From the NCBI GenBank assembly GCA_036554765.1, contig DATBMQ010000126.1, forward strand, positions 1-45,564: a stretch of DNA of 45,564 nucleotides, given 5' to 3'. A program made the translations under genes and the position numbers. Under the pieces are notes generated by a model. It was given only the letters and a program-made list of their open reading frames with translations. It did no database searches and had not been told where the DNA came from. Below are positions 1-45,564 of this stretch, piece by piece. This DNA comes from Steroidobacteraceae bacterium. Lineage in GTDB: Bacteria; Pseudomonadota; Gammaproteobacteria; Steroidobacterales; Steroidobacteraceae. Positions within the stretch are counted from its first letter, which is position 1; every line of letters starts with the position of its first letter.

Positions 1-522
1 GCGCCGCTGCGCCGTCAGGATGGCCACCGCCGCCAGGAAGACCAGCAGCGTAAACAGGGTCTCGGTGCGGCCGATCACGACGTTGGCCCAGGCCGTGCCC
101 TGCACGTACCAGACCAGCGTGCCCGCGAGCGTCACGAGCGGGCCGACGCCAAAGCGGCGCAGCAGCCAGGCGATCAGGAGGCCGGTCGCACAGAAGCACA
201 GGACTCCGGCGAGATGCGCAGCGTCCGCGGGTTCCAGGCCGATCGCCAGGAATCCCGTCATCGCCAATGGCATGCCCGGCGGAAACACCGTCTGCGGCGC
301 CGGCATCCGCTCCTGGATCAGCTGCTCCTCGTAGTACACGAGGCTGGACGACAATCCGGATCCGTCGAGCAGATTGCGGGCGACGTTCAGGTACTGGGCG
401 GCGTCGATATCCAGGTAGGCCGCGTCCTTCAGGCTGAACAGCCCGATGGCGACCGCCAGCGTGGCGATCGCGGGGAGTGCCAGATGCAGGACCACGCCTG
501 TTGGGGATTTGTCGCTTGTCAT
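1..522 (-). CDS. Integral membrane glycosyltransferase, GT-C fold (ArnT/PMT-like); 5' part only, gene runs off the left edge
   Basis: Absent from the ORF track because no stop lies in the window. The reverse complement of 1..522 is an open frame from ATG (522..520): MTSDKSPTGVVLHLALPAIATLAVAIGLFSLKDAAYLDIDAAQYLNVARNLLDGSG... It has several hydrophobic helices, and the acidic first loop DIDAAQYLNVARNL resembles the first periplasmic loop of ArnT/PMT-type enzymes. Codons are GC3-rich. Confidence 0.45.
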   Translation of the reverse strand, partial: MTSDKSPTGVVLHLALPAIATLAVAIGLFSLKDAAYLDIDAAQYLNVARNLLDGSGLSSSLVYYEEQLIQERMPAPQTVFPPGMPLAMTGFLAIGLEPADAAHLAGVLCFCATGLLIAWLLRRFGVGPLVTLAGTLVWYVQGTAWANVVIGRTETLFTLLVFLAAVAILTAQRR

Positions 523-612
523 GCAGGGGAACCGCGGCCCGATCGGCCAAAAAATCATAGCATCAGTGCTGCACGCGATGTGCCCGGCGCGGCGCCATGC
601 GCACCGTGACGC

Positions 613-650
613 ATGATCGCCGAGCCGCGCGTACGCGGCTGTGCGATCAT
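613..650. promoter_or_regulatory. 38-bp interrupted palindrome in a divergent intergenic region (operator or leader hairpin candidate)
   Basis: ATGATCGC cg AGCCGCG cgta CGCGGCT gt GCGATCAT. The 8-bp and 7-bp arms are perfectly complementary. It lies between the divergent starts at 522 (minus) and 732 (plus). Confidence 0.3.
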
Positions 651-731
651 TCCCGCAATCGCCCGCGCGCGGAATGCGCGCCGCCGTGACGGCCGTTTTA
701 TGTCGAACGCAGGCAAGAGGATGCTTCCACG

Positions 732-2627
732 ATGTGTGGGCTCGCCGGGCTGATCCATTTTGACGGCAGACCGGTGGCCACCGCCGTGCTCGAGCGCATG
801 GGCACCAGCCTGCAGCACCGCGGCCCCGACGATCGCGGCAATTTCGCCGAAGGCCCGGTCGGGTTTGCGTTCCGGCGACTGGCGATTCTCGATCTCTCGC
901 TCGCCGCGCACCAGCCAATGGAGCTGCACGGCGGCCGCTACGTGATGGTCTACAACGGCGAGATCTACAACTACCTCGAGTTGCGGCGGGAGCTGGAGCA
1001 GCGCGGCTGCACGTTCCGTTCCAGCGGGGATTCCGAGGTGCTGCTGCAGGCATACGCGACCTGGGGACGCGATTGCCTCACCCGGCTGAATGGCATGTGG
1101 GCATTCCTGATCTACGACCGCGATCGCGGGCTCGTATTCGGTGCGCGCGACCGGTTCGGCGTCAAGCCGCTCTACCGCCACCTGACCTCACGCGCGGTCT
1201 GCCTCGCCTCGGAGATCAAGGCGATCCGCGCATCGGGCGAGCATCGCGACGGCATCCACTGGCCGGTCGCGTCCCGGTTCCTCCTGCAGGGCCGGCTCGA
1301 CGAGGATGAGCGCACCTTCTACGAGAATGTCGAGCAGGTCCCGCCGGGACACGCGTTCGAGGTGACGCTCGGCGGCGAATGGAGGCAATGGGCGTACTGG
1401 TCCCTGGCCACCATCCCGCGCCGCGAGGTGCGCGAACCGGTTCAGGAGTTCCGCGACCTGTTCGAGGATGCGGTGCGCCTGCGCATGCGCAGCGACGTCC
1501 CGGTCGGCGTCTGCCTGTCCGGCGGGCTGGACTCGACCTCGATCATCTGCGCGATGGCCCGCAGCCGGTCCGCCGTGCCGGTGCAGGAGGCCAAGCCGCT
1601 GCTCGCGTTCTGCTACATGGCGGAGGAGTACGACGAGACCCGCTACATCGGCGACACGCTCGCGCAGACCGGCGCGGTGCTGAGACAGCTGCAAGTGGAC
1701 GCGCGTGGACTGTGGGACCGGCTGCCGGCTTTCCTGCGCTTCCAGGACGAACCCGTCCACTCGATGACCGCCATGATCGGCTACGAACTGATGCGGCTTG
1801 CCGCCACGAACGGCGTCAAGGTCGTGCTCAACGGCCAGGGCGCCGACGAAACCGCCGCAGGCTACTTCTCGTATTTCCGCGACCATTGGCGGACGCTGAT
1901 GATGGACGGGCACTGGATGACGGCCTGGAACGAGATCGGCAGCCACACGGCCGTGCACGGCGGCGGTCGCGCCGCGCCGGCCGTGACAGCGCTCAAGGAG
2001 GCTTGCCTGTGGCGCCTCCACCGCCTGCCCGCGTACCGCAGGATGGTCGCCGGGCGCCGCCTGCACCGCGCGCGTTCCAATTCCTGGTTTCACCGCGATC
2101 TCACCGCGGCGCTCGCGGCCGACGGGTTCGAGGGCATGGATGGCCGTCTCGACACCTCGCTCAGGCATTCGGTGCAGGTGGCGCCGCTGCCGATCTACCT
2201 GCGGGTCGAGGACCGCAACTCGATGGCGCACTCGGTCGAGGCGCGACTGCCGTTCATGGACTACCGGCTGGTCAGCCTGCTGTCCTGCGTCGGTCCCGAA
2301 TGGAAGCTGCGCGGCCCCTGGAACAAGTTCGTCCTGCGCGAGGCGATGCGCGGACGCATCCCGGAATCCGTCCGCGCGCGCGTGGACAAGATGGGCTTCC
2401 CGACGCCGGTCGGCAAGTGGCTGGCCGGTGAGTTGCTGGAGCCGGTCCAGGACCTGCTCGCGAGCCGCGCGGCCCGTGAACGCGGCATCTACGACACCGA
2501 TGCGATCCTGCGCGACCTGCGGCGTCACGCCCAGGGCCAGGTGGACGTGTCGAAGAGCCTGTTCGACGTGGCGCAATTCGAGACCTGGGCGGGCAACCTG
2601 GCGGCGCCGCTGCCCGCGACCCCGTGA
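732..2627 (+). CDS. Asparagine synthase family amidotransferase (glutamine-hydrolysing), paralogue 1
   Basis: 631-aa ORF. The N-terminus MCGLAG carries Cys2, the Ntn amidotransferase nucleophile. Also present: HRGPDD, FRRLAILD, YNGEIYNY and the synthetase PP-loop CLSGGLDSTS. An SD-like aagagga lies about 10 nt upstream of the ATG. Confidence 0.9.
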   Translation: MCGLAGLIHFDGRPVATAVLERMGTSLQHRGPDDRGNFAEGPVGFAFRRLAILDLSLAAHQPMELHGGRYVMVYNGEIYNYLELRRELEQRGCTFRSSGDSEVLLQAYATWGRDCLTRLNGMWAFLIYDRDRGLVFGARDRFGVKPLYRHLTSRAVCLASEIKAIRASGEHRDGIHWPVASRFLLQGRLDEDERTFYENVEQVPPGHAFEVTLGGEWRQWAYWSLATIPRREVREPVQEFRDLFEDAVRLRMRSDVPVGVCLSGGLDSTSIICAMARSRSAVPVQEAKPLLAFCYMAEEYDETRYIGDTLAQTGAVLRQLQVDARGLWDRLPAFLRFQDEPVHSMTAMIGYELMRLAATNGVKVVLNGQGADETAAGYFSYFRDHWRTLMMDGHWMTAWNEIGSHTAVHGGGRAAPAVTALKEACLWRLHRLPAYRRMVAGRRLHRARSNSWFHRDLTAALAADGFEGMDGRLDTSLRHSVQVAPLPIYLRVEDRNSMAHSVEARLPFMDYRLVSLLSCVGPEWKLRGPWNKFVLREAMRGRIPESVRARVDKMGFPTPVGKWLAGELLEPVQDLLASRAARERGIYDTDAILRDLRRHAQGQVDVSKSLFDVAQFETWAGNLAAPLPATP

Positions 2628-2631
2628 GGCG

Positions 2632-4176
2632 TCAGTCGCGGCCCGCCAGCCGCCGGAGCCTGCCGCGCAGATAGTCGAGTGCTTCGCGCTCGGCGGACTG
2701 GGGCCTGCCGCAGGCCAGCCACAGCAGTGCGATCGCGCCGGCATAGGCGGCCGCGCCGACTGCCACGGCCTCCCCGAGGCCGGCCAGCAGCGCCAGCGGC
2801 GGGCTGTCGGCCCCCAGTGCCCCGGGCCTGACCGTTTCCACGACGAGGTACATCGCGACGGCCGCCAGCGCCGGACGCCAGACGGCGCCCGCGAGCGCGG
2901 CAATCGGGACGCCGGTGACCATGCGCACCATCGCGAAGCCCACGGGCAGCGACGCGATGCATGCCGTCAGGTGCGCGAGCGCGGCGCCGACGGCCCCTTG
3001 CGGGGGCACGAACACGAACATGGCGGGCACCATGACCGCCAGGTGGAAGAGATTCAGGTACACCAGGAACCTGAAGCGCTGGGTCGCCATGAAGACCGAC
3101 CAGCAGCTGATCTGCAGCGCGGTGGAGACGCCGGCGATGGCCAGCAGCTGGATCACGGGAACGGTCGCCAGCCACGAGCTGCCGAGCAGCAGCGGTACGG
3201 CATCGTCGGCGACGACGGCGAGCCCCACGCTCGCCGGAATCGCCAGCAGCGACACCAGGCCGACGGCCCGCACGAACCCCCAGCCCAGTCGCGGCAGGTC
3301 TTCCGCCATCTTCGAGTAGCCGGGAAACAACGCACGGTTGACCGGCATGACGAGTTCCGTGCTCGGCATGCTCGCGAGCTCGTTCGCCATCGTGAACACG
3401 CCGAGCGCGCCCGGGCCGTGCAGCCTGCCGGTCAGGAAATCGGTCAACCGCAGTCGCAGGAATACCAGGAAATTGTAGAGCGCCAGCCATTTCGAGAAAT
3501 GGAAGAACTCCCGGAACCGCTCCAGCGAGAAGCGCGGCCGGTAGGGGCTCATCACGAAACTCAGGACCACGCCGCCCAGGCGCATCGACAGCAGCCCGGC
3601 GACCAGCGCCCAGTGGTTACGCCACAGCAGCGCGAGCGGCACCGTCGTGACGAGGCTGATCACCTTCTTGCCGAGCACGAACGCCACGTCCCGGTTGAAC
3701 TGCAGGTTGCGGCGAAAATCGATGGTGCCGATGTTCTCGAAGCCGTACAGGAGCGGCGTCAGCGAGAGCAGCGCCAGCACCGGCGCCAGTTCCGGCGTCC
3801 GGAAGTAGGCTGCCGCCGGCCAGGACAACGCCACGATCACCACGAACAACGCCGCGCCCAGCATGACGTTGATGGTCCAGGCGGTGTTGTAGTCGGCGCG
3901 GTCCACCCGCGCCTTGCTGATGAGGACCGTGTCGACGCCCGACGCGGTCAGCGTCTCCATGAAGGCGATGACGACGGTCGCCATGGCGACGAGGCCGTAG
4001 TCCGCTGGCACCAGCAGCCGGGCCAGGATCAGCGTGCTGACGATGCCCAGCACGCGCTCGCCGACGCGCATGCCGATGGCCCAGACCGCGGCCCGGGCGA
4101 CCCTGCCGCTGAGCGAGGCGGCCGGCGGATCCTGCGGCGGCCCGCGCGAGGACGGGTCCGGGCCGGCGGCGGTCAA
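2632..4176 (-). CDS. Wzx-like polysaccharide flippase (MOP/PST family)
   Basis: 514-aa ORF with many hydrophobic helices. The N-terminal VWAIGMRVGERVLGIVSTLILARLLVPADYGLVAM is typical of Wzx/RfbX. TTG at 4176 is the only start codon upstream of this conserved helix. Confidence 0.8.
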   Translation of the reverse strand: MTAAGPDPSSRGPPQDPPAASLSGRVARAAVWAIGMRVGERVLGIVSTLILARLLVPADYGLVAMATVVIAFMETLTASGVDTVLISKARVDRADYNTAWTINVMLGAALFVVIVALSWPAAAYFRTPELAPVLALLSLTPLLYGFENIGTIDFRRNLQFNRDVAFVLGKKVISLVTTVPLALLWRNHWALVAGLLSMRLGGVVLSFVMSPYRPRFSLERFREFFHFSKWLALYNFLVFLRLRLTDFLTGRLHGPGALGVFTMANELASMPSTELVMPVNRALFPGYSKMAEDLPRLGWGFVRAVGLVSLLAIPASVGLAVVADDAVPLLLGSSWLATVPVIQLLAIAGVSTALQISCWSVFMATQRFRFLVYLNLFHLAVMVPAMFVFVPPQGAVGAALAHLTACIASLPVGFAMVRMVTGVPIAALAGAVWRPALAAVAMYLVVETVRPGALGADSPPLALLAGLGEAVAVGAAAYAGAIALLWLACGRPQSAEREALDYLRGRLRRLAGRD

Positions 4177-4310
4177 CGGCGACCCGTGCTGCGAACGGAC
4201 CGGATCGGCATTCCGCAGTGCCGGGCAGCGCGACCCGATTCACAAAATGCCGCTAGACTGCCCATTACGATATCGATCACCCGATGTCCCCATTCCCGAC
4301 CGGCCAGCCG

Positions 4311-5897
4311 ATGACCCGACTCCTGCATGAATTGCCGCTCGACAGCGCCGCGCGCCGGGGCGAGGCGACTTGCCTCCTGCACCGGAACGCGACGCTCGAC
4401 TACGCCGCGCTCGCCTCCGCGATCGAAGCCTTCGCGCGCGGCGTCGTCGGCCTCGGCCTGGCGCGCCACGACCGCGTCGCCGTGTTCCTGCCCAAGCAGT
4501 TCGAGACCGTGATCTCGATGTTCGGCGCCGTGCGCGCGGGCTGCGTATTCGTCCCGGTCAACCCGCTGCTCAAGCCGCCCCAGGTCCAGCACATCCTGCG
4601 CGATTGCGGCGTGCGCGCGCTCGTCACCTCGCCGGATCGGCTGGTCGCACTCGCCGGCGCGCTGGACCACTGCCCCGAACTGCGCCACGTCATCGTCACG
4701 GGCGCCGTACCGGACGGCACCGACCCGCTGCAGGCGGGGCCGGTCGCATGGGAGACCCTGCTCGCGGCCGGGCACACGCGACTGCCCCATCGCGTCATCG
4801 ACCTGGACATGGCGGCCATCCTGTACACGTCCGGCAGCACCGGCCGGCCGAAGGGCGTCGTGCTCTCGCATCGGAACATGGTAACCGGGGCCGTGAGCGT
4901 TGCGCAGTATCTCGAGAACCGGCCGGACGACCGTCTGCTCGCGGTGCTGCCGTTCAGCTTCGACTACGGCTTCAGCCAGCTCTCGACCGCGTTCCGGGTC
5001 GGCGCCAGCGTGGTGCTGATGGACTACCTGTTCCCGCGCGACATCGTCACGCTCATGGCCCGCGAGGCGGTCACGGGCCTGGCCGGCGTGCCGCCGCTCT
5101 GGTCGCAACTCGCGGACCTGGAATGGCCGGCGGATGCGACCCGGCGGCTGCGCTACTTCACCAACTCCGGCGGCACCATGCCACGCGCGGTGCTCGAGAA
5201 GCTGCGGCGCGCGCTGCCCGGGGCGAAGCCCTATCTCATGTACGGTCTCACCGAGGCGTTCCGCTCGACCTACCTGCCGGTCGCGGATATCGACCGCAAG
5301 CCCGGTTCGATCGGCAAGGCGATTCCCAACGCCGAGATCCTCGTGGTGAGGCCGGACGGGACGCCGTGCGACGCGGACGAGCCCGGCGAGCTCGTACATC
5401 GCGGCTCGCTGGTCGCGATGGGCTACTGGAACGATCCGGAAAAGACCGCGGAGCGGTTCCGGCCGGCGCCGGGCCGGCCGGACGGCATCGTGATTCCGGA
5501 AATGTCCGTCTGGTCGGGCGACACGGTGCGGATGGACGCCGAGGGGTACCTCTATTTCGTCGGGCGCAGGGACGAGATGATCAAGACCTCGGGCTACCGC
5601 ATCAGCCCGTCGGAGATCGAGGAGGTGGCGTTCGCCTCCGGACTGGTCGCCGATGCAGTCGCGATCGGCGTGGCCCACCCGGAGCTTGGCCACTCGATCG
5701 TGCTGGTGGTCACCGCCGCACAGGGCAAGCCGCCGTCCGACGGGCTGCTCTACGAGGTCTGTCGCCGCGAACTGCCCGCATTCATGGTGCCGGCGCGGAT
5801 CGAGTGGCGCGACTCGTTGCCCAGGAATTCGAACGGCAAGTACGACCGGGTGCTGCTCGCCCGCGAGCTGGGCCAGGCCGCAGGTACCGGCGGATGA
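4311..5897 (+). CDS. Acyl-CoA ligase-like adenylating enzyme (AMP-forming), exosortase A system-associated type
   Basis: ANL core motifs are present: LYTSGSTGRPKGV, YGLTE, GYLYFVGRRDEMIKTSGYRISPSEIE and the terminal NSNGK lysine. I prefer ATG 4311 (MTRLLHEL...) over the track start 4284; neither has a clear SD. Confidence 0.85.
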   Translation: MTRLLHELPLDSAARRGEATCLLHRNATLDYAALASAIEAFARGVVGLGLARHDRVAVFLPKQFETVISMFGAVRAGCVFVPVNPLLKPPQVQHILRDCGVRALVTSPDRLVALAGALDHCPELRHVIVTGAVPDGTDPLQAGPVAWETLLAAGHTRLPHRVIDLDMAAILYTSGSTGRPKGVVLSHRNMVTGAVSVAQYLENRPDDRLLAVLPFSFDYGFSQLSTAFRVGASVVLMDYLFPRDIVTLMAREAVTGLAGVPPLWSQLADLEWPADATRRLRYFTNSGGTMPRAVLEKLRRALPGAKPYLMYGLTEAFRSTYLPVADIDRKPGSIGKAIPNAEILVVRPDGTPCDADEPGELVHRGSLVAMGYWNDPEKTAERFRPAPGRPDGIVIPEMSVWSGDTVRMDAEGYLYFVGRRDEMIKTSGYRISPSEIEEVAFASGLVADAVAIGVAHPELGHSIVLVVTAAQGKPPSDGLLYEVCRRELPAFMVPARIEWRDSLPRNSNGKYDRVLLARELGQAAGTGG

Positions 5898-7129
5898 CGC
5901 TGGAGTTCACGCAGCACGAGACCCATCCGTGGTTCGACGTGAGGGACGACGTGCTTTGCGTCGGCTCCGTGCCGGTGACGGAGATCGCGCGCCGCGCCGG
6001 CCGCACTCCGTTCTACGCCTACGACCGCGGCGTCATGACCCGCAAGGTGGGCATGCTGCGGGAGGTGCTGCCGGACGGACTGCACATTCACTACGCGGTC
6101 AAGGCCAACCCGATGGCGGAAGTCGTGCGCCACTTCGTCGGCCTCGTCGATGGCCTCGACGTGGCCTCCGGCGGCGAACTTGCCGTGGCGCTCGCCGCCG
6201 GCGCCGCGCCCTCCAGCATCAGCTTCGCCGGGCCGGGCAAGAGCATCGCCGAACTGCGCCAGGCGGTCGACGCCGGCATCACGATCAATGCGGAGTCGCC
6301 GCGCGAACTGCGCGAGCTGGCGGCCATCGCGCGGCAGGCCGGGTGCCGGCCGCGGGTCGCATTGCGGGTCAATCCCGATTTCGAGCTCAGGTCTTCCGGC
6401 ATGAAGATGGGCGGCGGCCCCAGGCAGTTCGGCATCGATGCCGAAGCCGTGCCGGAACTGCTGCAACAGTTCGGGTCCATGCCACTCGAGTTCCGCGGCT
6501 TCCACATCTTCTGCGGTTCGCAGAACCTGCGGCCGGAGTCGATCGTGGAAGCGCAGGACCGGACGGTCGAACTGGCGCTGCGCCTGGCCGACGCGGCGCC
6601 GGGCCCGGTGCGCATGCTCAACCTGGGCGGAGGACTGGGCATCCCCTACTTCCCCGGCGAGCGGTCGCTGGACCTGGCGCCGGTCGGCCGCAACCTCGCG
6701 CGGCTGCTGCCGTCCATCCGGGGCCGCATGCCTGAGGCGGAAGTCATCATCGAACTGGGCCGCTACCTGGTCGGGGAGTCGGGCGTGTACGTATGCCGGG
6801 TCCTGGACCGCAAGATCTCCCGCGGCCAGGTGTTCCTCGTGACCGACGGCGGACTGCACCATCACCTGGCCGCTTCCGGCAATTTCGGGCAGGTGCTGCG
6901 CAAGAACTATCCGGTGGTCATCGCCAACCGCGTGCTCGGCACCCGGCGCGAGACGGCTTCCGTGGTGGGTCCGCTGTGCACGCCGCTCGACCTGCTCGCC
7001 GATCGCATGGACCTGGCCGAGGCGCAGGAAGGCGACCTGGTCGCCATCCTCCAGAGCGGCGCCTACGGGATGACGGCGAGCCCGCAGGCGTTCCTGAGTC
7101 ATCCCCGGCCCGCTGAAATCCTCGTCTGA
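5894..7129 (+). CDS. PLP-dependent decarboxylase (Orn/DAP/Arg decarboxylase fold-type III), exosortase A system-associated type
   Basis: This is the real gene inside the 919-aa track ORF 4370..7129. ATG 5894 overlaps the ligase stop (ATGA). Motifs: HYAVKANP (PLP lysine), GGGLGIPY, ELGRYLVGESG, CTPLD. Confidence 0.85.
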   Translation: MTLEFTQHETHPWFDVRDDVLCVGSVPVTEIARRAGRTPFYAYDRGVMTRKVGMLREVLPDGLHIHYAVKANPMAEVVRHFVGLVDGLDVASGGELAVALAAGAAPSSISFAGPGKSIAELRQAVDAGITINAESPRELRELAAIARQAGCRPRVALRVNPDFELRSSGMKMGGGPRQFGIDAEAVPELLQQFGSMPLEFRGFHIFCGSQNLRPESIVEAQDRTVELALRLADAAPGPVRMLNLGGGLGIPYFPGERSLDLAPVGRNLARLLPSIRGRMPEAEVIIELGRYLVGESGVYVCRVLDRKISRGQVFLVTDGGLHHHLAASGNFGQVLRKNYPVVIANRVLGTRRETASVVGPLCTPLDLLADRMDLAEAQEGDLVAILQSGAYGMTASPQAFLSHPRPAEILV

Positions 7130-8451
7130 GCCGGCCCGCGCGGCCTCATCCCGGGCGCGCCGGACTCCGCGCCGGCACGCCGCTGCTGCTCCGCCGCATC
7201 CAGCTTGATGATCACCATCAGGAAGGCGAGGAACCAGACGCGGACTTCCAGCTTCAGGTAATCCACGAACATGTCGCCCACGAACACCGCGATCAGGCTG
7301 GCCGCGACGGCCGGATAGATCGACGCCAGGAAATCGTCGCGTCCGGACAGCGATCGTCGCAGCGCGACGATCCTGCGGCCGACCCAGACGGCGGCGACGA
7401 TGTAGAAGACCGCCCCGAAGATTCCCTGCTCCACCAGCATCGTCATGAACGTGTTGTGCGACGATCGGGCCAGTTCGTCGCCGGTGCGCACGAGGTAGAC
7501 GGCGTCGAGGTACTGCGGGCTCAGCGTCGCCGTACAGCGATGGCCGCAGCCCATCGGGTGCTCCGCGAACATGCTCCACTGGGCATCCAGGACCGCGACC
7601 CGCGCGGCGCCGGTGTCGACGCCCGTGACCTTTTCACCCAGGTGCGTGATGGTCCCCATGCGGGACCAGTACACCGGATTCGTCACCAGCACGAACAGCG
7701 TCAGCGCCAGCACCGACAGCACCCGCACGCGCGCCACGTAGCGCTTCGGGGCGAGGAAGTTGAAGACCAGCCCGGCGATCACGAGCGCCAGGAAGCCGCT
7801 GCGGCTCTGCGTGGCGACCAGCGCGTTGACGATCAGCGGCACGATCAGGAACAGCACGATCTTCTGTCGCCTGGATCCGGCCAGGAACATCGCCGCCGCG
7901 GCCGAAATGCCGGTCACGACCTGCAGTGCGCCGGAATTGGCCTCGTTGATGTCCGGACCGCCAAACCCCTCGAAGCGGCCGCCGAAATACTGCTCGAGGA
8001 CGATGAGTCCGAGATACAGGCAACCCAGGATATGGGCCCAGATCAGCAGGCGCAGGTGCGCGACGGACTCGATGCAGCGGTACATCAGGCCGACCAGCAG
8101 CAGGTACTTCGCATACACCACGACCAGTTCCACGTGCATGTCGAGGTCGAGCGCCCACGACGTCTGCAGGCCGATCCAGAGCAGGAAGACCAGCAGGCCG
8201 ACCATCACGCGGTGACGGAAGAACGGGCTGGGGTCGAGCTTGTCGCGATGGATGATCGACGCCGCCAGGGTGACGACGGCCGCCAGCAGTGACCAGCGCA
8301 GGTCCGGCAGCCCCTCGCCCCACCAGCGGGACGGCGGGTGCAGGTAGAAGACGCCGATGTAGGTCACCAGCCCGTAGATGGGGTGGCGCGCCAGCGCCAT
8401 CAGGCAGCCGCCGAAGTACGCCCCAAGGAATACGAGCCCAGTCAACGACAC
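7099..8451 (-). CDS. O-antigen ligase-like (Wzy_C) membrane protein; putative O-glycosylation ligase, exosortase A-associated type
   Basis: 450-aa ORF with a GTG start. It has about 10 or more TM helices and a large loop (TGVDTGAARVAVLDAQWSMFAEHPMGCGH) as in the O-antigen ligase/polymerase family. Its 3' end overlaps the decarboxylase 3' end by 31 nt. Confidence 0.7.
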   Translation of the reverse strand: MSLTGLVFLGAYFGGCLMALARHPIYGLVTYIGVFYLHPPSRWWGEGLPDLRWSLLAAVVTLAASIIHRDKLDPSPFFRHRVMVGLLVFLLWIGLQTSWALDLDMHVELVVVYAKYLLLVGLMYRCIESVAHLRLLIWAHILGCLYLGLIVLEQYFGGRFEGFGGPDINEANSGALQVVTGISAAAAMFLAGSRRQKIVLFLIVPLIVNALVATQSRSGFLALVIAGLVFNFLAPKRYVARVRVLSVLALTLFVLVTNPVYWSRMGTITHLGEKVTGVDTGAARVAVLDAQWSMFAEHPMGCGHRCTATLSPQYLDAVYLVRTGDELARSSHNTFMTMLVEQGIFGAVFYIVAAVWVGRRIVALRRSLSGRDDFLASIYPAVAASLIAVFVGDMFVDYLKLEVRVWFLAFLMVIIKLDAAEQQRRAGAESGAPGMRPRGPAQTRISAGRG

Positions 8452-8507
8452 GCTTGCTATCCGTGGCCACGGAACGGGATCAACGGTGCTGGCGGTTGAT
8501 TCTGACC

Positions 8508-8544
8508 GAAATCCGCGGACTTAGCCCGTCCGCGGCGGGATTTC
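8508..8544. other. Bulged GC-rich hairpin in the 161-bp gap between the Kelch-like gene and the O-antigen-ligase-like gene
   Basis: GAAAT CCGCGGA cttagcccg TCCGCGG cggg ATTTC: a 7-bp inner stem plus a 5-bp outer stem with a 4-nt bulge. No T-tract follows on the minus strand. Confidence 0.25.
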
Positions 8545-8612
8545 ACGACTCGCCGCAAGCGGTCGCCGCGGTTGCGTGGCCGGGCGCAGCGCCCCTGCGC
8601 TGCCGCCGCTCT

Positions 8613-9761
8613 TCAGTTCACCTGGACCTGGGTGGGAGGATTGGGCGGCACCGCGCTCGAGGCCGACAGCCGCAGGGCATAGGCATTGTTCTCGACCGAA
8701 TTGACCACGACGAACACGCCGGATGCCGGCGAGTACGCGAACCGGCCGTAGGTGCCGTTGCTCAATGCCGCTCCAGGCCCGCCGGAATTCGTGATTGCCG
8801 TCCAGACCCTGGTATCGGGGTTGAGGCTGTAGACCGTGTTGCCGCCGTCCCAGGCGACGATGCGGTCCGAGGCGGGATCGTAGGCGAGCCCGATGGCGCC
8901 GCCCTGCATTGCGCTGGTGGCGCCCGAGGTGCTCCACACCTGGCGCGCGTAATTGCTGCCGGCGGCCAGGCTGTACGCGTACACCCTGCCCTCACCGACG
9001 ATGACGAACAGCTTGCGCTTGGTGTCGACGGTGGCGGTCAGCGACTGGCCCAGGCTCTGGGCTGACGAAAGCCGTGCGTAGGTGTTGGTCTCGAAGGTGT
9101 ACGAATACAGGTACTGCGCATCGTGGATGTAGACCTTGCGCGTGTCGGGATCGTAGGCGGCGACGCGGCCGTAGTTGGCCTCGGGACTCGGGCCCGACGG
9201 ATTCATGCGTTGCCACTGCATGGTGGCAAGGTTCAATGTCCACGTGTCCCCGAGCATCCAGCCGCAGGGAACGCCGGATCCGCCGAACGCAAACATCCGG
9301 TCGGCGTGCGCGATGTAGGCGAGGTGATTGTAGGTGTGGCGCGATACGGGCGTTCCGTCCGGCATGCTGCCGCTGTGCTCGCAGCTCGACGGCGGGTTGA
9401 GGCTCGGGTTGTTCAGGCGCTTCATCGTCAGGTCGGTGAGGTCCAGTGCGTAGACCTCGTTGCCGAGGTAGTCCTGGTGTCCGCCGCCCCAGATCAGCAG
9501 CCGGTTGCGCGTCGTGTCAAAGGTCCCGCCGCCCCAGGCCTCGGTGACGTTGCGGCAGCCGCCATTGCCTTGCAACGACGGTACGTTCGGACAGACCGAC
9601 GCGATCCTGGTGTTCGCCAACTGGTGCCAGCCGGGCGCTGTCGGGATGGACTGTGCACGCGCGGGCGCGCAGACGGCCAGGGCAAGTGCGAGTACGGCGA
9701 GGTTGCCGCCGGTCGCGGCAAGCCGCGACCCACGGAATCGCTGGTTCGAATTTCCCGTCAT
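8613..9761 (-). CDS. Secreted Kelch-like beta-propeller protein, function unknown
   Basis: 382-aa ORF. The signal peptide is ...LAVLALALAVCAPARAQS. Repeated segments (LLIWGGGHQDY, MFAFGGSG, WTLNLATMQW, VYIHD, LFVIVGEG, IVAWDGG) resemble Kelch/galactose-oxidase blades. GGAG lies about 9 nt upstream of the ATG. Noncoding gaps flank the gene on both sides. Confidence 0.6.
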   Translation of the reverse strand: MTGNSNQRFRGSRLAATGGNLAVLALALAVCAPARAQSIPTAPGWHQLANTRIASVCPNVPSLQGNGGCRNVTEAWGGGTFDTTRNRLLIWGGGHQDYLGNEVYALDLTDLTMKRLNNPSLNPPSSCEHSGSMPDGTPVSRHTYNHLAYIAHADRMFAFGGSGVPCGWMLGDTWTLNLATMQWQRMNPSGPSPEANYGRVAAYDPDTRKVYIHDAQYLYSYTFETNTYARLSSAQSLGQSLTATVDTKRKLFVIVGEGRVYAYSLAAGSNYARQVWSTSGATSAMQGGAIGLAYDPASDRIVAWDGGNTVYSLNPDTRVWTAITNSGGPGAALSNGTYGRFAYSPASGVFVVVNSVENNAYALRLSASSAVPPNPPTQVQVN

Positions 9762-9902
9762 GGCCCTGCTCCCGCTGCTGCGATGGTCCCGCAGTTCCGG
9801 CGCGCGTGCCGCCGGCTCGCAGCGCAGTATCCGCCCGCGCCGGCTGCGCCACGGAGCCGGCGCTGTCTCAAATAGCAGACAACCCGCGGTTTGTGAACCA
9901 CG

Positions 9903-11216
9903 TCAAACATTTGTTCCGCCCGGGCGCGCCGGCACACCGGGACTGACCGGCTTTTCCGACCGCGGTTCCCCCGCGATCCTGTCCATCAACCCGGCGAGCA
10001 GGCGGGCCTGGTGCGCGCGGCTCCATTGCCGTGCCACGTCGACCGGTACGCCGGCGGCGCGTCCCGCATGCAGGTCGGCGACAAACTTCGCCAGCCCTTG
10101 CTCGATCCCGGCCGCGTCCTGCATCGGGATGACGGCGGATTCGGGCAGCCCCGCCGCGCGCATGACGGTGGCCGTGTCCCCCTGCGGATCGGTCAGCCCG
10201 AGGATGGGGGTGCCGGCCCGGAAGTATTCGTAGAGCTTGGCCGGGGTCTGGTGATTGCAGTTGGACCCCTGGAAGACGAGCAGGCCGTCCGCGTCGATCA
10301 TCTCGCGCAGGGCTTCGTCGTACGGCAGCGCCGGGGCCAGCTGCACGATGTCGGCCACGCCGAATGCCCTGGCCACACCTTGATAATGCCGATCGTGGCC
10401 GCAGGCCCGCAGTCTCACGCACAAGCGCTCGAACCCGGGCTCGCGCCGTGCCCTCAGCTGCGCCAGCGCGCGGAAGAATGCCGTGGGGTCGCGATCGACC
10501 GGATCCAGCAGGCCGCTGTGCAGCAACAGTACCTGGCCCTCCGGGTGCGGAGCGCGCCTCGCGGCGGCCACATCCACCTGGGCGAAGTGGCCTTCGTCAT
10601 AGCCATTGGGTATGAGGTGCCAGCGATCGGCCGGCACCTCCGGGTACCGGTCCGCATACATGCTGGCCGCGCCAGCGCTCGTAAACACGACTGCACGGGC
10701 CTGGCGCACTGCCTTCGATTCGATGGCCCGCAGCTGGCGGCGCAGCGAGGGATCCGGCGGATAGCCGTCTTCCGTCATGCTGTCCCTCAGGTCCAGGATC
10801 CCTGGAATCCCCGTCCACCGCGAGATGATCCGGCCTCCGACCACGGCGGTCGGGATCGGGAACGTGGACCAGACGAGATCGGGTTTCCAGGACGCGCATT
10901 CCGCGATCCCGCGCGCAACCAGGCCCGGCAGCCAGGTCGACCAGCGATCCGGCCGCGCCAGGATTCCCGGATACGATCCGCGGATCGCCAGGTGCCGCGC
11001 GACGTCCAGGCAGGGCGGGCGCCTGACCACCACGTCCGCCGGGATGTCGCCCATCTGCTCGTCGCTCACCACCGGATACGCGCGGCGCCAGGCGGTCAGG
11101 ATGCGCGGCTGCCAGCCGAAGCGGCCGAGCTCGCGCGCGAAGCCTAGCGTCCGCTGCAGCCCGCTGCTGCCCTTCATGGGCGGGAAGTGAAACGCGATCA
11201 TCAGTACGCGACGCAT
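9903..11216 (-). CDS. Glycosyltransferase, GT-B fold (group 1/GT4-like)
   Basis: The track ORF begins at GTG 11234. ATG 11216 gives MRRVLMIAFHFPPMKGSSGLQRTLGFARELGRFGW, a typical GT4 N-terminus. The C-terminal half carries PAKLYEYFRAGTPILG. Confidence 0.75.
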   Translation of the reverse strand: MRRVLMIAFHFPPMKGSSGLQRTLGFARELGRFGWQPRILTAWRRAYPVVSDEQMGDIPADVVVRRPPCLDVARHLAIRGSYPGILARPDRWSTWLPGLVARGIAECASWKPDLVWSTFPIPTAVVGGRIISRWTGIPGILDLRDSMTEDGYPPDPSLRRQLRAIESKAVRQARAVVFTSAGAASMYADRYPEVPADRWHLIPNGYDEGHFAQVDVAAARRAPHPEGQVLLLHSGLLDPVDRDPTAFFRALAQLRARREPGFERLCVRLRACGHDRHYQGVARAFGVADIVQLAPALPYDEALREMIDADGLLVFQGSNCNHQTPAKLYEYFRAGTPILGLTDPQGDTATVMRAAGLPESAVIPMQDAAGIEQGLAKFVADLHAGRAAGVPVDVARQWSRAHQARLLAGLMDRIAGEPRSEKPVSPGVPARPGGTNV

Positions 11217-11236
11217 GCCGCCCTGCCCGCCCACCG

Positions 11237-12394
11237 TCAGCGCCGCCCGCCGCGACCCACGGTCTCGACCTGCCGGTGCGGCCGCACGCGGCGGACCAGC
11301 GACTTGGCCAGGCCGACCCAGCGGCCCCTGGCGGTCGGCAGGAACACGTACAGGTTGTCGTGGACCCGCAGCTGGTCGGTCCAGTGCATCTTGTGGGGCA
11401 TCACGTCGCCGAGGAAGTCGAACTCCACGGCATCCGATTCAAATGCCTGCCGGATCGCCGTCGCGTTGACCGTCAGTCCCGGTGTCGCCGCGCTCAGGCG
11501 CTCGTCGAAGGACGTCTTCATCTGTCCGAGCCGCCCGCGCCACCGATAGCAGAGGCTGTAGGCCACTGCCGTGCCGCCGACGAACAGGACATTGGCGCTG
11601 AGCGCCTGCTTGCGCGCGAGCCACGGGAGCAACATGCCGTAATAGCGCTGTTCCTGCGCGCTCTCGCTGATCGCCATGCCGGCCCGGACTTTCCAGCTCG
11701 CACTCTCCACCTGGCTGATCAGCCCGAGCAGTTCCGCGACCTCGCCTGGCTGGGTGAAGAAACGCTCGGTCACCTCGCCATGGGCCGCGAGCGCCTTGCG
11801 CTTGCGCTTCAGGTTCTGGCGGAAGTTGGCGCTGCGCGTCGCGAGGTAGCCCTCCCACGAACCCGTCGTCGTGACGTAGGGCGACCGCACGCCGGGTACA
11901 CGCTCCATGCGCGCGCCGCGCGCGCCCGCAAAGGCGGTCGTCGCTGCGTCCGTCGCCCCGCCACGTTCGACCGACGGCACCAGCATCACGTCGCAGGGCC
12001 TGCCGGCGCCCTCCGCGACGGCGCGCAGCAATTCGACGCCGTGCTCGCCGATGAGCTCATGGTGGTAGGCCATCACCCGGTTGCCGGGCAGTTCCCGGAT
12101 GCAGACCCTCAGGCCGCACATCCAGGCGGACGAGTCCACGAATGCGGTGGCGCCTTCCAGGCCGCCCTCGCGGCGATACACGGCGGCGACGGACAGGCAA
12201 TGCCCCAGACCGGCGGTATCCGCGGCGATCAGCGACCATTCGGGCGAGACGCTCAGGTCGGCGAGCCCGGCATCGAAGCGTTCCGCCCACAGCCGGACCG
12301 CCAGCTCGATGTCGCTGCGCAACGTCAGTATCCGGGGGATCGTCATGGACTCGACTCGACGGTCCGGCGCACCGTGTGCCGGCGGACGATTCAT
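11237..12394 (-). CDS. GNAT-fold acyl/aminoacyl transferase, FemAB/CelD (BioF2-like) type, PEP-CTERM system-associated
   Basis: This is the real gene inside the 494-aa track ORF. ATG 12394 overlaps the upstream stop (ATGA); ATG 12346 is an alternative. RSANFRQNLKRKRKALAAHG and the C-terminal FDFLGDVMPHKMHW are typical of CelD/FemAB-like GNAT proteins. Confidence 0.65.
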   Translation of the reverse strand: MNRPPAHGAPDRRVESMTIPRILTLRSDIELAVRLWAERFDAGLADLSVSPEWSLIAADTAGLGHCLSVAAVYRREGGLEGATAFVDSSAWMCGLRVCIRELPGNRVMAYHHELIGEHGVELLRAVAEGAGRPCDVMLVPSVERGGATDAATTAFAGARGARMERVPGVRSPYVTTTGSWEGYLATRSANFRQNLKRKRKALAAHGEVTERFFTQPGEVAELLGLISQVESASWKVRAGMAISESAQEQRYYGMLLPWLARKQALSANVLFVGGTAVAYSLCYRWRGRLGQMKTSFDERLSAATPGLTVNATAIRQAFESDAVEFDFLGDVMPHKMHWTDQLRVHDNLYVFLPTARGRWVGLAKSLVRRVRPHRQVETVGRGGRR

Positions 12395-13098
12395 GGCGTT
12401 GCCGATCGTCCCTTCTCGAATGCCTCCTGCGATCGCCACTGGCCTTCGCGGATCAGCCGGTCGCGCAGGCCCGTCAGCGGGTGGCCCATGCCATAGGCAA
12501 TGGCCGCGTGCTCGTTGGCCTGGTCGTAGTCCTTGACGTCCGCATACAGCAGCGCGAGGTTGTAGTGCAGCTCCATCGAGGGACCCTCCTGCAACCTGAC
12601 GGCTTCGCGCAGTTGTTCGATGGCCTCCGTGTGCCGTCCCTTGCGCGCCAGGTACATGGAGTAAATCTGCCGCACGACGATGTCGTCCGGATAGCCGCGG
12701 ATCGCGCGGTCGAAGTAGCAATCCGCCGACAGGAAACGCATCTGCTTCCCGCCTTCCAGGAAGTACCGCGCCATCACGCGCAGCGCCCGGTGATGGTTGG
12801 GAAAGTGGAACAGGATGAAGTTGAGGTCCCCCAGGACCTCGTTCGTGGACTGCCCCCGGATCAACTGCTGCACGTCGGAGTTGAAATGAAAGGTGTTGAC
12901 GGTCTGCAGGTCGGCCGCGTTGGCCCGGTCGCGGTAGTCGAACGGGCCGATCGTGCCGCCACCGAGCTTGCCGCAGATGGCCTCACCGACCGCCACCGCG
13001 GCCGGCGGGTCGTCCTGTGGTTTCTCAGCCGCCGCAGCAGGCCCTGCGACTGCCGCAGCCGCCAGCAACGAGAGCAGGCGCGCGAAATGACGCTTCAT
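12391..13098 (-). CDS. Secreted TPR-like repeat protein
   Basis: ATG 13098 gives MKRHFARLLSLLAAAAVAGPAAAAE, a signal peptide. The C-terminal half has TPR-like helical repeats (YLARKGRHTEAIEQLREAVRLQEGPSMELHYNLALLYADVKDYDQANEHAAIAY). The upstream part of the track ORF (13099..13347) is Arg/Ser-rich and non-protein-like. Confidence 0.55.
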   Translation of the reverse strand: MKRHFARLLSLLAAAAVAGPAAAAEKPQDDPPAAVAVGEAICGKLGGGTIGPFDYRDRANAADLQTVNTFHFNSDVQQLIRGQSTNEVLGDLNFILFHFPNHHRALRVMARYFLEGGKQMRFLSADCYFDRAIRGYPDDIVVRQIYSMYLARKGRHTEAIEQLREAVRLQEGPSMELHYNLALLYADVKDYDQANEHAAIAYGMGHPLTGLRDRLIREGQWRSQEAFEKGRSATP

Positions 13099-13150
13099 GG
13101 CACGTGAACCCCGTTGGGTGTCAGAAAACGAGATACCCGGGCGGCGCCGG

Positions 13151-14002
13151 TCAGCGACATGGGACCGTCGCCTCCTGCGCCAGCCACTGCGCGCACGTGC
13201 GACAGGCGCTGTCCAGCACGGCCCGCTCCGAAAAAGTGTGGTCGGCCCCGGGCAGGTCACGGAGCGTGACACCCGGGCGGCCGACGGCCTGGCGCCACTC
13301 GGCCTGGCCGCGGCAGAGTTGCTCGAACTGCCGCGCGACCAGGTCATGCTCGCTCAGCAGGATCAATACCCTCCCCTGGAACGCGCGCAGGCCGGCCAGC
13401 ATCCGCTCCACGTAGGGTGTCGACCCGCCGCGATCGCGCGCGGCGACCAGGCGACGCCGCCAGTCCCTCACCGATGCCAGCAGGTCGACCTGCAGCGAAA
13501 GCAGCTTGCGCCAGAAACTCCGTTGCAGCAGCCGGCGACCGTAATAGTGACGGACATAGGCGTCGGCCTCGCGCGCCTCCGAGTGAACCCAGGGATTCAC
13601 CAGCACCAGGCCATGGATCCTCGGGTCCCTGCAGCCATGCATCAGGATGGCGGACGCACCGTCGCACAGGCCCCACAGCACCAGCCTTTCCAGCGACGGC
13701 ACGCAGCGCTGGAACTCCGCGATGCCGGCGGCGATGTCCTGCGCCGCATGCTCGAATCCCGGCGACTGCGCCGCGCTGTCCCCCATGCCACGCATGTCGA
13801 AGCGCATGACCGGATAGCCGTTGCCGGCCAGTTCGCGCGCCAGCAGCGTGAACTGGCGATGGCTGCCGACGCGGTACTGCGGCCCGCCCACGATGACGAG
13901 CACGCCGGTCACGGGAGCGTCCGCTGCGGGTCGATGCAGGACGCCGACCAACGGCTCGCCAGCGCATGCGAACACGACCGCCTCCTCCGGGGTGCCAGTC
14001 AT
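13151..14002 (-). CDS. Alpha/beta-fold 'hydrolase 1, exosortase A system-associated' type
   Basis: This is the real gene inside the 544-aa track ORF. ATG 14002 overlaps the upstream stop (ATGA). Motifs: MTGTPEEAVVFACAGEPLVGVLH..., VIVGGPQYRVGSHRQF, FDMRGMGDS, nucleophile elbow LWGLCDGAS, and PGADHTF near the C-terminus. Confidence 0.8.
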   Translation of the reverse strand: MTGTPEEAVVFACAGEPLVGVLHRPAADAPVTGVLVIVGGPQYRVGSHRQFTLLARELAGNGYPVMRFDMRGMGDSAAQSPGFEHAAQDIAAGIAEFQRCVPSLERLVLWGLCDGASAILMHGCRDPRIHGLVLVNPWVHSEAREADAYVRHYYGRRLLQRSFWRKLLSLQVDLLASVRDWRRRLVAARDRGGSTPYVERMLAGLRAFQGRVLILLSEHDLVARQFEQLCRGQAEWRQAVGRPGVTLRDLPGADHTFSERAVLDSACRTCAQWLAQEATVPCR

Positions 14003-14841
14003 GTTGGACCCGCCAGAGCGGCGATCGTGCCGTCGACCAGCGGGCGGTTGACGACGATCTCGGTGGCGGCCCAGAACGGTTCGCCTGCGACCGCCAGGGG
14101 CGAGACGCGCACGCCCAAGGCGCGCGCCTGTTCGATCGCGCGGCCTGCTGCGTCCGGCATCGCCGGCGGATCCGACCTGGCCACTTCCATCCAGCACAGC
14201 TCGCCCAGGGCCGGCGAGATGATGTCTGCCAGCCGGATGCGGTCGATCCGGTCTGCGAGCCTCGGCCCCAGCGCGTAGCCCGCGATCTCCAGGACATCGC
14301 CGGCCGTCATGCGTGCCCGCAGGCTGGTCGTCGTTTCCGCCGGGCCATCGGACACCATTGCCGCCGCCACCCGCAGCCTCAGGAATTGCGTCAGGTACGT
14401 GCGCCCGTCCGCTACCGGGGCCCAGAATACTGCGTGGGAGATCGGCTCCGGCAGCTCGCGCACTGCCTCGGCGGCCAGCGCGCAGCCCAGGCGGATGCCG
14501 AGCATGGCGTCCACCGGCCAGCCCTGCGCAGCGGCCCATGCCGCCGTCGCGACGATGTCCCGCCGCCAGGCGTCCCAGTCGGCGTCGCGGAACTCGCCGT
14601 CGCTGTCGCCGGTGCCGCCCAGGTCCGGCAGGACCGTGGCGATGCCACGGGTCGCCAGCCGGTCCGCCAGTTGCGCAATCGACGGTCGCGACTTGTTCAT
14701 CTCCTCCGCAAATGGCGGGACCACGAGCACGCAGCGGCCCGTGACCTGCCCGGGAAACCGCGCCACGACCAGGATCCTGCCGCAAGCGCCATCGATGAAC
14801 CGGGCGACCAGCCGGTGCCGGCTCAATGTGACTGCTTCCAC
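13999..14841 (-). CDS. Alpha/beta-fold 'hydrolase 2, exosortase A system-associated' type
   Basis: 280-aa ORF. The GTG start at 14841 overlaps the ACP 3' end by 19 nt; TTG at 14826 is an alternative. Motifs: VVPPFAEEMNKSR, DLGGTGDSDGEF, MLGIRLGCALA, GEPFWAATE. Confidence 0.75.
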   Translation of the reverse strand: MEAVTLSRHRLVARFIDGACGRILVVARFPGQVTGRCVLVVPPFAEEMNKSRPSIAQLADRLATRGIATVLPDLGGTGDSDGEFRDADWDAWRRDIVATAAWAAAQGWPVDAMLGIRLGCALAAEAVRELPEPISHAVFWAPVADGRTYLTQFLRLRVAAAMVSDGPAETTTSLRARMTAGDVLEIAGYALGPRLADRIDRIRLADIISPALGELCWMEVARSDPPAMPDAAGRAIEQARALGVRVSPLAVAGEPFWAATEIVVNRPLVDGTIAALAGPT

Positions 14842-15074
14842 GAGACGAAATCGGCGAGGGTGCCCAGGGTCCTGAACGTGTCGGCCGACACCTCGTCGTC
14901 CGCGACGGCGAATCCGAACTCGTCCTCGATCATCGTCAGGACGGTCACGACCGCCATCGAATCGAACTCCGCAATGTCGCCGAGCAACCCGCTCTCCCGC
15001 GTCAGGCGCCCGGCGCGTTCCCCGAGCTGCAGTGCGTCGCGCAGGATGCGCTTCAGGCGGTCCGTCACGTCCAT
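14823..15074 (-). CDS. Free-standing acyl carrier protein
   Basis: 83 aa, acidic. GDIAEFDSMAVVTVLTMIEDEF contains the DSx phosphopantetheine-attachment serine in the usual helix-2 context. Confidence 0.85.
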   Translation of the reverse strand: MDVTDRLKRILRDALQLGERAGRLTRESGLLGDIAEFDSMAVVTVLTMIEDEFGFAVADDEVSADTFRTLGTLADFVSWKQSH

Positions 15075-15086
15075 CGCTTCATTCCT

Positions 15087-16250
15087 TCAGCCCTGGCCGG
15101 CAGCGGCATCGCGCGCGCGGGCGGAGTTCCAGGTCGTATAGGTCTTGCCGCGCCATGCGTCCACGATGCCGGCCGCGCTCGCCACGTTGACGAGCGCGAA
15201 ATAGAAGGGCACCGACACCAGCGCCGGCAGTGACCGGCGATTGCGCAATGCCAGCCCGGCCAGCGCCAGCAGGTAGCATGCGGCCTGCAGCGCCAGCGAC
15301 AGCTGATACACGGGCCCCTGGTCCAGCAGCGCGGCGTTCGCCGCCAGCAGGACGCCGAGGAAGAACGGCACCAGCCAGCGCAGCAGCTTGTGCGAGATCA
15401 GCATGACGGAGAACATGCCGAACCGCAGCGGGTTCAGCAGTTCGCGCATGCGCATCGTGGCGCGCCAGGCCCGGTTGACGATCCGGACCTTGCGGCGAAA
15501 CTCCTTGTGGAAAGTGTCGGCGGCGCGCTCATAGGAGCGGGCGGCCGGCTCATACACGCAGCGGTGGCCCGCGCGGACCACCTGCAGGGGATTCACGAAA
15601 TCCGACAGGGCGTCCGGCGGCATCGGCGCATACAGTTGCCGGCGCACGGCGTAGATCGCGCCGTCCCCGCCCACGGCCGATCCGACCTGCGATTCGAGCA
15701 GCTTGATGGCCGTTTCGTATCGCCAGTACAGGCCTTCGCTGTGCTCCGATGCCGCCGCGGGATCGACGTAGGTGGATTCGCCGACGACCGCGCCGACCCG
15801 GGGATCGGCGAAATTCCTCACCAGCATGGCGATCGCATCGGGCCGGTACAGCGCATTCGCGTCGGAAAAGACGACCACCTCGCCGGTTGCGCGCGACATC
15901 GCCGCATTGAGCCCCGCGGTCTTGCCTCCACGCGCCGCCATCCGCAACAGCTCGACGCCGTCGGCGGCGAACTCCGCGACCACCTGGTCGGTACCGTCGT
16001 CCGACGCATCCGAGATCACCAGCACCTGCAGCTTGCCGCGCGGGTACTCGAGCTCCAGCGAGTTGCGGAGCTTGGCGCCGATCACGTCCTGCTCGTTGTA
16101 GGCGGATATCATCAGCGTCACGGCCGGCTGCCCGACCCCGCGCCGAGGCTCGCGCGGCCCGCGCACGCGGCGGATCGCCCACAGCAGCAGCGGGTAGCCG
16201 ACGTACACGTACGCGATGACGGCGGCCGCCGCCCAGAACAGGATTTTCAT
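15087..16250 (-). CDS. Membrane-embedded family 2 glycosyltransferase (synthase-like)
   Basis: ATG 16250 gives MKILFWAAAAVIAYVYVGYPLLLW, a TM helix. This is followed by LMISAYNE, VISDASDDGT, VVFSDANA, RIVNRAWR (QxxRW-like) and C-terminal TM helices. The 52-codon upstream extension in the track ORF runs into the AT-richer intergenic DNA. Confidence 0.8.
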   Translation of the reverse strand: MKILFWAAAAVIAYVYVGYPLLLWAIRRVRGPREPRRGVGQPAVTLMISAYNEQDVIGAKLRNSLELEYPRGKLQVLVISDASDDGTDQVVAEFAADGVELLRMAARGGKTAGLNAAMSRATGEVVVFSDANALYRPDAIAMLVRNFADPRVGAVVGESTYVDPAAASEHSEGLYWRYETAIKLLESQVGSAVGGDGAIYAVRRQLYAPMPPDALSDFVNPLQVVRAGHRCVYEPAARSYERAADTFHKEFRRKVRIVNRAWRATMRMRELLNPLRFGMFSVMLISHKLLRWLVPFFLGVLLAANAALLDQGPVYQLSLALQAACYLLALAGLALRNRRSLPALVSVPFYFALVNVASAAGIVDAWRGKTYTTWNSARARDAAAGQG

Positions 16251-16263
16251 GATAGAAGTACCA

Positions 16264-16272
16264 AGAATATCA
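16264..16272 (-). promoter_or_regulatory. Candidate extended -10 element (TGaTATTCT) for the GT2-ACP-hydrolase run
   Basis: The minus strand reads cTGaTATTCT followed by 13 nt (tggtacttctatc) and then ATG 16250. No SD is visible, so a very short or absent leader is implied. Confidence 0.3.
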
Positions 16273-16277
16273 GACCC

Positions 16278-16307
16278 TTGCGATTGACTCCTCAGTCCCG
16301 TCAAAAT
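16278..16307 (+). promoter_or_regulatory. Candidate sigma-70 promoter TTGCGA-N18-CAAAAT for the Cys-less AsnB-like gene
   Basis: -35 TTGCGA at 16278..16283, an 18-nt spacer, and -10 CAAAAT at 16302..16307. This is the AT-richest patch of the 101-bp divergent gap, about 45 nt upstream of ATG 16352. Confidence 0.3.
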
Positions 16308-16351
16308 CCTCCCGTGGCGCCCGCGATCCGGGCGGGAGGCCGGGGTCGGGC

Positions 16352-18151
16352 ATGGAGCTGACAGGGTTTGCCGGCCTCTGGCAGGAGCCAGGCGCCGTCC
16401 AGGCAATGCGCCGCCATCTGGCGGCCGCCAGCGGTCAGGGCCCGTCTGCGACGCCCTGTGACTGCCACGCGCCGACGCTGCTCGAGCAGGATGACATAAT
16501 CATCGCGGTCCGCGGGAGCCCGAGCCTGCCACCGCGCGAGCTCCTGCTGGCGTATCGCGAGCGCGATGCCGGACTGCTGCAGTCGCTCACTGGATCATTC
16601 GCGCTGGCGATCGTGGACCGCTCCCGGCGGCGCGTCCTGCTGGCCATCGATCGCATGGGCATCGAGCGCCTGGCCTACAGCGTGCGCGCCGATGGCATCG
16701 TCTTCTCGTCATCGGTCGCCGCCGTCGCGCACTGTCCGGCCGTTGGCGCGGGGCTCAGGTCCCAGGCGCTCTACGAGTTCCTGTTGCTGCACATGGTGCC
16801 CGCGCCGGGGACCGTGTACGAAGGCGTGGACAAGCTGCGCGCCGGGACCTGCGTCATCTACGAGGACGGGCGCGCAAGAACGCAGCGCTACTGGGCGCCG
16901 CGCTTTGCGGCGACCGCCGATGCGCCGTTGCCGGTCCTCGAGGAGGAACTCAGGAACAGCCTGACGGCCGCAGTCGCGGATTGCCACCCCGACGCCAGCA
17001 CGGGCGCTTTTCTGAGCGGCGGCCTGGACAGCTCGACCATCGCCGGATTGCTGGGTGCCGTGTCGTCGCGGCCGCCCAGGACGTTCTCGATCGGTTTCGG
17101 GGTCGCGGCCTATGACGAGATGAAGTACGCCGGCATCGCCAACCGGCACTTTGGCGCGATTGCCAGCGAGTACCAGGTCACGCCGGATGACATCGTCACC
17201 GCGATACCGCTGATCGCCGGCGCCTTTGACGAACCGTTCGGCAACTCCTCGGCGGTCCCGACCTATTTCTGCGCGAAACTGGCTGCGGATGCCGGCGTGA
17301 CGCACCTGCTCGCCGGGGACGGCGGCGACGAACTTTTCGGCGGCAACGAACGGTATGTCCGACAGCGCCTCTTCGAGGCCTATTGGCAGCTGCCGGCGGG
17401 CCTGCGACGCAGCTTGATCGAACCGGTCTCGCGGTGGATCGCCCCCGAGTCGCGGATCATGCCGCTACGCAAGTTCCGCAGCTACGTGGACCAGGCGCGC
17501 ATCCCGATGCCGGAGCGGCTCGAATCCTGGAATCTCGTCTATCGGACCGATCCGGACGTCATGCTGGAACCCGGCTTCCGGCGCGCCATCGATCCGCGCG
17601 CGCCGTTCGCGTCCATGGACGAGGTCTACCGCGGCACGGCGGCCGCGACCCTGCTGGACCGCATGCAGGGATTCGACTGGCAGTACACGCTGTCGGACAA
17701 CGACCTGCGCAAGGTGGGCGTCATGTGCCGGGCCGCGGGCGTGCGCGTCTCGTTCCCGATGCTGGATCAGCGCGTGATCGACCTCTCCCTGCGCGTGCCC
17801 GCCCGCCTCAAGCTCCGGGGCATGAAGCTGCGGACGTTCTACAAGCGCGCCATGGATGGCTTCCTGCCGGCGGCGATCATCGCCAAGACCAAGCACGGGT
17901 TCGGCCTTCCATTCGGGGACTGGCTGCGGACCCACCGCGGCCTGGCCGACCTGGTCTACGGGTTGCTGGCCGACCTGAAGCGGCGGCACATCGTGCGCGG
18001 TGCGTTCGTGGACGAACTGATCGACGGCCACCGCACGGGGCATGCGTCGTACTTCGGCTACGCGATCTGGGACCTGGCCATGCTCGAGGCGTGGCTGCAG
18101 CAGCAGGCGATGCGGGGTGCGGCGGACCCTAGACCTGCGGACAGGGAATGA
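16352..18151 (+). CDS. Asparagine synthase family protein lacking the N-terminal catalytic cysteine (degenerate amidotransferase domain, intact synthetase domain)
   Basis: 599-aa ORF. The N-terminus is MELTGFAGLW instead of MCGxxG, and no RGPD or RRLSIID motifs are present. The synthetase PP-loop FLSGGLDSST and GDGGDELFGG are intact. Confidence 0.85.
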   Translation: MELTGFAGLWQEPGAVQAMRRHLAAASGQGPSATPCDCHAPTLLEQDDIIIAVRGSPSLPPRELLLAYRERDAGLLQSLTGSFALAIVDRSRRRVLLAIDRMGIERLAYSVRADGIVFSSSVAAVAHCPAVGAGLRSQALYEFLLLHMVPAPGTVYEGVDKLRAGTCVIYEDGRARTQRYWAPRFAATADAPLPVLEEELRNSLTAAVADCHPDASTGAFLSGGLDSSTIAGLLGAVSSRPPRTFSIGFGVAAYDEMKYAGIANRHFGAIASEYQVTPDDIVTAIPLIAGAFDEPFGNSSAVPTYFCAKLAADAGVTHLLAGDGGDELFGGNERYVRQRLFEAYWQLPAGLRRSLIEPVSRWIAPESRIMPLRKFRSYVDQARIPMPERLESWNLVYRTDPDVMLEPGFRRAIDPRAPFASMDEVYRGTAAATLLDRMQGFDWQYTLSDNDLRKVGVMCRAAGVRVSFPMLDQRVIDLSLRVPARLKLRGMKLRTFYKRAMDGFLPAAIIAKTKHGFGLPFGDWLRTHRGLADLVYGLLADLKRRHIVRGAFVDELIDGHRTGHASYFGYAIWDLAMLEAWLQQQAMRGAADPRPADRE

Positions 18152-19331
18152 AGTCCTTCGAAAAGATGACCTGGTCGTAGCGGTGCCAGAACTCCGAGTT
18201 GTTCAGGTTGTTGTTGTAGGTCGAGAGCAGCAGTCCATTCCATCCCCGGCGCATCGAATCGCCGGTGTCGTAGTCCGTCGCGTAGATGACGTCCCAGATC
18301 TTCGTATACGAGGTCTCACCCTGGTGGGCCGCGTAAACGACGATCCGGTTCTCGCGGACATTGGCGCGGCCTGGTGTCACGTGATACATCAAGGTGTCCC
18401 AGCCGCCCGAGAATCGCCAGCAGTACTGGCGCAGACTCGACGTGTAGACGTCGCAGTACTGGTTCGCGCCGTAGTTCGCCAGATCCGAGCCTTGCTGCTG
18501 GCCCGGGCGGCCCAGCGAATCCAGGTCCTCGAGCGGCGGGCTGCCGGCCACGTACATGCGGTGGTAATTGGGCCCACCGGCGACCGGGAATGCGCCTGAG
18601 TACGTGACGATCTCCTGCGCGGTCAGGGAGAAGCGCGTCGTCGTCAGGAACACCAGCTTGCCGACCTGGGAATTGCCGGCGGTCGTCCGGCGCGGATCCT
18701 GCTTGACCCGCAACTGCACGTAGAACTGGGTTCCGTCGAACGCGGTACCCGTGTGGTACGAGGAATGCCCGTACCAGCCGGGACGATTCGTGAATATCCA
18801 GTCCCAGGTCTGGCTGCCGCCATCCGTGGCCACGTAGTTCTGCGGTGGAAGCGTGCCGTTGGCGCCGGGATCATTGACGCCGCGCCCGTTGCCGGCACCG
18901 ACGACCGGGCTGAAAGGCCGCCACCAGTGACCCACCGAATCACTGGTGCCGGCTGGACGCAGGATCTCGAGGCAGCCGCCGCCGGTCACGCCATCGGTCG
19001 CGATGCGCCGGCACCGCGCCGCGCCATTGCCGCGCGCCAGCGGGTCATTGCCGCCGGAGTAACCGGAGGTCCAGCGAAAGGCATTGACCTCGGCATCGCT
19101 GCGAAAGTCATTGAACCAGACCACACCCGGCTGCGGGAATGCGGGATTCTGTCCGGTCCGCAGCAGCCAGTCCGCCTCGGCATTGCCCACGACGCAGGCC
19201 GTGTTCTGCGACTGCCCGCCGTCCACGCCGAATGTCGGCGGCGGACAGGGGCGCGACTGGGCGCGCAGGAAACCCGGCAGCAGCGAACCCGCCAGGCCGG
19301 CGGATGCAATCAGCACGTCTCTGCGTTTCAC
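18129..19331 (-). CDS. Tat-signal periplasmic/secreted protein of unknown function
   Basis: 400-aa ORF with a GTG start and GGAG 8 nt upstream. The N-terminus MKRRDVLIASAGLAGSLLPGFLRAQS shows the twin-arginine pattern. The mature part is Gly/Trp/Tyr/Asn-rich and I recognise no motif. Its 3' end overlaps the convergent AsnB-like gene by 23 nt. Confidence 0.65.
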   Translation of the reverse strand: MKRRDVLIASAGLAGSLLPGFLRAQSRPCPPPTFGVDGGQSQNTACVVGNAEADWLLRTGQNPAFPQPGVVWFNDFRSDAEVNAFRWTSGYSGGNDPLARGNGAARCRRIATDGVTGGGCLEILRPAGTSDSVGHWWRPFSPVVGAGNGRGVNDPGANGTLPPQNYVATDGGSQTWDWIFTNRPGWYGHSSYHTGTAFDGTQFYVQLRVKQDPRRTTAGNSQVGKLVFLTTTRFSLTAQEIVTYSGAFPVAGGPNYHRMYVAGSPPLEDLDSLGRPGQQQGSDLANYGANQYCDVYTSSLRQYCWRFSGGWDTLMYHVTPGRANVRENRIVVYAAHQGETSYTKIWDVIYATDYDTGDSMRRGWNGLLLSTYNNNLNNSEFWHRYDQVIFSKDFIPCPQV

Positions 19332-19433
19332 TCGGGCTTCTCCATGCGGGGACCGGAATCAGGCACTAGTTATCAGCGTTTTCCGTCGACTGCCGATTGC
19401 GCGCGTCGCAAATCACAGACATCGCGCGCGATG

Positions 19434-20423
19434 TCACGGCACCAGATCGGGGCGTCGCTGCGTCTGCGCGCGCAACAGCCCCAATCCGAATCTCAGCGCA
19501 TTGCGGCCCCATGGTGCCACCCTTGGGACTTGAAGTGGGTCACAGTTCCGCGTGCAGACACCCGTGGCCGTTGAAACGCCGACCTCGAAGCCCGCGTTCC
19601 GCACCATCTCGACGTGGCGCCGGCCGTAGTCGCGATTCGGCCTGCCGTTGGGATAGGCAAATGCGCGGACCGGGGCGCCCTGCAGCGCCTCCAGGGTCGC
19701 CTTGCCGTCCAGTATCTCCCGGCGCGCAACGTCGTCGGGCAGCCGGCACAGTATCGGATGGGTCACGGTGTGTGCGCCGATCGCCATGCCCTTGTCCGCG
19801 AGCCGCCGGATGTCCTGCGACTGCATCATCAGCGGCGCTGCCGGCGTCCATCCGGCCACGGCCGCAATCCGCCGCGACTGCCGCAGTCGCTCGTCCGCGT
19901 CCAGGTACTTGAGCTTGCCGAGCAGCTGGTCGACCGCCAGGCGTCTGGCCGGCCAGTCCGGCAGCTCCAGCACGCCATGACCCAGCTCCCGCAGGTCGAG
20001 CGCCGGGCCCGCAGCGCGTACCGACTCGATCACGATGTCGTTCCACATCGTGTTGCCGTCCAGGAAACCGGTGGTGACGAAAAACGTCGCGGTCATGCCG
20101 CGCGCGCCCAGGATCGGCGCGGCGACCTCGCAGTTGTTGAGATAGCCATCATCGAAGGTGATCGCGGCACAACGCGCCGGCAGCGTCCGGTGCCGCAGCC
20201 GCGCGACGGCGTCCGCCAGGTCCACGATCCGGAACTGGTCGCCCAGGACATCCAGCAGGGCGGCGAACCGCGCGGCGTCCGGCTCGTCCGGCAGCAGGGG
20301 ATCGTGGTCGGCCAGCACCCGGTGAAACGTCAGCACCAGCAGCGATGCCCGCGAACCGGCGGGCGACAGCGCCGCCGCGGCGGCACGCAGCAGGCCGGCG
20401 GGCAGGCCGGGCAGCCGCTTCAC
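19434..20423 (-). CDS. Polysaccharide deacetylase (NodB homology domain)
   Basis: 329-aa ORF. The GTG start overlaps the upstream stop (GTGA). NodB motifs are ITFDDGY (Asp-Asp) and GAHTVTHP (HxxxH). Confidence 0.8.
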   Translation of the reverse strand: MKRLPGLPAGLLRAAAAALSPAGSRASLLVLTFHRVLADHDPLLPDEPDAARFAALLDVLGDQFRIVDLADAVARLRHRTLPARCAAITFDDGYLNNCEVAAPILGARGMTATFFVTTGFLDGNTMWNDIVIESVRAAGPALDLRELGHGVLELPDWPARRLAVDQLLGKLKYLDADERLRQSRRIAAVAGWTPAAPLMMQSQDIRRLADKGMAIGAHTVTHPILCRLPDDVARREILDGKATLEALQGAPVRAFAYPNGRPNRDYGRRHVEMVRNAGFEVGVSTATGVCTRNCDPLQVPRVAPWGRNALRFGLGLLRAQTQRRPDLVP

Positions 20424-21622
20424 GCGCGCACTCCAGCCAGTACCCGGCGGTAGGGATCGGCATAGCCGCGGACCGATCCCGGCCAGCTGCGTCGCGTGCG
20501 GACGAACTGCATGCCCTCATCCGCCAGGCGCGCGGCCAGCGCGCCATCCTCCAGCACGCGGCCGACGGCCTCGGCCAGCGCCTGCGCATCGCCGGCCGCG
20601 AACAGGATGCCGGTGCGGCCGTGCTCGACGAGTTCGCGGTGGCCCCCGACGTCGGACGCGATCAGCGGCTTTCCCATGGCCATCGCCTCGAGCGGCTTCA
20701 GGGGCGTGACCAGCTCGGTCAGGCGCATGCGCAATCGCGGAAATACCAGCAGGTCGACTGCCGCATAGGCCTCGGCGATCGTGTCATGCGGCAGCGCTCC
20801 GGCAAACACCACGCTGGATGTCACGCCGAGCCTGGCCGCCTGCTGCCGCAGGCCCGTTTCCTCGAGGCCGCCGCCGACCAGCAGCACGGCGACGTCCTGG
20901 CGCCGGCGCAGGATCGCCGGCAGAGCCTCGAGCAGCAGTCCAAGTCCCTCCCAGGCAAAGAAAGACCCGATGAAGCCGATGACCGTGCGGCCCTGGAGCC
21001 CCCAGCGCGTCTTGGCGGATTCAGCGGCGATCGCCGGCGGCCGGAACTGCCCGGCATCCACGGCATTCGGGATCACGGTAATGCGATCCTCCGGCACCCC
21101 GCGAGCGCGCACGTCGCGCCGCAGCCCCTCGCAGATCACCGTGACCGCCTGCGCCCGGCGCAGCACGAAGTTCTCGAGCCATCGCGACGCGCGGTAGCGC
21201 CAGCTGCCTTCCGTGGTGACACCGGAACTCACGGCGGCGTCCTCCCAGGAAGACCGCATCTCGTAGACCACTGGCTTGCCGAGACCGAGCGCCGCCAGGC
21301 CGTTCAGGCACGGCGAATGAGCGTGGATCAGGTCAGGCTGCTCCGACGCGATCAAGCCACGCAGGCTCCGGCGCAGCCGGCACACGACCTCCAGTGGCGC
21401 ACCCAGCGGCAGCGCTGCAAGCCGCCCGCTGCGGCCCGCGGTCCGGCGGTACTCGATGCCGTCCATCGTTTCGGTCGCGGCCGCCGACGCGCCCTGCTTT
21501 GGCCCGGTCAACTGCACGGTCTCCCAGCCCATCCTTCGCTGCTCGCGGATGATGGCGGCCGAGCGGAATGCATAGCCGCTCTGCACCGGCAGCGAATGGT
21601 CGAGGACGTGCAGGACTTTCAT
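20420..21622 (-). CDS. GT-B glycosyltransferase, PEP-CTERM/XrtA-associated type (Daro_2409-like N-terminus)
   Basis: ATG 21622 overlaps the upstream stop (ATGA). The N-terminus is MKVLHVLDHSLPVQSGYAFRSAAIIREQRRMGWETV. The C-terminal half has the GT4 pattern PLKPLEAMAMGKPLIASDVGGHRELV. Confidence 0.75.
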   Translation of the reverse strand: MKVLHVLDHSLPVQSGYAFRSAAIIREQRRMGWETVQLTGPKQGASAAATETMDGIEYRRTAGRSGRLAALPLGAPLEVVCRLRRSLRGLIASEQPDLIHAHSPCLNGLAALGLGKPVVYEMRSSWEDAAVSSGVTTEGSWRYRASRWLENFVLRRAQAVTVICEGLRRDVRARGVPEDRITVIPNAVDAGQFRPPAIAAESAKTRWGLQGRTVIGFIGSFFAWEGLGLLLEALPAILRRRQDVAVLLVGGGLEETGLRQQAARLGVTSSVVFAGALPHDTIAEAYAAVDLLVFPRLRMRLTELVTPLKPLEAMAMGKPLIASDVGGHRELVEHGRTGILFAAGDAQALAEAVGRVLEDGALAARLADEGMQFVRTRRSWPGSVRGYADPYRRVLAGVRA

Positions 21623-22758
21623 GCGCGACCCGCCGCGGCGACCGACTCCAGCAGCGACACCTGCTGCCTCACCGGATCTTCCCAGCCGAAGCGCTCCGCG
21701 TGGCGGCGCACGGCCGCACGCTCCGGCGGTGCGCGCAGCAGCCCGGCACACGCCGCCGCAAGCGCCTCAGGGGTGCGCTGCGCCACCACCGATCCGGCCG
21801 CCGGCGCCGTGACGATCTCGGGCACGCCACCGACGGCGCTCGCCACGACCGGCGTGCCACAGGCCAGGCTCTCGAGCAGCACGTTCGGCATGCCTTCGCG
21901 GCTCGACGACAGCAGGCACAGGTCTGCCGCCGAGTAGTAGCGCACCAGCAGGTCCTGCGGAACAGGGGCGACCCAGCGCACGCGATCCGTGACGCCGAGC
22001 GCCGCCGCCAGCTGTTCCAGGTTCGCCTGCTGCGGCCCGGCGCCGATGATCACGAGCCGCGCGGCCGGCAGCCGCGCCAGCGCGCGAATCGCGAGGTCAT
22101 GGCCCTTCTCCGGCACCAGGTTGCCGACCGCGAGCAGCACTGGCCCGGACAAACCGAGTGGCGCTCTCGCGGCGTCACGATCGAGCGGGCGGAATCGCTC
22201 GAGATCCACGCCATTGCGCAGTACCGTGATCTTGCCCGGCGGCAGTCCCCTGGCCACCATCGCATCGCGCAGGGCCTCGGAGACCGCGACCATTGCGGCG
22301 CAGCGGCGCGCCGCCCAGCGGATCCAGGCCCCCGCGACCGGCTCGCGCGCCGCAACATTGATGTCGGACCCGCGCGCCGTGACGACGGCCGGCTTGCCAA
22401 ACCGGCGCGCGAGCCGCACGCCGGCGACGCCGTCCGGGTAGAAATAGTGTGCGTCCAGCACGTCGAATTCGCCCAGGCGCCCGATGTGCTCCGCGACCGC
22501 CTCGCGTGCGCAATGCACCAGCAGCAGGGGGTTGACCCAGCTGGTGACCGCCCGGATGGCGGGGAAGCCGACGTAGGTCACCGGCAGCCCGTACCGTTCG
22601 GCCATCCGGTTGCGCCGCGCTCCCGCCACCGGCACCACGACCGAGGCCGTGACGCGCCCGGTGGCCACCAGTCGCCGCAGGCGCTCCTCGACGAAGATGC
22701 CATGGCGCGGCCGCTCATCGCTGGGATACAGGTTCGTGAATGTCAGCAGCCGGATCAT
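21619..22758 (-). CDS. GT-B glycosyltransferase (group 1/GT4)
   Basis: ATG 22758 overlaps the upstream stop (ATGA). The N-terminus is MIRLLTFTNLYPSDERPRHGIFVEERL. The C-terminal part has SSREGMPNVLLESLACGTPVVASAVGGVPEIV. Confidence 0.75.
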   Translation of the reverse strand: MIRLLTFTNLYPSDERPRHGIFVEERLRRLVATGRVTASVVVPVAGARRNRMAERYGLPVTYVGFPAIRAVTSWVNPLLLVHCAREAVAEHIGRLGEFDVLDAHYFYPDGVAGVRLARRFGKPAVVTARGSDINVAAREPVAGAWIRWAARRCAAMVAVSEALRDAMVARGLPPGKITVLRNGVDLERFRPLDRDAARAPLGLSGPVLLAVGNLVPEKGHDLAIRALARLPAARLVIIGAGPQQANLEQLAAALGVTDRVRWVAPVPQDLLVRYYSAADLCLLSSSREGMPNVLLESLACGTPVVASAVGGVPEIVTAPAAGSVVAQRTPEALAAACAGLLRAPPERAAVRRHAERFGWEDPVRQQVSLLESVAAAGRA

Positions 22759-24653
22759 GCCGCATGCTTGCGCAGGAAACCGTCGAACATCAGCAGCGTC
22801 CACAACGGCGCACTGTGGTCCCTGCGCCCGGACGCGTGGTCGTCGACGAGCCGCCTGAGCATGCCCGGTTCGAACATCCCGGTCGCGGTCAGCCGGTCGC
22901 CGACCACCACTTCCCGCATGCGCTCGTTCAGCGAGTGGCGGAACCAGACGTCCAGCGGCACTGCGAAACCCATCTTGGTGCGGAACAGCACCGACTCCGG
23001 CAGCAACGGCCGCAACGCCTCTTTCAGGACGTACTTCCCGGCCCCGCGCCGCAGCTTCACGGACGACGGCAGCGCGGCCGCCCACTCGACGAACTCATAG
23101 TCCAGGAACGGCGTGCGCACCTCGAGGCTGTGCGCCATGCTGGCGCGGTCGACCTTGGTCAGGATGTCGCCCGGCAGGTAGGTCTTGTAGTCGAGGTATT
23201 GCACCAGCGCGAGCCCGTCGTCGAACGATTTCCCGTCCAGGTGCGCGCGGAACACTTCGCCGGCGTCGTAGCCCTGGAGCTCGCGCCGCAATGCGGGCGC
23301 GAAGAGCGCCGCCCGCATCTCGCGCGGGCAGATGGAAACGCCGTGCAGGTAGGCTTCCGCCGAGTCGCGGGCCAGCGCCTGGAAGGTCGTCTTGCCGCGC
23401 AGGAAACGCGGCGCGCGGTCGAGCTTGGGGTACCAGCGGCCCAGCGGACCGAACACGGCGCGGCGCAGCGGCGCGGGCAGCAGCCGCCTCACCGCCTCCT
23501 CCGCCGCGAACAGGCGGTAGCGCCGATATCCCAGGAAGTCCTCGTCGCCCCCGTCCCCGGACAACGCCACCGTGACATGCCGCCGCGCCAGTTCGCAGAC
23601 GCGGTAGGTCGGTATCGCCGAGCTGTCCGCGTAGGGCTCGTCGTATACGCCCGCCAGCCGGTCCAGCAGGCTGTAGTCGGAGGCCTCGACGACCTCGGTC
23701 TTGTGGTCCGTGCGCTTCTCGCGCGCCACCAGCGCGGCGAAAGCGGACTCGTCGTAGCGCGGCTCGCGGAAGCCGATCGAGCAGGTCAGGATCGGGCCGC
23801 TGCCGACCTCGCGCATCATGGCGACGACGGCGCTCGAGTCGATGCCCCCCGACAGGAAGGCGCCCAGCGGCACGTCCGACATCAGGCGCTTGCGCACCGA
23901 TTCCTGCAGTCGCTCGCGCAGCTCCGACTTCCATTGCGGCAGCGAACCCCCGGCGTGGCGCGCACCGGCGAGCGGCACGTCCCAGTAGCGCACCGGGCGC
24001 GGGTCGCGCTGACCCCGTTTCACGCTCAGGTAACAACCGGGCTCGAGCTTGCGCACGCTCGCATAGATCGTCTTCGGGTCGGGCACGTAGCCGAAGGCGA
24101 AGTATTCCTCGACCGCCTGCGGGTCGATCTGGCGCGCGATGCCCGGGTGAGCGAGCAGCGCCTTCAGCTCAGAGGCGAAGGCGAGCGTGCCGTCCGGCAG
24201 CAGCGCGTAGTGCAGCGGCTTCACGCCGAGCCGGTCCCGCACCAGGAAGAGCTGTTGCCGGTTACGGTCCCAGATCGCGTACGCAAACATGCCGTTGAAG
24301 CGGCGCACGCTCTGCTCGCCCCACTCCTCCCAGGCGTGCACCAGGACTTCGGTGTCGCAGCGCGTGCGGAAGGTGTGCCCCCGCGCGATCAGCTCGCGCT
24401 CGATTTCCTGGTAATTGAAGATCTCGCCGTTGTAGCTGACGAGTACCGAGCCATCCTCGTTGTAAAGCGGCTGCTTGCCGCCCTCCAGGTCGATGATGGA
24501 CAGGCGGCGATGGCCGATGCCGACGCCGGGCTCGAAATGGAAGCCGTCGCCGTCCGGGCCCCGATGGGCGATCGCGCCATTCATCCGGCGCACCAGCGCT
24601 TCGTCGATCGGGCGCTGCCCGGTGAGGTCCACGATGCCGCTGATGCCGCACAT
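22755..24653 (-). CDS. Asparagine synthase family amidotransferase, XrtA/PEP-CTERM system type
   Basis: This is the real gene inside the 935-aa track ORF. ATG 24653 gives MCGISGIVDL. Motifs: HRGPDGDG, HRRLSIIDL, YNGEIFNY and the PP-loop AFLSGGIDSSAV. Confidence 0.9.
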   Translation of the reverse strand: MCGISGIVDLTGQRPIDEALVRRMNGAIAHRGPDGDGFHFEPGVGIGHRRLSIIDLEGGKQPLYNEDGSVLVSYNGEIFNYQEIERELIARGHTFRTRCDTEVLVHAWEEWGEQSVRRFNGMFAYAIWDRNRQQLFLVRDRLGVKPLHYALLPDGTLAFASELKALLAHPGIARQIDPQAVEEYFAFGYVPDPKTIYASVRKLEPGCYLSVKRGQRDPRPVRYWDVPLAGARHAGGSLPQWKSELRERLQESVRKRLMSDVPLGAFLSGGIDSSAVVAMMREVGSGPILTCSIGFREPRYDESAFAALVAREKRTDHKTEVVEASDYSLLDRLAGVYDEPYADSSAIPTYRVCELARRHVTVALSGDGGDEDFLGYRRYRLFAAEEAVRRLLPAPLRRAVFGPLGRWYPKLDRAPRFLRGKTTFQALARDSAEAYLHGVSICPREMRAALFAPALRRELQGYDAGEVFRAHLDGKSFDDGLALVQYLDYKTYLPGDILTKVDRASMAHSLEVRTPFLDYEFVEWAAALPSSVKLRRGAGKYVLKEALRPLLPESVLFRTKMGFAVPLDVWFRHSLNERMREVVVGDRLTATGMFEPGMLRRLVDDHASGRRDHSAPLWTLLMFDGFLRKHAA

Positions 24654-25789
24654 CAGCGCGCCGCTCCCTGCACCGCCTCGGCGTACAGCAGCCGGTAGTC
24701 CTTGAGCATGCGCGTCAGCGAATACTCGGACTCGGCGCGCACGCGCGAGGCCCGGCCCTGTTCGCGGCGCAGCTGCGCGTCCTCGGCATAGGCGACGATC
24801 GCCTGCGACAGCGCGTTGCTGTCGCCGGTCGGCACCAGCCGGCCGTTCACGTTGGCCGCGATGAGCTCGAGATTCCCGCCGGTCGCCGTGGCAATAACCG
24901 GCAGCCCGCTCGCCATCGCCTCGAGGACGGTATTCGAGATGCCCTCGCGCTGCGAGCCGAGCACGAAAACGTCCAGCGCGCGCAGGAAGTCCGGGATATC
25001 GTTGCGGGCGCCGGGCATGAAGACCGCCGCCGCCGCCCGGTCCGCGACCAGCAGTTTCAATGCCTGGGCACGCAGCGGACCGTCGCCGGCGACCATCAGC
25101 CTGAGATCCACGCGCCGCCCGGCGAGTTCCCGGCGCGCCTTCAGGAATGCCCGCACCAGGTTGAGCGGATCCTTGATCGGCTCGAATCGCAGGACGCTGC
25201 CGACCACGACGATGTTGCCGCGGTCCGCGCGCGCGGCCGGTGCCGGCCGGAACCGCTGGGTGTCGACGCCGTTGCAGATGTGCCAGACCTTGGCGGGCGC
25301 GATGCCGACCTGCGTCAGCAGCCATTGCTGCAGGTCGCGCGAGACGGTGACGAACTGGTGGATGAACGGGTTCAGGAGCTTGCGCAATACCCGGTATTTC
25401 CACACTTTTCCATCCGGATCGTGGACGTCCCAGCCATGCTCGCCGTGGATCCGGTACGGCACGCCGGCCAGCGCCGCGACCGCCGCGCACTCGAGCGTGC
25501 CGAGGTTGCGCGTGTGCACGATCGCCGGGCGCAACTGCCGCAGCAGGCGATACAGCCGCCAATAGGCGGCCGGGTCCTTGCCGGGACGCTTGCCGAGCGC
25601 GTGCACGGCGACGTCGCTGCGACCGATGCGCTCGCGGAAATCACTCGCCTCCGTCAGGGCGATCACCGCGTGGCGGAACTCGTTCTCGGGCAGGCCATTG
25701 ATCAGGTTCACGACGCCGTTCTCGAGCCCGCCGATGTCGAAGCGGAACACGACGTGCGCGATCAGCGGCCGCCGGTCGCCGTCGTTCAT
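24653..25789 (-). CDS. Sugar transferase, PEP-CTERM/EpsH1 (XrtA) system-associated GT-B type
   Basis: ATG 25789 overlaps the upstream stop (ATGA). MNDGDRRPLIAHVVFRFDIGGLENGVVNLINGLP is the hallmark N-terminus of this family. The C-terminal part has SQREGISNTVLEAMASGLPVIATATGGNLELI. Confidence 0.8.
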   Translation of the reverse strand: MNDGDRRPLIAHVVFRFDIGGLENGVVNLINGLPENEFRHAVIALTEASDFRERIGRSDVAVHALGKRPGKDPAAYWRLYRLLRQLRPAIVHTRNLGTLECAAVAALAGVPYRIHGEHGWDVHDPDGKVWKYRVLRKLLNPFIHQFVTVSRDLQQWLLTQVGIAPAKVWHICNGVDTQRFRPAPAARADRGNIVVVGSVLRFEPIKDPLNLVRAFLKARRELAGRRVDLRLMVAGDGPLRAQALKLLVADRAAAAVFMPGARNDIPDFLRALDVFVLGSQREGISNTVLEAMASGLPVIATATGGNLELIAANVNGRLVPTGDSNALSQAIVAYAEDAQLRREQGRASRVRAESEYSLTRMLKDYRLLYAEAVQGAAR

Positions 25790-27711
25790 GCGGCGCGCGC
25801 CAGTTCGCGCAACTCGTCCGCGAGCTCCGACTCCGTGCGGCCGTCCACGAACAGCCGGCACCAGAGCTCGAGATTCACCAGCACCAGCAGCAGGTCGCTG
25901 TAGTCCTCGCGGTGGGCGTCGTGCGCCGCGGACAGCGCGCGCACGGCGTCGTAGCGCAGCAGGCCGCGGGACTCGACCGATTCCCGCGACAGCAGCGCGT
26001 CGCGCAACGGGCGCAGCTCCGACTTCAGCCAGGCGCCCATCGGGGCGCCGAAGCCGCGCTTGCCGCGCTCGAGGATTTCGCGCGGCAGGATCCCGGTCAG
26101 CGCGCGCCGCAACAGGCCCTTGAGGTCGCCGCCTTGCATCTTGACCGCCTCCGGAATCCGCGCCGCGAGCTCGGCGAGGCCGTGGTCGAGGAACGGCACG
26201 CGGCATTCGATCGAGGCCGCCATCGTGACCTTGTCGGTCAGCAGCAGCAGGTCCTCCGGCAGCTGGGTGCGCGCGTCGACGCGCAGCACGCGCAGCAACG
26301 CGTCGTCCGCGTTCTCTTCCGCCAGCACGCGATCGAAGCCCGTGGTCGCCGCGGCGGCGCCGGTGAGCTCTGCGACCGCCTGCGGCGTGCAGATCTCGAG
26401 GTAATGGCGGTACTGGCCGCGCCAGTCGAGTTCGCCGGCCTGGATGAACCGCCGCGCGTAGCGGGCGAGGTCCATGGCCCGGTTCTGCCGCCCGCTCGGC
26501 AGGCGGCGCGCCAGCGGCGCCAGCAGCCCGCGCCGCAGCCAGGCCGGGATGCGGCGATAGCGACGCCCGTAGTGCTCGCCGAGGTATCGCGTGTAGCCGG
26601 CGAACAGCTCGTCGCCGCCGACGCCCGAGAGGATCACCTTGACGCTGCCGGCGGCGAGCTCCGACACCAGCCAGGTCGTGACCATCGCGCTGTCCGAGAT
26701 CGGTTCCTCGACGTGCCAGATCAGTTTCGGGAGCAGCCGGATCACGTCCGGTGCAACCGGGATTTCATGGTGATTGGTGCGGTACCGGCGCGCGACCGCG
26801 CCGGCATACGACAGTTCGTTGTAGTAGCTCGCCGCGCCCGGGCCGGCGTAGCCGATCGAGTACGTGTTGACCGGCTGGCTGCTCTGCTCCGCCATGAGCG
26901 CCACGACCGCGCTGGAATCGATGCCGCCCGACAGGAAGGCGCCGATCGGCACGTCGGCCACCATGTGCCCGGCGACCGCCCGGCGCAGCTCGCGCCGGAC
27001 TTCCTCGACCCAGGCCTCCGCATCGATCCCGTCGCGCACGCGTTCCGGCAGGTTCCACCAGCGCTCGACGCGGGTGCCCGCCGCGTCGTGCACCAGGCGC
27101 GAACCGGGAGGCAGCTTCGACACGCCCCGGAACGCGGTCCGCGGCGCGGTCGCATAGCCCATGGCCAGGTACTCCGCCAGCGCACCGGGGTCGAGCTGCG
27201 CGCGGAATCCCGGCAGGCGCAGCAGCGCCTTGACCTCCGAGGCGAAGGCGAGCCCGCCGCCGTGCTGCGCGACGTAGAGCGGCTTCTGGCCGAAGCGGTC
27301 GCGCACCAGCACCAGGCGGCGCAGGCGCGCGTCCCAGAGCGCGATCGCGAACATGCCGCCGATGCGCGTCACGAAGTCGAGGCCATGCTCCTCGTAGAGG
27401 TGCACGATGACCTCGACGTCGCTGTGGGTCCGGAAGCGGTGGCCCTGGCGCTCGAGCCCGGCACGCAGCTCGCGGTAATTGTAGATCTCGCCGTTGCAGA
27501 CGACCCAGACGGTCTCGTCCTCGTTCGCGATCGGCTGGTGGCCGCCGGCGAGATCGATGATGGAAAGCCGGCGCATGCCGAGGATCACGCCCTCCGACTG
27601 GAGGAAGCCCTCGTCGTCGGGGCCGCGATGGCGGATGGCGCCGGCCATGCGCCGCACGTCGTCGAGGCCTGCCGCCGTGCCCGCCCCTGCAATGCCGACG
27701 ATGCCGCACAT
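25786..27711 (-). CDS. Asparagine synthase family amidotransferase (glutamine-hydrolysing), paralogue 4
   Basis: ATG 27711 gives MCGIVGIAG. Motifs: HRGPDDEG, MRRLSIIDL, CNGEIYNY and the PP-loop AFLSGGIDSSAV. Confidence 0.9.
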   Translation of the reverse strand: MCGIVGIAGAGTAAGLDDVRRMAGAIRHRGPDDEGFLQSEGVILGMRRLSIIDLAGGHQPIANEDETVWVVCNGEIYNYRELRAGLERQGHRFRTHSDVEVIVHLYEEHGLDFVTRIGGMFAIALWDARLRRLVLVRDRFGQKPLYVAQHGGGLAFASEVKALLRLPGFRAQLDPGALAEYLAMGYATAPRTAFRGVSKLPPGSRLVHDAAGTRVERWWNLPERVRDGIDAEAWVEEVRRELRRAVAGHMVADVPIGAFLSGGIDSSAVVALMAEQSSQPVNTYSIGYAGPGAASYYNELSYAGAVARRYRTNHHEIPVAPDVIRLLPKLIWHVEEPISDSAMVTTWLVSELAAGSVKVILSGVGGDELFAGYTRYLGEHYGRRYRRIPAWLRRGLLAPLARRLPSGRQNRAMDLARYARRFIQAGELDWRGQYRHYLEICTPQAVAELTGAAAATTGFDRVLAEENADDALLRVLRVDARTQLPEDLLLLTDKVTMAASIECRVPFLDHGLAELAARIPEAVKMQGGDLKGLLRRALTGILPREILERGKRGFGAPMGAWLKSELRPLRDALLSRESVESRGLLRYDAVRALSAAHDAHREDYSDLLLVLVNLELWCRLFVDGRTESELADELRELARAA

Positions 27712-27757
27712 GTCAGTGGCCGTCCTCGACTGCCAGCGCGCGTTGTCGGACAATCAA

Positions 27758-28507
27758 ATGCGTATGGTCAACGCGACGCGCGCAGCAAACGCCCGCAAAG
27801 TCGACGCACTGCGCGAGCAGTGGTTCGGCGGCGACGTCCACCCCTACCGCCTGCTCGAGCAGCGCGTCGCCGCGACGCTCGCGCCGGGCGCGACGCTGCT
27901 GGATGCGGGCTGCGGCCGCACCGCGCCCGTGCTCACGAAATTCCGCGCCCAGGCCGGCCGCCTGGTCGGCATCGATCTGGTCGAGTTCGCTCCGGACATT
28001 CCCGGTTGCGAGCTGTACCGCCGCGACCTGGCCGCCACCGGTCTCGAGGATGGCTGCGTGGACGTCATCTACTCGCGCAGCGTGTTCGAGCACCTCGACG
28101 ACCCGGCCTCCGTGCTGCGGGAATTCCAGCGCGTGCTGCGTCCCGGTGGCCGCGTGCTGGTGCTGACGGCCAGCCTCTGGGACTACGCGACCCTGATTGC
28201 GCGCCTGGTCCCGAACCGCTTCCATGCGCGGATCGTCGAGCGCACCGAAGGGCGCGCAGGCGAGGACGTGTTCCCCACGCGCTATCGCTGCAACACGCGG
28301 CGCGCCGTCATGCGCCACGCCGCAAGGGCCGGGCTCGTGCCCGGGCGCTTCGACTACGTCGGCCAGTATCCCGCGTACTTTGCCTTCAGCCCGCGGCTGT
28401 TCTCGCTCGCGTCGCGCTACGAATTCTTCCTGCGCCGTCACCGGCGCCTGCAGCCCCTGCTCGGCTGGATCCTGTTCGAACTCGTGAAGCCGCGCGCGAA
28501 CGGCTGA
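27758..28507 (+). CDS. Class I SAM-dependent methyltransferase
   Basis: This is the real gene inside the 337-aa track ORF. Motifs: TLLDAGCGRTAP (motif I), VDVIYSRSVFEHL, LRPGGRVLVLT. The start is uncertain (ATG 27758 or 27764, or in-frame ATG 27710) and no clear SD is visible. Confidence 0.7.
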   Translation: MRMVNATRAANARKVDALREQWFGGDVHPYRLLEQRVAATLAPGATLLDAGCGRTAPVLTKFRAQAGRLVGIDLVEFAPDIPGCELYRRDLAATGLEDGCVDVIYSRSVFEHLDDPASVLREFQRVLRPGGRVLVLTASLWDYATLIARLVPNRFHARIVERTEGRAGEDVFPTRYRCNTRRAVMRHAARAGLVPGRFDYVGQYPAYFAFSPRLFSLASRYEFFLRRHRRLQPLLGWILFELVKPRANG

Positions 28508-28571
28508 CCCGCCCCCCGGTGCCTGCCGCGGAACCTGCCCGGTCGTGGCCGGAGTGCGCGCGCGCTGCATG

Positions 28572-29411
28572 TCATGCAACCCCGACCCCGAAGACCCGGT
28601 CCATGCGGTCCCAGCGAAAATCGGCGAGCAGCTGCTGGAGCCGCGCCTCCATGCGCGCCAGGTTGGTGTAATGCCGGAAGCGCGACCGCCACGAGAGCCC
28701 GGCCACTCGCGGCTGCCCGGGATCGATCTCCCAGGGATGGCAATAGAAGACGCCGGGCTGGCGGTCCCGCGCGTTCACCCGGCGCAGCCCGGCGCGGAAC
28801 AGGCGGTACGGCAGCAGGCGGAAATACCCGCCGCCGCCGCAGGGCAGGCGCTGTCCCAGCACTTCCACCGTCGTGATCGGCACCTCGAGCAGCGGCCCCT
28901 TGCCCGGCCGGTAGGGAAAGCGCGGCGCGCCCGGGATGCCGTAGAGGTCGTGGTGGATCGGGAAGATGCTCGAGTCGTAGCGGAAGCCGAGCGATTCCAG
29001 TACCTCGAGCGCCCACAGGGAATCGCGCCGGATCGAATAGGTCGCCGCCCGGTAGCCGGCGACCGGTGCGCCGATCGCCTGCTCGAGCCGCGCCTTGGCG
29101 TCGCGCGTCTCGCGCTCGAACTGGTCGCGGGACTGGCGGTAGATCACCTGGTGGTTCTCGCCGTGGCAGGCGACCTCGTGGCCCGCCGCATGGATGTCGC
29201 GCACCAGCGCGGGCGAGCGCTCCGCAATCCAGCCGAGCATGAAGAAGGTCGCGCGCACGCGTGCCGCGGCCAGCAGCTCGAGCAGTCGCCGCGTGTTGCG
29301 CTCGGCGCGATACTCGAAGCGGCCCCAGTCCCCGGGGTTCACCGCCTGCGCGAGGGCCTCGACGTGGAAGTAGTCCTCCACGTCCACCGAAAAGGCGTTG
29401 ACGATGCTCAT
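28572..29411 (-). CDS. XrtA/PEP-CTERM-locus polysaccharide deacetylase
   Basis: 279 aa. Motifs: MSIVNAFSVDVEDYFHVEA, ATFFMLGWIAE, GHEVACHGENH, GGGYFRLLPY. This is the characteristic subfamily found in PEP-CTERM loci. Confidence 0.85.
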   Translation of the reverse strand: MSIVNAFSVDVEDYFHVEALAQAVNPGDWGRFEYRAERNTRRLLELLAAARVRATFFMLGWIAERSPALVRDIHAAGHEVACHGENHQVIYRQSRDQFERETRDAKARLEQAIGAPVAGYRAATYSIRRDSLWALEVLESLGFRYDSSIFPIHHDLYGIPGAPRFPYRPGKGPLLEVPITTVEVLGQRLPCGGGGYFRLLPYRLFRAGLRRVNARDRQPGVFYCHPWEIDPGQPRVAGLSWRSRFRHYTNLARMEARLQQLLADFRWDRMDRVFGVGVA

Positions 29412-29432
29412 TTCACGGCGGGCCCGCGCCGT

Positions 29433-30722
29433 TCAATTGCGGGGCGAATACGTGAACCTCAGCGTCATGCGGTTCTCGTCGTAATCCCGCGTGCCGGTGC
29501 CGGCCGAGGTGTCGCCGCTGCCCTCGGCATGCTCCGCGCGCAATCCCAGCGCCACGGTCGCCGACAGGCTCCAGTCGAGCCCGGCCCCCGCCGACCACTC
29601 GTCGAAGTCCACGCCGCTCACGCTGAAGTCCTCGCTGGTGTGGCGGCCGAACACCGATGCCGTCGTGCGCGGCCCGATGCGGCGGGACAGCTCGAGGCCG
29701 ACGCCGATGCTCTCGCGATCGAAGGTCGCATCCACTTCGCGCTCCTCGTCGCGCCAGTCGGACGACAGCTCGAGCGTCGAACGGGCGCCCTCGATGGTCC
29801 AGGACAGGTTGGCGTAGTCCTGCTGGAACGGGTCACGCGCCGGCACGGCGTCCTCATTGCCGGTCAGGATGTCCTGGAAGCCGCGGTCGCGGACGAACGA
29901 GTCGGCGGCGTCGTAGAAGCGCGTGCCGATGTTGACGAACAGCGACGAGCGCGCGCCGACTTCGCGCGTCAGCGTCAGGTCGAACAGCGGGCCGTCGCTG
30001 CGTTCGCCGAAGTCGTGCAGCGAAGTCATCCCGCCCGACACCTCGATCGTGGTTCGCGACCCGCGCACCTGGTACCTGAGCCAGGCGGAGTGGAGGTCGT
30101 AGTCGCTGTTGGGAGGCGAGGCGTCGAACTCCACGCGCTGGGAGGAGAGATTGAGCGAGAGCGAGCTCGTGTCGCTCATGGCGCGCGAGAGCGCGACCAT
30201 GCCGAGCAGCCGCTCGCTGTCGAGCTCGCTCTCCTCGTAGTTGACGTCGCTCCAGCGGCCCGAGACGGAGACCTGGGTGCGCGAGCCCAGCGGCAGGATC
30301 AAGGTCGGCCCGGTGCTGAAGACGTTGAGGTTCTGCCGGTTCGCGGGCGTCTCGACGTCGCGCGGGTCGATGAAGCTCTGGCCGAAATCGTCCTCGACCG
30401 TCCACGTGAACCGGTCGGGCAGGAACGCGTACACCAGGCGCCCGTTGAGCCCGCCGACGAGTTCATCGTCGAAGGTGTCGTCGAGGTAGCTGAGGTAGCG
30501 CGCATTCACCGTGACGTCGGCGTCCAGCCTGCCGTCGTGCGCCCAGCCGAGCTGCATCCCGGCTTCGGCGATCGTGTCGGACTGCTCGTTGGCGGCCGTG
30601 CGACCGACATTGTCCGAATGGGTCGCCCCCGCGCTGACCGAGAACGTGGTCTCCTGCGCCGAGGCCGCCGCCGCAAGCATGGTCGCCGCGAGCGCTGGAA
30701 TGATCCTGGTGCGAATCTTCAT
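29433..30722 (-). CDS. PEP-CTERM system-associated outer-membrane beta-barrel protein
   Basis: 429 aa. The signal peptide is MKIRTRIIPALAATMLAAAASAQE. The mature part has an alternating hydrophobic/polar strand pattern rich in D/S/T/G/Y. The ATG overlaps the epsG-like stop (ATGA). Confidence 0.7.
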   Translation of the reverse strand: MKIRTRIIPALAATMLAAAASAQETTFSVSAGATHSDNVGRTAANEQSDTIAEAGMQLGWAHDGRLDADVTVNARYLSYLDDTFDDELVGGLNGRLVYAFLPDRFTWTVEDDFGQSFIDPRDVETPANRQNLNVFSTGPTLILPLGSRTQVSVSGRWSDVNYEESELDSERLLGMVALSRAMSDTSSLSLNLSSQRVEFDASPPNSDYDLHSAWLRYQVRGSRTTIEVSGGMTSLHDFGERSDGPLFDLTLTREVGARSSLFVNIGTRFYDAADSFVRDRGFQDILTGNEDAVPARDPFQQDYANLSWTIEGARSTLELSSDWRDEEREVDATFDRESIGVGLELSRRIGPRTTASVFGRHTSEDFSVSGVDFDEWSAGAGLDWSLSATVALGLRAEHAEGSGDTSAGTGTRDYDENRMTLRFTYSPRN

Positions 30723-31675
30723 GGCTTCACCGCCTGGCTGTTGTTGGACGCATCACCCGCCGTGTAACCGTACACGTGACCGTACCCGTAGTAGTTGCCG
30801 GCCGACCCGGCACGATGCGCCTGGTTGAGCACCAGGCGCAGCCCGGGCTTGTCGCCGATGGCCTCGACCGCGTCGAGCACCGCCTGCTGCTGCGTGAAGC
30901 CGGCGCGCACCACGAGCACCACCTGCTCGAACAGGCCCGCCAGCACCCGCGCCTCGCTGGTCAGCAGGATCGGCGGAGAATCGAACACGACCAGCAGGTG
31001 CGGGTCGAGGCGCCCGAGGCTCTCCAGCAGCTGGCGCATGCGCGCGCTGGCCAGCAGCTCCGTCGCGATTTCCGACGGCTTGCCGGCCGGCAGCAGGCTC
31101 AGGCGCGGCGTGTCGGTGGACAGGATCACGGACTCGACCGGCCGGTGCGCGTCGGCCAGCATCTCGAGCAGTCCCGGCTCGTTGCCGGCGCCGAAGATCT
31201 GGCTGATGTTCGGCTTCGCAACGTCGCCGTCCACCAGCAGCACGGAATGGTCTTTCTCCATCGCGAGGCTGAGCGCAAGGTTGACGGCCGTGAAGGTCTT
31301 GCCCTCGCCTGGCAGCGCGCTCGACACCATGATCGCCCGCCTGCTGACGGATCCCGGCCCGGTGGTGGCCGCGTCCGGAGGAAATGCGTGCCGGATCAGC
31401 GGCCGCTTGATGGTGCGGAACTGGTGGGCGAGCTCCCGCTCGTGCTGCTCCGGCGGCAGGAAGCCATGGGCGCGCAGCGCGGCGATGTCGATGCGCACGG
31501 TGCGCAGGCCGTTGCCGAGCACCACGCGCGGCTGAGGCAGCGCCGCAGCGCCCGACTTCGGACGCTCGACGTCCACCACCCGCCCGACCCTGATCGACGG
31601 CGGCGGCTCCGTGCGCGTGCCCGGTACCGGCGTGGACGCCTTCAGCTTGCTCAAGGCTCTTTCGACGAGGCTCAT
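30719..31675 (-). CDS. epsG: Chain-length-determinant tyrosine autokinase (BY-kinase), XrtA-associated
   Basis: 318 aa. It has the Walker A-like SALPGEGKTFTAVNLA, VLLVDGDV, and a C-terminal tyrosine cluster NYYGYGHVYGY (30764..30793). Confidence 0.85.
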   Translation of the reverse strand: MSLVERALSKLKASTPVPGTRTEPPPSIRVGRVVDVERPKSGAAALPQPRVVLGNGLRTVRIDIAALRAHGFLPPEQHERELAHQFRTIKRPLIRHAFPPDAATTGPGSVSRRAIMVSSALPGEGKTFTAVNLALSLAMEKDHSVLLVDGDVAKPNISQIFGAGNEPGLLEMLADAHRPVESVILSTDTPRLSLLPAGKPSEIATELLASARMRQLLESLGRLDPHLLVVFDSPPILLTSEARVLAGLFEQVVLVVRAGFTQQQAVLDAVEAIGDKPGLRLVLNQAHRAGSAGNYYGYGHVYGYTAGDASNNSQAVKP

Positions 31676-31682
31676 GTGTCGC

Positions 31683-33293
31683 TCACCCGGTCAGACGCTG
31701 CAGGAACGAGAGGCCAGGGGCCTGGGTCACGTAAACGAAGCCGAAGACCAGCACGAGGCCGGCGGTCGCGGCCGAGAATTGCAGCAGCTCCTGCTTGCGT
31801 TCCTGGCGGTGCCGTTCCTCGAAGGTGCGGCTCACGGCCGCCAGCACCTGCAGGCCCGTGGCTTCGGCCAGGCGCCGCGCGCTGTGGAAAACCGGGCGCA
31901 ACTGGTTCATCAGCCAGGTCAGGCCGCCGCCCGCGGCGAGCCCGATCAGCAGCACACCGACGAGGAGCAGCGGGCGATTCGGCGCCACCGGCCTGAAATC
32001 CGCAGCCGGCGGGTCGATGACCTGGAATTTCACGGTTCCCGTGCGGTCGGCCTGCTCGGAAATCGAGGCCGTCTCGCGCCGCTGCACGAGTTCCAGGTAG
32101 CGCTGCCGCGTCACCTCGTAGTCGCGGTTGAGGCGCGCCAGCTCGGCCTCGACCTCGGGAACCGCGTCCACGCGTTGCCGCAACGACCCGACGCGTCCCT
32201 GGGCCTGGGCCAGCTCCTGGCGCAGCTCGGCGATGCGGATCTTGGTGCGGTTCAGCTCGATCTCGAGTCCCTGGTAGACCGGGTTGGTCTTGAGCGACGA
32301 GGACAGGCTGCCGGTGCCGCGGCCACTGGACCGCACGCGCTCGAGTTCCTCGTCGCGCCGGCGCTTCAACTCCTCGAGCGTGGCGCGCGTGGAAATCACC
32401 TCCGGGTGCTTTTCGGTGTAGCGCAGCAGGAGTTCATCCAGCGTCTTCTCGAGCTGCTGGATGCGGAAGCTCAGGTCGCCCGCCGCGCCGGTGCCCTGCG
32501 CCGACTCCGGGCCGGCATCGAAACCGAACAGGAATGGCTCTTCGCCCGCCAGCTGGCGCTCGATTTCCGCGCGGCGGCTCTCGGCCACGGCGAGCTGGGT
32601 ACGCAGGTCCCCCGCCGTCGTCGATTCCTGCTGCAGGCGCGAGAAGTAGTCGCCGCGGTCGTCGGGCATCAGGCCGACGTTGTTCTTCTTGAAGTCGGCG
32701 AGCCGCGCCTCGGCCTCGCTCAGCCGGCGCTCGTAGTCCTGGATCTGCTCGTCGAGGAACCGCTCCGCCGTTTCCTGGCCGACGCGCTTCTCGCCGAGCG
32801 CATCCTCGACGAAGGCATTCAGCAGCGTCTGCACCACCTCGATGCTCTTCATCCGGTCGGCATCCTGGAAGCCGATCCGGTACAGGCCCTCGCCCGGGCG
32901 GGTCGTGGCCCGGGCGTCGACCGCCTCGATGCGGATCCGCTCCTGGATCTTCCGGATCAGCTCGTCATGCTGCGCCGGCGTCTTGGCGCGCGCGTCCAGG
33001 TCGGTCTCGCGCGCGACCTTTTCGATGTTGGGGCGCGACAGCAGCGCGGCCCTGACCAGGTCGAGCCCCGAGGCGACGTCGGGGTTGACGGCCAGGCCTT
33101 CGAGCAGCGGCCGCAGGATGCTGCGCGTGTCCACGAACACGCGCGCACTGGCCTCGTAGGTGTCCGGCATGCGCAGCACGAACACCCAGCCGGCCAGGCA
33201 CATCGCCCAGGCGGCGGCCAGGCCCCACCAGCGGAAACGCCAGGCCCCGCGGATCTCGTCCAGCACCTGGTTGACCATCTCCTGCGTCTGCAT
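31683..33293 (-). CDS. epsF: Polysaccharide chain length determinant (Wzz/PCP-type), XrtA system
   Basis: 536 aa. It has an N-terminal TM helix plus Wzz-like region, a long Glu/Arg/Leu-rich coiled-coil segment, and C-terminal TM helices (LLLVGVLLIGLAAGGGLTWL). Confidence 0.85.
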   Translation of the reverse strand: MQTQEMVNQVLDEIRGAWRFRWWGLAAAWAMCLAGWVFVLRMPDTYEASARVFVDTRSILRPLLEGLAVNPDVASGLDLVRAALLSRPNIEKVARETDLDARAKTPAQHDELIRKIQERIRIEAVDARATTRPGEGLYRIGFQDADRMKSIEVVQTLLNAFVEDALGEKRVGQETAERFLDEQIQDYERRLSEAEARLADFKKNNVGLMPDDRGDYFSRLQQESTTAGDLRTQLAVAESRRAEIERQLAGEEPFLFGFDAGPESAQGTGAAGDLSFRIQQLEKTLDELLLRYTEKHPEVISTRATLEELKRRRDEELERVRSSGRGTGSLSSSLKTNPVYQGLEIELNRTKIRIAELRQELAQAQGRVGSLRQRVDAVPEVEAELARLNRDYEVTRQRYLELVQRRETASISEQADRTGTVKFQVIDPPAADFRPVAPNRPLLLVGVLLIGLAAGGGLTWLMNQLRPVFHSARRLAEATGLQVLAAVSRTFEERHRQERKQELLQFSAATAGLVLVFGFVYVTQAPGLSFLQRLTG

Positions 33294-33307
33294 CGCTCCT
33301 CCGCCGC

Positions 33308-33889
33308 CTAGAATACGGATTCCGGGACGATCAGCACGTCGCCCGGTCGCACTTCGAGGTTCTGGTCCAGGCGCCCGCGCGTCAGCAGGTCCTTGAGCTT
33401 GACCCGGATCTCCTTTTCGGTTCCGTCGGCCCCGGTCCGCACCAGCCGTGCGCGATTGCCGGCGGCGAATTCGGTCAGGCCTCCGACCGCGAGCAGCAGG
33501 TCCATCATGCGCATGCCTTCCCGGTAGGGCACCGACTGCGGCGTCCGCACCTGGCCGATCACCGTCACCTTGCTGAAGGTGCTCTGCGCGTTGGTGACGA
33601 TGACGTTCACCTGCGGACTGCGGATGTACTCGGCCAGTCGCGTCTCGATGTCGCGCGCGAGTTCCGAGGGCTTCTTGCCGACCGCCACCATGTCCTCGAC
33701 CAGCGGTGTCGAGACCTTGCCGTCCGGGCGCACCGGCACCGTCACCGAGAGCTCCGGATTGCGCCAGACGAAGACCTGGATCGTGTCGCCCGGGCCGATG
33801 ATGTAGTCGCTGCCGGCATCGGGCTGCTGCGCCAGTGCGAACGTCGTCGCCACCAGCCAGCCCGCAAGCATTGCAATCGGTCGTGACAT
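33308..33889 (-). CDS. epsE: Polysaccharide export protein (short Wza-like), XrtA/PEP-CTERM system
   Basis: 193 aa with a signal peptide. It carries the Poly_export motif YIIGPGDTIQVFVWRNPELS and an SLBB-like C-terminus (LEVRPGDVLIVPE). Confidence 0.85.
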   Translation of the reverse strand: MSRPIAMLAGWLVATTFALAQQPDAGSDYIIGPGDTIQVFVWRNPELSVTVPVRPDGKVSTPLVEDMVAVGKKPSELARDIETRLAEYIRSPQVNVIVTNAQSTFSKVTVIGQVRTPQSVPYREGMRMMDLLLAVGGLTEFAAGNRARLVRTGADGTEKEIRVKLKDLLTRGRLDQNLEVRPGDVLIVPESVF

Positions 33890-33896
33890 GGTCGGG

Positions 33897-36647
33897 TCAG
33901 CCTCCGGTCAGGGCAGCGAGCAGGGTTTCCGCCTCGCGGCGCGATTCGAATTCGGGCGCGGACTCCAGCAGCGAGCGCAGATTCACCGCGGCCTCATTCT
34001 GGCGTCCGGTGCGTGCCTGCGCCGCGGCGTGGTGGAAGCGGATGTCGGGATGCGCAGGCGCGGCGGCCAGCGCCGTCTCCAGGATCCGCATGCCTTCGGC
34101 GGCCCTGCCCTGCTGCACCAGGATCCACCCGTAGGTGTCGGCGATGGCAGGATTGCCGGGCGAAAGCTCGAACGCCCGCTTCGCGGTGGCCACCGCGCGG
34201 CGATCGTTCGCCTGCTGATAGAGCAGGGCAAGATTGTTGAGCGCGAATGCATGCGGACCCGACTGCAGGACCCGCTCGTATTCGGCGATGGCCACGGCCG
34301 CCCGTCCCATCCGGTGATGGCGTTCGGCCAGCAGGTAGCGGGCGCCGACCGCGCGCGGATTGGTCTCGAGCCAGCGCTGCAGCGCGCGTTCCGGCGCCTG
34401 GTCGCCGGCCGCCGCACGCGCGTAGAACTCCTTGATCGCGAGCATTTCGGTCGGCCGGATCGAACCTGCCCGCTGGTAGGCTTGCGCCGCTTCTGCCGGC
34501 CGCCCGCCGGTCGCAAAGAGGTCGCCGCGTATCTCCGCGGCCGCGGACGGCTCCCCGCCGGCGCGCTCGAAGGCGGCCACCCGCTCCAGTCCGCGTTCCA
34601 TGCGCCGGTCGGCGGCATCGAGCGCCGCCAGCATGGCGACCGGCATGGCCGCCGTGGCATCGCGGCGGGTCTCCTGCTCGAGCCGGCTGCGGGCTTCGTC
34701 CTCGCGCCCGAGCGCGATCAGCGCGCGGGCCGCATCCGTCGCGGCACCGTGGACGCCGCGCGCCGCCGCCTCGTTGAAATCGACCAGCGCGCGATCGTAG
34801 TCTGCCTGGCGCACGTGAATCGCCCCGATGCGGTGGTGCACGGCCCCGGCATCGCGCGCCACCGCGAGGGCCTGTTGCAGCAGCGATTCGGCCTGCCGCG
34901 CGTCCTTCTCGGAGTAGCTGAGTTCCGCGAGCCGCAATCGGGGCTCGACCGCGGCGGGGTCGGAGCCGATGGCCTGTTCCAGCCACTTGCGCGCCGCGGA
35001 GCGGTCCTGACGGACCATGGCGACTTCCGCAAGGGCGAGCAATACGCGCTCGTCGCCGGCTTGTGCGCCCAGCGCCTGGCGCAGTTCCGCCTCGGCGGCG
35101 GCCGGGTCGCCCCGGCGCAGGGCAATGGCGGCCAGTCCCAGCCGCCCTTCCACGCTCGCAGCCTCGAGCTCGATCGCGCGGCGGAATGCGGGTTCCGCGG
35201 ACTGGTAGTCGCCGATCGCGAGGAAGTAGGCGCCCGCCGCCGCCTGCGTGCCGGCGTCATCCGGTTTCCCGGCTGCCAGCGCGCTGACGCGCTTGCCCGC
35301 TTCCTCAGGCTGCTGGCCGCGTGTCGCGGCGACGATCGTCAGTTGCCGGCGCTCCTGACCGCCCTGGTCGTCCGGCACGGTCGCCAGCATCTGCCGGGCC
35401 TTCTCCGGCTGGCCGGCCCCAAGGTAGGCCCGGACGAGGTCGAGCCTCAGGCCGGCATTGTCCGGATCCATGGCCACCGAGGCCTCGAGCATCCCGATCG
35501 CCTCGGCGGACTGCCCGGCGCGCAGCATCAGGCTTCCCATCATCCAGCTCGTGGCCGGATGCGACCCGGCGCCGGCGGGCGCGGCGGCCAGGACGCGGCG
35601 CGCGCCTTCGATGTCGTTGCGGGCGACATAGACGCTTGCCAGCAGGTTGCGGGCGTCCACGTTGCCGGGATCGCCGGCGAGCAGCTGCGAGAGTTCCACG
35701 TCCGCCTGTTCCAGCAGCCCCTGGTGCAGCAGCGATGCGCCCAGCAACAGGCGGGCGAGCGACATGTCGGGTCGCTCGACCAGCGCGCGCTGCAGGTCGG
35801 CGGTCGCCGCCGGGTAATCGCGACGGGCGAGTGCCACGCGGGCTTTCAGGAACAGCGTGCCGAACGCACCCGGCGCGCGTTGCTGCATCTGGGAAAGCGC
35901 CTGCTCGGCGGCGGACACGTCCCCGCTCGCCAGGTTCGCTTCGGCGAGGCCTGCGATGGCCCCGACCTGCTCCAGGTAATCGAGCGATGCCTGCCGCCCT
36001 TGCCGGGCTTTCTGGAATGCGTCGCGTGCCGGCAGCGCCTGGCCCAGACTCAGCAGGTAGCGGCCGCGGTACAGCCACCAGCGCGCCTGCTCCGGATCGC
36101 GGGCCTGCAGCCGGTCGAGCGCCGCCAGCGCTTCCGGCTGCCGCCCCGAGAGCCAGAGCGCCTGGGCCTCGAGGAAGGCGGCAGCGTCGTCTTCAGGATC
36201 GCGCTGGCGCGCCTGGCCGATCGTCGCCAGCGCGGACTCTGCATCGCGTTGCCCAAGGGCGCCCTCGGCGCGCAGGCGCAGCCGCGCCTGCTCGTCCAGC
36301 GATGCATCCGCGTCAAGCGCTTCCATCAGTTCCTCGTGACGATCCTGGGCCAGCAGGATCCGATAGCGCAGCAGCGGTTGCGGCGCGATCCCGAGCTGAA
36401 GCGCGCGGTCGTATTCGGCGCGTGCAGTCGCCGCATCGCCGAGGCGCAACATGACCTCCGCCAGCAGCAGTCGTGCCGCGCCATTTGCGGGTGCCTTTTC
36501 GACCGCAGTCCTGGCCTCCGCCATGGCCGCCAGGTAGTCGCCGCCATCGAGCGCCGCCCGCGCGCGATCGAGCCGGTCCTCGACGCCCAGGAACGCGTCG
36601 CAGGCGCAGGCGAAGACGACCGCGGCCACAACCGCCGTGGTCCGCAT
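33897..36647 (-). CDS. prsT: PEP-CTERM system TPR-repeat lipoprotein
   Basis: About 916 aa of continuous TPR repeats. ATG 36647 gives MRTTAVVAAVVFACACD, a lipobox-like VFAC. The track start at 36677 would overlap the xrtA 3' end by 11 nt. Confidence 0.85.
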   Translation of the reverse strand: MRTTAVVAAVVFACACDAFLGVEDRLDRARAALDGGDYLAAMAEARTAVEKAPANGAARLLLAEVMLRLGDAATARAEYDRALQLGIAPQPLLRYRILLAQDRHEELMEALDADASLDEQARLRLRAEGALGQRDAESALATIGQARQRDPEDDAAAFLEAQALWLSGRQPEALAALDRLQARDPEQARWWLYRGRYLLSLGQALPARDAFQKARQGRQASLDYLEQVGAIAGLAEANLASGDVSAAEQALSQMQQRAPGAFGTLFLKARVALARRDYPAATADLQRALVERPDMSLARLLLGASLLHQGLLEQADVELSQLLAGDPGNVDARNLLASVYVARNDIEGARRVLAAAPAGAGSHPATSWMMGSLMLRAGQSAEAIGMLEASVAMDPDNAGLRLDLVRAYLGAGQPEKARQMLATVPDDQGGQERRQLTIVAATRGQQPEEAGKRVSALAAGKPDDAGTQAAAGAYFLAIGDYQSAEPAFRRAIELEAASVEGRLGLAAIALRRGDPAAAEAELRQALGAQAGDERVLLALAEVAMVRQDRSAARKWLEQAIGSDPAAVEPRLRLAELSYSEKDARQAESLLQQALAVARDAGAVHHRIGAIHVRQADYDRALVDFNEAAARGVHGAATDAARALIALGREDEARSRLEQETRRDATAAMPVAMLAALDAADRRMERGLERVAAFERAGGEPSAAAEIRGDLFATGGRPAEAAQAYQRAGSIRPTEMLAIKEFYARAAAGDQAPERALQRWLETNPRAVGARYLLAERHHRMGRAAVAIAEYERVLQSGPHAFALNNLALLYQQANDRRAVATAKRAFELSPGNPAIADTYGWILVQQGRAAEGMRILETALAAAPAHPDIRFHHAAAQARTGRQNEAAVNLRSLLESAPEFESRREAETLLAALTGG

Positions 36648-36666
36648 CCGCCGTCCGTGACGCGCA

Positions 36667-38186
36667 TCAGGCTGCATGGTCAGGAATCATCCCCAGGATC
36701 GAACTTGACATGTCTTGCCAGAAAAGCCGCACAAGTGCCCGAGCATCCTGGCAATTCTCGCCGCATTGTACCGTCAGCGCGATGATTCCGGAGGGAACCG
36801 GGCGCCATAGCGACTGCAGTCCATAGCTCGCCTGGGCGACCGGTGCCCGCAGCGCGGTCCAGCTGCCCACCTTGTAGACATAAGCCAGCAGCCAGCGCTC
36901 GCCCATGGGCGAGCGTGCTTCGATCGTCGCCAGCACGGGGGCACCGGCAACCTCGAGTTCCTCCAGCCGCTGCGGCCAGGAGCGCAGCCACGCTCCGGGC
37001 GCCAGCAGGTTGTTGCGGTAATAGACCAGTTCCTTGCCCGGCTCCTGGCTCCGGTAGAGATTGAGGTACAGCTGGACCCGGCTGCCATCTGCGCGCCGGT
37101 AACTGACGCGCCGCTCGGCATCCGGCCCGGCGAACTGCGGCGACCAGGTGGCGAGCGCAGGCAATGGGCCTTGCCAGGCGCCTGCCGCCACCGGCAGCGG
37201 CGCGATCGCGGCCGGGTCTTCAGCAGCCTGCGCCGGCAACTGCACCGCGGCCGCCGCGGCGCCGAGCAGCAGGAATGGCGCTGCGACGAAAGGCGGCCCG
37301 CGTCCAGCCGTGCCGGGCGCGCGCTCCGGCAGTCCCGTGACCTGCTCCTTGCCGGCCGGGGCGCGCCTTGCGGCGATGACCGCCGCGACGTAGATGGCGA
37401 CCAGCAGGACGGCGAAGACGACATTGCCGAAGGTCTGGTGTTCCACCGCGACCAGGTAGTGCTGCATGTCGGACGCGTGGCCGGCCGCGATCACGACGAA
37501 GATGCGGATCCAGTTGGCGACCAGTGCGAGAGCCCCGCCTGCCGCGACCAGGGCCGCAAGCCGCCAGCCGCGCAGCTGGCGGATCATCCCGGCGATCACG
37601 GAAACCGCGAGCGCCACCACGAAAAAGCGCTTCCCGCTGCAGCCCTCGATGATCTCGAAGCTGCCTGCCGGCAGCGTCACGAGGTACTCGTCGACCTGCG
37701 CCGGGATCCCGACCAGGCTCAGCATCGCCTCCGTCACCTGCACGCTGAGCCACTGCAGCGTCGGCAGCAGGAATTCCCAGACCGGAATGGCGAAGTAGAG
37801 GTAGGCCAGCGGCGCGGCGACTTCGCGCGCGACCTTCCAGCCCGCGGCCGCGTGGATCGCGAGCCAGGCGATGAGCGGGAACAGCGCCTCCATGGCGATG
37901 TCGCTGTGCGCGCGCAACGCGACCAGCCAGGCGAGCAGCGCGACACCGAGCGCCGCCAGTCCCGCCGGCGCGGGCCGCAGCGGCTCGGCGCGCAGGCGCC
38001 AGGCCACCGCCACCAGCCAGGCCAGCGCCACCGGCGCAATCAGGAACCCGTGCTGGTAATCGCGGACCTGGACCCAGTTGGCGACGATCGAAGCAGTGGC
38101 GGGCCAGAGCGCGGCGGACACGGCGGCCAGGGCCAACGCAACCAGCAAGGTGACGCGCAGGTTGCCGAGCCAGGCGCGTGCCCCGT

Positions 38187-38190
<4 letters not shown>
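36667..38190 (-). CDS. xrtA: Exosortase A fused to a C-terminal EpsI-family domain
   Basis: This is the real gene inside the 806-aa track ORF. ATG 38190 overlaps the prsR stop (ATGA). It has about 8 TM helices and the exosortase signature residues EIIEGCSGKRF (Cys), LVANWIRIF (Arg) and AAGHASDMQHY (His). The C-terminal roughly 200 aa are a soluble EpsI-like domain (RVQLYLNLYRSQEPGKELV). Confidence 0.9.
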
Positions 38191-39556
<1,366 letters not shown>

Positions 39557-39560
<4 letters not shown>

Positions 39561-41623
39561 GTTCCACCTGCCTGCTGCTCGAAGATCGGCAGACGTATCT
39601 CGAAGCGCGTGCCCTTGCCCGGCTGGCTTTCGACATGCACCGACCCGCCGATGCCCTGCACGTATTCCCGGACCTGGTAGGCGCCGATGCCCATCCCCTT
39701 GGCACCCTTGGTGCTGTCGAATGGCCGGAACAGCCGCTCGCGCACGAACTCCGGGCTCATGCCGGCGCCGTCGTCGGCCACCAGGATCCGCGCCTGCCCT
39801 GCGGCGGTCGCGATCGACAGTCTAATGCTGTCCGACGGCGCACTCGCGTCCTGGGCGTTGCGGATCACGTGCTCGAGCGCGCTCGACAGGCGGGCGGCAT
39901 CGGCCCGCACGCGCACCGGCTCCCCGGGAACCTCCGTGAGCGCCAGCGCAGGCGTGCGGCCGGCACAGCGCTCGACCACGGCCTGCGCCACGCTCACCAC
40001 GTCGACCGCCGTGGCCTCGTGCGCGCGCGAGCTGTCGCGCAGCTGTTCGATCAGCCGGTTCATGCGCTCCGCCGCATTGCCGACGGTGACGATCATGTCC
40101 GCGACGAATTCCGGGTTGTCGCGGTGCCGCGCGGCATTGCCGACCACCAGCTGCAGCTGCGCAACGGCGTTCTTGAGGTCGTGCATCAGGAACGCCGTCA
40201 ACCGGTGATAGGCCTCGAACTGGCGTGCCTCGGCGAGCCTCCGGTCGGCATCCTGCTGGGCGATCAGCGTCGCCACGTGCCGGCCCACCGTGCGCAGCAG
40301 GTCGCGGTCCTCGTAGGTCGGCTCGAACGGCGGCGGCGGGTCATAAAGCACGATGAAACCGCGTGGCTCGCTGCCCTCCAGCAGCGGCGAAATCAGGCGC
40401 ACCTGCCCGGATTCGCGCAGCCAGCCGGGAACCTCGACCTTGCGCCGGGCGCGGCGCTCGTGCGCCAGCTCGCGCAGGTCCAGGATCCACTGCTGCTCGG
40501 CCATCAGCCGCACCATCGGATGCCCGTCCTCGACCGGCTGGAATCCCGGCAGGTCGCCGAGGCCCATCGGCCATGCCGCCGCAGGCACGAACTGATGCCC
40601 TGAGGCGTCGCGCACGTAGAGCACGCCGCCGGGACTGTCGAAAATCTGTGCGATGGCCTGCACGCTGGTGCGGCGGACGTCCGCATGGCCGGCGCCGGCC
40701 AGCGTCTCCACGAAGCGCAGCCATTCGACCCGGTAGTCGTACTTGTTGCGGAAGAAATGCTTGCTGACGAAGACCCGCAGCCGGCGGTGTGCGAATCCCG
40801 TCATCACGACGACCGCCAGCACGATGGCCGCGCCCACGAAGAACACCAGGTTCGCGGCCGTTCCCCAGCGTCCGCCGACGGCCTGCAGCAGGTAACCGCC
40901 GAGCGCCATCAGCAGCAGGTAGACGCCGATCGCGATGACCGAAGTCGTGAACATGACCGCCTGGCGCGAGACGAAGACGTCCAGCGACCACTGCGGATTG
41001 CGGCGTGCAGCGATCGCGATCAACGGGACCATCATGGCCGTCACGAGGCCGCGCGCAAACCAGGCATCCTCGGCGACTCCGTCGAACAGCGCCGCCTGCG
41101 AGTAGAGGAAGAGGTCGTAGGCGAACACGCCGCCCAGGCCGATCACGAGGAATCGCAGCGCGATCCGGTCGGCCGGCGCCGCATTGCGGTAGACCTGCTC
41201 GAGCAGCACCAGCACGGTCAGCGCCATGGCGATGCCGCTGGTCACGAACAGGTCGTCGGGACCCAGGCGCGTGAGTCCCGCGCCGCGCAGCGCGGCCAGC
41301 GCCCAGGCCGCCGCCAGCAGTGCAAGCCACAACGTGCGCGCACCGATCGCGAGCGCCCGCGGCACCAGCAGCCGCCCGAGTCCCAGCACGACCGCGATCC
41401 AGGCGCCGTCGCGCAGGATCTCGAGCGTGTACACGGGCAGCAGCGGCAGGTCGGGGCGCGCGGCCTGCCAGGCGATCATGCCCGCCCAGGCGGCGGTCGC
41501 GGCGACCGCCACGATCAGGCGCCGGCCCGCCGCGCGCCCTTTCCAGCTGGTGGCGAGCATCGCCAGCAGCAGCAGGAATCCGAGGCAGGCGGTGCCGTAG
41601 CTGATGAGCCCGAAGGTGCTCAC
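39557..41623 (-). CDS. prsK: PEP-CTERM system sensor histidine kinase
   Basis: 688 aa with a GTG start. The N-terminal half is polytopic membrane. Kinase motifs: H-box FLMHDLKNAV, N-box HVIRNAQDA, G1 VADDGAGM, G2 GMGIGAY. Its stop overlaps the prsR ATG (ATGA). Confidence 0.85.
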
Positions 41624-41633
41624 ATGCGCCCCT

Positions 41634-43025
41634 TCACCGCGCGCCCTTGCCGAACAGCACGACTTCCACCGTCTGCACCAGGATGGCGATGTCGAACAGC
41701 ACGCTGCGGTTCTTGATGTAGTACAGGTCGTATTGCAGCTTCTCGGCCGCGTCCTGCTCGGAGGATCCGTACGGGTAGCAGAGCTGGGCCCAGCCGGTCA
41801 GGCCCGGCGCCACCACGTGACGCTCGCGGTAATAGGGGATCGTCTGCGACAGCTCCTCCACGAACTCCGGCCGCTCCGGACGCGGGCCGACGAAGCGCAT
41901 CTCGCCTTTCAGGACGTTGAAGACCTGCGGGAACTCGTCGATGCGCAGCTTGCGGATCAGGCGCCCGACCCAGGTGACGCGCTCGTCGCCAGGCCCGGCC
42001 CAGCGCGCCACGCCATCCCGCTCCGCGTCCACGCCCATGCTGCGGAACTTCAGGACGTCGAAGGCCTTGCCGAAGCGGCCCACGCGGCGCTGGCGGTAGA
42101 GCACCGGCGCGCGCCAGCCGTCCTCGAACTTGATCGCGATCGCGGTCAGCAGCATGAACGGCCAGGCGACCGCGAGCAGCGCCATGCTGGCGAACAGGTC
42201 GAGCGCCGCGCCCAGCACGTCGCGCCACAGGCTGCGGCGGAATCCCTCGGAAAAGATCATCCAGCTCGGGTGCAGCACGTCGAGGCGGACCTTGCCGGTC
42301 TCGCGCTCGAGGAAGCTGAGGAGCTCGATGATGTCGATGCCGTGCAGCCGGCAGTCGAGCAGGTCGTGCAACGGAAAAGCGCGCCGCCGGTCGTCCATGG
42401 CGACGACGATCTCGTCCACTTCATTGCGGTCGCAGAACGCAAACAGTTCCCCGGGCTGGAACTCGAGCGCCTCGGAACCGGGGGCGGCGTCGCCCTCGGT
42501 GCGCACGTAGCCCACGATCTGGAAGCCGATCTTGTCGGTGCGGCGCTTCAGCCCGCTGATGCTCCGGGTCTGCCAGCCGGCGCCGTAGACCAGCACCCGC
42601 CGCTTGAACAGCTCGCTCGGCAGGAAGCGCGCGAGCGCGTACCGCAGCACGAAGTTGCCGACCACGGCGAGCAGCAGCGCAGCCGCATAGCGGGGCGGCG
42701 AGATCTGGAAGGCGGGCAGCAGCCAGGCCAGGATGGACAGCGCCACGAAGGCCGCGACCGCGGCCAGCGCGAGGCGCAACGAGATGCCGATCGGCCCGGC
42801 GCGCAGGCGCGAGTTGTGCAGGCCCATCGCGGCCTGCGCCAGCACCAGCATGCCGGCGAAGACCAGCAGTTCCTCGACCGACACCGGCGGCCAGGCCGCG
42901 CCCGTGACCCACGGCAGCAGCCAGTTGCCGGCCGCCTGCAAGGCGATGACCGCGAGCGCCGCCTCAAGCAATATGAGCAGGACGACAGGCAGCTGGATGT
43001 AGTGCCGGAAGATGCGAATTGACAT
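41634..43025 (-). CDS. epsB: Priming polyprenyl-phosphate sugar-phosphate transferase (bacterial sugar transferase family), PEP-CTERM system type
   Basis: ATG 43025 gives MSIRIFRHYIQLPVVLL; the track start GTG 43034 is 3 codons upstream. It has N-terminal TM helices and the C-terminal catalytic domain motifs DEFPQVFNVLKGEMRFVGPRPERP and PGLTGWAQ. Confidence 0.85.
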   Translation of the reverse strand: MSIRIFRHYIQLPVVLLILLEAALAVIALQAAGNWLLPWVTGAAWPPVSVEELLVFAGMLVLAQAAMGLHNSRLRAGPIGISLRLALAAVAAFVALSILAWLLPAFQISPPRYAAALLLAVVGNFVLRYALARFLPSELFKRRVLVYGAGWQTRSISGLKRRTDKIGFQIVGYVRTEGDAAPGSEALEFQPGELFAFCDRNEVDEIVVAMDDRRRAFPLHDLLDCRLHGIDIIELLSFLERETGKVRLDVLHPSWMIFSEGFRRSLWRDVLGAALDLFASMALLAVAWPFMLLTAIAIKFEDGWRAPVLYRQRRVGRFGKAFDVLKFRSMGVDAERDGVARWAGPGDERVTWVGRLIRKLRIDEFPQVFNVLKGEMRFVGPRPERPEFVEELSQTIPYYRERHVVAPGLTGWAQLCYPYGSSEQDAAEKLQYDLYYIKNRSVLFDIAILVQTVEVVLFGKGAR

Positions 43026-43203
43026 ACCACGCACGACGCCGGCGCCGCAGGGCTGCGGCGTGTCGGCGGATTTGACGAACCCCGTCGGCAGTCTAGACGA
43101 TCAAAGTGGCCGGAGCGTGAACTGCGTCACAGTCCGCCGAGATGCTACATTTGGCTTATATGCTTGATCTGCCGAACAAAAACCACCCTGGAGCGGTCAC
43201 GCC

Positions 43204-43461
43204 ATGAGCGACCTCAAGAAGGCATTCGAAGCGGCCCAGGCAGCCGCCAAGAAGCTGCCGGCGAAGCCCGACAACGACACGCTGCTGGAGCTCTACTCGT
43301 ACTACAAGCAGGCGACCGAGGGCGACGCCGCGGGCGACCGTCCCGGCGCCTTCGACTTCGTGGCACGCGCCAAGTACGACGCCTGGGCCGCGCGCAAGGG
43401 GATGAGCAAGGACGTGGCCATGAAGGGCTACGTCAAGCTGGTCGAGCACCTGCAAGGATAG
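43204..43461 (+). CDS. Acyl-CoA-binding protein (ACBP family)
   Basis: 85 aa. It shows the ACBP signature DNDTLLELYSYYKQATEGD ... KYDAW ... GMSKDVAMKGYV. GGAG lies about 10 nt upstream of the ATG. Confidence 0.9.
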   Translation: MSDLKKAFEAAQAAAKKLPAKPDNDTLLELYSYYKQATEGDAAGDRPGAFDFVARAKYDAWAARKGMSKDVAMKGYVKLVEHLQG

Positions 43462-43462
43462 T

Positions 43463-43538
43463 TGGCGTCCCCACGGGGATTCGAACCCCGGTTGCCGCCG
43501 TGAAAGGGCGGTGTCCTAGGCCTCTAGACGATGGGGAC
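43463..43538 (-). tRNA. tRNA-Glu (anticodon UUC), CCA encoded
   Basis: The reverse complement is GTCCCCATCGTCTAGAGGCCTAGGACACCGCCCTTTCACGGCGGCAACCGGGGTTCGAATCCCCGTGGGGACGCCA. It folds as a cloverleaf: acceptor GTCCCCA/TGGGGAC, anticodon stem CCGCC/GGCGG with loop CTTTCAC, T arm CGGGG/CCCCG. Confidence 0.97.
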
Positions 43539-43547
43539 CCGGGAAAT

Positions 43548-43623
<76 letters not shown>

Positions 43624-43638
43624 ACGCAGCGGGCCGGA

Positions 43639-43667
43639 ATTCTGCGGATCGCAGTCCCGCGTGTCAA
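43639..43667 (-). promoter_or_regulatory. Candidate sigma-70 promoter TTGACA-N17-CAGAAT for the tRNA-Ala/tRNA-Glu pair
   Basis: The minus strand reads TTGACA (43667..43662), a 17-nt spacer, then CAGAAT (43644..43639). The -10 ends 15 nt upstream of the mature tRNA-Ala 5' end. The -35 hexamer contains the TGA stop of the oxidoreductase gene. Confidence 0.5.
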
Positions 43668-44710
43668 ATCAGCGGCTTGCCGAAACGGCGGATTTCCTGG
43701 TCCAGCCTGACCGGCCGGCCGTTCTGCAACAGCGACTCCTGCGCGGCCTCCAGCACCTGGACCACGCGCAGCCCGTCGTAGCCGTCGCTGACGGGGGTCT
43801 TGCGCTCGCGGATGCAGTCCAGGAAATGCAGGCATTCCAGGCGCAGCGGCTCGCTCATCTTGATGTAGGGCATGGTGATGTCGCCGAAGCGCAGGCTGAC
43901 GTACTCGGCGAACGAGCCGTAGTCCGGGTTCAGCTGCGCGCCCTTGTCGTAGACCTTGAGCTTCTCGGTCGGCTCGAGGTCGTCGAACACCGCCATCTTG
44001 CGGTTGCCGACGAAGGTGAGCCGGCGGATCTTGTGCGGGTCCAGCCAGCTCACGTGGATGTGGGCCAGCATGTCGTCGCCGAAATTGAGGGTCAGGAACA
44101 CCACGTCCTCGATCCCCTTCTGCAGGTAGCACTGGCCGCGCGCCGCCACGTCGGTCGGCTCGCGACCCAGCACGTACAGGATCGAGGAGATGTCGTGCGG
44201 CGCGAAGTTCCACATCGCATTCTCGTCGCCGCGTACCGTGCCGAGGTTCAGGCGCTGGGCGTACACGTAGTGCAGCTTGCCGAGCTCCTCCCTCGCGACC
44301 ATCTCGCGCAGCCGGTTCACGACCGGGTGATACTCGAGCAGGTGCCCGACCATCAGCAGCCGGCCGCGCGCCTCGGCGATGCGGATCAGCTCCCGGGCGT
44401 CCGCGCTGTTGAGGACCAGCGGCTTCTCGACGAACACGTCCTTGTCGGCCTCGAGCGCGCGTTTCGCGAGCTCGAAATGCCGCGGGCCGGTCGTGGCGAT
44501 CACGATGCCGCGGATTTCGGGATCCTTGAGCGCGACGTCGAGGTCGGCGACCGGCGTCACCCGCGGAAAGCGCGTGGCGAATTCCTGCCGGCGCTTGTCG
44601 TCCAGGTCGCAGACGTACTTGAGGTTGGCCTGGGCGATCTCTGCGAAATTGCGCGCCAGGTTCTTGCCCCAGCCGCCGACGCCCACGACCGCGATGCCGA
44701 TCGGCTCCAC
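43664..44710 (-). CDS. Gfo/Idh/MocA family NAD(P)-dependent oxidoreductase (sugar-nucleotide dehydrogenase-like)
   Basis: This is the real gene inside the 437-aa track ORF. GTG 44710 gives VEPIGIAVVGVGGWGKNLARNF (Rossmann GxGxxG), with a G-rich SD 5-9 nt upstream. EKPL and the C-terminal alpha/beta domain are typical of the family. Confidence 0.8.
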   Translation of the reverse strand: MEPIGIAVVGVGGWGKNLARNFAEIAQANLKYVCDLDDKRRQEFATRFPRVTPVADLDVALKDPEIRGIVIATTGPRHFELAKRALEADKDVFVEKPLVLNSADARELIRIAEARGRLLMVGHLLEYHPVVNRLREMVAREELGKLHYVYAQRLNLGTVRGDENAMWNFAPHDISSILYVLGREPTDVAARGQCYLQKGIEDVVFLTLNFGDDMLAHIHVSWLDPHKIRRLTFVGNRKMAVFDDLEPTEKLKVYDKGAQLNPDYGSFAEYVSLRFGDITMPYIKMSEPLRLECLHFLDCIRERKTPVSDGYDGLRVVQVLEAAQESLLQNGRPVRLDQEIRRFGKPLI

Positions 44711-44724
44711 CGGGCCCCCGGCGC

Positions 44725-44949
44725 TCAGGCGCGGCCCCTGCGCAGCTCGGCCAGGATTTCCCGCAGCAGCAACCCGATCGCGAACACCATCAGGATCGCC
44801 CCGAACTCGAGGATGCGGCCGGCCGTGTAGGCGTGCCCCTGGAGCGAGGCGCCGACCGACTGCACGGCCCATTCGACGATCGCGAATAACGCCAGGCCGA
44901 GCGCTCCTGCGAGCGCCAGCCGACCCGCCCAGCTGAACATGGTTTCCAT
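44725..44949 (-). CDS. Small (74-aa) two-TM membrane protein, unknown function
   Basis: ATG 44949 lies within the 106-aa track ORF, preceded by AGAGGGG about 8 nt upstream. The product is METMFSWAGRLALAGALGLALFAIVEW...ILEFGAILMVFAIGLLLREILAELRRGRA. Codons are GC3-rich. Its stop is 14 nt upstream of the oxidoreductase GTG. Confidence 0.5.
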   Translation of the reverse strand: METMFSWAGRLALAGALGLALFAIVEWAVQSVGASLQGHAYTAGRILEFGAILMVFAIGLLLREILAELRRGRA

Positions 44950-45031
44950 GCGACGACCCCTCTTTCCGTCCAGGCATGCCAGTATCAGTCGGCGTGGAAC
45001 GAAATCAAGCGCGGCGCCGCGAGCACCAGAC

Positions 45032-45060
45032 GCAAGCGGCGCCACCAGGGCGCCGCTCGC
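45032..45060 (-). terminator. GC-rich hairpin downstream of the PEP-CTERM gene (candidate terminator)
   Basis: The minus strand reads GCGAGCGGCGCC ctggt GGCGCCGCTTGC, a 9-bp perfect stem extendable to 12 with one G-U. It begins 27 nt after the stop at 45087. The downstream tail TTGCGTCT is only weakly U-rich. Confidence 0.45.
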
Positions 45061-45086
45061 TCAAGCTCGACTGGAAACCGCTGCGG

Positions 45087-45564
45087 TCAGCGGCGCAGCC
45101 GGCGGGCGAAACCCAGCCCGATCAGGCCCAGGCCGACGAGGGCCAGCGTGCCCGGCTCGGAAACCGACCGCGGCCGGAAGATGGCGTGTACGATCATGTC
45201 GTCGTGGTTGTCGTCCGGACCCGCGCCGGAGTCGTCCCACAGGATCCAGGTGCTCCAGTCGCTGATCGCGAGCGCGATCGACTGGAAGGAATACAGCCCG
45301 CGCGCGTCATTCTGGGAGTTTCTGAGGCATCCGACCTGCGTGCTGCCGTTGAATGCGCAGAAGCCGAAATCGAGCACCGAGCCCCCGAAAACCTCCATCG
45401 AACCGATCGAGACGGGCGAGCCGAAATGATTCTGGAAGGTCGGATTGACGCCCGTGTTGTAGGACAGGTCGCCACCGTCAGCCACGAACACGTTGCGGTA
45501 GCCGGCTTCCTTCCCGTAGTAGTAGAAGTCCACCCAGCCGTCGGCGCTCACGCCGAGTGAGGAC
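45087..45564 (-). CDS. PEP-CTERM sorting-domain protein (exosortase substrate); 3' part only, gene runs off the right edge
   Basis: The frame is open to the window end; the track start at 45551 is only an internal GTG. The C-terminus VSEPGTLALVGLGLIGLGFARRLRR-stop has the PEP motif, a TM helix and an Arg cluster. The upstream WILWDDSGAGPDDNHDDMIVHAIF resembles the acidic motif of DUF4114-like domains. Confidence 0.8.
   Translation of the reverse strand, partial: SSLGVSADGWVDFYYYGKEAGYRNVFVADGGDLSYNTGVNPTFQNHFGSPVSIGSMEVFGGSVLDFGFCAFNGSTQVGCLRNSQNDARGLYSFQSIALAISDWSTWILWDDSGAGPDDNHDDMIVHAIFRPRSVSEPGTLALVGLGLIGLGFARRLRR

Follow-up and report, generated by a model that had tools for sequence, protein, structure and literature searches.

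According to our analysis, there is about an even chance that a core gene cassette within a 45,564-nucleotide stretch of Steroidobacteraceae DNA (hereafter the window) produces a carrier protein charged with an omega-aminoacyl group, most likely beta-alanyl-ACP, for decorating exopolysaccharide. The cassette combines an ANL adenylating enzyme (ligase), a PLP decarboxylase, a free-standing carrier protein (ACP) and two alpha/beta-fold proteins, hydrolase 1 and hydrolase 2 (Table 1). This is the first concrete, testable chemistry proposed for genes that are common in wastewater floc-forming bacteria; to our knowledge, no exopolysaccharide with beta-alanine has been reported from these bacteria.

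All elements of the gene set listed by the initial annotation were recovered from the window sequence and by profile searches, at or near the coordinates it gave, and independent gene calls on a metagenomic contig (85% identical) show the same gene set and sizes. The ligase, the decarboxylase and both hydrolases exceeded the curated cut-offs of NCBIfam TIGR03098 to TIGR03101, the families named “exosortase A system-associated,” and their surroundings are a textbook XrtA/PEP-CTERM exopolysaccharide locus. PrsK, PrsR, PrsT, TIGR03013, TIGR03007, TIGR03006, TIGR03027, TIGR03108 and TIGR04063 all scored above their NCBIfam cut-offs in the window, and the flanking genes encode a MOP flippase, a Wzy-like protein and XrtA-system export genes; the window exosortase (189.7 bits) was below the XrtA cut-off of 208 and passed the general exosortase model. 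The view that these families travel with exosortase A was thus borne out, as was the statement that they have no assigned function: no substrate, product or phenotype for TIGR03098-TIGR03101 turned up in a literature search. About 40 GC3-supported ORFs from the whole window were compared with NCBIfam, Pfam or both, and no KS, AT, C or TE domains were revealed among them, in agreement with a single-loading carrier system rather than a PKS/NRPS line. An acyl-CoA-binding protein (ACBP) is encoded at 43168-43461, 28 kb from the ACP.

Table 1. Features of the cassette and its neighbors, with window coordinates and profile matches.
Feature	Coordinates	Strand	Profile evidence
ANL adenylating enzyme (ligase)	4311..5897	+	TIGR03098 770 bits (cut-off 592), PF00501 + PF13193
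Fold-type III PLP decarboxylase	5894..7129	+	TIGR03099 605 bits (cut-off 478)
Divergent GT-B (GT4-like) protein, accessory member	9903..11234	-	PF13439 38 bits
GNAT, CelD/FemAB-like, accessory member	11237..12394	-	PF13480 77.5 bits
Small secreted TPR protein, accessory member	12391..13098	-	weak Pfam TPR matches
Hydrolase 1, alpha/beta fold	13151..14002	-	TIGR03100 326 bits (cut-off 168)
Hydrolase 2, alpha/beta fold	13999..14841	-	TIGR03101 222 bits (cut-off 203)
Free-standing carrier protein (ACP)	14823..15074	-	PF00550 29.9 bits (cut-off 20.8), serine in FDSMAV
Membrane GT2 glycosyltransferase, context, not conserved member	15087..16253	-	partial GT2 matches, PgaC-/NodC-type models
Truncated AsnB paralog	16352..18151	+	PF00733 251 bits

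The ligase is probably VinN-like, and its pocket residues predict that it activates the side-chain (beta) carboxyl of aspartate and loads it on the ACP. Over the full length, the LgrA A domain was the first PDB match (256 bits) and VinN (3WVN, 200 bits) came after NRPS A domains; for the pocket segment (residues 190-340), VinN was the top match. In the alignment, ligase D218, S286 and R320 correspond to VinN D230, S299 and R331, of which D230 is reported to bind the substrate alpha-amino group and the other two the alpha-carboxyl group (PMC7756342). D218 was found in 70/70 ligase homologs, position 286 is S or T in all, and R320 is kept in at least 90%. Conservation of Arg and Ser/Thr where VinN binds the carboxyl group implies that the substrate still bears a free alpha-carboxyl. 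The shortened beta13-beta14 loop has the same length in both proteins, with a gap-free alignment; the VinN F231 position is Tyr in the window ligase and Ala in about half of the family, and the K330 position is Phe in the window ligase. Aspartate, over glutamate or another acidic amino acid, is suggested by three pocket residues only.

Two candidate identities for the ligase were rejected: an ordinary fatty-acid ligase, in view of the VinN-type pocket, and a DltA-like enzyme, in view of the same pocket and of the absence of any chain named D-alanine ligase or DltA among the 60 PDB matches listed. It is quite improbable that a fatty acyl-AMP/ACP ligase here serves to build an N-acylated amine or amino acid lipid as an anchor for the polymer or for processed PEP-CTERM proteins. 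The NCBIfam name “acyl-CoA ligase,” the next-best NCBIfam families, which are long-chain fatty-acid ligases (299 bits, under their cut-offs), the ACBP gene and the fatty acylation of the beta-alanyl-ACP amine in bolagladin would fit such a role, and N-acyl amino acid synthases have reportedly been linked with exosortase (Craig 2011). However, the invariant D235-equivalent and the VinN-type pocket are unexpected for fatty-acid ligases, the scanned window ORFs yielded neither KS, AT, KAS III nor any lipid-type acyltransferase, and the ACBP gene is distant from the ACP.

The decarboxylase start overlaps the ligase stop via ATGA (GGATGACG), confirming the coupling described in the initial annotation, and the ligase gene immediately precedes the decarboxylase gene in 63 of the 70 related loci that have room for it. 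The best PDB match of the decarboxylase was BtrK, the L-glutamyl-[BtrI ACP] decarboxylase (277 bits, E 1.5e-81; 40% identity), about 100 bits above the best DAP decarboxylase (180 bits; 33% identity). A “DGG[LM]HHH” motif and a 6-residue insertion are common to the window enzyme and BtrK, where DAP decarboxylase has “DAGMNDLIRPS”; the PLP lysine and the other catalytic motifs are invariant (n = 12 family members). BtrK acts on a BtrI-bound substrate (PMC7857480), decarboxylating carrier-bound glutamate. The decarboxylase is therefore probably BtrK-like and predicted to act on an ACP-bound amino acid, which refines the earlier proposal that it “makes or edits an amine.”

These data also bear on a scheme in which the polymer is esterified directly, as in D-alanylation, with an ordinary alpha-amino acid that the ligase has put on the ACP, while the decarboxylase separately makes a diamine from free DAP, Orn or Lys. 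We consider this unlikely. The decarboxylase does fall in the clade of DAP decarboxylases (249 bits against the lysA model), and the Asp characteristic of A domains that activate amino acids is present in the ligase, whose best full-length match is the LgrA A domain; but the margin of BtrK over any DAP decarboxylase, the replacement of the DAP decarboxylase loop that binds the distal carboxylate by a BtrK-type loop, the translational coupling and adjacency of the two genes, and the free alpha-carboxyl implied by the ligase pocket all argue otherwise. In addition, no DltB (MBOAT) or DltD homolog was found among the window ORFs scanned against NCBIfam, Pfam or both.

An ACP is encoded no more than 10 kb from the decarboxylase gene in 36/54 loci, and the order ACP-hydrolase 2-hydrolase 1 is kept in 30/34; in one locus (L056) the ligase, decarboxylase, ACP, hydrolase 2, hydrolase 1 and AsnB paralog are consecutive on one strand. 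In about a third of loci, the 10-kb flanks lack the trio of ACP and hydrolases, which weakens the case for strict co-occurrence.

The ACP, whose best PDB match is an uncharacterised protein (2LKI, 78 bits), has a conserved DSM motif (n = 39 sequences). As previously described, the two hydrolase genes follow it through overlaps: the hydrolase 2 start (GTG 14841 or TTG 14826) overlaps the ACP stop, and hydrolases 2 and 1 are joined by ATGA. In hydrolase 1, C112, D219 and H254 are invariant (n = 59), the Cys is aligned to the nucleophilic Ser of esterases, and in the model (pLDDT 88) it sits at a strand-helix elbow; this putative triad makes it a likely candidate for an acyl-S-enzyme or off-loading transferase. 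In hydrolase 2, the strand-helix elbow of the model (pLDDT 94) carries Arg116, which takes the place of the nucleophilic Ser in the alignment with esterases and is invariant together with the motif PFAEEMNKSR (n = 53), and there is no conserved Ser or His, which rules out the usual mechanism of group transfer; hydrolase 2 is probably a non-catalytic partner. The fold search placed ordinary esterases and lipases around both proteins, with no sign of transferase activity. Neither N-terminus, read by eye, has a signal-peptide-like segment, which fits a cytoplasmic ACP partner.

The invariant Cys, the pairing of a catalytic with a non-catalytic protein, which recalls two-subunit synthases, and a G-x-C-x-[GA] nucleophile elbow and thioester substrate that we take to resemble those of PhaC could also suggest that the hydrolases polymerize aminoacyl thioesters into a short polyamide (e.g., oligo-beta-alanine), free or on the polymer. 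This is very improbable: PhaC/PHA synthase was absent among the 13 PDB sequence and 50 fold matches listed for hydrolase 1, small esterases were the nearest structures, and hydrolase 1, at ~280 aa, is not even half as large as PhaC.

The conserved set also takes in the truncated AsnB paralog and the GT4-like gene. Only the C-terminal part of the AsnB paralog GATase domain was matched by Pfam, and its N-terminus reads MELTGFAGL instead of the expected MCGLAGL, without the Cys nucleophile; high-scoring orthologs in ~25 related loci also lack MCG, many of them directly after the decarboxylase. This protein appears to be glutaminase-dead, with a degenerate glutaminase domain, and is a candidate ATP-dependent amide-forming enzyme. 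The GT4-like gene is present in 20/54 loci, often directly after hydrolase 1, which it adjoins in L027, L046, L052 and L054. The GT2 glycosyltransferase gene heads the ACP operon in the window and lies directly upstream of the ACP there and in L081 and L083, but in only 2/34 loci by profile search. The start of the TPR protein was moved to 13098 (ORF maximum 13347), and its N-terminus (MKRHFARLLSLLAAAAVAGPAAAA) resembles a signal peptide, as expected for the secreted protein proposed earlier; a homolog occurs in 16/29 trio-bearing loci. The GNAT gene is joined to it by an ATGA overlap. As for the CelD/FemAB-like assignment of the GNAT, the PF13480 match supports it, but no FemAB-type or PEP-CTERM-specific NCBIfam model matched even at E 0.1, and no PDB match was found by sequence. 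The GNAT, a candidate acyltransferase for the freed amine or the acceptor, is less tightly linked to the set (16/29 trio-bearing loci; no more than 10 kb away from the decarboxylase in just 20/54). The group-moving role proposed earlier for the GNAT and both hydrolase-fold proteins is weakened for hydrolase 2 and the GNAT.

In the proposed pathway, the ligase would adenylate the beta-carboxyl of L-aspartate or a close analogue to give isoaspartyl-S-ACP, and the decarboxylase, judging from homology and gene linkage, would strip the free alpha-carboxyl on the carrier to give beta-alanyl-S-ACP. The freed amine may then, more speculatively, be acylated on the carrier, with the AsnB paralog and the GNAT as candidates; on-carrier amine acylation occurs in all three characterised precedents. 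Hydrolase 1 would take the acyl group as a Cys112 thioester and, at the cytoplasmic face, donate it to the lipid-linked repeat unit, where a hydroxyl or an amine would receive it. Hydrolase 2 would help in docking or regulation, and the flippase, Wzy-like protein and export genes would flip, polymerize and export the modified unit. Candidates for the acceptor are the polymer, a lipid and the acceptor of XrtA. Since the ligase is VinN-like and the decarboxylase BtrK-like, loading and decarboxylation follow the known Vin, Flv, Bol and Btr logic and are unlikely to be new biochemistry; the novelty anticipated in the initial annotation sits downstream, in hydrolase 1, hydrolase 2 and the AsnB paralog, with the GNAT as a weaker member.

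Among known systems, Dlt (DltA-DltC-DltB-DltD) is alike in overall logic, since there too an ANL enzyme charges a small carrier protein with an amino acid so that a cell-surface polymer is aminoacylated. However, it has no decarboxylase and needs the MBOAT DltB and extracellular DltD, neither of which is in the window, and the window ligase is nearer to VinN than to any DltA structure, none of which was named among the 60 PDB matches listed. Butirosin side-chain (AHBA) biosynthesis (BtrI-BtrJ-BtrK-BtrH-BtrG) offers the closest solved decarboxylase relative, with loop motifs in common, and transfer of a carrier-bound product to a carbohydrate acceptor, as proposed here. There, in contrast, the ATP-grasp enzyme BtrJ loads glutamate, and BtrH, the transferase, and BtrG, which does the deprotection, presumably have folds unrelated to those of the window hydrolases. 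The scanned window ORFs included no BtrO/BtrV-type hydroxylase. The bolagladin trio BolO-BolC-BolN of Burkholderia gladioli is proteobacterial and likewise combines a ligase of the VinN type, a free ACP and a decarboxylase of the BtrK type, for which a conversion of Asp into beta-alanyl-ACP has been proposed; free beta-alanine gives no rescue of a bolN deletion. It differs in feeding an NRPS lipodepsipeptide line and in fatty acylation of the amine by KAS III homologs, both absent in the window.

Further precedents for the ligase/ACP/decarboxylase logic are VinN/VinL/VinO and FlvN/O (PMC11284099). In vicenistatin and fluvirucin biosynthesis (VinN-VinL-VinO; FlvN-FlvL-FlvO), a stand-alone ANL enzyme puts the beta-carboxyl of (3-methyl)aspartate on a free-standing ACP and a PLP decarboxylase takes off the alpha-carboxyl on the carrier, the same steps as proposed here, and the window ligase retains the three VinN pocket residues and the loop length. 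Those systems belong to actinomycetes and include a PKS, a VinK-type acyltransferase and a second ANL enzyme (VinM), whereas the window cassette, in a proteobacterium, has none of these, lies inside a Wzx/Wzy exopolysaccharide and exosortase locus, and apparently relies for off-loading on a Cys alpha/beta-fold enzyme and a pseudo-hydrolase.

Profile matches identify the window (about 69% GC), in which genes were called by codon-position GC and then checked against profile libraries, as a classical XrtA/PEP-CTERM exopolysaccharide locus. Curated cut-offs were exceeded by PrsK, PrsR, PrsT, the chain-length determinant, the priming transferase (TIGR03013), an stp3 glycosyltransferase and three XrtA-system proteins (deacetylase, export protein and amidotransferase); matches to the tyrosine autokinase and outer-membrane protein models fell below theirs. 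The exosortase-EpsI fusion (36667-~38145, minus strand) reached 189.7 bits against an XrtA cut-off of 208 and passed the general exosortase model; all other system markers are of the XrtA type, and the fusion may be a slightly divergent XrtA. The exosortase and these markers lie within the same 45 kb as the genes of the TIGR03098-TIGR03101 families, and all four families scored above their curated cut-offs. All genes listed for this region by the initial annotation proved to be real on the basis of profile matches, in agreement with an independently called, 85% identical metagenomic contig that has the identical gene set and sizes.

Genes of the ACP-centred cassette, its neighbors and the PEP-CTERM protein gene in the window
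Feature	Position	Strand	Family or remark
Ligase	4311-5897	+	TIGR03098
Decarboxylase	5894-7129	+	TIGR03099; ATGA overlap with ligase
GNAT	11237-12394	-	PF13480
TPR protein	12391-13098	-	N-terminus signal-peptide-like
Hydrolase 1	13151-14002	-	TIGR03100; ATGA overlap with hydrolase 2
Hydrolase 2	13999-14841	-	TIGR03101
ACP	14823-15074	-	FDSMAV motif
PEP-CTERM protein gene	45087-45563		

The ligase (770 bits; cut-off 592) has NRPS adenylation domains as its best solved relatives in a PDB search, followed by the stand-alone enzyme VinN, and VinN was the top match for the pocket segment alone (residues 190-340). Residue D218, which corresponds to GrsA D235 and VinN D230, was invariant in 70 of 70 homologs; an Asp of the VinN D230 type binds the substrate amino group. 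In VinN, the 3-methylaspartate alpha-carboxyl is reportedly held by S299 and R331 (PMC7756342); their equivalents in the ligase are S286, which is Ser or Thr in 70/70 homologs, and R320, kept in at least 90% of them. VinN-type enzymes have a shortened beta13-beta14 loop (PMC11253843), and over this loop the ligase-VinN alignment is ungapped, with both proteins showing the same 2-residue gap relative to a GrsA fragment. Because D218, the S286/R320 pair and the shortened loop match VinN, the substrate is most likely, as judged from sequence, an amino acid whose alpha-carboxyl stays free while the side-chain carboxyl is activated. The best fit would be aspartate or a close analogue, with the caveat that the position of VinN F231 is occupied by Tyr in the window ligase and by Ala in 37 of 70 family members; between Asp and Glu, the pocket residues appear to favor an Asp-type substrate. 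The reading of this protein as a fatty-acid ligase was ranked low, because the Asp is invariant and the pocket is of the VinN type. The NCBIfam name of the family, “acyl-CoA ligase,” is probably wrong.

The decarboxylase (605 bits; cut-off 478), whose best genome matches were an uncultured Sinobacteraceae MAG (71% identical) and a Steroidobacteraceae MAG (67%), matched BtrK with 277 bits and 40% identity, compared with 180 bits and 33% for the best diaminopimelate decarboxylase. The PLP lysine and further catalytic motifs are invariant across the family. In the alignment, the decarboxylase and BtrK have in common a “DGG[LM]HHH...” loop and a six-residue insertion, whereas diaminopimelate decarboxylase has “DAGMNDLIRPS” at the same loop. 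In the latter enzyme, the Arg of this loop holds the distal DAP carboxylate. “Diaminopimelate decarboxylase” is also the name given to many database entries of the cassette decarboxylase, and it is probably wrong. The substrate that BtrK decarboxylates is gamma-glutamyl-S-BtrI (PMC7857480). By homology, decarboxylation in the window system would likewise take place on a carrier-bound substrate. The earlier interpretation of these genes, in which the ligase charges the ACP with a carboxylic or amino acid and the decarboxylase makes or edits an amine, is partly supported and is sharpened by the evidence for a VinN-type ligase and a BtrK-like decarboxylase. In our preferred model, Asp would be converted to isoaspartyl-ACP and then to beta-alanyl-ACP, and the group would be passed to the exopolysaccharide; the model predicts that the mass of the ACP changes by +115 Da and then by -44 Da, and that hydrolysis of the polymer releases beta-alanine.

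The ACP scored 29.9 bits against PF00550 (cut-off 20.8), and its FDSMAV motif, with a Ser of the PP-binding type, was conserved in 39 homologs. Hydrolase 1 (326 bits; cut-off 168) has C112, D219 and H254 invariant in 59 sequences. In the alignment, C112 falls at the position of the esterase nucleophile Ser; in the structural model (pLDDT 88), it lies between strand 105-111 and helix 113-122, which corresponds to a nucleophile elbow. With a thioester as the presumed donor, a Cys nucleophile suggests an acyl-S-enzyme transferase rather than a hydrolase, and the protein is the presumed off-loading enzyme. A second Cys of hydrolase 1, C12 in a VFxCxG motif, was also invariant in the 59 sequences. 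Hydrolase 2 (222 bits; cut-off 203) carries an invariant Arg, R116, at the corresponding elbow (model pLDDT 94), and its third strand is followed by the motif PFAEEMNKSR, which is likewise invariant. Its alignment contains no invariant Ser and no invariant His, so it is not a classical hydrolase, and we infer that it serves as a non-catalytic partner. A Ser-Asp/Glu-His triad with an elbow Ser is therefore found in neither protein, Cys112 and Arg116 taking that position in hydrolases 1 and 2, respectively. A fold search with both models returned only generic small esterases and lipases (TM 0.6-0.8), with no functional lead. A Cys enzyme paired with a pseudo-hydrolase that has Arg at the nucleophile position represents an unstudied variation on the alpha/beta fold.

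A pattern scan using one genome per species yielded 80 loci from Beta- and Gammaproteobacteria, with hosts including Zoogloea, Thauera, Accumulibacter, Competibacter, Nitrosomonas, Roseateles, Massilia and Steroidobacteraceae. In 63 of the 70 loci with room for it, the ligase gene directly precedes that of the decarboxylase, and the order ACP, hydrolase 2, hydrolase 1 (hereafter, the trio) is kept in 30/34 loci. In 36 of 54 long loci, the decarboxylase has an ACP no more than 10 kb away, and in two more the trio runs off the edge. In locus L056, the ligase, decarboxylase, ACP, hydrolase 2, hydrolase 1 and an AsnB paralog follow in succession on one strand, and in L016 the two halves of the cassette are divergent. 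Profile searches found AsnB-like genes in 27/54 long loci and 17/29 trio loci; the corresponding values were 22/54 and 16/29 for the TPR protein, 20/54 and 16/29 for the GNAT, and 20/54 and 15/29 for the GT4-like gene. On these counts of adjacency, order and profile matches, the ligase, decarboxylase, ACP and both hydrolases form the core; the AsnB paralog often joins them as a sixth member, and the TPR, GNAT and GT4-like genes make up an accessory shell. A GT2 gene was rejected as a conserved partner, being directly upstream of the ACP in 2 of 34 loci. An XrtA-system marker was found within 10 kb of the decarboxylase in 13/51 related loci, a reach that is short given that the XrtA of the window is about 30 kb away.

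The GNAT scored 77.5 bits against PF13480. It gave no match at E up to 0.1 to TIGR03019, the FemAB-related, PEP-CTERM system-associated family; its single NCBIfam match in that range was the BspF GNAT model (32.8 bits), and a PDB sequence search with it returned nothing significant. The locus contains four asparagine-synthase paralogs (732-2627, 16352-18151, ~22755-24650 and 25786-27753), only one of which, at 989 bits, reaches the cut-off of the XrtA amidotransferase model TIGR03108. The paralog at 16352-18151, i.e., the AsnB paralog of the cassette region, has an intact synthetase domain, while its glutaminase domain is recognizable in the last part only; the N-terminus reads MELTGFAGL instead of MCGLAGL, with the glutaminase Cys missing, and the MCG motif is also missing from its orthologs in about 25 loci. 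From these sequence features, it should form an acyl-adenylate and then an amide with an amine other than glutamine-derived ammonia. The AsnB paralog and the GNAT are candidates for acylating the freed amine.

The cassette genes are interleaved with those for a MOP flippase, a Wzy-like protein and glycosyltransferases. Because of this arrangement, and because the enzymes appear cytoplasmic, a lipid-linked repeat unit is the most economical guess for the acceptor. A second polysaccharide deacetylase-family gene (PF01522; 19434-20423, minus strand) is present, and its homologs adjoin the trio in several loci (e.g., L027 and L075); a de-N-acetylated sugar amine would be a plausible acceptor for the ACP-bound group. 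Transfer to the acceptor of XrtA, which had also been proposed, is possible but now less likely, since the cassette is not known from all XrtA loci. It is also conceivable, though we regard it as improbable, that the cassette puts a primary-amine handle on the lipid-linked repeat unit and that the exported amine resolves the exosortase A acyl-enzyme with PEP-CTERM proteins, joining protein and polymer covalently. The handle would be the beta-alanyl group, possibly extended by the FemAB-like enzyme, and the arrangement would parallel, on the Gram-negative side, the use of the Fem-built lipid II pentaglycine by sortase. The moiety that exosortases attach to their substrates was described as unidentified in a 2025 paper, and the cassette gives a concrete candidate for it.

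Several other genes were noted in and beside the window. An acyl-CoA-binding protein of 97 aa (43168-43461, plus strand; PF00887, 100 bits), unexpected for a polysaccharide locus, is flanked by the TIGR03013 priming transferase and a GFO/IDH/MocA-family (UDP-GlcNAc 3-dehydrogenase-like) oxidoreductase, and may point to a step that depends on acyl-CoA. Between the Wzy-like and GT4-like genes lies one for a secreted Kelch beta-propeller protein (8613-9761, minus strand), with homologs in 9/54 loci. Two well-supported coding regions on the minus strand, 18129-19331 and 1-1077, had no Pfam or NCBIfam match; the former has homologs at 46-55% identity in L001 and L011. In related loci (L081, 1-1749; L084, 1-1601), the stretch that would lie just to the left of the window repeatedly encodes a second AMP-binding enzyme together with a short-chain dehydrogenase and a protein of 102 aa. 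The 102-aa protein had no Pfam match and could be another carrier protein, which would make a second carrier-type module.

Our literature search found no paper assigning a function to the TIGR03098-TIGR03101 families, and Haft (2006) does not mention them; the genes have had placeholder names for years. The families abound in environmental Beta- and Gammaproteobacteria, with at least 8000 decarboxylase clusters at 90% identity, and they are found in the principal builders of flocs and granules in wastewater treatment, among them Zoogloea, Accumulibacter, Competibacter, Thauera and Nitrosomonas. If the preferred model is true, aminoacylation would bring positive charge into a matrix that is otherwise anionic, affecting floc cohesion and cation binding.

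Compared with known systems, the window lacks the KS, AT, C and TE domains of PKS/NRPS lines among the ~40 ORFs scanned, as the initial annotation had stated, and no scanned ORF matched DltB (MBOAT) or DltD, both of which are part of Dlt D-alanylation. The cassette would follow the three-part logic of the vicenistatin and fluvirucin, bolagladin and butirosin systems, with a side-chain-activating ligase, a free ACP and a thioester-acting PLP decarboxylase. A ligase, free ACP and PLP decarboxylase are known from vicenistatin (VinN/L/O) and fluvirucin (FlvN/O, Asp to beta-Ala) biosynthesis (PMC11284099). In the bolagladin system of Burkholderia (BolO/C/N), the BtrK-like BolN is essential, and free beta-alanine gives no rescue. 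Butirosin differs in that its loader is an ATP-grasp rather than an ANL enzyme. In all precedents, the freed amine is acylated while carrier-bound, by VinM, BtrJ or BolM/P. The loading half represents a further case of a known logic, in a new setting; the parts that could be genuinely new are the off-loading half and the acceptor.
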